Shown here in pieces: positions 1-49,580 of a stretch of DNA of 49,580 nucleotides. The stretch lies in the IMG/VR virus record IMGVR_UViG_3300033144_005510; one strand, written 5' to 3'. Made by a program: the position numbers and the translations under genes. Below the pieces are notes generated by a model, which ran no database searches, had not been told where the DNA came from, and saw only the letters and a program-made list of their open reading frames with translations. The stretch is from a virus. Lineage: Duplodnaviria; Heunggongvirae; Uroviricota; Caudoviricetes. Numbering within the stretch: position 1 is the first letter of the stretch; the number at the start of each line of letters is the position of its first letter.

Positions 1-155
1 TCACCCTTGCGACGGAAATTTAGGTCACGTCGGCGATATGGGGAGAATAGGCTAGGCGGATGTTTCTCAGTGTCGCGGATACTACAAAGCGAACCGAAAC
101 GAAACGAATTGCCAGCATAGGGTTGTTTGTAAGATAGTAAAACCAAGTCAGTCAT
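1..155 (-). CDS. small hypothetical early protein, truncated by the window edge
   Basis: ATG at 155-153 overlaps the TGA of the upstream ORF (ATGA coupling); open to position 1 (MTDLVLLSYKQPYAGNSFRFGSLC...). Not in the supplied ORF track. Confidence 0.5.
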   Translation of the reverse strand, partial: MTDLVLLSYKQPYAGNSFRFGSLCSIRDTEKHPPSLFSPYRRRDLNFRRKG

Positions 156-295
156 GCTAATAACTCCAATTCAAGGACAAACTCTAGGTTATCTCGCTGT
201 AACTGCTCCAAGAAGTAAGCCTTAGCTTCTTCTCTTGCTTCTTTTTCAGTTGTCGCCTCGGACGCATACCCAGTATCTAAATAAACAAAGTACAC
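152..295 (-). CDS. 47-aa hypothetical early protein
   Basis: GTG start preceded by GAAAGGA SD; MYFVYLDTGYASEATTEKEAREEAKAYFLEQLQRDNLEFVLELELLA, helical and natural-looking. Confidence 0.6.
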   Translation of the reverse strand: MYFVYLDTGYASEATTEKEAREEAKAYFLEQLQRDNLEFVLELELLA

Positions 296-323
296 AATTA
301 GATCCTTTCAATTAACCAACGGT

Positions 324-488
324 TTAAAACAATTTGTAGGATTTATCCCAACGCTTAACCATAGAAGCCTTTAGCCCCTCGTGGATAACCGAGAAACACG
401 TAGCGGAATGAATCCGACCAATATAGAACGTTTTGTAATCCTGCGTGAAAAGTGAAACGCCTGAATTGTTGGTCTTGAGAATGGTCAT
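324..488 (-). CDS. 54-aa hypothetical early protein
   Basis: Start refined from 527 to ATG at 488 because GGAG SD lies just upstream and the sigma70 promoter at 516-543 overlaps the longer start. Confidence 0.6.
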   Translation of the reverse strand: MTILKTNNSGVSLFTQDYKTFYIGRIHSATCFSVIHEGLKASMVKRWDKSYKLF

Positions 489-515
489 TTTATTACTCCG
501 TTGTTGTGATACCTG

Positions 516-543
516 ATTATACCACATGGTTTCTGTATGTCAA
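516..543 (-). promoter_or_regulatory. host sigma70-type early promoter
   Basis: Minus strand reads TTGACA-16 nt-TATAAT with TGn extended -10 (tgtggTATAAT), directly upstream of SD and ATG at 488. Confidence 0.8.
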
Positions 544-680
544 TAGGTCAGCGCCAAAATAATCGAATATAATACAGAAATTCCACCGATGCAGGTAAAG
601 GTAATGGCGGGAAGAATCACAAACAACATAATCGCCCAATTGATAACGATATCCTTAACGGTCTTAACTTCGCGTAACAT
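540..680 (-). CDS. 46-aa small membrane protein
   Basis: AAAGGAG SD then ATG; MLREVKTVKDIVINWAIMLFVILPAITFTCIGGISVLYSIILALTY has a long hydrophobic stretch. Not in ORF track. Confidence 0.6.
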   Translation of the reverse strand: MLREVKTVKDIVINWAIMLFVILPAITFTCIGGISVLYSIILALTY

Positions 681-786
681 TTTGAAACTCCTTTTGTGTT
701 GTTTTGTCATATCTTAATTATCGTCGATAGGTGTGACACGTTAGGTCACTTTGCCGAATTATTTTTCAAAAATGACCAAAATAGTT

Positions 787-813
787 GTAAGTCCTTGATA
801 TAAAAGCACTTAC
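787..813. repeat. imperfect inverted repeat upstream of the early genes
   Basis: GTAAGT(787-792)...ACTTAC(808-813) with three further pairs after one mismatch. Confidence 0.5.
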
Positions 814-922
814 GACGATTCGGGGCAGGTCTGATCGTGTTTTCAAACCCGTTTTTCAGAAAAAAAACCAAAAATCACGTTTTTTGTCTTGCTAATTCAA
901 CTTCGGGGGGTTTTTTCAATAA

Positions 923-1041
923 AAAAGTGGTATGGAACTGGTTTCAGAAAACTTGGGGTGGTGCAGAATTAAACACGACCCCAGAATCGAAATGACCACT
1001 TTTCCAAATCCCCCACCCCCTCGTAACAAATGGCCACTTTT
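923..1041. promoter_or_regulatory. cluster of three AT(G)(A/G)CCACTTTT-like motifs, candidate protein-binding site
   Basis: ATGACCACTTTT at 992-1003, ATGGCCACTTTT at 1030-1041, and inverted ATACCACTTTT at 923-933. Confidence 0.45.
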
Positions 1042-1074
1042 GCCACCATCGTTACGGTTTTTTGTCTCGAAGTG

Positions 1075-1103
1075 TTGACAAAGGTCGGTTTCAAGAGTAT
1101 AGT
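1075..1103 (+). promoter_or_regulatory. host sigma70-type promoter
   Basis: TTGACA (1075-1080), 17 nt spacer, TATAGT (1098-1103). Confidence 0.75.
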
Positions 1104-1251
1104 TTGAGCAGAGCTAAGAATAATAACATTCATGCTTACGCATGGCTTACTCTCTAGCTACCGCTAGTGTTAGTTAGACCAAACCTCTGAGAAGCCACAT
1201 ACTCTATAATATATAGAAACCACTGTAACATAAAGATATAAGAGAAACTAA

Positions 1252-1422
1252 ATGTCACTATCATTACTTCACATAATTGATATCATCCTACTAAAAACAT
1301 TCTTCACACTTATATACTTGTTCTTAATAGGATTGGTAATCTACTGTGTTCTATGGTGTATCCACAAAATCTATCGCTTATCGCGCCGAAATAAATATGG
1401 CCCCCGCGAACTTAATCACTGA
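1252..1422 (+). CDS. 56-aa single-pass membrane protein
   Basis: MSLSLLHIIDIILLKTFFTLIYLFLIGLVIYCVLWCIHKIYRLSRRNKYGPRELNH: hydrophobic helix then basic tail, downstream of the 1075 promoter; SD weak. Not in ORF track. Confidence 0.5.
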   Translation: MSLSLLHIIDIILLKTFFTLIYLFLIGLVIYCVLWCIHKIYRLSRRNKYGPRELNH

Positions 1423-1431
1423 GGGCCACAT
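1389..1431 (-). terminator. intrinsic terminator
   Basis: Minus strand ATGTGGCCCTC...GGGGGCCATAT stem followed by TTATTT, after the 1469-1564 ORF. Confidence 0.65.
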
Positions 1432-1468
1432 TATCTAACCTGCTAAACAAAAGATATCGGTAAACTAC

Positions 1469-1564
1469 TTACGTTTGTCCCAGCGCCTTGAAGACCTGGG
1501 GGTGAGATAGATCACCTCCTTCCCAGTTAAACCTAAAAGAATGTAATTCACGCGAAGCGATCAT
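1469..1564 (-). CDS. 31-aa hypothetical peptide
   Basis: AGGAG SD overlapping the upstream TAG; MIASRELHSFRFNWEGGDLSHPQVFKALGQT. Confidence 0.45.
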   Translation of the reverse strand: MIASRELHSFRFNWEGGDLSHPQVFKALGQT

Positions 1565-1573
1565 ATGCATCTC

Positions 1574-1768
1574 CTATAAAGGCCATCGTGGAATGCTAGG
1601 TGATCTTCCTAGCTGTTTATGAATTTCTCGCAATTGTTCAATCCTTATCTCTATAAGATCATCAGGTTGTCTAGGAGCAACTCCGTCACGTTGAAGTACC
1701 CGAAGTCCCCGTTCTAATTTGCGATAGGTGTACTCTAATTGACGAGTACGTTGATCAGAAAAACACAC
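1574..1768 (-). CDS. 64-aa hypothetical protein
   Basis: GTG start with GGGAG SD; helical, charged sequence. Confidence 0.55.
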   Translation of the reverse strand: MCFSDQRTRQLEYTYRKLERGLRVLQRDGVAPRQPDDLIEIRIEQLREIHKQLGRSPSIPRWPL

Positions 1769-1827
1769 GTAAAAACTCCCGACCCCTTCGGGCCGTCTAC
1801 TTCCCTTGACTTAGTTTAAGATGAGCC

Positions 1828-1868
1828 AAATAAAAAAGGCTAATACCACTTTGTGAATGATACTAACC
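1828..1868 (-). terminator. intrinsic terminator
   Basis: GGTTAGTATCAT/GTGGTATTAGCC 12-bp stem (with G-U pairs) followed by TTTTTTATTT on the minus strand. Confidence 0.7.
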
Positions 1869-1912
1869 TTTTATTACATGCGTACCTTTTGTTGAGGAAC
1901 GAATACCCAGAC
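1828..1912 (-). ncRNA. candidate ~85-nt late small RNA
   Basis: Bounded by the GGTGTATAAT motif (1928-1919) and a terminator (1868-1828); the only ORF inside is ATG-TAA-TAA. Confidence 0.4.
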
Positions 1913-1918
1913 TACTAT

Positions 1919-1928
1919 ATTATACACC
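1919..1928 (-). promoter_or_regulatory. putative phage late promoter GGTGTATAAT
   Basis: Exact copy of the motif found upstream of the protease and tail tube genes. Confidence 0.6.
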
Positions 1929-1942
1929 GCCATAAATGGCTA

Positions 1943-2152
1943 TTAGACAGAAAATTTCCGTAAAGCTTTAACTTTTAGGATGTAACTTTCTGCATCGTCG
2001 ATACGTCGTAACAACTTATCACACTCAGTAACCACATGAGGGTGCTCTCCTACGCCCACAGTGCTATTTAAATAAACTTCGAGTTCAACCTCGGCTTCCT
2101 TTTTATTCGCCGTGTAGATAGCCTCTAGGGCGTCTAGAATCTTGTCTCTCAC
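1943..2152 (-). CDS. conserved small phage protein (69 aa)
   Basis: EVYLNSTVGVGEHPHVV resembles the VYL.NPVGIGEHPD motif of a common small marine phage protein (recalled, not searched). Confidence 0.7.
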   Translation of the reverse strand: MRDKILDALEAIYTANKKEAEVELEVYLNSTVGVGEHPHVVTECDKLLRRIDDAESYILKVKALRKFSV

Positions 2153-2754
2153 TCTGTACTCTCCTTCTTCTCTTGAAGATCTTTTGGTGGTGTTAAAAAT
2201 GTGGCGGGATCAGGTAAACCTCCCCAGTATGTAATCAGTGTGTTATGCAGAAGAAATTCTCCCTCGGCAAATTCGCCGTCTTTTAAATATGGGCGAGCCC
2301 AGTCTCGGCGAGCTAGGCCTGATTTAACAACATCCCACCTAACTCCGACCAAATCGGGAAACCTCCCCATCGCCTGTACCATCAGTAACTGAAACTGCTG
2401 ATCTGTTACCTTAGTGTAACCTTCTCGCATAATAATGTGATTTGAGGTAATAATGGGTTTAATATCTTTTTCGGCGATCTCTACGTTCGCGGCATTATGC
2501 ATCATACCCATTGACGTATTTAGGGTCTGGAGTTTATACTCGTGAACCAACTCCTTGCTTTCGTCGTCATAAGGTTCTACCGCGAGTGTATACTCCTTAT
2601 CCCCAACCTTATATTTGTATTCTTCTGCCTCACACCCTTGTGGGGTCATCAAGAACCCCATGAGCAACATAATGGCACTTATCTTACACCAGTTTCCTGG
2701 CTTATCAATTACGGGACATTCAAATTCTTTGTTTGTGTTAGTGGTATCGTTCAT
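2149..2754 (-). CDS. hypothetical protein with an N-proximal hydrophobic or signal-like segment
   Basis: Start refined to ATG 2754 (GGAG SD; upstream gene stops at 2757); ISAIMLLMGFLMTPQGC segment. Confidence 0.7.
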   Translation of the reverse strand: MNDTTNTNKEFECPVIDKPGNWCKISAIMLLMGFLMTPQGCEAEEYKYKVGDKEYTLAVEPYDDESKELVHEYKLQTLNTSMGMMHNAANVEIAEKDIKPIITSNHIIMREGYTKVTDQQFQLLMVQAMGRFPDLVGVRWDVVKSGLARRDWARPYLKDGEFAEGEFLLHNTLITYWGGLPDPATFLTPPKDLQEKKESTE

Positions 2755-2756
2755 CC

Positions 2757-2954
2757 TTACTCCTTCTCTTTGAATAGGGTTGGATTTGAAAAGAAAACGG
2801 AACATCCTTTACACATAAAGTGAGTTCCAAACCTAAATGAGGTTTGTTTTTTAATTTCTTTTCCTTCTTCTTCTGTTATTTTTAATGCGGGCAATGTTAC
2901 ACCACCATATCTCTGGTACGCATTGCAACCACATATTGGGCATTTCCATGTCAT
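2757..2954 (-). CDS. zinc-ribbon protein (65 aa)
   Basis: CPICG...CKGC pair of CxxC motifs; ATGA coupling to the upstream gene. Confidence 0.7.
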   Translation of the reverse strand: MTWKCPICGCNAYQRYGGVTLPALKITEEEGKEIKKQTSFRFGTHFMCKGCSVFFSNPTLFKEKE

Positions 2955-3952
2955 TCAACTAACCACCTCTGATTTTCAATCGTCCACTTAATTGTCTTTT
3001 CCAGTGAATACCAGAATTCCGTAGGATACTCATATCCCATGGCACACAACTTAGTATCCTCAAGAGCATATCTAAGATCATGTCCAGGCCGATTAGAATG
3101 GAAATCCACCATCTCATAGTCCAGGGGCTTGTCGAGAACCTTAGCCACAAATTCCGCCAACTCTAGATTTGACACTTCCTTCTGCCCAACTAAATTGTAT
3201 TTCTCTCCTTTGTAACCGTTTTCTGTAAGAAACAGAGAAGCATCAGCTACATTACGAGCATGAATATAAAATCGGGTTCCAGCTTTCTGGCGACCTGGGT
3301 AAGTGTGAATATAGATGCGTTGTCCATTTAAAACTCTTTTTATACACATTGGCAAAAATTTCTCTGGGTGTTGCCGTTCTCCAATTACATTCATGCAATT
3401 AGTAGTAATAACGGGCAATCCATAAGTACACGCGAACGATGTTCCCATCGCTTCTGCACCGCTCTTACTTGCGGAGTATGGATTCTTGGGCCAATGCCGA
3501 TCCCACTCTTGGTAAGCTGTTCCTTCTGGTGCATCTCCGAATACTTCGTCAGTAGAAAAGTTTTGCAGATATTCTAGATTGTCAATAGTCCTTGCGTAGT
3601 TTAAAAGGTTGACGGTTCCTACAACATTGTCCATCACAAAACCCATTGGGTCTTGAATACTTCGATCAACATGAGAGGAAGCCGCCAAATGGAAAATCAA
3701 GTCGGGGTTTCCAATCTGTTTTGCTAACTGGCTATTGATTTCAGCTCTCAGATCATGGTATATAAATTTAAATCTTTTTTTATATAAATTATCCTGACTA
3801 ATTACCTCATCAAGTCTGTTTAAATTTCCAGAGACATCTAGTCTGTCAAGACAAATAATTTCCAAGTCCGTATTTTTTAAAATATGTTCAATTAAATGGT
3901 GCCCAATGAATCCAGCTCCACCAGTAATTAGCGCTTTTCGCATTTCTGCCAT
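2951..3952 (-). CDS. rfbB: dTDP-glucose 4,6-dehydratase (extended SDR)
   Basis: GGAGFIG Rossmann motif, HLAASSHVDRSI, STDEVFG, YSASK catalytic YxxxK, RPGHDLRYA. Confidence 0.9.
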   Translation of the reverse strand: MAEMRKALITGGAGFIGHHLIEHILKNTDLEIICLDRLDVSGNLNRLDEVISQDNLYKKRFKFIYHDLRAEINSQLAKQIGNPDLIFHLAASSHVDRSIQDPMGFVMDNVVGTVNLLNYARTIDNLEYLQNFSTDEVFGDAPEGTAYQEWDRHWPKNPYSASKSGAEAMGTSFACTYGLPVITTNCMNVIGERQHPEKFLPMCIKRVLNGQRIYIHTYPGRQKAGTRFYIHARNVADASLFLTENGYKGEKYNLVGQKEVSNLELAEFVAKVLDKPLDYEMVDFHSNRPGHDLRYALEDTKLCAMGYEYPTEFWYSLEKTIKWTIENQRWLVE

Positions 3953-4473
3953 TCCTCTCTCGTCATTGACATTATTAATGAATCTACTCTTTTGGAATTT
4001 CTAAGAATTCTTCCTCTTAACTTTCCTTCTAAAACAAAACCGAGTTTTTCATATAGAGATTTAGCTACCTCGTTTGTATCTAAAACCTCAAGCCACACCA
4101 GATGCATATTCCTTCTAGTGAACATCTCTTCTAATATTACTTTCCATACATATCTGCCAAAACCCTTTTTTCTTTGTTTTGGGTGGATGTCTAGTCCTAC
4201 ACAGCAAGTTTGATTAATATGGTCAATTTTATCAATTCTTGCTAATCCTATAAATTCACCACAGGCACCGCTATGGTAAAGCTCAATAGATTTTTCAAAA
4301 ACCCATCTTTCAGTATCTAAGCTTTTTGTTATTTCAGAAATCCATTTTAAGCAATTTTCATGGTTAAACTTACGACAATCATGTAATCGGTCTCTAGTAG
4401 AATCGTCTTGCCTCATCTCTATGATGCTATCTACATCATTTTGATCAGCGTGTCTCCATTGGACTGTATCCAT
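3928..4473 (-). CDS. GNAT N-acetyltransferase (RimJ/RimL, PseH-like)
   Basis: LDIHPKQRKKGFG acetyl-CoA motif, LEVLDTNEVAKSLYEKLGFVLEGKLR; start taken at ATG 4473 with GAGG SD. Confidence 0.85.
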   Translation of the reverse strand: MDTVQWRHADQNDVDSIIEMRQDDSTRDRLHDCRKFNHENCLKWISEITKSLDTERWVFEKSIELYHSGACGEFIGLARIDKIDHINQTCCVGLDIHPKQRKKGFGRYVWKVILEEMFTRRNMHLVWLEVLDTNEVAKSLYEKLGFVLEGKLRGRILRNSKRVDSLIMSMTREEWQKCEKR

Positions 4474-5566
4474 TAACAACCTCTACTATTTTTTCCATAT
4501 CATGTTTGTCTAGCCACCACCCACAAGGAATGCATACCATATTATTCTCTATAGAGTCCATTAATGGCAACTTTTCTTTATATTGACTAAAACAGCTTAG
4601 TTGGTCATTTCTTGTATGCACCCAATGAGCAGATATGTTATGCTTTTTAAGGTGGTTGATAAATTCGTTTCTATGCTTCACAGATAACGTGTATAGCCAC
4701 CAAGATGGATTAGAGTCTTTATTTACAACGGGTTTTATTATAAAATCATTCCATATATTCTTGTTGTAATAATCTGCGCATTCTCTGGCTTTTTTAACCA
4801 AATAGGATAAAAATTTTAAATTCTCTAATCCTATAGCGGAAGCGATGTCATTGGTTTGAAATTTCCATCCTGGTGTTTGTATATCTTGCCCACTACGAAA
4901 ATCTTGGTCATTATCTCTATCTAATCCAAACCATCTTAATTTTCTTATTTCTTTAAAGTCTTCGTCGTTAGGAACACATAATGCTCCTCCATCACCAGTA
5001 GTTAAAGTTTTAATGGCCTGAGTGCTATAGCACTTCCAATGGTTTTTGCTTTCTTTCGGGTTTTTCTCACCTTTCCATTCGGCACCCCAAGCATGAGCGC
5101 AATCTTCAATAATATGAATATCATCAGGAATCTCTGAGCGAAGCTCATCGTAATTAATATAATTCCCTCCCCAATGAACAAGTATAATTACTTTGGTGTT
5201 ATTGGTTATTGCATTTTTTATTGATTGTATGCTAATATTATAATCTTTGTTTACATCAGCCCATTTCAACGTGTACCCGTTTGTGACAATAGGCATATTT
5301 GTAGCAGCGCATGTTAACGGGGTTGTTATTACCTCTGGGTTTTTCCAGTTGTATTTTTGTTTGAGATAATACAAAGCTAAATGAATTGCGGATGTGCAAG
5401 AATTAACTGTTGCTACACGAGGGTGATCAAGCCATTTCGATAATTTGGTTTCGTATTCGTCTGTTATTTTACCTTGTGCTATCCATCCTGAGTCTAATAT
5501 TTTTCCTACTTCATGTTTTGCACGAGGTGACATAAATACTTTAAATAACGGTATCTCGGAATTCAT
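4445..5566 (-). CDS. DegT/DnrJ/EryC1/StrS PLP-dependent sugar aminotransferase
   Basis: VNSCTSAIHLAL, PLTCAAT, VHWGG, IEDCAHAWG, STQAIKTLTTGDGG containing the PLP lysine. Confidence 0.92.
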   Translation of the reverse strand: MNSEIPLFKVFMSPRAKHEVGKILDSGWIAQGKITDEYETKLSKWLDHPRVATVNSCTSAIHLALYYLKQKYNWKNPEVITTPLTCAATNMPIVTNGYTLKWADVNKDYNISIQSIKNAITNNTKVIILVHWGGNYINYDELRSEIPDDIHIIEDCAHAWGAEWKGEKNPKESKNHWKCYSTQAIKTLTTGDGGALCVPNDEDFKEIRKLRWFGLDRDNDQDFRSGQDIQTPGWKFQTNDIASAIGLENLKFLSYLVKKARECADYYNKNIWNDFIIKPVVNKDSNPSWWLYTLSVKHRNEFINHLKKHNISAHWVHTRNDQLSCFSQYKEKLPLMDSIENNMVCIPCGWWLDKHDMEKIVEVVNGYSPMETR

Positions 5567-6476
5567 ACAGTCCTTCTATTGATTCGCATGTAATTTTTTG
5601 TTTTTTTTGTCTGCTTTGAACGTTACATAAATGTAGTTTTAAATGAACATGTAGTCCAAATAATTTATTCTGCCATTGATATAAATCAAAAACATTGTTA
5701 TACATTATTTTTTTATAAAATTTGTTTAGTTGTTGACTTTGGATATAAGCGACTGGCAACATTCCTGTAGCTGGACTTTTTTCTAAAACTATTTCTGCAA
5801 TTTCTGTTTTATGTTTTTCATCATTAGCATATTTGTGATATACATTGTGGCCAGTATCAAGCAATGCGGTTTTTTTGGAGTGAAAATGCGTTTCGTTCTG
5901 CTCTTTGCTGTATTCTTTATCTGTTTTTAATTTTAACCATTCTTGATATGTTTCTTGTGTTAGTGGTGGTAAAAAATCGAACGTTTTTACGTCTACTTTT
6001 TCCAGGTTTACAAACATGCAAAATGCGGTTGGAAAAAACATTTCTCCTTTGTTTTTTGAGTTTGGGTGCTTGTTTGGGTAAGGGGCTCCGAAGAAAGACA
6101 GGTTATTATTTTCCATATATTTAATAATATTACCAATATCTTGTAATATAAAAAAATCCGAATCTACAAATAAAACATATTTACTACAAGGATCAATGTA
6201 TTCTATTCCTTTGTTTAAAGCCCACCCGTGGTGGAAGCTATTTTTATTTACCCTTTCCCCTTCAGAATTTTGTGTTTCATTTAATTGTTCCTTTTTTATT
6301 CCTTTTATAACTTGCACGTTTTCGCCCCAGTTAACGAATTGTGGGTTAGGAGAATTTTCAATTATTACAAATTTATCTGGTATTATAGTATTACGAATTA
6401 TTTCTAAGTTCTTTAGTAATACATCTGCGCATAAAAAATTTGTTGTAATTATTGTTATTGGTTGTTTTGATGCCAT
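5541..6476 (-). CDS. putative GT-A (GT2-like) glycosyltransferase
   Basis: ITIITTNF N-terminal strand, HHGWALNKGI, YVLFVDSD DxD motif; start placed at 6476 (track start 6536 overlaps the upstream gene more heavily). Visibly AT-rich. Confidence 0.7.
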   Translation of the reverse strand: MASKQPITIITTNFLCADVLLKNLEIIRNTIIPDKFVIIENSPNPQFVNWGENVQVIKGIKKEQLNETQNSEGERVNKNSFHHGWALNKGIEYIDPCSKYVLFVDSDFFILQDIGNIIKYMENNNLSFFGAPYPNKHPNSKNKGEMFFPTAFCMFVNLEKVDVKTFDFLPPLTQETYQEWLKLKTDKEYSKEQNETHFHSKKTALLDTGHNVYHKYANDEKHKTEIAEIVLEKSPATGMLPVAYIQSQQLNKFYKKIMYNNVFDLYQWQNKLFGLHVHLKLHLCNVQSRQKKQKITCESIEGLYEFRDTVI

Positions 6477-7504
6477 TCTTCTATTGGTCTCCACATTTTT
6501 CCTTCTGTTATTTCTGATAAAGTCCAATTGCACCAAGACATTTTTCTAAACCATTCTTCTCTTTTTTCTTTGTTGATAATATTTTCAAATCCATCGTTAT
6601 TAATAATATTGTCTATACTCTTTGCTCCTAAATCATAGCAAAAGTTTTCTTTATCTAAACACACATATTTTTGTTGTCTCACAAGAGAATTGCACAAATG
6701 GTTTGTGTGCCATCCAACGCAACAGTCATAGTCTTTTAAAAAGATTTTTTTTACAGATGTAGGTGTTAGGTATTCTTTTAGTTTTTTCATCAAGTCAAAT
6801 AATCGTTTTTTATCATAATTGAACCCAGGCTTTACTTGGTTTGAGTGAAATAAATCAAAAAGGATGTCTGTCATTTTAGGATGTAAAGATAAGTGTATAT
6901 TAATTTTATCGCTTTTTTCTTCTATTTCTTTAATTGCTTTGTAACACTTATATATTTGATCATCTATTGATTCAGTATTTGACTTGTATCCAAAAATATT
7001 TTGCATAACAAACAAGACATCATTAATTTCTTTATCATGTGATTGTTTGTGATTTATATTTAAATGGTTTTCTATGAATTTCATTCTGGAAGAATCTTCT
7101 TTTAAAAGATCTGCATATTCTATACCAGAATTTTTTGGTCCATTGATAGTAATTGTCTGACAGTCGGAGTCTTCTTTTAATTCATCAAAAACTGCGGCGT
7201 CAGCATAAACAAATGGAATATTGTGAACATTGCTATCATGTGTTAACATTCTAAGGGCTGTGTGTTTGTTCACACTGTTGTAAAGATTTAACAGTTCTTG
7301 CCTATTTAAGCCTTTTGTTGAAAACCCTCTAGAATAACATGTCATAAAAAACATATCTATTTCTTTATTGTAGATTGGGTTTTTCGATTTGTTTGTCAAA
7401 TCTTCCATTGTTATATAAACAGGTTCATGCCCAGCATTTTTTATACTTGACTTAAATACAGAAGCCCATGATAAATTTTTAGTTAGACCAAAACCTATTT
7501 TCAT
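6455..7504 (-). CDS. putative GT-B glycosyltransferase / capsule-synthesis-like protein
   Basis: C-terminal half has IHLSLHPK, DYDCCVGWHTN and REEWFRKMSWCNWTLSEITEG, resembling capsule-synthesis-type phage GTs (recalled pattern). Confidence 0.6.
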   Translation of the reverse strand: MKIGFGLTKNLSWASVFKSSIKNAGHEPVYITMEDLTNKSKNPIYNKEIDMFFMTCYSRGFSTKGLNRQELLNLYNSVNKHTALRMLTHDSNVHNIPFVYADAAVFDELKEDSDCQTITINGPKNSGIEYADLLKEDSSRMKFIENHLNINHKQSHDKEINDVLFVMQNIFGYKSNTESIDDQIYKCYKAIKEIEEKSDKINIHLSLHPKMTDILFDLFHSNQVKPGFNYDKKRLFDLMKKLKEYLTPTSVKKIFLKDYDCCVGWHTNHLCNSLVRQQKYVCLDKENFCYDLGAKSIDNIINNDGFENIINKEKREEWFRKMSWCNWTLSEITEGKMWRPIEEWHQNNQ

Positions 7505-7506
7505 TT

Positions 7507-7758
7507 TTAATTTCCTTTGTTTATCGCTTTAGCTATTTCGGCTGAGTTACTTTCATTTTCTTCGGGTTTTACAACAGCACATATTCCTCGTCCACGAGCT
7601 TTTGTAATTCCAAGTTTTTGCCTTTGCTTTCTGACAGCTTGAATAGTAACTACGCGACCGCTAATTTTTGTTAAATTTGTTGCGATGTCTTTATCTTTCA
7701 TTGTTTGCGCATTTTCAATAATAAATGCTTTTTCATGTTCTTTCCAGACTTGGTTCAT
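7507..7758 (-). CDS. small HTH/Myb-like DNA-binding protein (83 aa)
   Basis: Start refined to ATG 7758 (AGGAG SD); WKEHEKAFII...DIATNL...TIQAVRKQRQKLGI helix pattern. Confidence 0.7.
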   Translation of the reverse strand: MNQVWKEHEKAFIIENAQTMKDKDIATNLTKISGRVVTIQAVRKQRQKLGITKARGRGICAVVKPEENESNSAEIAKAINKGN

Positions 7759-7837
7759 TAAATTTCTCCTATTTTTAAATTTTATACAACATTTTAAATA
7801 TAATTGGTGTATACGCATAACATTTGTCCACTTTATA

Positions 7838-7855
7838 GTGTATAATCATTATACA
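7838..7855. promoter_or_regulatory. palindromic pair of overlapping late-promoter motifs between divergent operons
   Basis: TGTATAAT-C-ATTATACA perfect inverted repeat (7839-7855); a further GGTGTATAC at 7806-7814. Confidence 0.65.
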
Positions 7856-7860
7856 TAATA

Positions 7861-7872
7861 ATGACCACTTTT
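7861..7872 (+). promoter_or_regulatory. ATGACCACTTTT motif copy (candidate operator)
   Basis: Exact 12-nt match to 992-1003 and 46973-46984. Confidence 0.45.
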
Positions 7873-7895
7873 GCATATATTGAAAGGGTAATTAA

Positions 7896-8054
7896 ATGAA
7901 AAAAGATACTTTTATCTCAACGGATATTAAAGCTAAGGCTACGGCCAAATTGTCCGAGGAAGTGTTAGATGAGCTTAATATTCCCGATCCTTCAGAAGAA
8001 GAAGCAAGGGCATTTCTCAACAGTAAAAAAGAAGACCAACCAGAGCAAAACTAA
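7896..8054 (+). CDS. 52-aa hypothetical protein
   Basis: AAAGGG SD then ATG; MKKDTFISTDIKAKATAKLSEEVLDELNIPDPSEEEARAFLNSKKEDQPEQN fills the gap before the sigma gene. Not in ORF track. Confidence 0.65.
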   Translation: MKKDTFISTDIKAKATAKLSEEVLDELNIPDPSEEEARAFLNSKKEDQPEQN

Positions 8055-8059
8055 ATCAT

Positions 8060-8692
8060 ATGAATATACCTAAAGGTATGACAGAAGAAGAGGTTTTGTC
8101 TTCAATAGACAGGGTTGCGAACGGTTTAGCTTATAAATACAGGTTTGGTTATCATGGCTTAGATGACATGAAACAGGAAGCAAGGATGCTAGCTATAGAA
8201 GGTCTTGATAGATACGATTCTTCTAGAGGAAAATTAGAAACTTTTTTGTGGACACATGTTAGTAACCGTTTATTTAACATAAAAAGAAATAAATACGCTA
8301 GACCCGATAAGCCTTGTTTTGACTGTCCATTAAAAGCATACGATGCTGATTGTCAAAATTCTTTTAGTCAGTGTTTAGAATATGAAGACAAGTTTGATTG
8401 TGATTTATATGCATCTTGGCAAAAAAGAAATACAGCCAAGAAAAACATTATGTGCCCCATTGAAATGGGTAATGTAAAAGATGAAAATGAAAGCAGTATG
8501 AGGAAACAGGACACTGTTGCTGACGAGTTAGACTTTATAAACATGATTGATTTAATTGATTCAAAAATACCTGTAAGTTTAAGAAAATCTTGGGTAAAAA
8601 TGAAAAACGATGTAAAAATACCAAAGTCTGAACGTGTTAAATTAATTAATTTTATAAAAGAATTAATACCAGAGGAAGATTATGGCTCTTAA
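8060..8692 (+). CDS. phage-encoded sigma70-family sigma factor (probable late sigma)
   Basis: Region-2-like DDMKQEARMLAIEGLDRYDSSRGKLETFLWTHVSNRLFNIKR, Cys-rich insert, short C-terminus with no obvious region 4 HTH. Confidence 0.75.
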   Translation: MNIPKGMTEEEVLSSIDRVANGLAYKYRFGYHGLDDMKQEARMLAIEGLDRYDSSRGKLETFLWTHVSNRLFNIKRNKYARPDKPCFDCPLKAYDADCQNSFSQCLEYEDKFDCDLYASWQKRNTAKKNIMCPIEMGNVKDENESSMRKQDTVADELDFINMIDLIDSKIPVSLRKSWVKMKNDVKIPKSERVKLINFIKELIPEEDYGS

Positions 8693-9491
8693 GCGAGGAA
8701 AATTAAGCAACGAAGAAATGGAGTTTATTCGGGCTAATATTGAAAGATTATCTATACATGATATAGCTATTCAAATCAATAGATCTGATGCTACCGTTCA
8801 AAAATTTGCCAATGCCGAAAACCTAACTTATACAGGTATGTCCGAAGAGATTTATGATGATACTCTTTTGCGGGCAAAGCTTGAAGAAAAACCTTATTGG
8901 GAAGAGGTTAGTAGGCAATTCTCAGAATCTGAATTAGAATATTTTGCAATCACCTGGATTCGCATGATGAAACAGTTTCGAGAAGATATTTTATATTCCG
9001 AAGAATTGCAGGTAAAACAATGGATTACCCTAGAGATTATGGGCAATAAGGTAATGAGAGACAGGAAAGATGCCCAACAGCAAATCGAGCGTTTGACTAG
9101 ACTTTTAGATCAAGAATATTCGTTACCTGAAGACGTTCGTGACGCAACTACAATTGCACATTTAGAAACAGAATTATCTATGGTTCGCAATGCACAAGGA
9201 TCTTACACAACCGAGCATTCTAAGATTCTAGATAGAATTGAAAAGATACAGAAAGACCTTAAAGCAGCTCGTGCTGATCGTGTTAAGAAAATTGAAGATA
9301 GCAAATCGAGTTGGGCTGGATTCCTTCGTTCTTTAGAGGATGAGGAGACAAGGCAAAAGGTAGGTGAAGATATTGAAATACTTAAAATGGCTAAAGAAAA
9401 TGCAATAAATAGGCTTTCAGAGTATCATAAATATGAGGACGGTCAGGTTGACCAACCGTTTTTAACTCCAGATACAGTAAAGGATGAGTAA
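8682..9491 (+). CDS. HTH plus coiled-coil protein, possible terminase small subunit
   Basis: N-terminal LSNEEMEFI...IHDIAIQINRSDATVQKF HTH, long coiled coil, upstream of TerL. TerS identity is an inference from position. Confidence 0.45.
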   Translation: MALKRGKLSNEEMEFIRANIERLSIHDIAIQINRSDATVQKFANAENLTYTGMSEEIYDDTLLRAKLEEKPYWEEVSRQFSESELEYFAITWIRMMKQFREDILYSEELQVKQWITLEIMGNKVMRDRKDAQQQIERLTRLLDQEYSLPEDVRDATTIAHLETELSMVRNAQGSYTTEHSKILDRIEKIQKDLKAARADRVKKIEDSKSSWAGFLRSLEDEETRQKVGEDIEILKMAKENAINRLSEYHKYEDGQVDQPFLTPDTVKDE

Positions 9492-9493
9492 TT

Positions 9494-9967
9494 ATGAGTG
9501 AAGAAGATAAAATCTTGGAAACATCTGAAGAAGATGTGACTGAAGAAATTGAAGTGGAAGCATGTATATCAGAAGATATTGACATACCAGAACAAGTGGA
9601 AGACGATCTTCCCGTTGTTTCTGAGGATACTGTTGAAGAAATTGTTGAAGAGCGACAAGAAGAATTTGCAAGTAGTCTTATTGAAAAAGCGGAACAGCAA
9701 ACCAAAAGTGATGACGAGGGCGCTGTAGAGTATAAGAATAATCGCGATGCAACTGAGGCTTCCAGTGTTAAGATTGCTAAAGACAGGCAGGGAATTCGCA
9801 TAGGCGGACCTGGAGTTCGAAAAAGCAGGGGTTCTGTAAAGCCAGCAAGAAGCGCTGAAGATGCTAATGAAAGAGTTGGTATTTACAAGATATGGAACGA
9901 TAAACCTATTCGCAATATTGGTCAAGGAACAAGTACTTCAGATATTCCGCAAAGGAAAAATAAATGA
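9494..9967 (+). CDS. hypothetical protein, acidic N-terminus and basic C-terminus
   Basis: Tightly packed ORF between neighbours with GGAT/GAG SD-like sequence. Confidence 0.7.
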   Translation: MSEEDKILETSEEDVTEEIEVEACISEDIDIPEQVEDDLPVVSEDTVEEIVEERQEEFASSLIEKAEQQTKSDDEGAVEYKNNRDATEASSVKIAKDRQGIRIGGPGVRKSRGSVKPARSAEDANERVGIYKIWNDKPIRNIGQGTSTSDIPQRKNK

Positions 9968-11091
9968 TACCAATTAAGTTCAAAAGAAGAAACAAGGTTG
10001 CCGTAGTTACTGGAGCAACAGGGCAAGACGGGTCTTACTTGTGTGAGTATTTACTAAATAAAGGATATTTTGTAGTTGGCGTTTGCCGACGTTCTTCCGT
10101 CGATAATACGGAACGTATTAAACATTTAAAAGACGAGTCTTATTTCAGGATTGTTGAAGGAGATATTACTGACCCGTCAAGTGTTAATAGTCTAATCACA
10201 GAATTTCGCCCCGAAGAGTTTTACAACTTAGCTGCGCAAAGCCATGTTGGTACATCATTTTCACAACCTTGTGCTACTTTTGATATTGATGCGATTGGAG
10301 TAATTAATATTTTGGAAGCGATTAGAAATATAAACCCATCCACTAAATTTTACCAAGCCAGTACCAGTGAAATGTTTGGTAGAAACTATAGTGGCTCAGG
10401 AGAGGGAAATAATAAATTTCAAAATGAAGAAACACCGTTTTCTCCGCAAAGTCCTTACGCTGTGGCTAAGATTGCCGCCCATGAATCAGTAGGACTATAC
10501 AGGAGAGCTTATGATTTACATGCATCCTGCGGAATATTGTTTAACCACGAGTCTGAAAGAAGAGGCGAGAACTTTGTAACTCGTAAAATTACAAAATGGA
10601 TTGGGAGATATATAGCTTGGCTTAATCAAGATATTTTATCTACAACAGATTGTAATAATTCTTGTTCAAAAGACTATAATAATTTTCTATATAAGTCTGA
10701 TTGCATTGAGGCTTTTCCAAAACTTAGGCTTGGTAATTTTGATTCTTTTAGAGATTGGGGACATGCAGAGGATTATGTTAAAGCTATGTACTTAATGCTT
10801 CAACAAGAAAGTCCTGACGATTATGTAATCGCTACTGGTAAAACATATAGTGTAAAAGAATTTCTTGATATTGCATTCTCATCTGCTGGAATACATGATT
10901 GGTCAAATTTGGTCGTTCAAGATCCAGAATTTATGCGTCCAGCAGAAGTTGATTATTTATGCGGGTGTCCTAAGAAAGCCAAGGAAAAGCTTGGTTGGGA
11001 GCCTGAAGTAAGTTTTGAACAACTTGTTTCCAGAATGGTAAACTATGACATATCGTCCGAAAAAACAACAAATAAGGCGTTTCAGTACTAA
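9964..11091 (+). CDS. gmd: GDP-mannose 4,6-dehydratase
   Basis: VTGATGQDGSYL, YNLAAQSHV, YQASTSEMFG, SPYAVAK, GILFNHESERRGENFVTRKI, RDWGHAEDYV, RPAEVDYL. Confidence 0.95.
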   Translation: MIPIKFKRRNKVAVVTGATGQDGSYLCEYLLNKGYFVVGVCRRSSVDNTERIKHLKDESYFRIVEGDITDPSSVNSLITEFRPEEFYNLAAQSHVGTSFSQPCATFDIDAIGVINILEAIRNINPSTKFYQASTSEMFGRNYSGSGEGNNKFQNEETPFSPQSPYAVAKIAAHESVGLYRRAYDLHASCGILFNHESERRGENFVTRKITKWIGRYIAWLNQDILSTTDCNNSCSKDYNNFLYKSDCIEAFPKLRLGNFDSFRDWGHAEDYVKAMYLMLQQESPDDYVIATGKTYSVKEFLDIAFSSAGIHDWSNLVVQDPEFMRPAEVDYLCGCPKKAKEKLGWEPEVSFEQLVSRMVNYDISSEKTTNKAFQY

Positions 11092-11491
11092 TGATAGGGA
11101 TTACAAAGATCCAGCATATACAGAGTTTCGTAAAGAAGTTCTTAAAAGGGATTGTAGATGTTGTCAATGGCCTAAGTGCGGTGCAACTCGACGTTTACAC
11201 GTTCACCATATTAGAACTTGGTCAGAACATCCTAATTTACGTTATATAGTATCAAACGGTATTACTCTTTGTAAAACTCATCATGATTCAATATGGGGTA
11301 AGGAGGAACAACATGAGAGACTATTCGCATCAATTGTCGGCAGAACAACAAAAGACCCAGAGTACGCAAAACGAGATAGAGCCAAAGGAGATAAGAGTAA
11401 GAAAGGAAATGTTGGCAAAAACAAGAGAAAAAAGTCCAACAGCTTCGCCTCAAGATATGCGAAAGCAAAGAGGAGAGCTAGAAAGAGGTGA
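11045..11491 (+). CDS. HNH endonuclease with basic C-terminal tail
   Basis: CQWPKCG...LHVHHI...SNGITLCKTHH zinc-HNH signature. Confidence 0.85.
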   Translation: MTYRPKKQQIRRFSTNDRDYKDPAYTEFRKEVLKRDCRCCQWPKCGATRRLHVHHIRTWSEHPNLRYIVSNGITLCKTHHDSIWGKEEQHERLFASIVGRTTKDPEYAKRDRAKGDKSKKGNVGKNKRKKSNSFASRYAKAKRRARKR

Positions 11492-11494
11492 GTA

Positions 11495-12121
11495 ATGGGG
11501 TTTAAAGTATTAGTAGACAGCAGAGAAAAAAATAGCTGGGAATTGAAGAGTTCTCGCGTTTCTGCTACAGAAAAAATAAAATTGGACACTGGTGATTATA
11601 CTATAGATGGTTATGAAGATATATTATGTATTGAAAGAAAAGAAAGCGTAACCGAACTAGCTGGAAATATTACTCAGGCTAGATTTAAAAAAGAATTGGA
11701 ACGAATTAAAGAAATTCCATATGCATACCTTATATTAGAAGCTAATATAAAAGAAGTTTTAGAATATCCTTATTACGAACATGGCAAACATGATATATGC
11801 TGTTACACTTGTGAGAATGTTGACTGTAGCATAAAAGGTAAAAAAAGATACGCTTTTTTCGATGAGATGTCAGCAAACTTTCAGTGTAAGGAGTGCGAAG
11901 AACCAGAAAATATATGTATGGTCTTTCGACGTAGGTCAAACCTTCATCCAAGCATATTACAAAAAATTAAACTTAATGGTAGCTTTATCCTTCGTTGTTT
12001 AAATCGTATGCAAGTAAAATATGATTTTAATATAATATATGCTGACAACAGAGAAATTGCTCAACGAGTTGCTGTTAATTTAATGCAAGATGTACTAGAA
12101 TGGCACAAACCCAAAAATTAA
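11495..12121 (+). CDS. ERCC4/XPF-family nuclease with a Cys-rich insertion
   Basis: VDSREK, LDTGDY, CIERKES...L, ELERI signatures. Confidence 0.8.
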   Translation: MGFKVLVDSREKNSWELKSSRVSATEKIKLDTGDYTIDGYEDILCIERKESVTELAGNITQARFKKELERIKEIPYAYLILEANIKEVLEYPYYEHGKHDICCYTCENVDCSIKGKKRYAFFDEMSANFQCKECEEPENICMVFRRRSNLHPSILQKIKLNGSFILRCLNRMQVKYDFNIIYADNREIAQRVAVNLMQDVLEWHKPKN

Positions 12122-14220
12122 TAAGACCTAATTCTATTGTAGATGATGCTTGGCTTAAGCTTGGTAATTTACATGGAAAAGAAATAGAAAATCAGTTAAT
12201 CGGTCGTGATCGAGACGATGTTGAAAATCCAGGTTTATTAGAACTTAGGATTATGCGTAATCCAGAGTATCTTGGTTTTGCAGCAAAAGTTTTGTTAGAC
12301 ATTGATGTACTTCCTGAACAGGCCGCTATCTTACAAGAACTTTGGATCAGGCCTTTTCCTATGTATATAGCAAGCCGTGGTTTCGGTAAGTCTTTCTTAT
12401 TAGCTTTATATGCTACTCTTAGATGCGCTTTGATCCCAGGTACAAAGGTTGTGGGCGTTGGTTCGGCCTTCCGTCAGTCCAGGGTTATTTATGAATACAT
12501 GGATACCATTTGGAGAAATGCGCCTATCTTACGGTCTGTTTGTACCCAAGCCAGTGGTCCTCGTCAAGCGGTCGATAGATGTTCTGTGGTCATTAATGAC
12601 TCAACTGCTGTATTTGTTCCGCTAGGCGACGGTTCCAAGATCAGAGGCTTACGTGCTACATGTATTATTGCGGACGAATTTGCATCTATTCCTCCAGATA
12701 TTTATGAAACTGTTGTTCGCGGTTTTGCTGCGGTTGAACAAAAGCCTTTGGACGGTGTTAAGGGTTACGCAAGAAGAGAGGCTTTACAGGCTCAGGGCCA
12801 ATGGACAGAGAATCAGGAACAGGTTTTCCGTACTAAGGGCGGCAACCAGTGTATTATTGCTGGTACTGCTGATTATGATTTTATGCCCTATGCGGATTAC
12901 TGGAAGAAGTATATGACCTATATTAGGTCGAAGGGAGATCCTAAAAAGCTTATCAAACTTCCTTCTGGCGAGGTTAAAACTCTAGGAGAATTTTTCCCAG
13001 ACGGTGTTGAGGAGGCTTTCGATTATAAAGATTATGCTGTAATTAGAATTCCTTACGAGTTAATTCCAAAAGGATTTATGGATGATAAAGTTGTTGCAGC
13101 AGCTAAAGCAGGAAGTCATAAAGCTATTTACCAAAAAGAATATGGAGCGGTATTTCCTTCAGATTCTGACGGGTTTTTTAAAAGAAGTTTGATCGAGTCC
13201 TGCGTCACCAAAGATAGTAATCCAGTAGTTCTTCCTAGTGGTAGCGTTTGGTTTGATCCTGTGGTGGCTGGAACGCCTGGAAGACAGTACGTATACGGTA
13301 TTGACCCTGCTGCCGAACAAGATAATTTCTCTATTGTTGTCTTGGAACTCTGGCAGGATCATACTAGGATTGTGTATTCTTGGTCAACAAATGTCACCGA
13401 TTTTCAACGTAGGAAAAAGGCTGGCATGGCATCTGATCATGATTACTATGGTTTTTGCGCTAGAAAAATTAGAAATTTAATGAAGGTATTTCCTACCGAA
13501 AATATAGCGTTGGATGCTCAAGGTGGTGGTAGGGCTATTCTTGAGGCTTTTCACGACCCGAGTAAGCTAGAGCATGGGGAACATTTCTTGTGGCCTACTA
13601 ATAAAATCCTTAATCCAGATAAAGAGCTTCCTACGGATGTTGAGTCTGGTCTTCATATTATTCACATGTGCCAATTCGCTAATTTTGATTTTACTTCTAT
13701 GGCCAACCATGGTACTCGTAAAGATTTTGAAGATAAAGTCTTGCTATTTCCCAGGTTTGATCCCGTTAGTTTAGAAATGGCCGCTCATCAGGACCGTACA
13801 ACAGCTGAAAACCTTGGGGTTGACAAGTTGTATGACACTTTAGAAGATTGTGTTATGGAGATAGAAGAGTTAAAAGATGAGCTTTGCACTATAGTTATGA
13901 CTAGGACTGGAACTGGTGTGGGAGCCCGTGACAGATGGGATACTCCCGAAACTACTACAACGGAAGGTAAAAAGAAGAGAATGAGAAAAGACCGTTATTC
14001 TTCTTTGGTAATGGCTAATTATATAGCTAGATCTATTCAGCGCGCTCCAGCTTCTGTGGAGTACAGTGTAATCGGCGGTTTTTCACACCAACTTGCTGCC
14101 AGAAAAGATTCTGAAAAGTCTAATGATCTTTATCAGGGTCCAGAGTGGTTTACAAAAGGTATGAATAACGATAAAAATGGCGTAATAGGTCACGTTATTC
14201 GTAAAAACGGTGTAGAATAG
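12100..14220 (+). CDS. terL: terminase large subunit
   Basis: Walker A ASRGFGKS, coupling region DGSKIRGLRA, Walker B IIADEFA, nuclease YGIDPA...D and KDRYS near the C-terminus; precedes portal. Confidence 0.9.
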   Translation: MAQTQKLIRPNSIVDDAWLKLGNLHGKEIENQLIGRDRDDVENPGLLELRIMRNPEYLGFAAKVLLDIDVLPEQAAILQELWIRPFPMYIASRGFGKSFLLALYATLRCALIPGTKVVGVGSAFRQSRVIYEYMDTIWRNAPILRSVCTQASGPRQAVDRCSVVINDSTAVFVPLGDGSKIRGLRATCIIADEFASIPPDIYETVVRGFAAVEQKPLDGVKGYARREALQAQGQWTENQEQVFRTKGGNQCIIAGTADYDFMPYADYWKKYMTYIRSKGDPKKLIKLPSGEVKTLGEFFPDGVEEAFDYKDYAVIRIPYELIPKGFMDDKVVAAAKAGSHKAIYQKEYGAVFPSDSDGFFKRSLIESCVTKDSNPVVLPSGSVWFDPVVAGTPGRQYVYGIDPAAEQDNFSIVVLELWQDHTRIVYSWSTNVTDFQRRKKAGMASDHDYYGFCARKIRNLMKVFPTENIALDAQGGGRAILEAFHDPSKLEHGEHFLWPTNKILNPDKELPTDVESGLHIIHMCQFANFDFTSMANHGTRKDFEDKVLLFPRFDPVSLEMAAHQDRTTAENLGVDKLYDTLEDCVMEIEELKDELCTIVMTRTGTGVGARDRWDTPETTTTEGKKKRMRKDRYSSLVMANYIARSIQRAPASVEYSVIGGFSHQLAARKDSEKSNDLYQGPEWFTKGMNNDKNGVIGHVIRKNGVE
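14209..14218 (+). promoter_or_regulatory. late promoter variant GGTGTAGAAT
   Basis: One mismatch to consensus, 57 nt upstream of the portal start. Confidence 0.45.
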
Positions 14221-14274
14221 TATTAGACTCGGAATTAATACTATTGCAATACGATTACAAAAAAGGCGACTTTA

Positions 14275-16287
14275 GTGAGCAACGAAAGAAAGTATCCCAA
14301 AAGCGAAGATCTTTCAGTTAAATCCCCTTCTTATATTAGTTATGCTACTGGTAATCAGGAAGATTTCACTGTAGCTATGGAAGGTTTAAATAAGGCTGTT
14401 GATCAATACTCTGGTCGCGTTCATGCTAATCATAGAATGGGTTTTTCTCCTCAAGACATCGGTGGTACTGGTGTTTCTGGTAGATATGGTCTTACTCATA
14501 AAGACTATGAGATATGGAGACCTGATGAGCAATCCGAGTTCAAGAATATTAAGCACACAATATTACACGCTGATGCGATTTATCGGCGTACAGGTCTTGT
14601 GAAAAATGTTATTGATCTAATGGGTGATTTTGCTAGTCAAGGTATTCGTCTGGTTCATCCCAACAAAAGGATAGAGAAGTTCTTTCAGAACTGGTTCAGA
14701 AAAGTTCGTGGCGTCGAGCGTTCGGAGCGATTTTTAAATAACCTTTATAGATTAGGTAATGTTTGCGTTAGAGTGCAGACAGCGAAGATCAATAATAAAA
14801 CTCGCAAGACCTTATTTAAAGCTAGAGCGACCCCTGATATGAAAGTGATGGATCTCAAAATTTCAAACAATGAGATCCCATGGAAGTATACCTTTTTACA
14901 TCCAGTCACTGTTGATATTTTAGGCGGTCCTTTAGCTAATTTTAGCGGCAATCCAAGATACGCCGTTAAGATTCCTCAGAGTTTGACTAAGATAATTTCT
15001 CACCCTAGAAATGCTGAAGAACAGCAATTAGTAGCTAATCTACCGACAGAAGTTAAACAGGCTGCCAGTAACAGTAAGCCTATTCCACTTCCTGAAGACA
15101 AAATCAAGGTTTATCACTATAAAAAAGATGATTGGCAGGAGTGGGCTCAACCAATTATTGGTTCAATTGCTCTTGACATATCTTTATACGAAAAACTAAA
15201 ACTGGCCGATAGAGCAGCTCTGGACGGCGCTATCTCGAATATTCGTATTTTTAAGCTAGGTAATTTAGAGCATAAGATTGTCCCCACAGAGGCAGCAGCG
15301 AATAAACTTGCCTCTATCCTAGAGTCTAATGTTGAAGCAGGTACATTAGACCTGATCTGGGGTCCAGATATTGAGCTTATGGAATCCAAGACTAGCGTTC
15401 ATCAGTTCTTGGGTCAACAGAAATACGAACCTACTTTAATCGCCATTTATGCTGGTCTAGGTATTCCTCCCACTCTAACAGGAACTTTTGGCGCAAGCGG
15501 CACGACGAATAATTTCGTTAGTTTAAAAACATTAACACAGAGACTTGAATATGGTAGAGATATCCTTGTCTCTTTCTGGAATGAGCAGATTAGGGTTGTT
15601 CAAGAAGCTATGGGCTTTAGATTCCCAGCTCGTGTTGAGTTTGATTTAATGAACCTCGGTGACGAAGCTGCTGAGAAATCTTTGTTAATTCAGCTTGCTG
15701 ATAGAAATCTTATTAGTGACGAATTACTGCAACAGTACTTCGGAAGTGATCCTGAAATGGAAAGAATTAGAACTAATCAAGAACAACTACAGAGAGAAAA
15801 GGATACAAGAGTTGAAAAAGCTGGTCCGTTCTACGATCCTCAAACTGAAGAGTCTTTGAAAAAGATCTTTGTGCAGACTGGATTGGTTACGCCTAGTGAA
15901 GTGGGTGTAGAGCTTGAAGAAAGAAAAGAGGGCGAGGAACCAGCATTAAAACTGAAAACAGCTCCTGGTCCTGGTGGTAAAAGTGGCCCTCAACCTGAAG
16001 GTAAAAAGGGCGTTCCAGGCCAAGGCAGACCTAAAAACTCTAAGGATTCTGGCCCTAGAAAAGAAAAAGATTTCAAGCCTAAGACTAAAGCTTCTTCAGT
16101 TATTCTCTGGGCTAAGGCCACTCAAGAGGCAATTTCGGATGTCTTAAATCCAATTCTGCTAGAATCTTTTGATAAGAAAAATATGCGCAGTTTAAGTTCT
16201 GATCAGGTAGAAGAAGCAGAAGCTATTAGATTTGGTGTTTTATGTAACTCAAAGTGGTACACCCGAAATAGCGTTATCTACTTATAA
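14275..16287 (+). CDS. portal protein (C-terminus apparently frameshifted)
   Basis: Position between TerL and protease; VKNVIDLMGDF, YRLGNV, HYKKDDWQEWAQP, LADRNLISDE; GTG start. Confidence 0.8.
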   Translation: MSNERKYPKSEDLSVKSPSYISYATGNQEDFTVAMEGLNKAVDQYSGRVHANHRMGFSPQDIGGTGVSGRYGLTHKDYEIWRPDEQSEFKNIKHTILHADAIYRRTGLVKNVIDLMGDFASQGIRLVHPNKRIEKFFQNWFRKVRGVERSERFLNNLYRLGNVCVRVQTAKINNKTRKTLFKARATPDMKVMDLKISNNEIPWKYTFLHPVTVDILGGPLANFSGNPRYAVKIPQSLTKIISHPRNAEEQQLVANLPTEVKQAASNSKPIPLPEDKIKVYHYKKDDWQEWAQPIIGSIALDISLYEKLKLADRAALDGAISNIRIFKLGNLEHKIVPTEAAANKLASILESNVEAGTLDLIWGPDIELMESKTSVHQFLGQQKYEPTLIAIYAGLGIPPTLTGTFGASGTTNNFVSLKTLTQRLEYGRDILVSFWNEQIRVVQEAMGFRFPARVEFDLMNLGDEAAEKSLLIQLADRNLISDELLQQYFGSDPEMERIRTNQEQLQREKDTRVEKAGPFYDPQTEESLKKIFVQTGLVTPSEVGVELEERKEGEEPALKLKTAPGPGGKSGPQPEGKKGVPGQGRPKNSKDSGPRKEKDFKPKTKASSVILWAKATQEAISDVLNPILLESFDKKNMRSLSSDQVEEAEAIRFGVLCNSKWYTRNSVIYL

Positions 16288-16423
16288 AGAATGGGAAAAA
16301 GAAGTTACAGAAGATCTGGATAGACAGCTTACTTCTGATGAACGAAAAAATATACAATCCCATGTTTATGCCTTGGCTTCAAAGTCGATTAATTTTTTAA
16401 ACTATCCAAATATACAAAAATAG
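16232..16423 (+). other. +1-frame ORF that may be the true portal C-terminus
   Basis: TTG start without SD, overlaps the portal end by 56 nt and encodes natural-looking helices (STYKEWEKEVTEDLDRQLTSDERKNIQSHVYALA). Confidence 0.45.
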
Positions 16424-16432
16424 GTGTATAAT
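16423..16432 (+). promoter_or_regulatory. late promoter GGTGTATAAT
   Basis: Exact motif directly upstream of the protease-scaffold, decoration and MCP genes. Confidence 0.7.
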
Positions 16433-16442
16433 TGAGGTAATA

Positions 16443-18086
16443 ATGAAAATATACAAAGATGAAGCGAGTATAGATGGTCTTGCAGATAAAATTCTAGCAA
16501 GTACGTCTGTTGCTTACAGTTCCGAAATTCAACCTTGGCTGCCATCAGAAGTTGAGCTATCTCAAAGGAGACAGCTTTCAAAAGCTTTTCAGGTCGCGGC
16601 GGAGATGCATGGACGTTCTGTGGGATCGTCTTTTGATAGTGATTTATATTTTACTAAATCTATTTTAGTAACTACTAATTGGAATAGAAATGATGATGTT
16701 TTTGCTCCAGAACCAGTTTGGTTGGCAAGACATACTCCATCTCATAAACCAACTAATATAGAACATGACGAAACACGTTTGGTGGGCCACATCACTGAAA
16801 CTTGGGCTATTGATGGTGATGGGAATTATATTCCCGACAATACTGTTGTGGACGAGTTGCCTGATCTTTTTCATCTTGCCAATGGCGCTGTTATCTATAA
16901 AAACTGGGAAGATGAAGAGTTGGTTTCTCGCACTAGCGAATTAATTGGAGAGATTGAAGCAGGAAAGAAATTTGTTTCTATGGAGGCGCTATTTAGTAAT
17001 TTCGATTATGCAATAGTTACTCCAGAAAAGCAGTATCATGTAGTGGCTCGTAGCCAAGATACAGCATTTCTCACTAAACATCTTCGAATTTATGGTGGTA
17101 CTGGTGAGTTTGACGGCTGTACTGTAGGTCGTCTGTTAAGAAATATCACATTCTGTGGAAAAGGGTATGTGGACAAACCTGCTAATCCTCATAGTGTAAT
17201 TTTTAATGATTCTAAGTCTAATATGTCATTTAATTATTCTGAAGCGTCGTTAAAAAACCCTTTTAATAAAGAAAGTGGTGTATCAATATTTTGCAGTAAT
17301 AATCCTCTATCTGAAAATAATGCGGAGAATAAATCCATGGCAGATAATTTGTCAGTTGATTTACTCACAAAACAGAACGAGAAAAACGAGACTACTATTG
17401 CATCTCTTCAGGCTAAAGTCGACGAATTGACTAAAGCATCGAGTGAAGCTGGTGTTAAGACTCTTGAAACTCAAGTTTCTGAATTGTCGAGCAAACTAGA
17501 AGCAGCCGAAAAGGCTCGTGATGAAGCAGTCGCTTCTGTAGAAAACTTGACTTCCGAGAAGGAAGAACTTTCCTCGCAGCTTACTGAAGCTAATGAAGCT
17601 AAAGCAACTCTCCAACAGGAAGTTGATGAAGCTAAAGCAGCTAAAGTTATTGCTGATCGTGTTGCTCACCTCGTTGATGGTGGCGTCGAGAAGGAAGTTG
17701 CTGAACTTAAGGTTGAAACTTTCGCATCGCTTAACGATGAGCAGTTCAACTCGGTAGCCGAAGATATTATTGCAGCTGTTGAAGCTGGTAAGATGTATGA
17801 CGGCAAGAAAAAAGAAGATGAAGAAGCTGAAGCTGAAGACAAAAAAGAAGAAGAAGAGAAAAAGGATGCCGAAGCATCTGAAGATATTACTGAAGATCCC
17901 GCCGAAGCATCGGCAGATGAAGCAGTTATCGAAGAAGCAGACGCTACTGAAGCAGAAGAAGAACCTGTTTTGAGTGCAGAAGCATCCGATGATGCAAGTG
18001 ACACAGAGTCACTCCGTGAAGAACTTCGTTCGGCCTTGGCTAGTCGTCTTGGTTATGAAGTTGAAGAAACTAAAGAAAGCGAATAA
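16443..18086 (+). CDS. prohead protease fused to coiled-coil scaffold
   Basis: N-terminal globular domain (NWNRNDDVF, VGHI, FVSMEA, GKGYVDKPANP) then heptad-rich acidic C-terminal half; between portal and MCP. Confidence 0.75.
   Translation: MKIYKDEASIDGLADKILASTSVAYSSEIQPWLPSEVELSQRRQLSKAFQVAAEMHGRSVGSSFDSDLYFTKSILVTTNWNRNDDVFAPEPVWLARHTPSHKPTNIEHDETRLVGHITETWAIDGDGNYIPDNTVVDELPDLFHLANGAVIYKNWEDEELVSRTSELIGEIEAGKKFVSMEALFSNFDYAIVTPEKQYHVVARSQDTAFLTKHLRIYGGTGEFDGCTVGRLLRNITFCGKGYVDKPANPHSVIFNDSKSNMSFNYSEASLKNPFNKESGVSIFCSNNPLSENNAENKSMADNLSVDLLTKQNEKNETTIASLQAKVDELTKASSEAGVKTLETQVSELSSKLEAAEKARDEAVASVENLTSEKEELSSQLTEANEAKATLQQEVDEAKAAKVIADRVAHLVDGGVEKEVAELKVETFASLNDEQFNSVAEDIIAAVEAGKMYDGKKKEDEEAEAEDKKEEEEKKDAEASEDITEDPAEASADEAVIEEADATEAEEEPVLSAEASDDASDTESLREELRSALASRLGYEVEETKESE
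17337..18086 (+). CDS. putative nested in-frame scaffold-only product
   Basis: In-frame ATG at 17337 (MADNLSVDLL...) with GGAG 9 nt upstream, exactly where the coiled coil begins. Confidence 0.5.
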   Translation: MADNLSVDLLTKQNEKNETTIASLQAKVDELTKASSEAGVKTLETQVSELSSKLEAAEKARDEAVASVENLTSEKEELSSQLTEANEAKATLQQEVDEAKAAKVIADRVAHLVDGGVEKEVAELKVETFASLNDEQFNSVAEDIIAAVEAGKMYDGKKKEDEEAEAEDKKEEEEKKDAEASEDITEDPAEASADEAVIEEADATEAEEEPVLSAEASDDASDTESLREELRSALASRLGYEVEETKESE

Positions 18087-18122
18087 TTTTTATAAATAAA
18101 AATAAATGGGAGATATTCCAAA

Positions 18123-18575
18123 ATGGCTCTTAAACCAGATCGTATCGAACTTGCTGATGGTTCGCGAATCAAGTACTTCATGAACGTTGTTTCCGAGCGT
18201 GGTTGCATCGTTAATTTCGGCGCTACAAGTGGCGAAGGTATGGATGATCCTGATTCCGTCGTCGCACTTCCCACTGGTCCTTCGGGTACACCCGCAGGCG
18301 TTCTCATGAACGACGTTGTTAATCTTAACCTTACTCGTCAACACTTGAATCAGCACGTAGACGAAGTACAGATCGGTAATAAAGTCGATCTTCTCGTTCG
18401 TGGTGTTATCAGAACTAATTCGTTGAAGAGTGGCGACACACCAAATGCTGGTGATCCCGCTCACTATGATGCGAATGGCGAATTCACAACAACTACGACT
18501 TCGGATCAAGTTGGTCGTTTTATCAGCAATGCTGATGATGATGGCTATGTTGAGATCGAAATCAACATCGGTTAA
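18123..18575 (+). CDS. head decoration / cement protein
   Basis: 150-aa beta-rich protein immediately before MCP with GGAG SD; function from synteny. Confidence 0.65.
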   Translation: MALKPDRIELADGSRIKYFMNVVSERGCIVNFGATSGEGMDDPDSVVALPTGPSGTPAGVLMNDVVNLNLTRQHLNQHVDEVQIGNKVDLLVRGVIRTNSLKSGDTPNAGDPAHYDANGEFTTTTTSDQVGRFISNADDDGYVEIEINIG

Positions 18576-18617
18576 TTTTAAATTTTCAATTTTTTTATAT
18601 ATGGAGTTTCTTAAACA

Positions 18618-19631
18618 ATGGCTAATACAACAAAGCTATTTCAGCCATCAGAACGATTGAACAGCTTGCTTCGTGCATCTGGTTCGTTCAAGAAAGAGGA
18701 ATCCCTTGCTGCAACACAAGAGCTTGCAAAGGCTCTCGAATTGCCGCTCCGTCAGGGCATCCTTAATGGCAATATTCTGGACGGCATCTTTGAAGTCATC
18801 CAACTTGATTCCAATGCTACCCCCGAATTTCCCCTAGATTTCTTGGCACCTGGAACCGAGAAGGAATTCGTTGCTTACTCGATTCCTAATCATGGTTACA
18901 TTCCTCAACGTCACGTTGAAGGTGACTATGTTATGGTTCCCGTTTATGATGTTGGTGCAAGCATCGACTGGAATTTGAAGTACGCTCGTGACGCCCGCTG
19001 GGATGTTGTTGGTCGTGCAATGGAAGTTCTTGAAGCTTCCTTTACCAAGAAGTGGAATGATGATGGGTGGCACACACTCATTACCGCCGCTGCTGATCGT
19101 AACATCGTTGTCCTCGACAGTGATGCTGCTGCTGGTCAGTTCACCAAGCGACTCGTCAGCCTCATGAAGGTTGTTATGCGTCGTAATGGTGGTGGTAACT
19201 CGACTTCCAACAATCGTGGCGCTTTGACCGATCTCTACGTTTCGCCTGAAGCTATGGAAGATATCCGTAACTGGAACGTTGATCAGGTTGACGAAGTTAC
19301 TCGTCGTGAGATTTTCGTCGCTGATGGCGACAATGCAATGAACCGAATCTTCGGTGTTAACTTGCACACTCTCGATGAACTTGGTGAAGGCCAAGAGTAC
19401 CAGTTGTTCTATGATAATGAGCTTGGTGGCGCATTGCCAGCTGGCGACGTAGAACTCGTTGTTGGTCTCGACCTTCGTCGTCGCGACAGCTTTGTTATGC
19501 CAGTTCGCCAAGAACTTAGCATCTTCGAAGACGATACTCTTCATCGTCAACGTCGTGCTGGCCTCTACGGCTGGGCAGAGCAAGGTTTTGCAGCACTTGA
19601 TAACCGTCGCGTTATCTTGGGTTCGCTGTAA
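18618..19631 (+). CDS. major capsid protein
   Basis: 337 aa, GGAG SD, biased codon use, followed by a strong terminator; ends with HK97-fold-like RQRRAGLYGWAEQGFAALDNRRVILGS. Confidence 0.85.
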   Translation: MANTTKLFQPSERLNSLLRASGSFKKEESLAATQELAKALELPLRQGILNGNILDGIFEVIQLDSNATPEFPLDFLAPGTEKEFVAYSIPNHGYIPQRHVEGDYVMVPVYDVGASIDWNLKYARDARWDVVGRAMEVLEASFTKKWNDDGWHTLITAAADRNIVVLDSDAAAGQFTKRLVSLMKVVMRRNGGGNSTSNNRGALTDLYVSPEAMEDIRNWNVDQVDEVTRREIFVADGDNAMNRIFGVNLHTLDELGEGQEYQLFYDNELGGALPAGDVELVVGLDLRRRDSFVMPVRQELSIFEDDTLHRQRRAGLYGWAEQGFAALDNRRVILGSL

Positions 19632-19655
19632 GAAACCTGTTGTTTAAATAATTTG

Positions 19656-19689
19656 AGCCTGTGGCGGCCCCGCTGCCGCAGGCTTTTTT
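19656..19689 (+). terminator. intrinsic terminator after MCP
   Basis: AGCCTGTGGCGG/CTGCCGCAGGCT stem followed by TTTTT. Confidence 0.85.
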
Positions 19690-19708
19690 ATTAACTTTAG
19701 GGAATACG

Positions 19709-20122
19709 ATGATTACGATTTGCACCAAATGGGAACACTTACAAATGGCTCCAGAATTAGAATGGAGTATGTGGAGACAGCTTAAAGGTGCTTTTAATAT
19801 AGATAAATTTATTTTTTCCCCTGTTATAGAGAATATGAAATCGTGTCCTATATCCCAATATGACACAATGGAAGAGGCTCTTTCATCTTGTGTTGGCAGG
19901 TTGGTGTTTTTAGAACCTTGGGCGAAAAGATCATTGTCAGAAGTCCCGCAAATTGACGAAGAGCCAGATATTTGTTTTGTTCTTTCAAATACTTCACAGT
20001 CAAATCAAAAATTTGTTGATAATAATGATTACCGTATAAGGACTCCTAAAAACACAGATCTATATGGCATTAATGCTGCTGCTATAGCTCTTTCACATTA
20101 TCACAGGGTTTTTGAAGAATGA
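19709..20122 (+). CDS. SPOUT (SpoU/TrmH)-like methyltransferase-fold protein, degenerate
   Basis: Start refined to ATG 19709; VFLEP...ICFVLSNT...YRIRTPKNTDLYGINAAAIALSHY mirrors the SpoU C-terminal pattern but lacks the usual GxExxG. Confidence 0.45.
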   Translation: MITICTKWEHLQMAPELEWSMWRQLKGAFNIDKFIFSPVIENMKSCPISQYDTMEEALSSCVGRLVFLEPWAKRSLSEVPQIDEEPDICFVLSNTSQSNQKFVDNNDYRIRTPKNTDLYGINAAAIALSHYHRVFEE

Positions 20123-22266
20123 GTGTAGATAATAGAACACAATTACAAGATTGTGACGGATATGCTACCGATAACTGGACTGCTGCTGCTCAAGGTGGTC
20201 AAAATACTACAGTTGGTCAGTATTATGAAGGTACTGGTTCTGTAGAATCCCAGCATTCTAATGCGAGTGAAGAAACGTGGACAAACAATGATTTAAATGC
20301 TGCTACGTTTAATATAGATATGAGTGATTCCACTATATATTTATTAATTAAGGATAATTTAATTGATACTTATGCTAATGGTGGTACAGAGATCATTATA
20401 GGTGATGGTACTGATAGAATCGGTTATGCTGTTGGTGGTAATGATGCTATTGGTCTAGTACTCAAAACTGGATTTTCTTCGGTTAGACTGGATGTATCCG
20501 AAGTAGTAACTACGCCTGGAACTTTTACGGCTTACGCAGGAAGCGAAGCCAACCTCGCACAAACCGCAATCACTCAAATAGGCTATGGTTCTCTTCACCT
20601 AGCTAAAGCTGTTGGTAACGTACCAAACGTGTTTATTGATAGTATTCAATATATAGCAAATGGTAGTTATGCATTAACTATTAATGGTGGTACAGTAGGA
20701 ACTCCCGAAACCATGGCTGATGTCGCGGCTGACGACGTTACTAATGGTTGGGGCATGATAGGGAATCCTCTTGGTTCTCAATATCAATTTGGGGCTCCTT
20801 GTGAATGGGGTAATTCTGCCGCCACCGCTGACACATATTTTTCAGGTCAGAATGAACAATGGTTTTTCCTTGGTAATAATGCTGGTGGTAGAGCTATTGG
20901 GGCAAATAATTTTCCGTTTAGGGTCACTGGTAATGGTACTGATACAACTAGTTTTGTATTAACTAATGTCTCTATCGTTAATGTTGGTACTCGCGCTCAG
21001 TTTGATATGAGTAATGTTGATACCACAATACTAGAATTTACCAGTTGTTCTTTTTCTGATCTTGGTACGATAACGCTGCAAGCAGATGACGCAAGCGGAG
21101 ATAAGTTTTTTAATAATTGCACGTTTTCTAACTGCGATAAAATTCTTGCTGACAGTTTTCCAATGGACACAATAACTTTTAATGGGTCCAATGATGCGGA
21201 TGGAGCAATACTTGTAACTGAAGCTCAAGATACTACAGCAGGAAGTGCGGGAACTCAGAAGAATTTGGTGTTTAATAGTGATGGAACTGGACATGCAATA
21301 CATATAAGACCTACTGGAGCTGGACCATTTGAATTTACTTTTGACAATTGGACATTTAATGATTATGCAGATGATCTTGGAACTGCTGCTAACCGAGTAA
21401 TTTATGTTAATCCAGTTACTTCAACAGCTGATATTACTATTAATATCATTAATGATGGAGATACTCCCTCGGTAGATGACACTGGGTATACGGGTACTTT
21501 AACTATTAATAATTCGGTTACTGTTGAGGTTGAGGGTTTTGGTACTAGTGGCGCTGCTGTAAAGGTTATTGCTGATGCTACAGTCGGAAGCGTTACAGAA
21601 GGAGATACATTAGCGGAAGGTTTCGCTGATATAACCAATGGGTCATACAGCTTTGTTCAGAATTATGAAGGGGATTTAGACGTTATAGTTAGGGCTAGAG
21701 GGCAGGGAAATGCCCGCTTTTGTGCCAGTAGACGAGCTGGATCAGGTATAATTAGTAATACTACGGAATTTAATAGTTCTACTACAGATGATGTTCAATT
21801 TTGGTTTGGTGGTACTGCTGCGGCACTTGATGATTTTTACTTTGCTCACGGTGATCAATTTAGTAAAATCTGGATTGAAATGTCGCAACCAGGAGTTGGT
21901 ACTTGGGATCTTGTTTGGAGATATTACCAAGGAGGTGGATTCTTCAACAATGGAAATTGGGCAGATATTCCAAATGTTACAGATGGAACAAATGAATTAA
22001 CACAAAACGGTGTTGTAGAATGGGATCTAGCAGATTTGACTGGATGGACACAGGAACCTATTACGGGCATTGGTCTTCTTTGGCCTATTAAGTTTAGATT
22101 AAATTCTTTTACTAGCACAACAACAGAACCTCTTGGAAAATGGGGTAGATTAGACACACAAAGGTATTTGCCTTTCACACAAAACAGAACAATTGAATCC
22201 ACTGGCTTAACAGTCGTTGCCAACTGGATTGAGGATAATATATCAGAATTTTCAACTAATTTTTAA
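20119..22266 (+). CDS. accessory virion protein (715 aa) with beta-helix-like middle and C-terminal beta-sandwich
   Basis: G/T/S/N-rich, FTSCSFS/FNNCTFS rungs, C-terminal YLPFTQNRTIESTGLTVVANWIED. Confidence 0.65.
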   Translation: MSVDNRTQLQDCDGYATDNWTAAAQGGQNTTVGQYYEGTGSVESQHSNASEETWTNNDLNAATFNIDMSDSTIYLLIKDNLIDTYANGGTEIIIGDGTDRIGYAVGGNDAIGLVLKTGFSSVRLDVSEVVTTPGTFTAYAGSEANLAQTAITQIGYGSLHLAKAVGNVPNVFIDSIQYIANGSYALTINGGTVGTPETMADVAADDVTNGWGMIGNPLGSQYQFGAPCEWGNSAATADTYFSGQNEQWFFLGNNAGGRAIGANNFPFRVTGNGTDTTSFVLTNVSIVNVGTRAQFDMSNVDTTILEFTSCSFSDLGTITLQADDASGDKFFNNCTFSNCDKILADSFPMDTITFNGSNDADGAILVTEAQDTTAGSAGTQKNLVFNSDGTGHAIHIRPTGAGPFEFTFDNWTFNDYADDLGTAANRVIYVNPVTSTADITINIINDGDTPSVDDTGYTGTLTINNSVTVEVEGFGTSGAAVKVIADATVGSVTEGDTLAEGFADITNGSYSFVQNYEGDLDVIVRARGQGNARFCASRRAGSGIISNTTEFNSSTTDDVQFWFGGTAAALDDFYFAHGDQFSKIWIEMSQPGVGTWDLVWRYYQGGGFFNNGNWADIPNVTDGTNELTQNGVVEWDLADLTGWTQEPITGIGLLWPIKFRLNSFTSTTTEPLGKWGRLDTQRYLPFTQNRTIESTGLTVVANWIEDNISEFSTNF

Positions 22267-22302
22267 TTTATGATTAATATTCTTTCTAGGGGAGAATAAA
22301 AA

Positions 22303-24888
22303 ATGACTAAAATCGTACTTCCTGGTCTTAACGACGAGTGGATTATGGAACTTGATGACGAGACCAATGACGCAGCAGCTGTTGCTGGTCTTAGACAAGT
22401 TCGTATTGATCCTTCTTTCGTCGGTACTCCAAGTGTTATCACAACCCGTGCTTTGTATTCGGCTGTTGCTGACGCAATGGACGATTTCATTGCTATGGGT
22501 TTTCGTAATGCTATGCTTCCTACGACGCCGAACGCTTTCACGATGGAGAACTGGTATTTTATTCCTCGTTCTTCAACTGAATATCTTAAAGAAGGTGCTA
22601 TTACCGCAGCCTGGACAGCTGCTGCTACTACAAGAACTGGCGACGGTGTTTTAAAGGTTGGTTATGTCGTCGGCGGTGGTACTGATTTCGCTACTTCCGA
22701 TATTGGTAAGCGAATTACTCAAAGTGGTACTGGCGATACTGGAACCCTGCTTGACTTTGATCAAGATCCTGATGGAAGCTTAATTGCTTGGATTCGTCCA
22801 GAAGTTCCAAACGAAGATCTTTTTGATGGAACTGGTGCTTTGAGTATTACTAATGGAAGTGCTGGACCTAACACTAGTGTAGCCGCTATTTCTGGTACAA
22901 CTCAATGGTCTGCAATTCAGGCGATTGGTGCCGTTCCAAGTGCAACAGAAGTTTATATTTATCAAGATCGTATTAAGCTTCCCGATAGCACTGGTGGTTT
23001 CCAGTGGTGGGCTACTGATCCTGATGTTTCTCTTGGTATTATTTCGATTCTTGTCCAGGTTCAGAACTCTGGCGTAACAATCGCAGACGGCGACGTGGAA
23101 GTCTTCGCGCGAAGATATACATCTTTGTACGATAATTTCCGTCTTAACGTTGCTGCTGGTGGTTTCTCTGCACTTCCGTTGGCTTCTGCTCCAGATATTA
23201 ATAACACTACAGGTTATGCAACCTTAAATGTTACTGGTGCTACTGCGGATGTATGGGAAGTTGGAAATGGTATTTTCAGTACCACTGGTGGTGGTAGTAC
23301 ATGGGCAGATGCCGCTTCAAAAGGTGTTATTACCAACGTTGTTAATCCTTCTACAACTACACCCACTATCGAGTATTACCTTGTTGGTGACTTGACCGAC
23401 TTTAGTAATGCTGATGTTTTGCAAGAGTATGATTTTGATACTGCTGCTAATGATGATGGTGACGGTAGTGTTAATGGCGCTCCTGGTGATACTAGTGGTG
23501 GTCCCAAAGATGCTGGCGCTGGTGAAGGTGGTACTGTTACATTAGCTCTTGGTGGATTTCTTGTCGACCATGATGAAGAAACTGGTCCAGAGCCTTATTC
23601 TGTTCAGTTTGATTGCCAAGGTAATGTTCCAATCGCCAAGGTTTATGAAAGAATCAAGTATATCACACGCCGTGGTGCTGATGAAAACGATCTTTTTGGT
23701 GCTGGTGTAAATATTCCTGGTGAATCTTACCGTGGTTTGGACGGTGTTATCGAATACACTAATGCTAGTGGTTCATTCACTGAAGGTGATGATATTACAG
23801 TAACAGCAGGAACTTGGACAGCTCGTCTCCTGCACGACAATACTACTAATTCGCCAACCTATTTCTCAACTACTGATCAGCAAACATCTCTTGATTCTCT
23901 CTCTGATGGTGATAGAGTTGAAGATGAAGGCGGTGCTGGTGATTCTGTTGAAGTAAATACTGGCACTTTAGGTATTAATAACTTTACTTCTCCTAAAGCA
24001 AGTCCATTTGGAACCTTTACGGGTTCACAGATCTTCGGTGCTCGCGGAGTTTCATATATTAACTTTAATACTGGTGATGAGCAGTCTTATATTCTTACGG
24101 ACGATCTTGGTACTCTGAGAACTCCTCCGAATACTGTTTCGTTTACCGTTACGAATACCGCTGCATCGGACAGAATCCTTGTAGCTCGCGATACTGGTAC
24201 TGCTGGTATCATTAATAAAGATCAGTTTGGTGGAATGCACGATCTTTCAGCTTCAAATTATAACGCCAAGCAGACTGAAGTTGTTAAAGCTTCTGGTACT
24301 GTCGACGTTGAGGTTCCACAGGTTGGTTACGTCAGAATTGTCGAGACAACTAAAGAACAAGAGCATAAGTATGAGTATTCGTCTAGAACTACTGGTAGTG
24401 CTGGAGAATTTACTTTAATTCAACCTATTGATGGGCCAAGAACAGCTGGTGCTAGTACTACTACAACACTGCTTGATGATTCTGCTGTTGACTTTGCTAC
24501 ATCTGGTGTTAATCCAGGTATGCTTGTATTAGTTCCAGCCAAAGATGAGTACTATGAGATTGTTAGTGCTTCTAATGGAAGTTGTGTTATTGCTGAAGTA
24601 CATGACACTGTTGGTGCTGGTACTTTCACAAATGGTGATAGTTATGAAATCAATGTTTTGATTCAAGATTATGCCACTACTGATAATCTTTATGACTTGA
24701 TTATTGATGCTGAGGCTACAACAACCTCGATTAATAATACATTTACTAAGCAGACTGGTGCAGACTTTGATGTTGTAGTAAATGTGCGTCAAGGTAAGGT
24801 TATTCTTCCTTTTACGCTAAATCAGACTCAGGGCGATGGTAACACGACGGTTACGGTTGTGCGTCAGCCTGATACGATTGCTCAATAA
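22303..24888 (+). CDS. accessory virion protein (861 aa)
   Basis: GGGGAG SD; G/T/D-rich multi-domain beta protein with C-terminal VILPFTLNQTQGDGNTTVTVVRQPD related to the previous gene. Confidence 0.65.
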   Translation: MTKIVLPGLNDEWIMELDDETNDAAAVAGLRQVRIDPSFVGTPSVITTRALYSAVADAMDDFIAMGFRNAMLPTTPNAFTMENWYFIPRSSTEYLKEGAITAAWTAAATTRTGDGVLKVGYVVGGGTDFATSDIGKRITQSGTGDTGTLLDFDQDPDGSLIAWIRPEVPNEDLFDGTGALSITNGSAGPNTSVAAISGTTQWSAIQAIGAVPSATEVYIYQDRIKLPDSTGGFQWWATDPDVSLGIISILVQVQNSGVTIADGDVEVFARRYTSLYDNFRLNVAAGGFSALPLASAPDINNTTGYATLNVTGATADVWEVGNGIFSTTGGGSTWADAASKGVITNVVNPSTTTPTIEYYLVGDLTDFSNADVLQEYDFDTAANDDGDGSVNGAPGDTSGGPKDAGAGEGGTVTLALGGFLVDHDEETGPEPYSVQFDCQGNVPIAKVYERIKYITRRGADENDLFGAGVNIPGESYRGLDGVIEYTNASGSFTEGDDITVTAGTWTARLLHDNTTNSPTYFSTTDQQTSLDSLSDGDRVEDEGGAGDSVEVNTGTLGINNFTSPKASPFGTFTGSQIFGARGVSYINFNTGDEQSYILTDDLGTLRTPPNTVSFTVTNTAASDRILVARDTGTAGIINKDQFGGMHDLSASNYNAKQTEVVKASGTVDVEVPQVGYVRIVETTKEQEHKYEYSSRTTGSAGEFTLIQPIDGPRTAGASTTTTLLDDSAVDFATSGVNPGMLVLVPAKDEYYEIVSASNGSCVIAEVHDTVGAGTFTNGDSYEINVLIQDYATTDNLYDLIIDAEATTTSINNTFTKQTGADFDVVVNVRQGKVILPFTLNQTQGDGNTTVTVVRQPDTIAQ

Positions 24889-24919
24889 TTAATTTAAAAA
24901 AAGAAAGGACAAATAGGAA

Positions 24920-25453
24920 ATGAAAGATAATAATATTGGAAAAACAGGCGTAGATTCACTTAGAGTTGACGGAATGCAAATCGGTAATCTCCCCCTTGGT
25001 CAAGGAAATGAGGCCAAGGAGGGATTAGCCGAGTTCTTGAAATCAGATCGAGAAACTAAAAGAAGCAATATTGCTGCTAAATTCCCTAAACATAACGTGA
25101 AATTTCTACAGAGCCAAATCAAGGAGTGCGAAGGAAATATTAAAAAGATTAAAAATTTCAAGCAGGATCTAAAACAGAAGATTGGTGAGTACAGACTTTT
25201 GATTAAAGAAGTTACTTTGGCTGATCAGCAAATTAAAGAATTAGATCCTGAAGAGCATAAAGAACAGATTAAAAATATTAGAAGAAAAACTCCTCCTTAT
25301 AATATTGAAGCTTTAAATCAACAAATTGAGCAATTTGAAGAAGCGATTGAGCGATGTGATTCTACCATAGAAAAGGATTATGATAGCATCAGTGAGATTA
25401 GAGAAGTTCTAGCTCTTGCGGAACAAAGAGATAAAGAATTAAGAAATACATAA
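24920..25453 (+). CDS. coiled-coil protein (possible assembly chaperone)
   Basis: K/E/Q-rich heptads, unlike the flanking G/T-rich genes. Confidence 0.6.
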   Translation: MKDNNIGKTGVDSLRVDGMQIGNLPLGQGNEAKEGLAEFLKSDRETKRSNIAAKFPKHNVKFLQSQIKECEGNIKKIKNFKQDLKQKIGEYRLLIKEVTLADQQIKELDPEEHKEQIKNIRRKTPPYNIEALNQQIEQFEEAIERCDSTIEKDYDSISEIREVLALAEQRDKELRNT

Positions 25454-25479
25454 AAATAATATAATAAGAGGTGTTATAG

Positions 25480-28431
25480 ATGGTTACTAGGGATGATTTA
25501 ACCGTTGATTATTTGGAAAGTCCGAGAATCATCGAAATTGCCGCACCATCTACTGAAATCACTATGCAGGATTTAGTAGATACTGTCCGCATAGATGAAT
25601 ATAGTTTTTCTACTCCAGGTATGGCCAACCCCAAACTCCTCAATGCTTCTGGTAAGGAAGACTTGGGGGGCGGGGTTTTGGTTGGTATTACTGCTGACCT
25701 TCAAGATGCACAGCTTTCTTTCCAAGCAAGAAGAACTCCCGCTGAGACTGGAACTGTTACTACTGGTAGCGGCGCACAGGCTGGTAGTCCTTTAGGGCCA
25801 ACCTATAATTTTATTGATACCAATGCTGATTTCGTTGCTGCTGGAATTCAAAGAGGTTCTTTAGTAATTAATTTTACTGATCATAGTATTGCTGACGTGG
25901 TTGAAGTAATATCTCCTACAGAATTGCGTACTAGAATATTGGTCAATGGAACTGATAATTTATATGAAGTCGGTGATGAGTATCAAGTATTTAATATAAC
26001 CCAATGTAATGCTACTGGTGGTAACTTAGTTGCACAAGATGATGTTGGTTCTAGAATTACCTCTATATTTCCTTCAGCTTTTGTGCAAGTCGTCCGAACC
26101 GCTTCGTCGTCCGCTACGCTTCAGGAACAATTAGACATTCAGTATGCTAGTTTCAATGACGGTGTTAGTGTTGATTTAACGACTAGTAATAGCGGTACTA
26201 CTTATCCAACTGGAACCCCTAGACAACCAGTTAATAATTTTGCGGATGCCTTGCTTATTGCTGCTGAAAGAGGGTTTAAAAGAATTTATGTAATTGGTAA
26301 TGCTACTCTTGATGGCGGAAATGATTTTACTGATTTTGAGTTTGTCGGAGAATCTGAGACTAAAACGACAATAACTATTGATCCAGCTGCCGTCGTTACT
26401 AATTGTGAATTTCGTAGTGCTACTATCACTGGAACTCTAGATGGTGGTGCTGTTATCACGGATGCTATTGCTCAGGATTTAGATTTTATTGATGGAATTA
26501 TTAAAAAATCTGGTTTGCTTGGAACTCTTACTTTAAGTGGACTTAATCCGACATTACAAATTGTCGATTGTCATGAATCTGATTCTAATGGTCCCATAAT
26601 TGACTTTGATGGAAGTGGAACTGGTTTAATCATGACAAATTATCATGGTAAAGTAACTTTATCAAATAAGAATGGTCTTGAGACTGCATTTTTAGATATG
26701 TCGTCTGGAGAAATTGTTATAGATAATAGTGTAACAACTGGAAATGTAACTCTTCGCGGTGTTGCCAAATGGGCTAATAAATTTACTTATACTGGTGGCG
26801 CTTCAATTGTTGATGAAACAATCTTTACAAGAGTTGATGAAACGCACGGTCAGGTTGTTCGTAGTGTGTTCCTTGATGAAACTGCTTTAACTAATGGAAA
26901 TGGTTATCAAGGCGCTCCATTTAATAATTTCCCAGATGCTGTTCAAGCAGTTAGTGATAGAAATTTAACGCATCTTGAAATTCTAGGTGATGTTGCATTA
27001 GATAGAAATATTGATGGGTATACTATAACTGGTGAAAATCTTCCATATATTGATATGAATAATTTTAGTGTTGGTTCTACAAACTTTATAAAATGTATTT
27101 TAACAGGACAGCAAAATGGAGGCGTTCCATTTCTTGAAACCTGCGGGATGATTGACGTAAGTGGGGCCAATGGACAAGCAAACGTTATTGCTTTAGGTGG
27201 AACTATTGAGGTAGCTAATGGATGTAATATTCTTTTCAATAATGTGACTCCTATTCAGGCCAATTCTGATATTACGGTAGACTTTGGTGGGCATATTGAT
27301 GACAGCTGTGCTGTTGACTTTGAAAATGCTCATGGTGACTTCATCGTTACGAATATGGCTAGTTCTGGCGACCTTTTTGAAATCAACTTTTTGTCTGGTA
27401 AAATAACGATAGATAACAGTTGTGTTTCTGGCACTATTATTCTAAACGGAACTGCGGATTGGTTAAACCCAGATTTCACAGGCGGTGCTACTATCGAGAA
27501 TCGCCTAATTAATCCAGAAGGTATTCAGTTTTCTGAGTTTATTGATGGATCAGTTTACATTGATGAAAATGAGCCAGTCGCTGGTACGTTTTTCCCTCAT
27601 GGTACAGTTCGTCTTCCCTGCAAGAATGATGCTGATGCAAAAACAGTTTATCAAGCAAACAATATTAGAAATGTTACTATTGAAAGCGATGTTACGTTAA
27701 CAGCAGATCATGATGATATTAATTTCTTTGGCAGAAGTCCTAGAACAACTACTCTTACAGTAGGGGGAGCTGTTACTACAAGTAATTGTGAGTTTGAGAA
27801 TTTGCTTCTTACTGGTGTATTAACTGGTAATACATATATTACTCAATGTGCATTGAAAGATGTTGCTGGGCTAATTGGTCACTTTGAACAGTGTGTTATC
27901 CGAGAGGGAACTAATACTTTGGGTGGTGCTGGTATTGCCATGTTTAATAAATGTGTTGCAGTTTCTGCTTCAGGTCCAGGTACAGATATCCCAATTATAG
28001 ATTGTGCAGGAGCTGGTCAATCAGTAGCTTTCCGTGGACTTATTGGTGAAGTTAAAATTCAAAATAAAACAGGTGCAGAGCCTATGTCTCTTGCTTTAAA
28101 TGGCGCAAGGGTAGAGCTAGATGCCACCGTGACAAACGGAAACATTCGTGTGTTTGGAGTAGGTGAGCTTATAGATAATTCTGGTGGTACGGCTGTAGTA
28201 GATAGAGATGAGCTTGTTAGTCCTCAATATGTTATGGAAGACGTTTGGGAAGCTACCGCAGCATCGTTTGATACTGCTAATTCCATGGGCCAAGTTATGA
28301 ATGATTTGTGGGCTATGTCGGCTGGTAAAATAGTTGAAAGCCCAGCTGGTACATTTACTTTCTATGATAGAGATAATACTACTGTTAGATATATTTTGAC
28401 TAAGGCTGGCAATGAAAGGAATAGAACCTAA
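25480..28431 (+). CDS. fibre/spike-like virion protein with three tandem beta-helix units (983 aa)
   Basis: Three units opened by GTPRQPVNNFADA, GYQGAPFNNFPDA and GTVRLPCKNDADA; C-terminal TFTFYDRDNTTVRY. Confidence 0.65.
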   Translation: MVTRDDLTVDYLESPRIIEIAAPSTEITMQDLVDTVRIDEYSFSTPGMANPKLLNASGKEDLGGGVLVGITADLQDAQLSFQARRTPAETGTVTTGSGAQAGSPLGPTYNFIDTNADFVAAGIQRGSLVINFTDHSIADVVEVISPTELRTRILVNGTDNLYEVGDEYQVFNITQCNATGGNLVAQDDVGSRITSIFPSAFVQVVRTASSSATLQEQLDIQYASFNDGVSVDLTTSNSGTTYPTGTPRQPVNNFADALLIAAERGFKRIYVIGNATLDGGNDFTDFEFVGESETKTTITIDPAAVVTNCEFRSATITGTLDGGAVITDAIAQDLDFIDGIIKKSGLLGTLTLSGLNPTLQIVDCHESDSNGPIIDFDGSGTGLIMTNYHGKVTLSNKNGLETAFLDMSSGEIVIDNSVTTGNVTLRGVAKWANKFTYTGGASIVDETIFTRVDETHGQVVRSVFLDETALTNGNGYQGAPFNNFPDAVQAVSDRNLTHLEILGDVALDRNIDGYTITGENLPYIDMNNFSVGSTNFIKCILTGQQNGGVPFLETCGMIDVSGANGQANVIALGGTIEVANGCNILFNNVTPIQANSDITVDFGGHIDDSCAVDFENAHGDFIVTNMASSGDLFEINFLSGKITIDNSCVSGTIILNGTADWLNPDFTGGATIENRLINPEGIQFSEFIDGSVYIDENEPVAGTFFPHGTVRLPCKNDADAKTVYQANNIRNVTIESDVTLTADHDDINFFGRSPRTTTLTVGGAVTTSNCEFENLLLTGVLTGNTYITQCALKDVAGLIGHFEQCVIREGTNTLGGAGIAMFNKCVAVSASGPGTDIPIIDCAGAGQSVAFRGLIGEVKIQNKTGAEPMSLALNGARVELDATVTNGNIRVFGVGELIDNSGGTAVVDRDELVSPQYVMEDVWEATAASFDTANSMGQVMNDLWAMSAGKIVESPAGTFTFYDRDNTTVRYILTKAGNERNRT

Positions 28432-28619
28432 TGTCGGCTGATTTAACATTAATCTCTACCCATGGTTGGTATACTGGTACTGCAATAGACGAGGAGCTTA
28501 CTCCTATTTCAACCTACGGTTGGTTTTTTGATTCGGGTGTTGTAGTTCCTGGTGATCCTGATTTAGTATTTTTCGCATTAGTTATTCAACGACTCATCGA
28601 CATAGATTTAACGAGGTAA
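28431..28619 (+). CDS. 62-aa virion-associated micro-protein
   Basis: Stop-start overlap with the upstream gene; tandem ISTHGWY/ISTYGWF; C-terminal GDPDLVFFALVIQRLIDIDLTR. Confidence 0.65.
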   Translation: MSADLTLISTHGWYTGTAIDEELTPISTYGWFFDSGVVVPGDPDLVFFALVIQRLIDIDLTR

Positions 28620-28624
28620 TATAA

Positions 28625-29380
28625 ATGGCAGACAATGTACCGATTACACCTGGAGCTGGGGTTAATATAGCAGCCGATGAGATACTAGGCGTAAAATACC
28701 CTAGATCTAAAATGGTTATTGGTGCTGATGGCTCTAATGACGGGGATGTTTCCGACTCTAATCCAGTTCCCATGAAGATTCGTGGTGATGAGTTCTTTTC
28801 TGGTGCCACAAAATATGACGCTAAAGTAACTGAAGATGGCGAACTGGCTACTACTAGTACCGAACGTGAGCGAAATGTTTATGCTGTTGTTCATGATGAT
28901 GCAGTTGGTACTGGAAATACTGATTGGATCTTAATTGACCTGGATGATACGGTTAATTTCCCTCATGATGCCAGTGGGCGAATTGACATTTCTACTATAA
29001 ATGTTCACCTAGCTCAAGCCTCTGGAAACCCTGAAGGCGAATTTGAGATTGGTGTTATTACCAGGATAGACGGTGTTGACTCCGATATTTGTTGGGCATT
29101 TGCTGTAGATTTCAATTTGCCAGTTAATACTGATGTTAGAGAAGATTTTAATTTTGCACCTTCTCAATTAAAGTTTGAGGTTTCAGGTGGCGATACAACC
29201 AGAATAATTAGTGATTACAAGATTTTAAACGATAGCAGTATTAATACGGGCGTTTCTATGAATAGTCCAAGAGGTGCGGGGACGGTAACGCCAGCTGTTG
29301 GAGATATTGTTCTTAGAGTTACTAATGGTTCTGGTCAATTAAAAATGTTTTGTGGTGTTATGTATCACGGGGAACCTTAA
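28625..29380 (+). CDS. virion structural protein (251 aa)
   Basis: GAGGT SD; N-terminal MADNVPITPGAG...DVSDSNPVPM pattern recalled from phage structural proteins. Confidence 0.65.
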   Translation: MADNVPITPGAGVNIAADEILGVKYPRSKMVIGADGSNDGDVSDSNPVPMKIRGDEFFSGATKYDAKVTEDGELATTSTERERNVYAVVHDDAVGTGNTDWILIDLDDTVNFPHDASGRIDISTINVHLAQASGNPEGEFEIGVITRIDGVDSDICWAFAVDFNLPVNTDVREDFNFAPSQLKFEVSGGDTTRIISDYKILNDSSINTGVSMNSPRGAGTVTPAVGDIVLRVTNGSGQLKMFCGVMYHGEP

Positions 29381-29382
29381 TT

Positions 29383-29392
29383 GGTGTATTAT
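29383..29392 (+). promoter_or_regulatory. late promoter variant GGTGTATTAT
   Basis: Intergenic near-consensus copy upstream of 29425. Confidence 0.5.
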
Positions 29393-29424
29393 AAAGAATA
29401 CACCTATATTATTAGGGAATAATT

Positions 29425-29643
29425 ATGATAGACGGTTCATTGTTATTGTGGGCATATCACGAGGGGGCTAGTGCAGATCTGGGAGATCCAGATATTGTAA
29501 GTATTAGTTTTACAGTTTCCCAGCTGCTAGACGACCCAAGAACAGTTTATAGAACAAATGAGCAAGATTTTGAAATTGTGCAGTTATTGTCAGAAAACCG
29601 TATAATAGAACAAACAGTAGAATTCCCAAACGTGGAGCGTTAA
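29425..29643 (+). CDS. 72-aa micro-protein
   Basis: AGGGA SD; shares GDPD(L/I)V with 28431-28619. Confidence 0.6.
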   Translation: MIDGSLLLWAYHEGASADLGDPDIVSISFTVSQLLDDPRTVYRTNEQDFEIVQLLSENRIIEQTVEFPNVER

Positions 29644-29647
29644 TCAA

Positions 29648-30010
29648 ATGGCAACTAATTCTTGTTCTGCTTCGACTTCTTGTCCAGAAGAAGTCCATTT
29701 AGGTGATATCGGTACGATATTTCGTGCTACAATCAATGATTGCACCGAAACAAATGGGGTTGCCACACAAACCGCTATTGATATTTCTTCTGCTACAACC
29801 TTGGAACTGATTTTTAAATCTCCAAAAGGGGTTGTTAAGACTTTTACAGCTGGCTTTACTACAGATGGTAGTGATGGTCAGATCCAATATACAACGATAT
29901 TAGGTGATTTAGACGAAGTGGGAAACTGGAAAATTCAGGCATATATTGTGCTTCCTACTGGATCTTGGCGATCTGATATTGGTCAATTCCGAGTACACGA
30001 GAACCTCTAA
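29648..30010 (+). CDS. BppU N-terminal-like Ig domain protein
   Basis: HLGDIGTIFRATI...LIFKSPKG...DGQIQYTT...DLDEVGNWKIQAYI pattern. Confidence 0.6.
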   Translation: MATNSCSASTSCPEEVHLGDIGTIFRATINDCTETNGVATQTAIDISSATTLELIFKSPKGVVKTFTAGFTTDGSDGQIQYTTILGDLDEVGNWKIQAYIVLPTGSWRSDIGQFRVHENL

Positions 30011-30021
30011 GGAGTTAAAAA

Positions 30022-30552
30022 ATGGCCTGGGATACTACAATGATCACTATGCTCCGAGTGCTTATTCAAGACTTCGATGGGGTAGATTTCTCGGACGACA
30101 GATTAAAGCAGATTTTAGCTGTGTCAGCACAGTATGTTGACAATGATATAATTCTGGACCAGGATTACACAATTGATGTAATTACTCCTGATATTTCTCC
30201 AGATCCAACTACATCTAGTCCAGTTGATGATATTTTTGTTAATTTTGTTGTACTAAGAGCTGCCTGCATGATTGATCAAGGTTCTCTTCGTTGTGCCGCT
30301 TTTGCTTCTGGTCTTGAGGCAAGATGTGGGCCTACCGTTATGAAAACTGTCAGAAGAATGGAAGGTTTTGGCACCCTGATTGACAAAGGTTATTGTAGAA
30401 CATACGAAGAATTGAAACATCAATATGACTTTGGTAATTCTGCTTTCTGCAAAGGTATCCTTAGTCCCTTTATTAATGAAACTTTTGTACCTAGTAATTA
30501 TGGTACAGAAGGCCACTTCAATGTATCCAATGCTCTTAGGACTCTAAGATAA
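30022..30552 (+). CDS. head-tail adaptor/connector protein
   Basis: AGGAG SD; helical MLRVLIQD...SDDRLKQIL N-terminus; position after the head genes (inference). Confidence 0.55.
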   Translation: MAWDTTMITMLRVLIQDFDGVDFSDDRLKQILAVSAQYVDNDIILDQDYTIDVITPDISPDPTTSSPVDDIFVNFVVLRAACMIDQGSLRCAAFASGLEARCGPTVMKTVRRMEGFGTLIDKGYCRTYEELKHQYDFGNSAFCKGILSPFINETFVPSNYGTEGHFNVSNALRTLR

Positions 30553-30553
30553 T

Positions 30554-33500
30554 ATGGCTAATACAGTAAAAAATAATCAGGGCGGTGACTCTGGTAATTC
30601 TAATAATGGTAGAATTATTATTAAGACTGGTAGAATAAATACTCAGTCTTTAGATTCCATTGGATATAGTACTTTTCCAATAGAGGATTTTGACAACAAC
30701 GGATTGGGTGAAGGTCCAAATCTAGATATTCGTTTTGATGAAATTCGTTATTGGACTGGTGATTTAGCGGCTGATGGTTCTGGTAATCTACCCCCAATAT
30801 CCAGTAATAATTTCTATACATTAAATCAGGGCGATTCTTTAGTCGTTGCTAGTGGCGACGGTGTTCTCAGTAATGATACCGATCCTAACGGCGATCCTCT
30901 GACCGCATCCGTTACCGTTTATCCAACTTATGCTACAGCGGGTTATCGTGATGCTAGTCCTAGTGAACTGTTTGTATTTACTGCTCCTTCTAATTTAAGT
31001 GTCACTAATGTTGATCTTACAGTTGATGGTTTTGCTTCTGGTCAGGCGTTAACTATCGCTGGAACAACTTTGAATGACGGTGTTTATACCATTAATACTG
31101 TTACTGCTGGTGTTATTACTGTAGATGAAACCTTTACTAATGAAGGCCCGTTGCTTGCTGGTTCGGCATCTGGCACAGGATTTATATTTAATTCTGATGG
31201 TTCTTTCACGTATTTCCATGATGATTCTGCTGTTAATTCTGATTCATTTACTTATGCAGCAACCGACCCATCAGGTCTATCTGATACTGCTACAGCCAGC
31301 TTTACAATTGATCTAAAACCAACAGCTAATAATAATTCTTATGATCCTCCCACTTACGTAATTCAACAGGGAGAAGCCAATTATCTTGTTAACGCTGCTA
31401 ATGGCGTGCTTGTTAATGATAGTGATCCAGAAGGCGACGTTTTCCCAGATTTGACTGCTGCTGTAGTTGCTACTACTAGTAATGGTACGTTAATATTAAA
31501 CGCAGATGGTAGTTTCGATTATACTCATAATGATACTGTTACAAGTGGGGATACATTTACTTATAATGTAACTGATAGTGCTGGAAATGTTAGTAATACA
31601 GCTAGTGTTAATCTTTACATTAATCCAAGACCAACCGCTAATGATATCTCCGCTCCAGTAGTTTGTCAGCAGAGTGGTGTTATTAATGTTATTGCTGCCA
31701 GCGGCGCTTTATCAAACGACACAGACCCAGAAGGTCAAGCGTTGACCGCTTCTTTGGTCAGTGGTCCTAGCAACGCATCGGCGTTTACTTTAAATGCTGA
31801 TGGTTCTTATGATTATACTCACGACGGAACTGCTACCAGCGGTGATTCATTTACTTATAATGCTGTTGATATTTATGGCGGTGTATCCTCTGCTTCTGGT
31901 ACTGTAAGTATTACGATTAATCTTACTCCTGATGCTAATAATATTACTGCTCCTGTGGTTGTTCAGCAAAGTGGTACGATTAATATTCCTGCTGTTAGTG
32001 GCGTCTTGTCAAATGACACTGATCCAGAAGGCGGCGGTTTAACTGCTTCTTTAGTTAGTGGTCCAGATAATTCTTCATCTTTCACGTTGAATACGGATGG
32101 TTCGTATAACTATACACACGACGGAACTGCTACAAGTGGAGATGCTTTTGTTTATACCGCTACTGATAATAATGGGGCTAGTGATAACGCAACCTGTAGT
32201 ATTACTATTAATCTTACTCCTAATGCTAATAACATTACGGCTCCAGAGCTTGTCCAACAGAGTGGTACGATCAATATTGGTGCTGTTAGTGGTGTATTAT
32301 CAAACGATACTGATCCAGAAAATGGAACGTTGACTTCGACTATTCTTTCAAGTCCAAGTAATGCTTCGTCATTTACCTTAAACTCTGATGGTTCCTATGA
32401 TTATACTCATGATGGCACTGCGACCAGTGGAGATTCTTTCACATATACTTTAAGTGATGGGGCTGGAGGAACTGATACAGCAAGATGTGATATTACTATT
32501 AATTTGTGGCCTAATGCCAATAATGATACTTCGCCAATTACCTGCCCAAATAGCGGCACTATTAATATACCAGCTGTTAGCGGTGTATTGGCAAATGATA
32601 CTGATCCAGAAGGCCAAACTTTAACAGCTACTGTGCTTGCTAGTCCTAGTAACGCCTCAGCGTTTACTTTAAATTCAGACGGTTCATATGATTATACTCA
32701 TGATGGAAGTGCTACCAGTGGCGACTTCTTTACTTATACTGCAAGTGATGGACAGGGCGGAAGTGATACGGCAAGATGTGATATTACTATAGAAGTTGCT
32801 GGTACTCCTATTGCTAATGACGATGCAGCGTCTGTGGACAATGATACTATAACTAGTGGCGTTGTGCTTATCGACGTACTCGCTAACGATACTGATCCTA
32901 ATTCATTGCCGCTCACTATTAATGCTTTTACGCAGCCTTCTAGCGGAATTGTTACTCAGGTTGGTGAAGAGTTACAATATACGGCTAATGCTGGATTCCA
33001 TGGGTCTGATACATTTTACTATGACTGCACAAACGGCTCACTGGTTTCAAATTCAGGACAAGTTGATGTTACTGTAAATCTTGTTTCAAGAACAGTACTG
33101 ATTGGTAGCACTGGCGATTATGCTAACTGGACAGCTTTCTGTCAATCAAACAGTGGTGAGTACGCATTCTCCGATCCTTCGGAAGCTGGGGCTTTGCCTT
33201 TAACAGCGATTTTCATAGAGGGTGAAGTTCATACGGCTGCTAGATATACTCATGATTACTTCCAGGGAACCTGGGATGAAATTGCTACAGAACTTACGGT
33301 TACTAGCCAAGGGTTTACTGGCAAGCCTTATGGTACTCCAGGCGGTAATGGCACTATTTTGGAGCATAATTATTCTGACAATGGTTTTGGCCATGGTAAT
33401 AATGCAAATCTTTTTGGAAAAATAACTTGGACAGAAATAGAAATAGATGCTCCGAATTCTAATGGTGCGAATCGCGGCTTGTTTACATTCAGATATTGTC

Positions 33501-36500
33501 CGAATTTAGATTTTACTGTAGATCGTTGTTTATTACACGGTTATACCAATAATAATAGCTTAGGTGGTTTATTCCATTGTAGAGATGACCATGGTGAAAT
33601 TAAGATTACTAACAATCTTATTTACGGTCTCCAAGGAACAGGCTCAAGTGTTGGTATGTTTTTAAGCGTTACTCCAGCGGAAGAAGCAGATAACTCTATT
33701 AGAGTATATAATAACACGGTTTTGGACTGCGAGGTAAATAATCTCACAAGTTCTTTGATTAAGGTTTTAAATACTGATAAAGTTGACCTCAAGAATAATG
33801 TTCTTACTTGTTCGGGAACTCGCCCAGCAACCTTGGCTAGAAATTCTGTGGAAGGTGATGCAAATAGAGAGTTTACCTTTAATGATGTAGACCCAGATAC
33901 TATTACTGCTGGAGGTGCTAGTCCTGGTAGCTTTATAACCGATGGATTTGAGTCTGGAATGAACGTTATCGTTAACGGAACAACAAGTAATAACGGTACT
34001 TATAAAATTACCGCTGTAGCAGCAACGACTCTTACTTTAGATGCTGCTGAAACTTTGACATCGGAAGGTCCAGTTGGTAGCGGGTGTATTTTATCGGCAG
34101 GAACTTTTGTAAATTCAAATAGTGAAGGTAATGTCCTTGACGACAACAGTGGTAGTGACAATGACATCTTTAATATTGCTATTTACGAGTCAGGCGAAAC
34201 TAGTGATGTTTACGTCAATCCTTCTTTAACTAATTTGGATCTGACTCATAAGTCTACAAGCCCTGCAATTAATGTTGCCACGACCCTAACTCTTGCTAGT
34301 GGAATAGATATTAATTATATCACTCAGCCTGCTCTTGACTTTGTTGATCGTGTTAGTGGCGCAGCCAATTGGAATGCTGGCGCTAGTACGGATGTGGCTT
34401 CTGGTGCGCCTTTGTCGATGCCAGCTTGGGAAGATACCTGGGTAAGATACGATGAAATTCTAACCGAACCAAGCGGCACTCTTCTAATGTCTCGTAAAGA
34501 GTTTAGAGATGGCTTTGGTGCTGTTATACATGATAATACTGATACTATCAATATGACAGCTTCTAGAGTTGATGACAACGGTGTTTTAAGAATTATCGGT
34601 GGTTCTGCTTCTGGAAATTATGATATAGACGCTCAAGATGAGATGATGACATTCTTGAGATCTTTGAAACATCAAACTCATATAAAAGCTGTTGACTCGT
34701 CTGCAACTGAATATGTATCGCCAAGTGGAAATATTTTTGGTATTATTTCTGATCAGATTAATACCAATAGTCCTTCGCCTAAACATAGCAGTACTTTTGC
34801 GGCTGTAAGCGAAATGATTTGTTATCCCACTACAGACTCTTTGTTTATAGAACAAGGTATTGAAGGAGATAGCAAGCTTGTTGCAAGAGGTAATCTTCAA
34901 TATCGTCGTAGATTAGATCCTCCGTCTGGCGAATGGAGAACAACCTTGGGTATGCATAGGGTTCACCCAACCTATGGAATAGGCGACACAGACGGTACTA
35001 AATACTGGAATACACTAAATGGAATGATAAGCAACTTGGCTCCAGATACAGAATATGAGGTAAAAATTGATGTTTCTGTTCAGTCAAGTCCTATCTCTGG
35101 TGAGGCCACCGCTGATGGCGTTGCTATTACGTTTGTTGATGATGTAACCGATTACTTTATGTGTACGGCAGACCTTGAAAATCCAGCCGATCAAAATAAC
35201 ACTGACACTATCAATGTATCCAGATTATCAAGTATTGATCAAGAAGCATTTAGACCATTTGTTAGTGGCATGATTGTAACTGTTAGTAACTCTAGTAGTA
35301 ATGACGGTAATTATGAAATAGATAGTGTTACTTATGAAACTCCTACTGCTATCGTTGCTTCTGCTGGAAGAACGCTTACATTTACTGCTGCTGGTAATAC
35401 TATTACTGGTAGTACTGGTGATTTTGTAGCGGATGGCGTTAAACCAGGAATGTCGCTAACTGTTACTGGTACTTCAAATAACAACGAAACTTACGCAGTA
35501 TCTAGTGTTACTTCTAGTGTTATTGATTGTGCGGGTTCGCCTGTAATGACCGATGAAGGTCCATTAAGCTCGTCTGCAACTTTGACACCATTTGGTACTT
35601 CCATGACGGTATCTTCTGGCACTTTGACTAGCGAAGGTCCAAGTTTTAGTGCTCAGATACAGGGTACGCTTACTCCCTCTGGAACTGCTAGTTATGAGAT
35701 GACCGCAAAGACAAAAGCACTTCCTCGCGAAGGTATTGGTGTTATAATTGCCGAAGGAATTGACACTTCAAGAGAATTTACATTTACTGACTCTTTAGGC
35801 GCTCCAGATACTATCACATGTCCAAGTGGAAGCTTTATTACAGACGGTTTTGCTTCAGGTAATTTATTAACTGTTCTTGGTACTGCAAATAATAATGGTC
35901 AATATACTATCAATGCTGTTACTGCTGGAACTCTTACTTTAGATTCTGGAGATAGTTTAGTTAATGAAGGGCCAATTGGCAGTGGTGTTGTTTTAGGTGC
36001 CAAGAATGTTTGGAATGTTTATAATCGAGCTGAACTTGATACTGTACTTGCAGACAGTGTGAACGTTGCTTCTGGTGACATTATTATCATGCATGAGGAT
36101 GATAGAGTTGCCACACAAGTACAAGCTTCTGCCAGTAGAATTTTGAATTTTAAGCAGGCCACTAAAGTTCAGGCCAGCGCTACTAACACTCTTACCTTCA
36201 CTGCTGGAACAAATGAAGTAACAAGAAGTGACGGCGGCTCGTTTATTGATGACGGGTATGCATCTGGTATGCAGCTTCGTGTTTGTGGTCAAAACGGATT
36301 TTTTGCTACTCCTAATAGAAGAATTACTCTTGTTGAAGGTGGCGGTTCTAACGATACAATCCGTATTTCTGCTGGAGACGTGCTGGCAGACGGATGGGAA
36401 GTTGGAATGGGAATAACTCTTGATGGAATGGGTAATGACAAGGTTGTAACGATAGATTCTGTAGCAAGCTCAGGGGCAAATCAAGCCAGCGGTATTACTG

Positions 36501-39500
36501 GTTCTCAAGAATTTTCTTTTGCAACGAATGAAACCATTACGTCAAATGATAATTTTAACTTCCTTGACAACGGGTTTATCAAGGGGATGCAAATTATTGT
36601 TGATGGTAGTGCGAGTAATGATGGAAGATATGTTTTAAGCAATGTTTCAAGTGGTGTGCTTACTGTAGATAGATATCAATCAAGTATCGCAGGAGATGAT
36701 TTAACAACTGAAAATAATGTTGGCAATGGACTTACTATTAATGGTAGTTGCCAAATCATTACCTTAGATGCTGGGGATGATATTAGTGATCAAGGTCCAG
36801 AAAACGGTGGTGAAAACAGAAATGGTTCCATGTGTGCAAAAATTGATAATATTGGTTGGTACGATATTACTGCTGTTACTGCCAGTGGAATAACTGTTGG
36901 TTCAGCGTTTACAAACGAAACCAATTCTAAAATTTGCACTCTTGAAACTGGTGGTTTAGTAGAAGCGAGCGGTGCTTCCCCAGGAGATTTTGTGGCTGAC
37001 GGATTTATTGAGGGTATGTCTCTTGTAGTCAATGGAACGGCTTCTAATGATGGAAGATATACTATTGCTAATGTAAGTACAACAAAACTAGGTATGATCG
37101 GTAGCTTTACTGATCAAATGACCGAAGAATTAAATGTTACTTCTACTGCTACATTAGATGGAAATGGAGCTGCTTATTATACTGATCCAACTGGTTATAA
37201 CCCAGGAGAAAATGGATTTGGTCAAAATAATTCACCAAGCTATGGTGAATCTATTACTATTTCTCAAGTTGGTGGAACTGCCAGTAATCCACTTATTATT
37301 AGAGGTAATGGTGATGTTAGAACTCCTCGCTGGACTATTGCGAATGACTGGATTTGGTTTGATAATATAAAGTTTGAGCCTATAATGAGAAATCGGATTA
37401 ATGATACGTCATCGTCTTTTGTAAATACCGTCGTTATTAATGCTAAAGGAGGCGGCTTGTCACATGATGGAATTATGATGACTCGCTGTGAATTAAGTTG
37501 GGACAAGTGCCAAACTTATGATCTAAACGGTGAAGGTATTGAAAACGTAAAAGACGGATATTGGCATAATATAGCCGCTCAAGTTGTTGCATCAGACAAT
37601 GATATTGTTTCGCATATGTATGTATCAGACTTTACGGTTGGGGCTACTGTGCAGAATGGTATAGATAATACGCCTGATACTACTAACAATTTCAATAACA
37701 AACCTTCTAATACTGGATGGATGATAAGAGAAGGTTTTGAAGTTCGGTCGACTGCGGGAACTATGATTTATTCCACTTTCTTTAATACCATGGATGCTTG
37801 GAGTGCTGGTGGAACAGGTGCTGCAAACGAGGGAGAAGCATGTGGCAATGATTTTTGGAACATAAAAACCGTTCAACATTATGACGACATTATTGAAAGC
37901 GATTATTGTGGTTGGGGCAACCATATAAGGGAGCACAGGCACTCAAAATACAGAAAGCAAGAAAGAAACCCCATTGGTCATCCTGGTGCTTCTAGTGTTA
38001 GAAGTACTCTTGACGGTATTTCGGTATGGTCTCTTGGTCAAGGAGGAACCTGGACTTTTGGACATTATCAGTCTTACATACAGGGAACTGGCATTAGTAT
38101 TAAGACTGATAGTACCACCTTTTTGAAACTTAGACCGCCGTTGGATGCTAACAGCTTGAGTTCAGCTCATTCTCATATGTGGTGGAACAGAGGACAAGGA
38201 AGCTCGTCCTCGGTGTATCAGGTTCCTGGTCAATCAAATGGTTTGTGTTGGGCGGGTAATTACTGGGCAGCCAGAAGACATGTAGCAGGTAGTGATACAT
38301 TTGGCGATGACTTGTTCCAAGAAACTGGAGGTTCTTCTCTTGGTGGCGTCATGAAGGGAGAAATGTGGTGGGACAAAAATTCGTATTATGAATTATGGGG
38401 CGATGTTCAATACAGTGGTCCTGGTTCTCGTCAAGGTTATCCTGGCACATCAATAGCTGCTATTAGGGATACTTGGAGTCAAGCAAGAGATGTAAAAGTT
38501 GATGAAAACTCTGTAGAAGACCTTAACATAAGATCTGAAAGAAGTGATGAAACAACTTCTGATGATACTTTAAGTTTCAATAATGCAAACCCAGATACTA
38601 TAACAAGAAGTACTGGAAGCTTTGTAACAGACGGTTATTCGGCTGGCATGACTGTCACCGTTCTTGGTAGTGCTAGTAATGACGGGACTTATACTGTAGC
38701 TGCTGGAGGCGTTGCTGCTACAACTTTGACTTTAGAAGGTACAGATTCTCTAACTGCTGAAAGTTCCGTTGGTAATGCAACGGCATCTGCTAGTGGAAGT
38801 AGAACCTTTAAGTTCGTTTCTCTTTTCGGTGATGGTGGTGTTGATTATGTTGAATGTAGTAGCGGTAGCTTTATTACCGATGGATTTAAAGCTGGTCAAT
38901 ATCTAACGGTTACTGGTGTTGGTTCAAAAGACAATAATGGTGAATACAGAATAGCAAATGTGACCGCTAGTAGAATTGAGCTTAATACTCATGACCGATT
39001 TATCAATGAAGGTCCATTAGATGGTTCTACCGCAAATACTTGTACTTTGACTGGAAAAACCATTGTTAAGGGAGAAAAACAGGTAACATCAGTTTTCTTA
39101 AATCCTCCACAGATGCCTGTTGACGTAAAGAAAACCCCGCATGAACAATTAGGAAATTCTCCTGAGAATGGTGTTCGTAGTTACTGGGAAACAGAATTTA
39201 ACGACGGTGCTAAAGGAACCATGGATTTGGTTAAAGCCAATCCTACTGGTACTATGTATGGTGCTGGTGTTCAAGATTCTGATTTTGATGGCGCGGAAAT
39301 GTTTTTGAATCCTTATCTTGATAATGCAGTTGATTCTGGTATTATTAATAAGCTTAGTCTGCCTACCAAATCTGCTAGAGATATTGGTCCAGGGGATACG
39401 GCTATGGGATCTTATCCAGTTGGCACAAGATCGTATACTGATTATCTCGCCTATCAGCTTCCCGACGGTTGGGAAGTAAAAGGAAGCGTTCCTGCTGGAT

Positions 39501-39616
39501 TAGGTATTGTTTCTGGCTCAGGAGAGCAAAGAATTATTGTTGGTAGAACAGACAACACTGTGGCCGTATTGGTTGAATTTGAGCCAGGGAATAATCCTTA
39601 TAATGGCATCTTGTAG
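30554..39616 (+). CDS. giant 3020-aa virion adhesin/depolymerase: anchor, 7 cadherin-like repeats, beta-helix, Fn3, second beta-helix, ~11 inserted beta modules
   Basis: Single uninterrupted ORF; VLxNDTDPEG...LNxDGSxxYTH repeats; VYNNT/LKNNV beta-helix rungs; NLAPDTEYEVKI Fn3; HYDDIIESD beta-helix motif; no signal peptide. Confidence 0.8.
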   Translation: MANTVKNNQGGDSGNSNNGRIIIKTGRINTQSLDSIGYSTFPIEDFDNNGLGEGPNLDIRFDEIRYWTGDLAADGSGNLPPISSNNFYTLNQGDSLVVASGDGVLSNDTDPNGDPLTASVTVYPTYATAGYRDASPSELFVFTAPSNLSVTNVDLTVDGFASGQALTIAGTTLNDGVYTINTVTAGVITVDETFTNEGPLLAGSASGTGFIFNSDGSFTYFHDDSAVNSDSFTYAATDPSGLSDTATASFTIDLKPTANNNSYDPPTYVIQQGEANYLVNAANGVLVNDSDPEGDVFPDLTAAVVATTSNGTLILNADGSFDYTHNDTVTSGDTFTYNVTDSAGNVSNTASVNLYINPRPTANDISAPVVCQQSGVINVIAASGALSNDTDPEGQALTASLVSGPSNASAFTLNADGSYDYTHDGTATSGDSFTYNAVDIYGGVSSASGTVSITINLTPDANNITAPVVVQQSGTINIPAVSGVLSNDTDPEGGGLTASLVSGPDNSSSFTLNTDGSYNYTHDGTATSGDAFVYTATDNNGASDNATCSITINLTPNANNITAPELVQQSGTINIGAVSGVLSNDTDPENGTLTSTILSSPSNASSFTLNSDGSYDYTHDGTATSGDSFTYTLSDGAGGTDTARCDITINLWPNANNDTSPITCPNSGTINIPAVSGVLANDTDPEGQTLTATVLASPSNASAFTLNSDGSYDYTHDGSATSGDFFTYTASDGQGGSDTARCDITIEVAGTPIANDDAASVDNDTITSGVVLIDVLANDTDPNSLPLTINAFTQPSSGIVTQVGEELQYTANAGFHGSDTFYYDCTNGSLVSNSGQVDVTVNLVSRTVLIGSTGDYANWTAFCQSNSGEYAFSDPSEAGALPLTAIFIEGEVHTAARYTHDYFQGTWDEIATELTVTSQGFTGKPYGTPGGNGTILEHNYSDNGFGHGNNANLFGKITWTEIEIDAPNSNGANRGLFTFRYCPNLDFTVDRCLLHGYTNNNSLGGLFHCRDDHGEIKITNNLIYGLQGTGSSVGMFLSVTPAEEADNSIRVYNNTVLDCEVNNLTSSLIKVLNTDKVDLKNNVLTCSGTRPATLARNSVEGDANREFTFNDVDPDTITAGGASPGSFITDGFESGMNVIVNGTTSNNGTYKITAVAATTLTLDAAETLTSEGPVGSGCILSAGTFVNSNSEGNVLDDNSGSDNDIFNIAIYESGETSDVYVNPSLTNLDLTHKSTSPAINVATTLTLASGIDINYITQPALDFVDRVSGAANWNAGASTDVASGAPLSMPAWEDTWVRYDEILTEPSGTLLMSRKEFRDGFGAVIHDNTDTINMTASRVDDNGVLRIIGGSASGNYDIDAQDEMMTFLRSLKHQTHIKAVDSSATEYVSPSGNIFGIISDQINTNSPSPKHSSTFAAVSEMICYPTTDSLFIEQGIEGDSKLVARGNLQYRRRLDPPSGEWRTTLGMHRVHPTYGIGDTDGTKYWNTLNGMISNLAPDTEYEVKIDVSVQSSPISGEATADGVAITFVDDVTDYFMCTADLENPADQNNTDTINVSRLSSIDQEAFRPFVSGMIVTVSNSSSNDGNYEIDSVTYETPTAIVASAGRTLTFTAAGNTITGSTGDFVADGVKPGMSLTVTGTSNNNETYAVSSVTSSVIDCAGSPVMTDEGPLSSSATLTPFGTSMTVSSGTLTSEGPSFSAQIQGTLTPSGTASYEMTAKTKALPREGIGVIIAEGIDTSREFTFTDSLGAPDTITCPSGSFITDGFASGNLLTVLGTANNNGQYTINAVTAGTLTLDSGDSLVNEGPIGSGVVLGAKNVWNVYNRAELDTVLADSVNVASGDIIIMHEDDRVATQVQASASRILNFKQATKVQASATNTLTFTAGTNEVTRSDGGSFIDDGYASGMQLRVCGQNGFFATPNRRITLVEGGGSNDTIRISAGDVLADGWEVGMGITLDGMGNDKVVTIDSVASSGANQASGITGSQEFSFATNETITSNDNFNFLDNGFIKGMQIIVDGSASNDGRYVLSNVSSGVLTVDRYQSSIAGDDLTTENNVGNGLTINGSCQIITLDAGDDISDQGPENGGENRNGSMCAKIDNIGWYDITAVTASGITVGSAFTNETNSKICTLETGGLVEASGASPGDFVADGFIEGMSLVVNGTASNDGRYTIANVSTTKLGMIGSFTDQMTEELNVTSTATLDGNGAAYYTDPTGYNPGENGFGQNNSPSYGESITISQVGGTASNPLIIRGNGDVRTPRWTIANDWIWFDNIKFEPIMRNRINDTSSSFVNTVVINAKGGGLSHDGIMMTRCELSWDKCQTYDLNGEGIENVKDGYWHNIAAQVVASDNDIVSHMYVSDFTVGATVQNGIDNTPDTTNNFNNKPSNTGWMIREGFEVRSTAGTMIYSTFFNTMDAWSAGGTGAANEGEACGNDFWNIKTVQHYDDIIESDYCGWGNHIREHRHSKYRKQERNPIGHPGASSVRSTLDGISVWSLGQGGTWTFGHYQSYIQGTGISIKTDSTTFLKLRPPLDANSLSSAHSHMWWNRGQGSSSSVYQVPGQSNGLCWAGNYWAARRHVAGSDTFGDDLFQETGGSSLGGVMKGEMWWDKNSYYELWGDVQYSGPGSRQGYPGTSIAAIRDTWSQARDVKVDENSVEDLNIRSERSDETTSDDTLSFNNANPDTITRSTGSFVTDGYSAGMTVTVLGSASNDGTYTVAAGGVAATTLTLEGTDSLTAESSVGNATASASGSRTFKFVSLFGDGGVDYVECSSGSFITDGFKAGQYLTVTGVGSKDNNGEYRIANVTASRIELNTHDRFINEGPLDGSTANTCTLTGKTIVKGEKQVTSVFLNPPQMPVDVKKTPHEQLGNSPENGVRSYWETEFNDGAKGTMDLVKANPTGTMYGAGVQDSDFDGAEMFLNPYLDNAVDSGIINKLSLPTKSARDIGPGDTAMGSYPVGTRSYTDYLAYQLPDGWEVKGSVPAGLGIVSGSGEQRIIVGRTDNTVAVLVEFEPGNNPYNGIL
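30791..33079 (+). repeat. seven tandem ~97-aa cadherin-like (Big_9/tandem-95-type) Ig repeats
   Basis: Each has P.AN..., NDTDP.G and (in six) LNxDGS.xY.H, closing with D.FTY...D; repeats 3-6 are the most similar. Confidence 0.85.
30935..39060 (+). repeat. dispersed and nested ~75-90 aa beta module, about 11 copies
   Basis: Consensus R.(L/F)TF...TI....G.F..DG(F/Y)..G(M/Q)...V.G...N(N/D)G.Y.I..V.....L..EGP; cores near 31025, 33941, 35258, 35432, 35843, 36251, 36389, 36566, 36998, 38629, 38879. Confidence 0.85.
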
Positions 39617-39679
39617 GTGTTCATCCTGGCAATTGATGATACTTATAATAACTAACTTTATTTAATAAGGCTTAAACAC

Positions 39680-39904
39680 ATGGCTAATACTGTTAAAAAT
39701 AATGCTGGTGGTGATACTGGTCAAGTCCAAAACGGTATCACAACTATCAAGACTGGTCGAACAACTGTTCAACAGTTGAATTCTCCTGGTTTTGATGATA
39801 CTTTTGATATCGCAAGCTTTGATTTAGACGCGACTCCTCAAGATGGTACTAATCTTGACGAACGTTTTGATGATCCCCGTTACTATACTGGCGATGCTCC
39901 ATAG
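39680..39904 (+). CDS. 74-aa standalone paralog of the giant protein N-terminus (putative anchor protein)
   Basis: 40 of 74 residues identical to 30554 N-terminus by manual alignment (MANTVKNN.GGD.G...NG...IKTGR...NLD.RFD..RY.TGD). Confidence 0.8.
   Translation: MANTVKNNAGGDTGQVQNGITTIKTGRTTVQQLNSPGFDDTFDIASFDLDATPQDGTNLDERFDDPRYYTGDAP
39798..39818 (+). repeat. 21-nt exact direct repeat, copy 1
   Basis: ATACTTTTGATATCGCAAGCT, identical to 43965-43985. Confidence 0.85.
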
Positions 39905-39913
39905 GCGTAAAAT

Positions 39914-40444
39914 ATGTCTACAAATCCTTTTAATGGCATGATTACCGATAGTTTTAAGCAGTTGCATGTAAACATGATAACCGAGGTTATTCGAGGTTGT
40001 TCTGTTGATTGTAAGCTGTATTTCGGCGTTACAAAATATAGTGATTGTGCTAATTGCGTTTATGATCCAATTGGAAATAAATCCGCAAATAGATATCAAA
40101 CAGGAGGTCCAGCCCCATTTGCCATGGGTCAATGTCCTATGTGCGGTGGTGCTGGAAAAATAGCAGACGAGCAAACCGAAGACATTAAACTTTGTCCTCT
40201 TTATGATTACAAAAGTTGGATTCCAGGCATTAGTTCAAATGTTCAATCTCCAGAAGGCTTTGTTCAAACCGTTAGTGCTTTTAGTACATTTTCTACTTTA
40301 CGTAGAGCAAAAGAAATTATTATAGACACTTCTCTAGATAAGATAGTTAGGCCTCGTTTTGAAATACATAGTGAGCCAGAACCTTGCGGAATGGGGGCTA
40401 GTGATTTTTGTTTAACAATGTGGAAGAGAATAGAAAATGGCTAA
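39914..40444 (+). CDS. head closure / neck protein with two CxxC pairs
   Basis: DCANC and CPMCGG motifs; synteny with neck genes (inference). Confidence 0.55.
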   Translation: MSTNPFNGMITDSFKQLHVNMITEVIRGCSVDCKLYFGVTKYSDCANCVYDPIGNKSANRYQTGGPAPFAMGQCPMCGGAGKIADEQTEDIKLCPLYDYKSWIPGISSNVQSPEGFVQTVSAFSTFSTLRRAKEIIIDTSLDKIVRPRFEIHSEPEPCGMGASDFCLTMWKRIENG

Positions 40445-41093
40445 AGCGTCATTAAAATTAGTCGAGAGTAAAAAAGAAATAGAAAAAAGGATTGTAAAAG
40501 CTCTCGCTATAGATATAAATAAAGCTTTAGATAAAGTTATTACACGTTCTTTAAAGCCAATTCAAGATTTAGTAAAAATTTCAATATTAAATCAACCTGA
40601 AGTCTCTTCTTTAAGTGGGGGCCAGTTGGCTGGAGAATTTGGTTTGCCAGACGGAAGAAATAGAATTGAAAGTATTGTTCAGATATGGACTAAAGGAATA
40701 AAAATTTCTAAAAATAAAGCTATTTTAAAAAATGGTAAAATACAAGCTGGTTTTACTATAAACATGGTTCCAAGCGACTATTCCGATGTTTTAAGCAGTC
40801 CCTTTGCTGCTTTAGTAACCGAAAAAGGACAGCAGTTAAACTGGCTTGAGTGGCTTCTTAGATTTGGAGATAGGGCCATAATTAGGGATTATAATATTAC
40901 TTTTGATAGTTCTAAAACAAAGCGTTCTAGAACTGGTATTGCTATCATGCAAGGTGCAAGAGGGTCTACTTGGAGAGTCCCTCCTCAGTTTGCTGGAACT
41001 GATAATAATAATTTTGTTACTAGGGCTTTGGATGATATTCAAGATGAAGTTACGTTAATAATTCAAAATCAATTAAAATCAGCTATACGGTAG
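40437..41093 (+). CDS. neck / tail completion protein
   Basis: Basic protein ending WRVPPQFAGTDNNNFVTRAL; position between closure and terminator genes. Confidence 0.5.
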   Translation: MAKASLKLVESKKEIEKRIVKALAIDINKALDKVITRSLKPIQDLVKISILNQPEVSSLSGGQLAGEFGLPDGRNRIESIVQIWTKGIKISKNKAILKNGKIQAGFTINMVPSDYSDVLSSPFAALVTEKGQQLNWLEWLLRFGDRAIIRDYNITFDSSKTKRSRTGIAIMQGARGSTWRVPPQFAGTDNNNFVTRALDDIQDEVTLIIQNQLKSAIR

Positions 41094-41103
41094 GTTTACA
41101 GTC

Positions 41104-42072
41104 ATGCCTTCAACAAATTATTCATTTAAGCAGGTTAATCACATTGGTGATACATACCTTATGAATAAACTAGAAGTTAATTTAAAAACATGGTTCGACT
41201 GGGCTTTGTTACGTGCTGGTGGCTGGACAAATGTAAGTATTCCATTGCCAGGAGCATACGGTGGTGATTTTAGCACTTTGAGACAAGTTGATGATCCATC
41301 TTACACTGCTGGAACAGTATGGGAGTCGGTTAGAAAAGATTGGGTATGGGAAACTGGGGTAGATTATGTTGGTACGGATACGGTAACTTATAATCCAACT
41401 AGTCCAGCCGTAGTTCAAGTGGACAGTGTTGTAACTGCACCAGATCATATTAATTATCCTTTAGGAAGAGTTATTTTTGCAACTCCCATATCCTCTAGTT
41501 CGACTGTACAGGCTCAATATAGTTATAGATATGCTCAAGTTTATCGTGCCGATGATGTTCCGTGGTGGAATGAATTACAATATCGTTCATTTAGACCAGA
41601 CGATGTTCAGTTTACAGAACTAGAAGATGGTAGCTGGTCTGTTGGTTCTCAACATAGATTTCAAATGCCTTGCGTAATTATTGAGGCGGTTCCTAGATCT
41701 ATGTCTCGACCTTATCAGTTAGGAGATGGTGCTGCTTGGGTGGAGCAAGATGTGCTAGTTCATGTTTTAGCTGAAAATAGAAATGATAGAAATAAACTTG
41801 TCGATATTTTTCGCGGCCAATTTGACGCAAGTATCGACTTATTTGACAATGACGCAATAGCTGCTGCTGATGCTTATCCTCTGGACTATAGAGGAGAAAT
41901 TGTGGATAGTTCCCAAACGTATCCAGCTTTAGTTAATCCAGATACAGGTTATGTTTGGAACCAGTCTTCTGTTAGATTTAGTCGGACAGAAGTGGCTGAA
42001 GTAGAATCTTTGAATTCTAGACTTTTTGAAGGTGTGGTTAGAATGACTTGTGAGATTATTTTAAATGATTAG
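41104..42072 (+). CDS. tail terminator-like protein with an inserted beta domain
   Basis: QMPCVIIEAV...VEQDVLVHVLAENRNDRNKLVDIF pattern just before the tail tube gene. Confidence 0.55.
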   Translation: MPSTNYSFKQVNHIGDTYLMNKLEVNLKTWFDWALLRAGGWTNVSIPLPGAYGGDFSTLRQVDDPSYTAGTVWESVRKDWVWETGVDYVGTDTVTYNPTSPAVVQVDSVVTAPDHINYPLGRVIFATPISSSSTVQAQYSYRYAQVYRADDVPWWNELQYRSFRPDDVQFTELEDGSWSVGSQHRFQMPCVIIEAVPRSMSRPYQLGDGAAWVEQDVLVHVLAENRNDRNKLVDIFRGQFDASIDLFDNDAIAAADAYPLDYRGEIVDSSQTYPALVNPDTGYVWNQSSVRFSRTEVAEVESLNSRLFEGVVRMTCEIILND

Positions 42073-42087
42073 TTTTTTCCCTTAATC

Positions 42088-42097
42088 GGTGTATAAT
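42088..42097 (+). promoter_or_regulatory. late promoter GGTGTATAAT
   Basis: Exact intergenic motif upstream of the tail tube gene. Confidence 0.7.
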
Positions 42098-42186
42098 TAT
42101 GCACAAACAGCGCCCATATTTTAATTAAAATATTATATTTTTTCGAAAAAATTGAAGTCATCTATTCCTAAAAGGAGAGTTTTCTG

Positions 42187-43422
42187 ATGGCAGAGCAAGA
42201 AAATAAAAGAATTTATTATGCTGTTCAGCAAGTTGGTCTTAAAGCCGACCCTCAGTCGGGTGGCCTTAAAACAGCTGGTTTTACAGAGATTCACGGTGTT
42301 CAATCAGTTGGTATTTCTACCAATTTTAACCTTGAACAGGTTTTCGAACTTGGTCAATTGGCTATTTACGAAAATATCGAAGAAATTCCCGACATCGAAG
42401 TTACTATGAATAAAGTACTCGATGGGTATCCTTTGATGTATCACTTGGCTACTAGAACAGCTGATACTCCTGACTTAGCAGGAAGATCTAATGAAAAGTC
42501 AATTTTTGCTCTAGGTATCTTTAAAGATAATGCACAGTCTGCGGCAGAAGATAATCCTAGATCTCAGGTTGAATGTTCTGGTATGTTTGTAAGTAGTCTT
42601 TCTTACAATTTCCCTCTAGATGATAACTTTAATGAAGATATTACTCTTGTTGGTAATAACAAGTTATGGTTAAATGATCCTAAAGCCAATGCTGGCACTG
42701 GCATCGGTTCTCCAGGCGAAGTTCTTTTTAGCGGCGCTTTCACGACTAATAATGACGCACCACTAACTGGTTCTGCTGGTGATCCCCCATTGGGCGGTGT
42801 AAATCGTCGTGAAAACATGATTTTCAATGGTGTTTATAATACCGCGTCGACTTCTGGTGTTGATAGCAATGGTGCATACGGCGACTCGGATTCCACCGTT
42901 CTTCCTCCCGAAGTTTGGGGAATTTCTGACAGTGGTACTAATGAAAAGAGTAACGGTGTTGATTTTGATGCTCATATTTCTAGTATTACTGTTTCTACTG
43001 ATCTTGGTCGAGAAGACATTAATGAGCTTGGTAGAAAAGGTCCATATAGCCGAACCGTTACTTTCCCTGTAGAAGTTACATGTGAAATTGAAGTTACATC
43101 GACTTCTGGTGACATGGTTTCTGCTACTGAAAAAGGTATCCTTACTCCAGTCGCGCAAAGCGCATCGTTCTGTGAGGGTGATAGCGGTAACTTGACCGAT
43201 AGAACTATCCGTATTGCTACTTGTGATGGAACAAGAATTTATCTTGGTCTTAAAAACAAGTTGGCCTCTGTTAATTACAGTGGTGGCGATGCTGGTGGTG
43301 GTAATGTTACAGTTAGTTATTCGTTTACTACGTTTAATGATTTTACTGTCATGCATGTTAACGATCCATCTGCTAATTTTGATTGGATTGATCGTCATAC
43401 ATACTTAGGCGGTACTGAGTAA
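42187..43422 (+). CDS. major tail (tube) protein
   Basis: AAGGAG SD, own promoter and terminator; VQSVGISTNFNLEQVFELGQLAIYEN, REDINELG, GGNVTVSYSFTT beta-tube motifs. Confidence 0.8.
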   Translation: MAEQENKRIYYAVQQVGLKADPQSGGLKTAGFTEIHGVQSVGISTNFNLEQVFELGQLAIYENIEEIPDIEVTMNKVLDGYPLMYHLATRTADTPDLAGRSNEKSIFALGIFKDNAQSAAEDNPRSQVECSGMFVSSLSYNFPLDDNFNEDITLVGNNKLWLNDPKANAGTGIGSPGEVLFSGAFTTNNDAPLTGSAGDPPLGGVNRRENMIFNGVYNTASTSGVDSNGAYGDSDSTVLPPEVWGISDSGTNEKSNGVDFDAHISSITVSTDLGREDINELGRKGPYSRTVTFPVEVTCEIEVTSTSGDMVSATEKGILTPVAQSASFCEGDSGNLTDRTIRIATCDGTRIYLGLKNKLASVNYSGGDAGGGNVTVSYSFTTFNDFTVMHVNDPSANFDWIDRHTYLGGTE

Positions 43423-43433
43423 GACTAAAACTT

Positions 43434-43472
43434 AAAAACGGGGTCTATGAAAAACTAGGCTCCGTTTTTTTT
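43434..43472 (+). terminator. intrinsic terminator
   Basis: AAAACGGGGTCTA/TAGGCTCCGTTTT stem followed by a T run. Confidence 0.8.
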
Positions 43473-43509
43473 ATATAAATATTATATTTTTGTATATAAT
43501 ATTAGGATT

Positions 43510-43589
43510 GGGTTGATAATGTCGCGATAGCCGCCTCTTTTCGAGGTTGAATAGACGAATACCTTGACTGGCAAGTGCTTTATTAACCC
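43510..43589 (+). ncRNA. candidate structured 5' leader or small RNA
   Basis: GGGTTGATAA/TTATTAACCC closing stem enclosing CCTC/GAGG and CTTG/CAAG hairpins; starts ~9 nt after TGTATATAAT (43491-43500). Confidence 0.4.
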
Positions 43590-43633
43590 CTTATTTTATT
43601 AAAACACTTAGGAAAAAGGAAAAAGGAAATTTT

Positions 43634-44521
43634 ATGTCTGGAAATAACCCTGTTATCTCTACGCAACAGAGCGTTGATTTTATCTATCGAAAAGTTGGAG
43701 AACTTTTTATAGAGCTTCAAACGGTAAAACAAAATCTTACCAATACCGTAAAAAATCATAACGACCAAATTGATGAAATAAGATTAAATTTTCAAGAGCT
43801 AGTGGATGGCAAAGAAAAGCTTTCATTAAAGTATGATAATCTAAAAGAAGAATACGATGAATTACTAGCTTCAAACGAGGTTCTTCAAAACGATTTTAAA
43901 GAATCTCAAGAAAAATTAAAAGATTTAACTAATCTTGTTTCTCCAGGTTCTTTTGATTTAGATAATACTTTTGATATCGCAAGCTCTGACGGCACTCTGC
44001 CTGTTTTAGAAGAAAAAATTGATTCTGATGATTCGGAGTCTTCTGAATGTGAAACATGTGATGTATCAAACGAAACATGTGGTGAGCCTTGTTTAGAACA
44101 CGATCTTAATGAGTATGGAGTTCCCCACTCGGATATGGTGGAATTAACAAAAAAGTTAGGAAATAGTACTGATGTAGAATTTATTATGAACACCCTTAAT
44201 GAATTCTGCAAAGAAAAAGGGTATTTAATACATACACAAGAAACAGAGAATTCTGTAGAGTATAAAGTAGTTAGTAAACAATGGGCGCTTGATAATATTC
44301 AAACTAGAGAAGAGCCATCGTTTGACGATGAAATGGAAGAAGATATTATTGAAGAAGAACCTTCTAAAGACATTCCACAATTTCTAGGGACGCACCTTGA
44401 AATAATGGAAGAAGGAACTAATGTAGACATAACTCCTACTGCTGAACAAGATGATTCCGAGGTAATCTTTGGTAAAAGTCTTTTAGATGACTCTCTTGAG
44501 GATCTAATGAGTGGAACGTGA
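43634..44521 (+). CDS. coiled-coil acidic hypothetical protein (295 aa)
   Basis: N-terminal heptads, CETC...CGEPC cluster, acidic tail; AGGA-rich SD. Confidence 0.7.
   Translation: MSGNNPVISTQQSVDFIYRKVGELFIELQTVKQNLTNTVKNHNDQIDEIRLNFQELVDGKEKLSLKYDNLKEEYDELLASNEVLQNDFKESQEKLKDLTNLVSPGSFDLDNTFDIASSDGTLPVLEEKIDSDDSESSECETCDVSNETCGEPCLEHDLNEYGVPHSDMVELTKKLGNSTDVEFIMNTLNEFCKEKGYLIHTQETENSVEYKVVSKQWALDNIQTREEPSFDDEMEEDIIEEEPSKDIPQFLGTHLEIMEEGTNVDITPTAEQDDSEVIFGKSLLDDSLEDLMSGT
43965..43985 (+). repeat. 21-nt exact direct repeat, copy 2
   Basis: Identical to 39798-39818; encodes TFDIAS in both genes. Confidence 0.85.
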
Positions 44522-44586
44522 CCCAGTAAGGCACGTAGAAATCAGTTAGATTTAGTTTCTAAAAAGAGCGAGGGCGATAATTAAAA

Positions 44587-45621
44587 ATGGACAAAAGAAC
44601 AAGGAGAGAAATGCTTCTCTATAGACTTATATCTGATAATACAGAAATAACACTAGATGATAAAATTTATTCCTTGTTGTATCCCAGCCCAGAAATTAGG
44701 TTAAAATCTTATAGTATCTATGAACAAGCAGCTTATAAATTAAGATATGATAATATTTTAAGACAATCCGATTGTCTAAAAATTTTAGTTAGTCAAGATT
44801 TATGTTCATTTGATATTGATAAAAATTTAGAAGAAATAAGCAAACAAATTGAAAATTTAAAATGCAATCTTTTTAATAGTTTAATGAATCCTGCGTCTTT
44901 TAAAAAAACAAGAAATACATTGGATTTAGTTAAAAAAAAGTATACAGAGCAAATAAATATTAGGCATTCTTTAGATTACTTGACGATTGAAGGTTTTGCC
45001 GAAATGGTTAGACAGCAATATATTGTAATGGAGACTTTATATCATAATGAAGAAAAGGTTTGGGATTCTATAGACGATGTTGACTTTTCTTTATTGGAAA
45101 GAATAATGGCAAAAAAAATAGAATATTCTATTTCAATTGAAGATATAAGAGATATAGCAAGAAACGATCCTTGGAAAACTTATTGGAGCATTAATAAAGG
45201 GAATCCTTTTCCTCAAAATAAAAGCTTTGTTTTGTCTGAGGAACAAAAAAGTTTAATATTATTTTCTAGAATGTATGACTCTGCTTATGAACATCCTGAT
45301 TGTCCAAATGATTCTGTTATTCAAGACGATGATTTATTTGACGGATGGATGGTTTTTATAAGAAGAGAAAATGAATCACGTAAAAAAGAACAAGAGTTTG
45401 AAAAAAATAACAAAAAGCTTGCTAAGGCAGATGAAATTTATATTATGGCAAATTCTAAAGAAGAGGCCGAGCAAATAGATAATATGAATTCTGTAGCAGG
45501 AAAAATTATTAAGAAACAGAGAGAAAAAGTTCTTGAAACAAAAGGCAAAGCTATTGACGCAAATTTTGAAGATAGAAAAATGCAAATTAGTGCCGCTAAA
45601 CAATTAAAAATTAAAAATTAA
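44587..45621 (+). CDS. hypothetical protein, possibly tail assembly related (344 aa)
   Basis: Long AT-rich helical ORF between tube and TMP; DCPNDSVIQDDDLFDGW motif. Confidence 0.6.
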   Translation: MDKRTRREMLLYRLISDNTEITLDDKIYSLLYPSPEIRLKSYSIYEQAAYKLRYDNILRQSDCLKILVSQDLCSFDIDKNLEEISKQIENLKCNLFNSLMNPASFKKTRNTLDLVKKKYTEQINIRHSLDYLTIEGFAEMVRQQYIVMETLYHNEEKVWDSIDDVDFSLLERIMAKKIEYSISIEDIRDIARNDPWKTYWSINKGNPFPQNKSFVLSEEQKSLILFSRMYDSAYEHPDCPNDSVIQDDDLFDGWMVFIRRENESRKKEQEFEKNNKKLAKADEIYIMANSKEEAEQIDNMNSVAGKIIKKQREKVLETKGKAIDANFEDRKMQISAAKQLKIKN

Positions 45622-45645
45622 AACATAACAGGAAAAGGAATTACA

Positions 45646-46023
45646 ATGTCTAATAATGAGGATAAAAAATATTTAGGAGCGCATAAAAAAGCTAATGAAA
45701 AAAGGTATGAGGCTCATTCAAAAAATACCTTAAAAAGACACATGGAAACTAAATTTAGAACTACTATGATTGGTGCGTTGTCTAAATTTGAAAAAATATT
45801 TGGGGATTTGTGGGGACACGGTTTGCCAGACAGTGATCTTTCAGAAACCCAGAGAAAATTCAAAGAAAAGTGGCAATTAGCAAGAACAGAAATACTAAAT
45901 AATGGTAATAATCAGATGAGGGCAGCTTTATCTGAAATAGATAATAATACCATTAAATACAATAAAAGCCAATATAATTTTTTAATAAAACAGGACAATC
46001 AGGAGTTAACCGAAAATGAGTAA
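45646..46023 (+). CDS. hypothetical protein (125 aa)
   Basis: AAAGGA SD; packed ORF. Confidence 0.7.
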   Translation: MSNNEDKKYLGAHKKANEKRYEAHSKNTLKRHMETKFRTTMIGALSKFEKIFGDLWGHGLPDSDLSETQRKFKEKWQLARTEILNNGNNQMRAALSEIDNNTIKYNKSQYNFLIKQDNQELTENE

Positions 46024-46897
46024 GACAGTTGACAAAATTATTTTTGAAGCTGAAGTTCAAGGAACTATGAAGCAAATTTTGGTTCGCAAACCAAATATGG
46101 TACAGCAAAGGGAGGGCCAGAAGATTTATAATAGGGCTTTTAATGACGCTATTTCTTCAGGCGCTTTACTTCGTGCTAAATTAGATGACTTTATGCGTGA
46201 TCAAAATATGTGGGACGATAAGAAGCAAGAGGAGCTAGGGAAAATCAGCGAAGAGATTATCTCTATAGAAAAAAGTATTGCAAAAGGTGGAATTAAGTTA
46301 TCTGAAGCAAAAAAGCTTGCTATAAAATTGCGCGGTTTGAGATTAGATCTTAGAGACATGATTGCACAAAGAACAGAGTTAGATGTTCATACTGCTGAAG
46401 GTCAAGCCGATAATGCTAGGTTTAATTATTGGGTAAGTTCCTGTTTGGTGTATAATGATAATCAGAAACCTGTTTTTAATAATATGGACGATTATTTAAA
46501 CAATCAGGCTGAAGATTATGCTGTTCAAGGAGCTTCAAAATTAGCTTCTTTATTGTATAATTTGTCTGAAAATTTTGATGATTCTTATGAAGAAAACAAG
46601 TTTTTGAGAGAATTTGGTTTCGCAGATAGTGAAAATAGACTCGTTAACGAAGAAGGGAAACTCGTTGATGAAACTGGCCGTTTGATTAATGAAAAGGGCC
46701 ACTATATTGATGAAGATGGTAATAGAGTTGATAAAGATGGCTTAAAACTTGATGATGATGGTAATTATTCATTTGACAGAAGCCCATTTTTAGACGATGA
46801 TAATAATCCTATTGTTTCTGAAGAAGAAGATAAAGAAGAAGAAAGCTCTTCTGAAGAAGCTGATTCAAAAAACGAAGAAACTGTTGAATCTAAATAG
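46016..46897 (+). CDS. putative tail assembly chaperone
   Basis: AGGAG SD; directly upstream of TMP; 7-residue xxDExGx repeats near the C-terminus. Confidence 0.5.
   Translation: MSKTVDKIIFEAEVQGTMKQILVRKPNMVQQREGQKIYNRAFNDAISSGALLRAKLDDFMRDQNMWDDKKQEELGKISEEIISIEKSIAKGGIKLSEAKKLAIKLRGLRLDLRDMIAQRTELDVHTAEGQADNARFNYWVSSCLVYNDNQKPVFNNMDDYLNNQAEDYAVQGASKLASLLYNLSENFDDSYEENKFLREFGFADSENRLVNEEGKLVDETGRLINEKGHYIDEDGNRVDKDGLKLDDDGNYSFDRSPFLDDDNNPIVSEEEDKEEESSSEEADSKNEETVESK
46447..46456 (+). promoter_or_regulatory. exact GGTGTATAAT inside the chaperone CDS (possible internal late promoter)
   Basis: Encodes L-V-Y-N, 545 nt upstream of the TMP start. Confidence 0.3.
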
Positions 46898-46915
46898 TTA
46901 AACCCAAGCGGAAAG

Positions 46916-46987
46916 AAAAGTGGCATATAGGATAGTGCGTAGTGAGTTTTGCTCATTAATCACTGTTCTTATATGACCACTTTTTTT
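46916..46987 (+). terminator. long hairpin plus U-tract in the TMP leader (terminator/attenuator candidate)
   Basis: AAAAGTGG/CCACTTTT, CATATAG/TTATATG, GATAGTG/CACTGTT and TAGTGAG/CTCATTA stacked stems, then TTT. Confidence 0.6.
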
Positions 46988-47001
46988 AATAAAGTAAAAT
47001 T

Positions 47002-49580
47002 ATGGCAACAGCATTTAATCTAACGGCCCGATTAAATATCCAAGGTCCGTTTGGCGTTAAGCCAGTAGTAGACAAGCTTCGCAGTCAATTAAATAACGTC
47101 AAGGGTGATGTGAAAATCAACTTTGATGCTAGTGTGACTAAAAGAATACAAGAAGCTAACAAAGCACTTGCAGAGACGGAGAGAAGATTAAAAAATATTC
47201 AGGCTTCCTCCGCAGCGGCTAGAAATAATCTTTCAGGTCTTTCTCAATCATTTTCTAATGTTGCGAATTCTACTCAAAAATCAGTAAGGTCTCAATCACA
47301 GGCCAATGCCGTTATTGCCTCTACTGCTAGAGGTGCTGCCGAAGCAGCTTCTGAGATGGAAGATTTTGGTAGAGTCTCTGGTTTAGCTATTAGGCGATTT
47401 GCTGGATTTACAGTGGCCACAAGCGTCGTTTTTGGTTTTGTTAATGCTGTTCGTGACGCCACTAAAGAAGCTATTGCGTTTGAAAGAGAATTAATCAAAG
47501 TTCAGCAGGTCACTGGAACATCTCAGTTTTTATTAAAAGGACTGACAGACGAAATAACAAGATTGTCAACTACGTTCGGTGCTTCTTCTAGTTCATTGGT
47601 TTTAGCTGCACGTACATTATCACAGGCTGGTTTCACGGCTGCTGAAACTCAAAAGGCTTTAGAAGCATTAGCCAAAACAGATCTTGCTCCTACATTTGAT
47701 AATATCACCCAAACTACTGAAGGATCTATTGCTGCATTACGTCAGTTTAATATTGAGACTTCTGAACTTGAGGGCGTTCTAAGTTCAATCAATGCTGTTG
47801 CTGGTAAGTTTGCTGTTGAGTCGGGCGATATCATTGCAGCGATTAGACGTACTGGTGGCGTTTTTGCTGCTGCTGCTGGAGATGATCAGGAAGCCACCGA
47901 ATCTCTTCGTCAGTTTATCGCTTTATTCACATCTGTTCGTGCAACAACTCGTGAATCTGCTGAAACGATTGCTACTGGTTTACGTACAATTTTCACTCGT
48001 ATCCAAAGAAGAAGTACAATTGATTCTTTGAAAGAGTTGGGTATTGAGCTTGAAACTCTAGACGGTAAATTTGTTGGTCCTTTTGAAGCTATTAAGAGAT
48101 TAAGCGACGGCCTAAGTTCTCTTGATCCACAAGATCTCCGATTTGCAGAAATCGTAGAAGAGCTTGGTGGTTTTAGACAAATTGGTAAAGTTATTCCGCT
48201 TATTCAGCAATTTGAAACTGCCCAACAGGCTTTGAAGGTTGCAACAGAAGGCCAGGGCTCTTTGGCCAAAGATGCGATAACTGCCCAGCAATCACTTGCA
48301 GTTCAGTTTCAAAAGACACAAGAATCTTTTTTGGCATTAGTTCGTGATATCAGTCAAACTGATACTTTTCGCAGTATAGCCGAAGGAGTTTTGCAAGTAG
48401 CAAATACTTTTATTGATTTGGCTGGCGCAGTCAAGCCCGTTCTTCCTTTGCTTGCTGCATTTACCGCTTTCAAAGCTGCTCAAAGTGCTGTTCAATTTAC
48501 AAGAGGTTTTCGTTCTGGTGTTGCTGGTGCGGGAGGCGCTTCTGGTTTAGGATCAAGAATTGGTAGTCTTGGTGCTGATCAATCCGACATTGCTTCTACA
48601 AATAGTAATACTGCTGCTGTTACTCGAAATACAGCGGCACAGCAGGCTCAAACTGCTACGGAAAAATCTACTGCTGCCGTGCAGCAAACTCTTATAGGTT
48701 TAGGTAAATCCACAGAAGCTGTTTTAAGGGCTAACACAAATGCTTTAGGTTTAAATTCTGGTAATTTAAATTCAAATACTACGGCCTTAAGAGCGTCTAT
48801 AAATATAATGCAGTCTAGTATTTCGGCAACAACTGCTAATACTTCAGCAATAAATAGGCTTTCTCAGGTAATAGCTGGAAGTCGCTTTAGTTCTGGCCAA
48901 ACGGCTGCTAGAGCATCAGCTGCATCGCGTCCTTCTACACGCCGTCGAAATGCAAGCGGCGGTTCGATTAAATTTCAGACTGGCGGACAAGTTGGCGTCA
49001 ATGTTGGAGTATCTTCTTTTGGTGGTGGAGGATCGGCTCCTAGAAAAAGATTTGGAGGTGGGGGTAGCACTGGAAGAAGAAAGCGATTTGCCAGCGGTGG
49101 TAAGGTAAGTCGTTTTGGTGGCGGTGGCAATGTTCAACGATTTAATAGAGGAAGCATTCAAAAAATTAGACAAGAAGGAAGAGAAAGAGCTGGTATTGGA
49201 AATGTATTTGCAAGTTCTGATACAGTAAGACTTTCTAGAAGCTCTGGTAAACAGGCTGGCTTTATTAAAAAGACTGATGCTTTATTGGATGATGAGGGTA
49301 CTTTTGGTGCAATTTTCTTGAGACCTGGGGATATCAGTGAAAATACAATTGGTCGCGTTGAAGGTTCTGAATTTGCAGGTATTGCTGGACCTTCCGCTGC
49401 AAGAGCGGCTTTTCCAAAAACAATAAATGCTAAAAGCGTTGGCAATGCGCAAGTTAGACAAGCTTTGCAACAATATGACAAACAGAAAAAAGGAATTGAA
49501 AACAGGTTAAAACAAGGCACGGACTTTAATTTATTAATTAGAGGATTAGATGCAGATGACAGTGTAAGAATAGAAGACAG
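47002..49580 (+). CDS. tail tape measure protein, 5' part (runs off the window)
   Basis: ATG 47002, MATAFNLTARLNIQGP...; translated segments at both ends are in the same frame with no stop seen; FERELIKVQQVTG, LSQAGF, INAVAGKFAVESGDI, VEELGGFRQIGKVIPL TMP-type motifs. Missing from the ORF track because it has no stop in the window. Confidence 0.9.
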   Translation, partial: MATAFNLTARLNIQGPFGVKPVVDKLRSQLNNVKGDVKINFDASVTKRIQEANKALAETERRLKNIQASSAAARNNLSGLSQSFSNVANSTQKSVRSQSQANAVIASTARGAAEAASEMEDFGRVSGLAIRRFAGFTVATSVVFGFVNAVRDATKEAIAFERELIKVQQVTGTSQFLLKGLTDEITRLSTTFGASSSSLVLAARTLSQAGFTAAETQKALEALAKTDLAPTFDNITQTTEGSIAALRQFNIETSELEGVLSSINAVAGKFAVESGDIIAAIRRTGGVFAAAAGDDQEATESLRQFIALFTSVRATTRESAETIATGLRTIFTRIQRRSTIDSLKELGIELETLDGKFVGPFEAIKRLSDGLSSLDPQDLRFAEIVEELGGFRQIGKVIPLIQQFETAQQALKVATEGQGSLAKDAITAQQSLAVQFQKTQESFLALVRDISQTDTFRSIAEGVLQVANTFIDLAGAVKPVLPLLAAFTAFKAAQSAVQFTRGFRSGVAGAGGASGLGSRIGSLGADQSDIASTNSNTAAVTRNTAAQQAQTATEKSTAAVQQTLIGLGKSTEAVLRANTNALGLNSGNLNSNTTALRASINIMQSSISATTANTSAINRLSQVIAGSRFSSGQTAARASAASRPSTRRRNASGGSIKFQTGGQVGVNVGVSSFGGGGSAPRKRFGGGGSTGRRKRFASGGKVSRFGGGGNVQRFNRGSIQKIRQEGRERAGIGNVFASSDTVRLSRSSGKQAGFIKKTDALLDDEGTFGAIFLRPGDISENTIGRVEGSEFAGIAGPSAARAAFPKTINAKSVGNAQVRQALQQYDKQKKGIENRLKQGTDFNLLIRGLDADDSVRIED

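Follow-up and report, generated by a model that had tools for sequence, protein, structure and literature searches.

The window analyzed here, a 49,580-nt stretch of tailed-phage DNA (Caudoviricetes; IMG/VR record IMGVR_UViG_3300033144_005510), encodes a 74-aa protein whose sequence recurs as the N-terminus of a giant protein. Our analysis of this pair and of its relatives indicates that, at the level of sequence, the shared segment of about 70 aa is a discrete conserved module, found both as a standalone protein and joined to unrelated cargo as its fusion handle, and that it is probably a reusable docking handle for virion appendages. In the reading that we favor, to which we give a probability of about one in two, the 74-aa protein (hereafter the anchor) would be a core, intrinsically unstructured virion-docking peptide at the head-tail junction in a large set of uncultured phages, and the giant protein would reach the virion through its fused copy.

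Table 1. Features of the anchor locus (positions in the window) and the evidence for each.
Feature	Position	Strand	Evidence
Head-to-tail adaptor, 176 aa	30022..30552	+	AF2 model and VIA-align; synteny
Giant protein ORF, 3020 aa	30554-39616	+	ORF intact
Anchor module in giant (aa 1-72; MANTVKNN...RFDEIRYWTGD)	30554..30769	+	BLASTP against 74-aa protein, E 4e-22; family HMM, E 3.4e-19
Giant cargo, about 2950 aa	30770..39616	+	Pfam, motif positions, phrog_1236 match
Spacer between giant and small gene, 63 nt, containing second in-frame stop (TAA)	39617..39679	+	Sequence reading
Standalone anchor gene, 74 aa	39680..39904	+	Family HMM, E 5.9e-24
Putative head-closure (stopper) protein, 176 aa	39914..40444	+	Gene order only
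Neck1/tail-completion-like protein, 218 aa; next gene in neck string	40437..41093	+	L001 homologue, synteny

Two copies of one module in the window

The preliminary description had read the locus as a duplicated 74-aa gene with one copy fused to a long payload. When residues 1-120 of the giant were compared with the 74-aa protein by BLASTP, the similarity proved real, with 40 identities and 2 gaps; the identities fall within 72 aligned columns, not the 74 first used as denominator, and the alignment does end where the small protein ends, at RY(W/Y)TGD (giant residue 70, small-protein residue 72). A family profile built from other phages matches both copies (Table 1), so their similarity lies far beyond chance, and the representative of the giant's cluster (P0059) was also recovered by the exhaustive profile search described below (E = 6e-11). 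All the conserved family residues (G19, R62, F63, D64, Y68, Y69 and the G-D end) are present in the 74-aa protein, while the giant copy retains the G, R, F, D, first Y and GD, with E-I replacing D-P and W replacing the second Y. The DNA of the two copies is about 60% identical with numerous synonymous differences, which points to an old duplication rather than a recent conversion.

The two genes share a reading frame, and the ORF coordinates confirm the spacer length given earlier. The small protein was considered as a read-through product of the giant and rejected, as two in-frame stops (TAG, then TAA) lie between the genes. The adaptor stop lies 1 nt before the giant ATG, and the putative head-closure gene starts 9 nt past the anchor stop. 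The giant and 74-aa gene pair is unchanged on 18 metagenome contigs, and the 9-kb giant ORF is intact in 11 assemblies (99.8-100% identity). The phage carries a tape-measure gene, and therefore a long tail is expected. A search of INPHARED phages by DNA and by protein found no relative of the window, and the terminase shares only some 23% identity with those of Bacillus phages.

The anchor belongs to an undescribed family of small proteins

The 74-aa protein is a member of an undescribed family of proteins of about 60-90 aa with the pattern MA[D/N]...NG..V...RFDDPRYYxGD. An exhaustive search with a profile of ~65 positions, in which membership meant a significant match over the whole model, recovered 489 metagenome clusters, more than 95% of whose members are standalone. 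Six positions (G19, R62, F63, D64, Y68 and Y69) are each conserved in 90% or more of the 136 members aligned; the middle is variable. The standalone proteins stop 2-4 residues past the GD, at the very point where the fusions carry on. Since the great majority of the family is standalone, the small protein is, judged by its distribution, the ancestral and near-universal gene from which the giant borrowed a copy. The duplication proposed earlier therefore stands with its emphasis reversed, the small gene not being a cut-down giant.

This distribution also bears on the idea that the 74-aa ORF is a functionless remnant, left by partial duplication of the giant's 5' end. The two genes are indeed adjacent and in the same orientation, but family members usually stand alone and occur where there is no giant, the motif is conserved, and both ORFs are intact despite their low DNA identity. 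We regard this explanation as refuted by family size, synteny and DNA divergence with intact ORFs, and give it next to no weight.

Searches of Pfam and PHROGs with the anchor and the 136 family members gave single chance-level matches only, and the anchor profile had no match in a PDB sequence search. No family match was found among cultured phages (INPHARED). Relatives of the anchor were absent from a set of one genome per species covering 185,579 species, which thus gives no host clue, and a literature search for an RFDDPRYYxGD-type motif found none. A likeness in DDPRY between the anchor motif and a 322-aa tail-side protein is probably due to chance; the window's own copy of that protein reads DDPSY. 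The ESM Atlas model of the peptide has a pLDDT of 0.23, consistent with folding that requires a partner. Atlas feature matches scored below 0.9 and were implausible.

A predicted disordered peptide with a very short, near-invariant motif across divergent phages could also be a recognition tag for a chaperone, modifying enzyme or protease, with the standalone form acting as a regulator or competitor. The end of the standalone proteins just after GD would suit such a site, and these phages encode sugar-pathway enzymes and glycosyltransferases, with one or other of these close to some of the loci. On the other hand, no candidate partner enzyme co-occurs consistently, the conserved place of the gene is inside the neck gene string, and whole-domain insertions are tolerated at three positions, which better suits a docking element. 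We consider a recognition tag improbable.

The giant and some other fusions carry surface-type cargo

The cargo of the giant begins with a short linker followed by seven Big_9/cadherin-like repeats (aa ~85-860; nt ~30806-33133). Pfam analysis of the giant identified Big_9 (1.6e-61), Cadherin_5 (4.2e-47) and Cadherin_4 (4.1e-40), with PF17963 reaching 205.6 bits over 8 stretches (gathering cut-off 23.6) and PF17892 and PF17803 also matching. Seven N[DT][ST]DP motifs lie at positions 107-778, the last five being 97-99 aa apart. The C-terminal ~2150 aa have no Pfam match and contain a repeated ~50-aa module that matches phrog_1236 ('head protein', E = 3.6e-20). From these features, the giant looks like a long adhesin or fiber.

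A search of relatives for other fusions, which the preliminary description had proposed, identified several types of cargo besides the Big_9 repeats of the giant. Two LamG proteins of one locus (L009; Pfam Laminin_G_3) carry the module, as does a cargo of ~200 aa in four others (L004, L007, L044 and L058); in P0114 and P0180 the cargo is likewise C-terminal to it. Whole domains are inserted in the middle loop of the module in the 189-aa forms and P0190, and in P0152 and P0124 the module is the C-terminal end of a larger protein. The identifiable cargos are, by domain assignment, surface-type domains, Ig-like in one case (Big_9/cadherin) and lectin-like in the other (Laminin_G_3); among six other fused or inserted cargos searched against Pfam, the LamG proteins alone were matched. 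The cargo of P0114 gave the impression of a C1q-like tip domain.

A standalone copy is retained in 6/6 loci in which a C-terminal fusion was seen in context. The giant's module is closest to its own neighbor (49% identity outside the motif), and for the two LamG modules of L009 the nearest sequences are one another and the standalone copy of that locus (66% and 43%). Because the fused modules are closest to copies of their own locus, these fusions appear to be independent. Of the anchor-plus-cargo model put forward earlier, the reusable module is thus borne out by recurrent fusions in other phages with the standalone copy kept, and docking to the virion is the part that we infer.

The anchor gene lies in a predicted neck gene string

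The pair had been placed between head-tail adaptor and head-closure genes. The adaptor part of this assignment is supported by a predicted fold: an AF2 model from a 68-sequence alignment (pLDDT 74.9), which superseded an unusable model from 12 sequences (pLDDT 47), agrees with the fold of adaptors (helical bundle, beta-hairpin, disordered C-terminal arm). The best VIA-align rows against PDB representatives are almost all phage adaptors (A4, GP4, Carin-1, VP1, HK97 gp6, Mu, P22 gp4, Sf6 gp7), with podophage-type adaptors structurally closest and adaptors of more than 30 phage structures at the top of the list; given the moderate Z (5-9.4, 95-110 residues aligned at 3-4 A) and a Foldseek search of the PDB that returned nothing at E <= 0.001, this result shows fold class only (HK97 gp6 / SPP1 gp15 / T7 gp11 fold). 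The adaptor family comprises at least 1587 metagenome clusters. The head-closure label is putative and given by gene order only. Pfam, PHROGs and PDB sequence searches with this protein returned nothing; PDB sequence searches with the adaptor profile, the closure profile and the giant likewise found nothing meaningful. The L001 homologue of the 218-aa protein that follows has a weak match to phrog_5 ('tail completion or Neck1', E = 0.01). A complex prediction (two adaptors, two copies of the downstream 176-aa protein and one anchor, given as alignments) scored 0.00 in a run without controls, and speaks neither for nor against binding.

Across related loci, the adaptor is conserved upstream of the anchor, and the 176-aa gene on its downstream side is conserved too, as the next gene of the neck-to-tail string. 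Among the 63 adaptor-anchored viral loci, 47 have the small gene immediately ahead of the putative head-closure gene. Its stop falls -41 to +18 nt from the start of that gene in 38/45 distinct loci; 13 loci consist of adaptor, anchor and putative head-closure genes alone, with no fiber gene between them. All four relatives at least 94% complete that lack an anchor gene at the neck carry a copy elsewhere, and for this reason the anchor gene looks like a core gene. That gene lies far from the neck, amid non-structural genes, in four or more complete genomes and on several further contigs, so its position cannot safely be used to say where the peptide binds.

The same anchor-plus-cargo logic could operate on the shell of the capsid, at a hexamer centre, a vertex or a quasi-3-fold, the small protein then being a minimal peptide that decorates or cements the shell, and the giant an occasional head fiber. 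Hoc and pb10 are built as strings of Ig-like domains attached to a small binding domain (PMC10385173, PMC5292684), and such strings are best known in capsid decoration proteins, not in neck proteins. The phrog_1236 match, the anchor genes far from the neck in four complete genomes, and locus L120, where the anchor lies two genes after a 340-aa gene that is a putative capsid gene by gene order only, agree with this site. The tight linkage to the putative head-closure gene, the 13 minimal adaptor-anchor-closure strings and the lack of matches between the anchor and known decoration families in Pfam and PHROGs argue against it, and we consider a capsid site rather unlikely.

The interval between adaptor and anchor is also a hot spot for fiber genes (Mtd_N-type and S74-type fibers, and proteins of 1278-1831 aa), and a fiber-like gene usually adjoins anchor genes located away from the neck. 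The small protein might then be a fiber connector or cap that binds neighboring fiber proteins, such as those with Mtd_N-type N-termini, with fusions hard-wiring this contact and no virion anchoring by itself. A fiber-like gene does adjoin the anchor in most loci: an Mtd_N fiber lies upstream in L010, L016 and L025, a fiber-like gene lies downstream in G006, and in L120 a 1479-aa repeat protein begins at the anchor stop codon. The window locus has no Mtd_N-type fiber, though, and the 13 minimal strings have no intervening fiber gene at all, so that a connector role seems to us quite unlikely.

A possible docking mechanism at the neck

Returning to the docking peptide, we infer that both proteins are incorporated into the virion, that the neck is favored over the capsid as the site, and that the small form might fill most sites, with competition or a stoichiometry between blank and loaded copies. 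The peptide would most likely bind to the adaptor or the neck protein that follows it, or between the two, through its conserved N-terminal strand (MA[D/N]...NG..V) and the C-terminal RFDDPRYYxGD, with the variable middle and both termini exposed. As this docking site would exist on every virion, cargo proteins bearing a copy of the peptide could ride to the particle, and the giant would bring along, behind its copy, the seven Ig-like Big_9 repeats plus another 2150 residues or so. Blank and loaded copies would share or compete for the same sites. A possible but doubtful elaboration is that the disordered ~65-aa peptide is a plug-and-display handle with fixed junction sites, accepting fusions at the N-terminus, C-terminus or middle loop, with adhesin number set by blank/loaded competition and RFDDPRYYxGD acting as a portable minimal tag of 11 residues.

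If the peptide does dock on the virion, it would be a new and very small attachment module, accepting cargo of 100 to about 2950 residues at three positions, and a ready-made phage-display scaffold for a group that lacks cultured members and has hardly any annotated structural genes. It would give a first functional handle on a gene string (adaptor, fiber cassette, anchor, closure) annotated throughout as 'hypothetical', and would suggest a route by which phages may gain enormous adhesins without evolving a new binding site.

Comparison with known attachment systems

Podophage tail fibers and tailspikes such as T7 gp17 and P22 gp9 have an N-terminal docking domain that is conserved and distal receptor-binding parts that can be swapped. 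The docking domains, of 100-150 aa, are folded and trimeric and dock at the adaptor-nozzle interface; to our knowledge, they never occur as a separate cargo-less gene. The window resembles them in having a putative docking N-terminus with swappable cargo and an adaptor closest to the podophage type, but its phage is long-tailed.

In T5 pb10, the small capsid-binding module alone is sufficient for binding (PMC5292684), and in T4 Hoc it is the Ig string that varies, on a conserved binding domain (PMC10385173). The likeness to the window giant, a small binding module joined to solvent-exposed Ig-like domains, is one of architecture only: the binding domains of pb10 and Hoc have an alpha-helical fold, whereas the window module, predicted to be disordered, had no sequence match to such domains in Pfam, PHROGs or the PDB. 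Moreover, pb10 and Hoc are encoded by one gene per phage and carry one to three Ig domains, while in the window a standalone core gene lies beside the fused form, the cargo is about 2950 aa and the anchor gene lies in the neck string.

In cyanophage A-1(L), the N-terminal domain of gp82 on gp5 hooks a long flexible bead-like appendage to the adaptor (PMC10966104). This domain (gp82N) measures about 125 aa, is folded and trimeric, and has no described anchor-only paralogue; we found no sequence relationship between it and the window module. What A-1(L) gp82 and the T4 fibritin neck fibers share with the window is N-terminal appendage attachment, which in the window would be to the adaptor, and genes located near neck genes.

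A giant protein carrying a diverged copy of its neighbor

Two adjacent ORFs of the window encode a giant protein and a small protein (hereafter the anchor), and are separated by a 63-nt spacer. In agreement with the preliminary description, the N-terminus of the giant resembles the adjacent small gene: residues 1-70 of the giant align with residues 1-72 of the anchor (BLASTP, 40 of 72 aligned columns identical, E = 4e-22), and the similarity stops at RY(W/Y)TGD. The two copies share ~60% identity in DNA with numerous synonymous changes, indicating that the duplication is old and that both copies were kept open. They lie in one frame, with a TAG and an additional TAA between them. Eighteen metagenome contigs carry the same gene pair, and the 9-kb giant ORF is unbroken in 11 assemblies (99.8-100% identity). 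An unrelated 295-aa gene contains a 21-nt stretch of the anchor gene with a single mismatch, where shuffles gave a chance expectation of none; the stretch encodes ..(D/N)TFDIAS.. in both proteins (BLASTP E = 0.004).

Features of the window and of the giant protein
Feature	Position	Strand	Length	Basis
Large terminase	12100-14220			phrog_2, 1e-17
Head-to-tail adaptor (predicted)	30022-30552			AF2 model and structural alignment
Giant ORF	30554-39616	+	3020 aa	
Repeated module in giant	aa 150-193, ~1129-1171, ~1990-2043, ~2689-2741		~50 aa	phrog_1236, E 3.6e-20
Anchor ORF	39680-39904	+	74 aa	
21-nt repeat, copy in anchor gene	39794-39814		21 nt	
Head closure (putative)	39914-40444		176 aa	Gene position only
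Tail-side protein	41104-42072		322 aa	
21-nt repeat, copy in 295-aa gene	43961-43981		21 nt	
Tape-measure protein	from 47002			PF10145, 9.7e-23

In the giant, the anchor module is followed by a ~13-residue linker and seven Big_9/cadherin-like repeats (Pfam, 1.6e-61; motifs at residues 107-778). The ~2150 residues after these repeats gave no Pfam or PDB sequence match; this region holds the repeated module matching phrog_1236 ("head protein"), which recurs at least seven times in the giant with the consensus ..F[IV].DG[FY]..GM..V.G...NDG.Y.I..V.

Neck genes of a highly divergent phage

The window is from a highly divergent tailed phage: beyond the terminase and tape-measure genes it has almost no Pfam or PHROGs matches, and no relatives were found among 50,697 phage records. 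The protein encoded immediately upstream of the giant has at least 1587 homologue clusters in metagenomes, several from Tara and all unnamed. Its AF2 model (pLDDT 74.9; 68-sequence alignment) gave no match in Foldseek, and in a structural alignment against representatives the top ranks (Z 5-9.4) went to head-to-tail adaptors from more than 30 phages of solved structure, including A4, GP4, Carin-1, VP1, KHP30, HK97 gp6, Mu, P22 gp4, and Sf6 gp7. Although each Z is moderate, the top matches are functionally uniform, which supports labeling this predicted structure as an adaptor.

The genes downstream of the anchor (176, 218, 322, 411, 344 aa, and others) form a string kept in all relatives, and weak similarity to phrog_5 ("tail completion or Neck1") was seen for one homologue of the 218-aa protein. 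Some of the putative head-closure proteins, among them the close relative of the window's own protein in L008, harbor a CxxC...CxxC insertion, probably a zinc ribbon, which is absent in the related locus L001 and others.

The anchor family and its genomic context

Pattern scans of IMG/VR identified proteins of 60-90 aa that begin with MA[D/N], share an invariant Gly around position 19, vary in the middle, and carry the motif RFDDPRYYxGD two to four residues before the C-terminus. When 1.84 billion representatives were searched exhaustively with a profile, 489 clusters scored E <= 1e-3 and 63 of these E <= 1e-10; the best 150 are nearly all 54-100 aa long. Single chance-level matches at most were obtained for 136 members against Pfam and PHROGs; no PDB chain matched the anchor, no relative was encoded in the genomes of 185,579 species, and the motif was not found in the literature. 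The Atlas model of the window's anchor has a pLDDT of 0.23.

We located 80 loci via the adaptor, with both adaptor and next neck gene visible in 63. In 47 of these 63 the anchor directly precedes the next neck gene, the gap being -41 to +18 nt for 38 of 45 distinct anchors, and in 16 it is absent from the neck. All three near-complete genomes without a neck anchor carry it ~75-80 kb away, as does G001, which is complete at 186.8 kb; relatives with a distant anchor (G001, G006, G007, and G008) measure 145-187 kb. Since genomes lacking the neck copy carry the gene elsewhere, the anchor behaves as a core gene. The distant anchor of G006 has a 306-aa papain-like protein and a fibre-like gene as neighbors, and the neck slot of G001 is filled instead by genes of 146 aa (Ig-like) and 81 aa. 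In a different, more compact phage (L120:6001-10919), the anchor has a ~95-aa N-terminal extension and is the second gene downstream of a 340-aa gene, which is probably the capsid gene judging by gene order; the anchor's stop codon overlaps the beginning of the gene for a 1479-aa protein with ~4 repeats of ~230 aa.

The adaptor-anchor interval is a hypervariable hot spot for fibre cassettes in this phage group (loci L035-L110), ranging from empty (13 loci with the bare order adaptor, anchor of 60-70 aa, next gene) to ~6 kb in relatives and ~9 kb in the window. Cassettes encode fibres of 300-890 aa with a common N-terminus, a full-length example of which matches tail-fibre PHROGs, and proteins of 1278-1831 aa. 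In three of the loci away from the neck, the gene immediately upstream of the anchor encodes a separate fibre type, with a Pfam Mtd_N N-terminus.

Recurrent fusions and a possible docking role

The anchor module carries C-terminal cargo in the giant, in two adjacent LamG proteins of L009 (PF13385), in L004, L007, L044, and L058 (a ~200-aa domain), and in the metagenome cluster representatives P0114 and P0180. In P0190 and the abundant 189-aa forms a whole domain is inserted in the middle loop, and P0152 and P0124 are larger proteins with the module at their C-terminus. With the motif excluded, the giant's module is closest to its own 74-aa neighbor (49% identity), as are the L009 modules to theirs (66% and 43%), indicating that the fusions arose independently. 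All six loci with a C-terminal fusion seen in context keep a standalone anchor, and what sets this system apart is that the standalone gene is retained as a core gene. In L044 (8780-9600), the L004/L007-type gene is split into ORFs of 116 and 155 aa, which may be real or may result from a frameshift or an assembly error.

The anchor fits a docking peptide that adopts its fold on a virion partner in three respects: its two ends are conserved and its middle is dispensable and insertion-tolerant, it is predicted to be disordered, and it has repeatedly been recruited as a handle for surface-type domains. Its tight linkage to the neck genes favors the head-tail junction as the docking site. An analogue is the neck fibre of A-1(L), where gp82N is hooked to the adaptor gp5 (PMC10966104). 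Further analogues are the capsid decoration proteins pb10 (PMC5292684) and Hoc (PMC10385173), each with a small binding domain and Ig-like domains. The anchor may instead dock at a capsid site, or be a fibre-side connector or a recognition tag. In the earlier proposal the small peptide fills most sites and a fused copy displays a long appendage; blank and loaded forms may plausibly compete for sites.

In many relatives the 322-aa tail-side protein (e.g., L001:11189-12163) contains LRLVDDPRY(T/D)xGQVWE, resembling the anchor motif; this likeness may be due to chance, since the window's own copy has DDPSY.

Follow-up and report, generated by a model that had tools for sequence, protein, structure and literature searches.

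Recursive insertion of a domain family into itself has already been described for Si3 of the cyanobacterial RNA polymerase beta' subunit, in which HABAS or hybrid-motif domains are recursively inserted (PMC11515920; PMC13114784), six levels of nesting have been reported (PMC13114784) and adjacent copies sometimes swap strands (PMC11515920). The fibre-like protein P0001 is similar in that small beta-rich domains are carried inside loops of copies of the same family (A1-B1-C-B2-A2), several levels deep. However, its fold is an FCCH-like barrel and not the hybrid motif, its setting is an exposed phage fibre and not the trigger loop of a cytoplasmic polymerase, its levels are fewer (three, perhaps four) and its module also occurs within folds of other kinds and as simple tandem copies. 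P0001 represents a new fold and setting for self-insertion and, besides Si3, its closest described parallel among those found, is the sole case that the searches gave of one domain family recursively inserted into itself.

The FCCH domain of E1 enzymes is itself an inserted domain. The P0001 module resembles FCCH barrels (E1, PDB 4p22, 2v31, and 9qim; tail tubes, gp39 and gp13) in being a compact barrel of about 75–80 residues, but differs in having no sequence-level membership. FCCH is described as a six-stranded closed antiparallel barrel with Greek-key topology, which points outward on siphovirus tail tubes (gp39/gp13) (PMC13576161). A similar barrel in phi92 endosialidase (PDB 4hiz, residues 260–339) forms part of a phage host-recognition enzyme, although it is present as a single copy and is not nested. 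It is a polysaccharide-binding insertion of the catalytic domain. Rickettsia palindromic elements (RPEs) are repeated DNA of palindromic character across many genes of a genome; they share with P0001 the occurrence of extra in-frame peptide segments at surface-exposed parts of otherwise conserved proteins.

P0001 comes from a large uncultured aquatic phage and was found in a stretch of 49,580 nucleotides (the window). Its reading frame is uninterrupted across 9063 nt. The N-terminal side consists of a 70-aa anchor, cadherin-like repeats, beta-helix-like region 1 and an X domain, after which follow an Fn3-like domain, beta-helix 2 and a C-terminal domain. Seven cadherin-like repeats were identified by alignment and eight stretches by Pfam Big_9, with P0001 being above the Pfam threshold for bacterial cadherin-like/Big_9 families (PF17963, PF17892, PF17803) at 205.6 bits for Big_9 and 158.4 bits for Cadherin_5. 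A Pfam search of P0001 gave no match in beta-helix 2 (aa 2205–2670). A language-model feature search of this region, used as a lead only, gave a score of 0.96 for a right-handed parallel beta-helix (PF13229 clan), and among the top rows listed all those with a Pfam family were PF13229 or PF22842. One module, a beta-barrel of ~75 aa with seven strands, is present 11 times in frame (originally put at ~11), with eight copies contiguous and three split (HMM):

30554–39616, plus strand: giant fibre-like gene, 3020 aa, 11 module copies (ORF, Big_9/Cadherin_5 matches)
30962–31174, plus strand: copy inside cadherin repeat 1, aa 137–207 (HMM; ~80-aa insertion compared with repeats 2–7)
33866–34096, plus strand: copy apparently between coils of beta-helix-like region 1, aa 1105–1181 (HMM)
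35117–35344, plus strand: outer1 N-terminal part, aa 1522–1597, profile 9–49 (HMM)
35369–35590, plus strand: inner1, complete, aa 1606–1679, in the beta4-beta5 hairpin of outer1 (HMM)
35600–35674, plus strand: outer1 C-terminal part, aa 1683–1707, profile ~54–72 (spliced match, partner scan)
35771–36001, plus strand: intact copy in the linker leading to the beta-helix 2 cap, aa 1740–1816 (HMM; AlphaFold pLDDT 95.8)
36131–36157, plus strand: putative A first strand RILNFKQ, aa 1860–1868 (+1.3 bits; best orphan strand)
36179–36304, plus strand: B N-terminal part, aa 1876–1917, profile 2–36 (HMM, partner scan; pLDDT 74–89)
36317–36478, plus strand: C N-terminal part, aa 1922–1975, profile 9–51 (HMM; pLDDT 58–72)
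36503–36745, plus strand: D, complete and innermost, aa 1984–2064 (HMM; pLDDT 72–93)
36749–36838, plus strand: C C-terminal part, aa 2066–2095, profile 52–70 (HMM, partner scan; pLDDT 36–42)
36842–36952, plus strand: B C-terminal part, aa 2097–2133, profile 38–66 and last strand KICTLE (partner scan; pLDDT 73–93)
36953–37162, plus strand: A body, aa 2134–2203, profile 15–73, without adjoining first strand (HMM)
38564–38794, plus strand: tandem copy t1, aa 2671–2747 (HMM)
38798–39040, plus strand: tandem copy t2, aa 2749–2829 (HMM)

The module had been predicted to interrupt cadherin repeat 1, both beta-helices and the end of the Fn3 domain. The first of these agrees with the ~80 aa which repeat 1 has in excess of repeats 2–7, and the second beta-helix is broken in its N-terminal cap by nest 2 (B, C, and D, with A). 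The copy at aa 1105–1181 appears to interrupt the first beta-helix, its place between NN-type coils being read from the sequence. However, nest 1 (outer1 and inner1) and the copy at aa 1740–1816 were located in the linker following the Fn3-like domain, outside that domain.

Evidence for nesting was obtained with a module profile built from seven contiguous copies only. On this profile the break points of the split copies are complementary (B, 2–36 and 38–66; C, 9–51 and 52–70; outer1, 9–49 and 54–69), and each spliced copy matches in a single stretch (B, 2–66; C, 9–70; outer1, 9–72), the alignment succeeding for 11 of 11 copies after splicing. In a scan of the whole protein for C-half partners, with intact copies excluded, the top position for the N-half of B was aa 2098, at 50.0 bits vs. 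a median of 29.7 (sd 1.75, z about 11), and for C and outer1 the highest-ranking pair of positions was aa 2069 and 1685. In B, C and outer1 two segments with complementary ranges make up one complete domain. A guest itself hosts a further guest (depth at least 2), as the halves of B flank those of C, which flank D, and the order at ~36107–37165 is last-in-first-out: N(B), N(C), D, C(C), C(B). Inner1 lies within outer1 and, in the other nest, D lies within C and C within B. The nest expected at 35100–35680 was recovered in this way, with outer1 surrounding the complete copy 1606–1679. As for the four-deep nesting proposed at ~36107–37165, the B/C/D order was upheld by the complementary halves but the A level was less clear, as the putative first strand RILNFKQ, although ranking highest among orphan first strands that align at profile position 3, gave a gain of only 1.3 bits. 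The strand KICTLE (aa 2126–2131) can be assigned either to B as its last strand or to A as its first. Three nesting levels are demonstrated, and a fourth, A around B, is compatible with the data and probable. The strand exchange reported for Si3 bears on this A/B strand ambiguity.

The single copy at aa 1740–1816 was modelled by AlphaFold with a pLDDT of 95.8 and seven strands. A model of the nest (aa 1856–2140) left out the A body, and its deep alignment spanned D only, with about five rows for the remainder. The two halves of B, which are 180 residues apart, nevertheless had pLDDT values of 74–89 and 73–93, while the A first-strand segment had 36–40 in this model lacking the A body. For the C-terminal part of C the pLDDT was only 36–42 and no strand was called, so that C around D is based on sequence evidence. 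The top PDB matches of the nest model were single barrels of ~80 residues (9n71_B 103–184, 6e0v_A 708–792, and 9jlf_E 16–95), with E1 FCCH 4p22_B 218–296 also among them. These barrels aligned over 73–80 residues (rmsd 2.5–3.4 A), running from model residues 14–17 to 276–285, at Z 6.0–6.6, values within a range that is common for unrelated small barrels; matches restricted to the D range (model 133–218) had Z of 5.4 or less. Judging from the confidence values and the first and last aligned residues, B would form a discontinuous barrel. For B, the confident halves and the single barrels superposing across both are in line with the anticipated discontinuous domain. A complex prediction of the two B halves as separate chains gave weak support, at 0.34 vs. 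0.01 for the best of three controls. Custom alignments were employed, with runs agreeing in at least 95% of contacts and a partner pLDDT of at least 65. Among 80 solved complexes and 110 mismatched pairs, 58 and 2, respectively, attain the mark of this test, only 7 of the 80 complexes and both passing mismatches doing so at 0.60 or under.

Comparison with orthologues identified four module-free homologues of the carrier unit, namely an extra C-terminal unit of P0003 and three stand-alone metagenome proteins of ~1200 aa (L001–L003). All are colinear with P0001 aa 1288–3020 and no module matches were found in any of them. From the Fn3 end to the first helix coil they have 74 profile columns vs. 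719 aa in P0001, and when the modules were cut out in silico, one BLAST alignment spanned all three excision sites (E 2e-8). Because these four homologues and cadherin repeats 2–7 of P0001 lack the copies, the latter are additions to the carrier. P0003, from an ENA record (JGI for P0001), is a 94% identical relative with exactly the same module copies. Among the orthologues found, none was nested to an intermediate depth, and for this reason the order of insertion events is one that we infer. An N-F-F-C nest with its break at the same NDG loop is common to the orthologues P0014 and P0035 (34% identical).

Tandem arrangement is the normal occurrence of this module, and it is conceivable that there is no true nesting, with P0001 holding a decayed array in which copies lost C- or N-terminal halves and the half-copies serve as linkers or are disordered remnants. 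This would agree with the poor modelling of the C-terminal part of C and with the weak two-chain result. It is unlikely, however, as the break points of the three N-halves correspond on the profile to those of the three C-halves, and the halves follow a strict last-in-first-out order, the B halves are modelled confidently with single barrels superposing across both, the layout is kept in P0003 and an analogous nest is kept at 34% identity in P0014 and P0035. In addition, unequal recombination in a tandem array would be expected to regenerate whole copies and not orphan halves.

Taking together the complementary breaks, the AlphaFold model and the module-free homologues, the best reading is that of repeated in-frame loop insertion, including self-insertion. 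P0001 is probably a giant virion fibre or adhesin, in which a conserved carrier has been decorated with an FCCH-like barrel by repeated in-frame additions, some of them self-nesting. The carrier would comprise cadherin-like repeats and tailspike-like units (X domain, Fn3, right-handed beta-helix, and C-terminal domain). The barrel appears to be tolerated as a guest in surface loops of other folds and itself to accept guests, in two of its loops at least and probably in three (beta3-beta4 'NDG', the beta4-beta5 hairpin, and probably beta1-beta2); successive insertions into such tolerant loops would therefore yield discontinuous, nested domains. The copies may have arisen through intragenic duplication and illegitimate recombination, with selection retaining only loop insertions that still fold. 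The nest could then form a stiffer, branched arm with a double tether, in which four barrels project from the second beta-helix at its cap and offer host-surface polymers additional weak binding sites, and P0001 may reasonably be a branched multivalent protein.

It had also been suggested that the module is possibly a mobile coding element similar to RPEs; on this view a DNA cassette would insert in frame and the nest would record repeated transposition. The same module does lie in several host folds of one protein and in itself, like-shaped barrels occur across many kinds of phage virion proteins, and the module is present in 3551 protein clusters (50% identity), the longest of these proteins having 7868 aa. 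However, direct repeats at the junctions, inspected for target duplications, were not above chance (best exact 5–7 nt vs. a null mean of 6.3), inverted repeats were short and scattered with no pair bracketing a copy, and the long DNA repeats were cadherin repeats only. The copies look old and, as originally noted, are diverged at the DNA level; they are 22–62% identical at the protein level, and nested neighbours are not mutual closest relatives; the VQASAS/VQASAT repeat is identical at just 19 of 42 nt. No significant copy was detected in other reading frames of the 49.6-kb window, P0003 has an identical layout at 94% identity, and in most other proteins the module simply forms tandem arrays of 3–12 copies. 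P0001 thus differs from RPEs in having no DNA-level repeats, terminal symmetry, target duplications or copies in the window's other genes, and an RPE-like origin is very improbable.

Marginally less probable again is a self-propagating in-frame cassette, for which dedicated or hot-spot recombination would copy a ~225-nt unit into loops of virion genes, itself included. If true, the nest would be the fossil trace left by a mobile domain active at the protein level, as opposed to a series of rare accidents filtered by selection. The NDG break recurs in the unrelated giant protein lineage P0014/P0035 and the module is carried on many virion protein classes, observations which are compatible with such a cassette. 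Although the sequence is of metagenome source and repeats are able to mislead assemblers, there is next to no chance that mis-assembly of the contig or a frame error produced the nest, given a frame open over 9063 nt, DNA copies too diverged for assembler collapse or shuffling, and an independent record (ENA vs. JGI) encoding the same arrangement at 94% identity.

The different fold and the exposed viral protein suggest that self-insertion offers proteins a general way of building rigid, branched arms out of several domains. A natural barrel serving both as guest and as host in two or three loops would be useful for domain-insertion engineering and display scaffolds, and the module-free and module-laden tailspike-like units offer a clean system for studying the role of decorations in host binding.

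At the level of fold, the results agree with the proposed likeness to E1 FCCH. The joint best matches of a single module by VIA were the phi92 endosialidase barrel (Z 6.7, rmsd 2.6, 70 residues aligned, 16% identity) and E1 FCCH (4p22_B, Z 6.7), with Z of 6.3 to 9mc4_A and 5.0 to 2v31; according to the tool, Z values of 6.0–6.7 are also frequent between unrelated small barrels. Foldseek gave a probability of 0.99 to E1 FCCH, with TM of 0.48–0.55, and the module model has seven strands vs. six in the described FCCH barrel. Membership of PF16190 was not supported, as there was no match in P0001 at E up to 0.1 and, for 87 module sequences (E up to 1), it was not listed among the 25 families with most matches; it accounts for 12% of members in one same-shape ESM Atlas cluster. 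No sequence relative of the module was found in the PDB, and no Pfam or NCBIfam model fits it. Split copies now appear only as puzzling partial matches, and a curated module model with a nesting-aware parser would allow giant phage and bacterial surface proteins to be annotated better. In the ESM Atlas the module has TM of 0.75–0.89 to phage virion protein clusters, and structures of phage tail-tube, connector, terminator and nozzle proteins, whether solved or predicted, contain barrels of like shape. Of the 87 module sequences, 39 match PHROG 1236 ('head protein'); P0001 aa 150–193 match positions 52–95 of its 177 (E 3.6e-20), and as only part of the profile is covered, this indicates a domain in common but otherwise different proteins.

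The giant fibre-like protein P0001 was found to carry 11 copies of a beta-barrel decoration module of ~75 aa, in agreement with the original prediction of about 11. An HMM seeded with one obvious copy and iterated inside the protein gave 12-13 matches, part of them partial, and an independent yardstick profile was made from seven clearly contiguous copies only. Eight copies were found to be contiguous and three to be split.

Module copies of P0001 and the ORF that encodes it (aa numbers refer to P0001)
ORF of P0001: window 30554-39616, plus strand, 3020 aa, containing the entire nesting
Contiguous copies (eight, by HMM): aa 137-207, 1105-1181, 1606-1679, 1740-1816, 1984-2064, 2134-2203, 2671-2747 and 2749-2829
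Split copy outer1 (nest 1): profile 9-49 at aa 1522-1597; profile ~54-69 at aa 1683-1707
Split copy B (nest 2): profile 2-36 at aa 1876-1917; profile 38-66 at aa 2097-2133
Split copy C (nest 2): profile 9-51 at aa 1922-1975; profile 52-70 at aa 2066-2095

The profile ranges of the two parts are complementary in each of the three split copies, and in silico splicing gave a single-stretch profile match in every case (2-66 for B, 9-70 for C and 9-72 for outer1). As a partner control, each N-part was fused to every 40-residue window of P0001 outside the intact copies. The top partner of the B N-part protein-wide was at aa 2098 (50.0 bits vs a median of 29.7, sd 1.75), and the top two partners of the C and outer1 N-parts were at aa 2069 and 1685. 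On the basis of this control, the orphan parts are exactly three N-parts and three C-parts in last-in-first-out order. After splicing, each of the 11 copies could be aligned to the profile; their mutual identity is 22-62%, and the closest relatives of the nested copies are not their nest neighbours. Just short stretches of 60-80% identity are left between copies at the DNA level, in agreement with the divergence noted earlier. Given the profile, partner and identity results, the copy number, the copy within a copy at 35100-35680 (outer1) and the last-in-first-out order at ~36107-37165 (B and C) are real. Four cysteines lie a few residues off the nest junctions, at the end of the B N-part, the start and end of the C C-part and in the last strand of B (residues 1911, 2066, 2094 and 2128; window 36284-36286, 36749-36751, 36833-36835 and 36935-36937), and might form disulfides stapling the insertion points.

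A single module, folded by AlphaFold2 with an 87-sequence alignment from many proteins, was predicted to be a seven-strand all-beta domain (mean pLDDT 95.8, pTM 0.86). The break points sit in loops of this model, namely the beta3-beta4 'NDG' loop for B and the beta4-beta5 hairpin for C and outer1. A deep alignment on every nested copy was also attempted; however, MAFFT piled the homologues on one copy or divided them across copies, whether full modules, tandem windows or half fragments were used, and these alignments were discarded because false covariation would reach AlphaFold. For this reason the nest (aa 1856-2140) was modelled with a clean stack on D alone, the innermost copy, plus five natural rows, with the A body left out. 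The mean pLDDT of this model was 65 (74-89 in the N-part of B and 73-93 in its C-part, 72-93 in D, 58-72 and 36-42 in the N- and C-parts of C, and 36-40 for the 20 residues with the putative A first strand, modelled without the A body). Its top PDB matches were single compact barrels of ~80 residues each (phage Mystique tail tube 103-184, phi92 gp150 708-792, FCWL1 16-95, JBD30 baseplate 248-325 and E1 FCCH 218-296), in which 73-80 residues were aligned at an rmsd of 2.5-3.4 Å (Z 6.0-6.6) and which ran from model residues 14-17 to 276-285; matches limited to the D range (133-218) reached a Z of at most 5.4. The simplest reading of the model is that the two B parts, 180 residues apart, would make one barrel that ends with the strand KICTLE (aa 2126-2131). 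When the B parts were folded as separate chains, with a self-made alignment for each, the result argued weakly for this pairing (score 0.34, best of three controls 0.01). Of 80 solved complexes, 58 reached the mark of the test, as did 2 of 110 mismatched pairs, but passing scores of up to 0.60 held only seven of the 80 solved complexes together with both passing mismatches. Contact agreement in these runs was at least 95% and partner pLDDT at least 65.

Of the four-deep self-nesting originally proposed, three levels are secure from sequence comparison, with B, the outermost of these, supported by modelling, and the fourth (A around B) is judged modestly probable. The profile match of copy A (aa 2134-2203) begins only at position 15, the adjacent first strand being absent. 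When every 12-residue window of P0001 was put before A, the eight highest peaks fell on the first strand of each of the eight copies in which one is recognisable, and the best orphan window aligning to profile position 3 was QASASRILNFKQ at aa 1857, with a gain of just 1.3 bits. If KICTLE is the last strand of B, as suggested by the model, A would require RILNF; if it is the first strand of A, the nest would have three levels and one strand left over. A combination of the two is possible, because the recursively inserted domains of RNA polymerase Si3 at times swap strands (PMC11515920).

The carrier domains of P0001 also indicate insertion. Cadherin repeats 2-7 are like repeat 1 save for one ~80-residue gap holding the module, which confirms that repeat 1 is interrupted, and the copy at aa 1105-1181 appears to be flanked by NN-type coils in the first helix-like region. 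The sole close relative, P0003, a protein of 4001 aa from another data source, is 94% identical over aa 1500-2250 and has the identical set of copies. The frame of P0003 reads through where P0001 ends (…NPYNGIL*; window 39590-39616), and its aa 2838-4001 form an extra third tailspike-like unit of 1164 aa (X domain, Fn3, beta-helix and C-terminal domain) which is colinear with P0001 aa 1288-3020, lacks the module and shares 50, 25, and 40% identity with P0001 in the X domain, beta-helix and C-terminal domain, respectively. As P0003 reads on past the P0001 stop, related phages differ by a whole fibre-fused receptor-binding unit. Five loci were found when metagenomes were scanned for the X domain; the product of three of them is a complete, free-standing protein (1197-1317 aa) that has the domain order of the P0001 unit and no module or Pfam match.

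Module-free homologues from marine metagenomes (one locus TARA)
L001: 9491-13441
L002: 156-3758
L003: 1727-5317

These three also have a ~110-aa domain between X and Fn3 which is absent from P0001. The proposed comparison of orthologues thus gave one relative sharing every copy at matching sites and four homologous units without the module. A profile of these four matches P0001 at aa 1294-1386, 1436-1519, 2238-2462, and 2878-3010. From the Fn3 end to the first helix coil there are 74 columns in the homologues vs 719 residues in P0001, 606 of which are nest 1, the copy at 1740-1816 and nest 2. Once the modules were excised, P0001 could be aligned to the P0003 unit by BLAST in one piece across all three excision sites (E 2e-8). 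The distance from the cap motif (GD-I--P-GDF) to the first coil (ISI-G) is ~12 residues in the homologues vs ~375 in P0001, where it includes the 345-residue nest 2; the second beta-helix is therefore interrupted, as had been claimed. The Fn3 end is not, since nest 1 and copy 1740-1816 sit in linkers past the Fn3-like domain and not within it. The region at aa 2205-2670 looks like a right-handed beta-helix, with language-model features pointing to PF13229 (score 0.96) and no match from Pfam itself. Global alignments of P0001 with the module-free homologues smeared the homologues' middle domain over nest 1, and local and profile comparisons were used in their place. With only the nest (aa 1856-2205) as query, no homologue was found at E ≤1e-5, and IMG/VR scans with beta-helix 2 and with the X-domain alignment gave no relatives. 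BLAST of module-masked P0001 against the 149 other top module-bearing proteins found cadherin repeats to be the only shared carrier domains, so these proteins yield no orthologues.

Pfam and NCBIfam searches with module sequences found no consistent family (DUF5666 was matched by 7 of 87, best E 2e-4), and no PDB chain was related by sequence to the module or to P0001. PHROG 1236 ('head protein') was matched by P0001 aa 150-193 and 39 of the 87 module sequences, and PHROG 584 ('major tail protein') by five. By shape, the closest solved structures were the phi92 endosialidase barrel and the E1 FCCH domain (Z 6.7, a value common for small barrels); next came barrels from phage tail tubes, connectors and tail tips and from the P22 I-domain. 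The suggested likeness to E1-FCCH (PF16190) thus holds for fold shape, but no Pfam model fits. In the ESM Atlas the module aligned at TM 0.75-0.89 with clusters made up of tail-tube, terminator, connector and nozzle proteins of phages, one of which has PF16190 in 12% of members, and the exterior barrel of siphovirus tail-tube proteins has been named an FCCH domain in recent cryo-EM papers (PMC13576161; see also PMC13612043). When 1.84 billion representative proteins were searched with a profile, 3551 had the module at E ≤1e-3, many of them giants (up to 7868 aa and 15 matched stretches). Among the best 150 of these, the module is mostly in tandem arrays of 3-12 copies and clear nests are rare, occurring besides P0001 and P0003 only in P0014 (7116 aa) and P0035 (2989 aa). 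These two are orthologues (34% identical) with a common N-F-F-C nest, in which two tandem copies lie inside the NDG loop of a third (P0014 aa 676-913, P0035 aa 567-805), the loop also broken in B. This is an independent, evolutionarily stable self-insertion.

The data support loop insertion of a promiscuous decoration barrel. The mobile coding module originally envisaged, similar to Rickettsia palindromic elements, is not supported: flanking direct repeats at the eight junctions were 5-7 nt long (null mean 6.3), so target-site duplications are not above chance, inverted repeats were short with none bracketing copies, and other reading frames of the window had no significant module match. The sole module-like signal outside P0001 (window 22303-24888, plus strand, aa 725-758; 6.9 bits, i-E 0.18) is probably chance. 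A VQASAS/VQASAT echo precedes the A and B first strands at the protein level, with only 19 of 42 nt identical in the DNA. Tandem duplication, rejected from the outset, should leave an array without orphan halves, because homologous unequal crossing-over would regenerate whole copies; the orphan halves therefore point to whole copies inserted into loops. Illegitimate intragenic recombination would be the most economical source of such copies, with selection then keeping variants that still fold.

Domain insertion is common in proteins and nested insertion is a recognised minority, of which Si3 of the cyanobacterial RNA polymerase beta' subunit is the extreme case. The phenomenon in P0001 is the same, in another fold, protein class and location (the exposed part of a virion). 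No description of recursive self-insertion was found in the literature on this module and phage fibres, and the architecture of P0001 is both real and unusual. It may serve as a stiff, multivalent, glycan-binding arm.

The window looks like a tailed-phage genome portion, with a large terminase at 12100-14220. This was the only product identified by PHROG and Pfam scans of ten genes neighbouring P0001, and nearly all large structural-region ORFs (window 14275-29380 and 39914-43422) were without a match to either; in this phage lineage the virion module has next to no annotation. In P0001, Pfam recognised solely cadherin-like repeats (Big_9 in eight stretches, Cadherin_5 and Cadherin_4) in the first 850 residues. 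An ORF of 74 aa on the plus strand (window 39680-39904), 63 nt past the P0001 stop, shares 56% identity with the first 70 residues of P0001 (E 2e-22) and is likely a free copy of the fibre N-terminal anchor.
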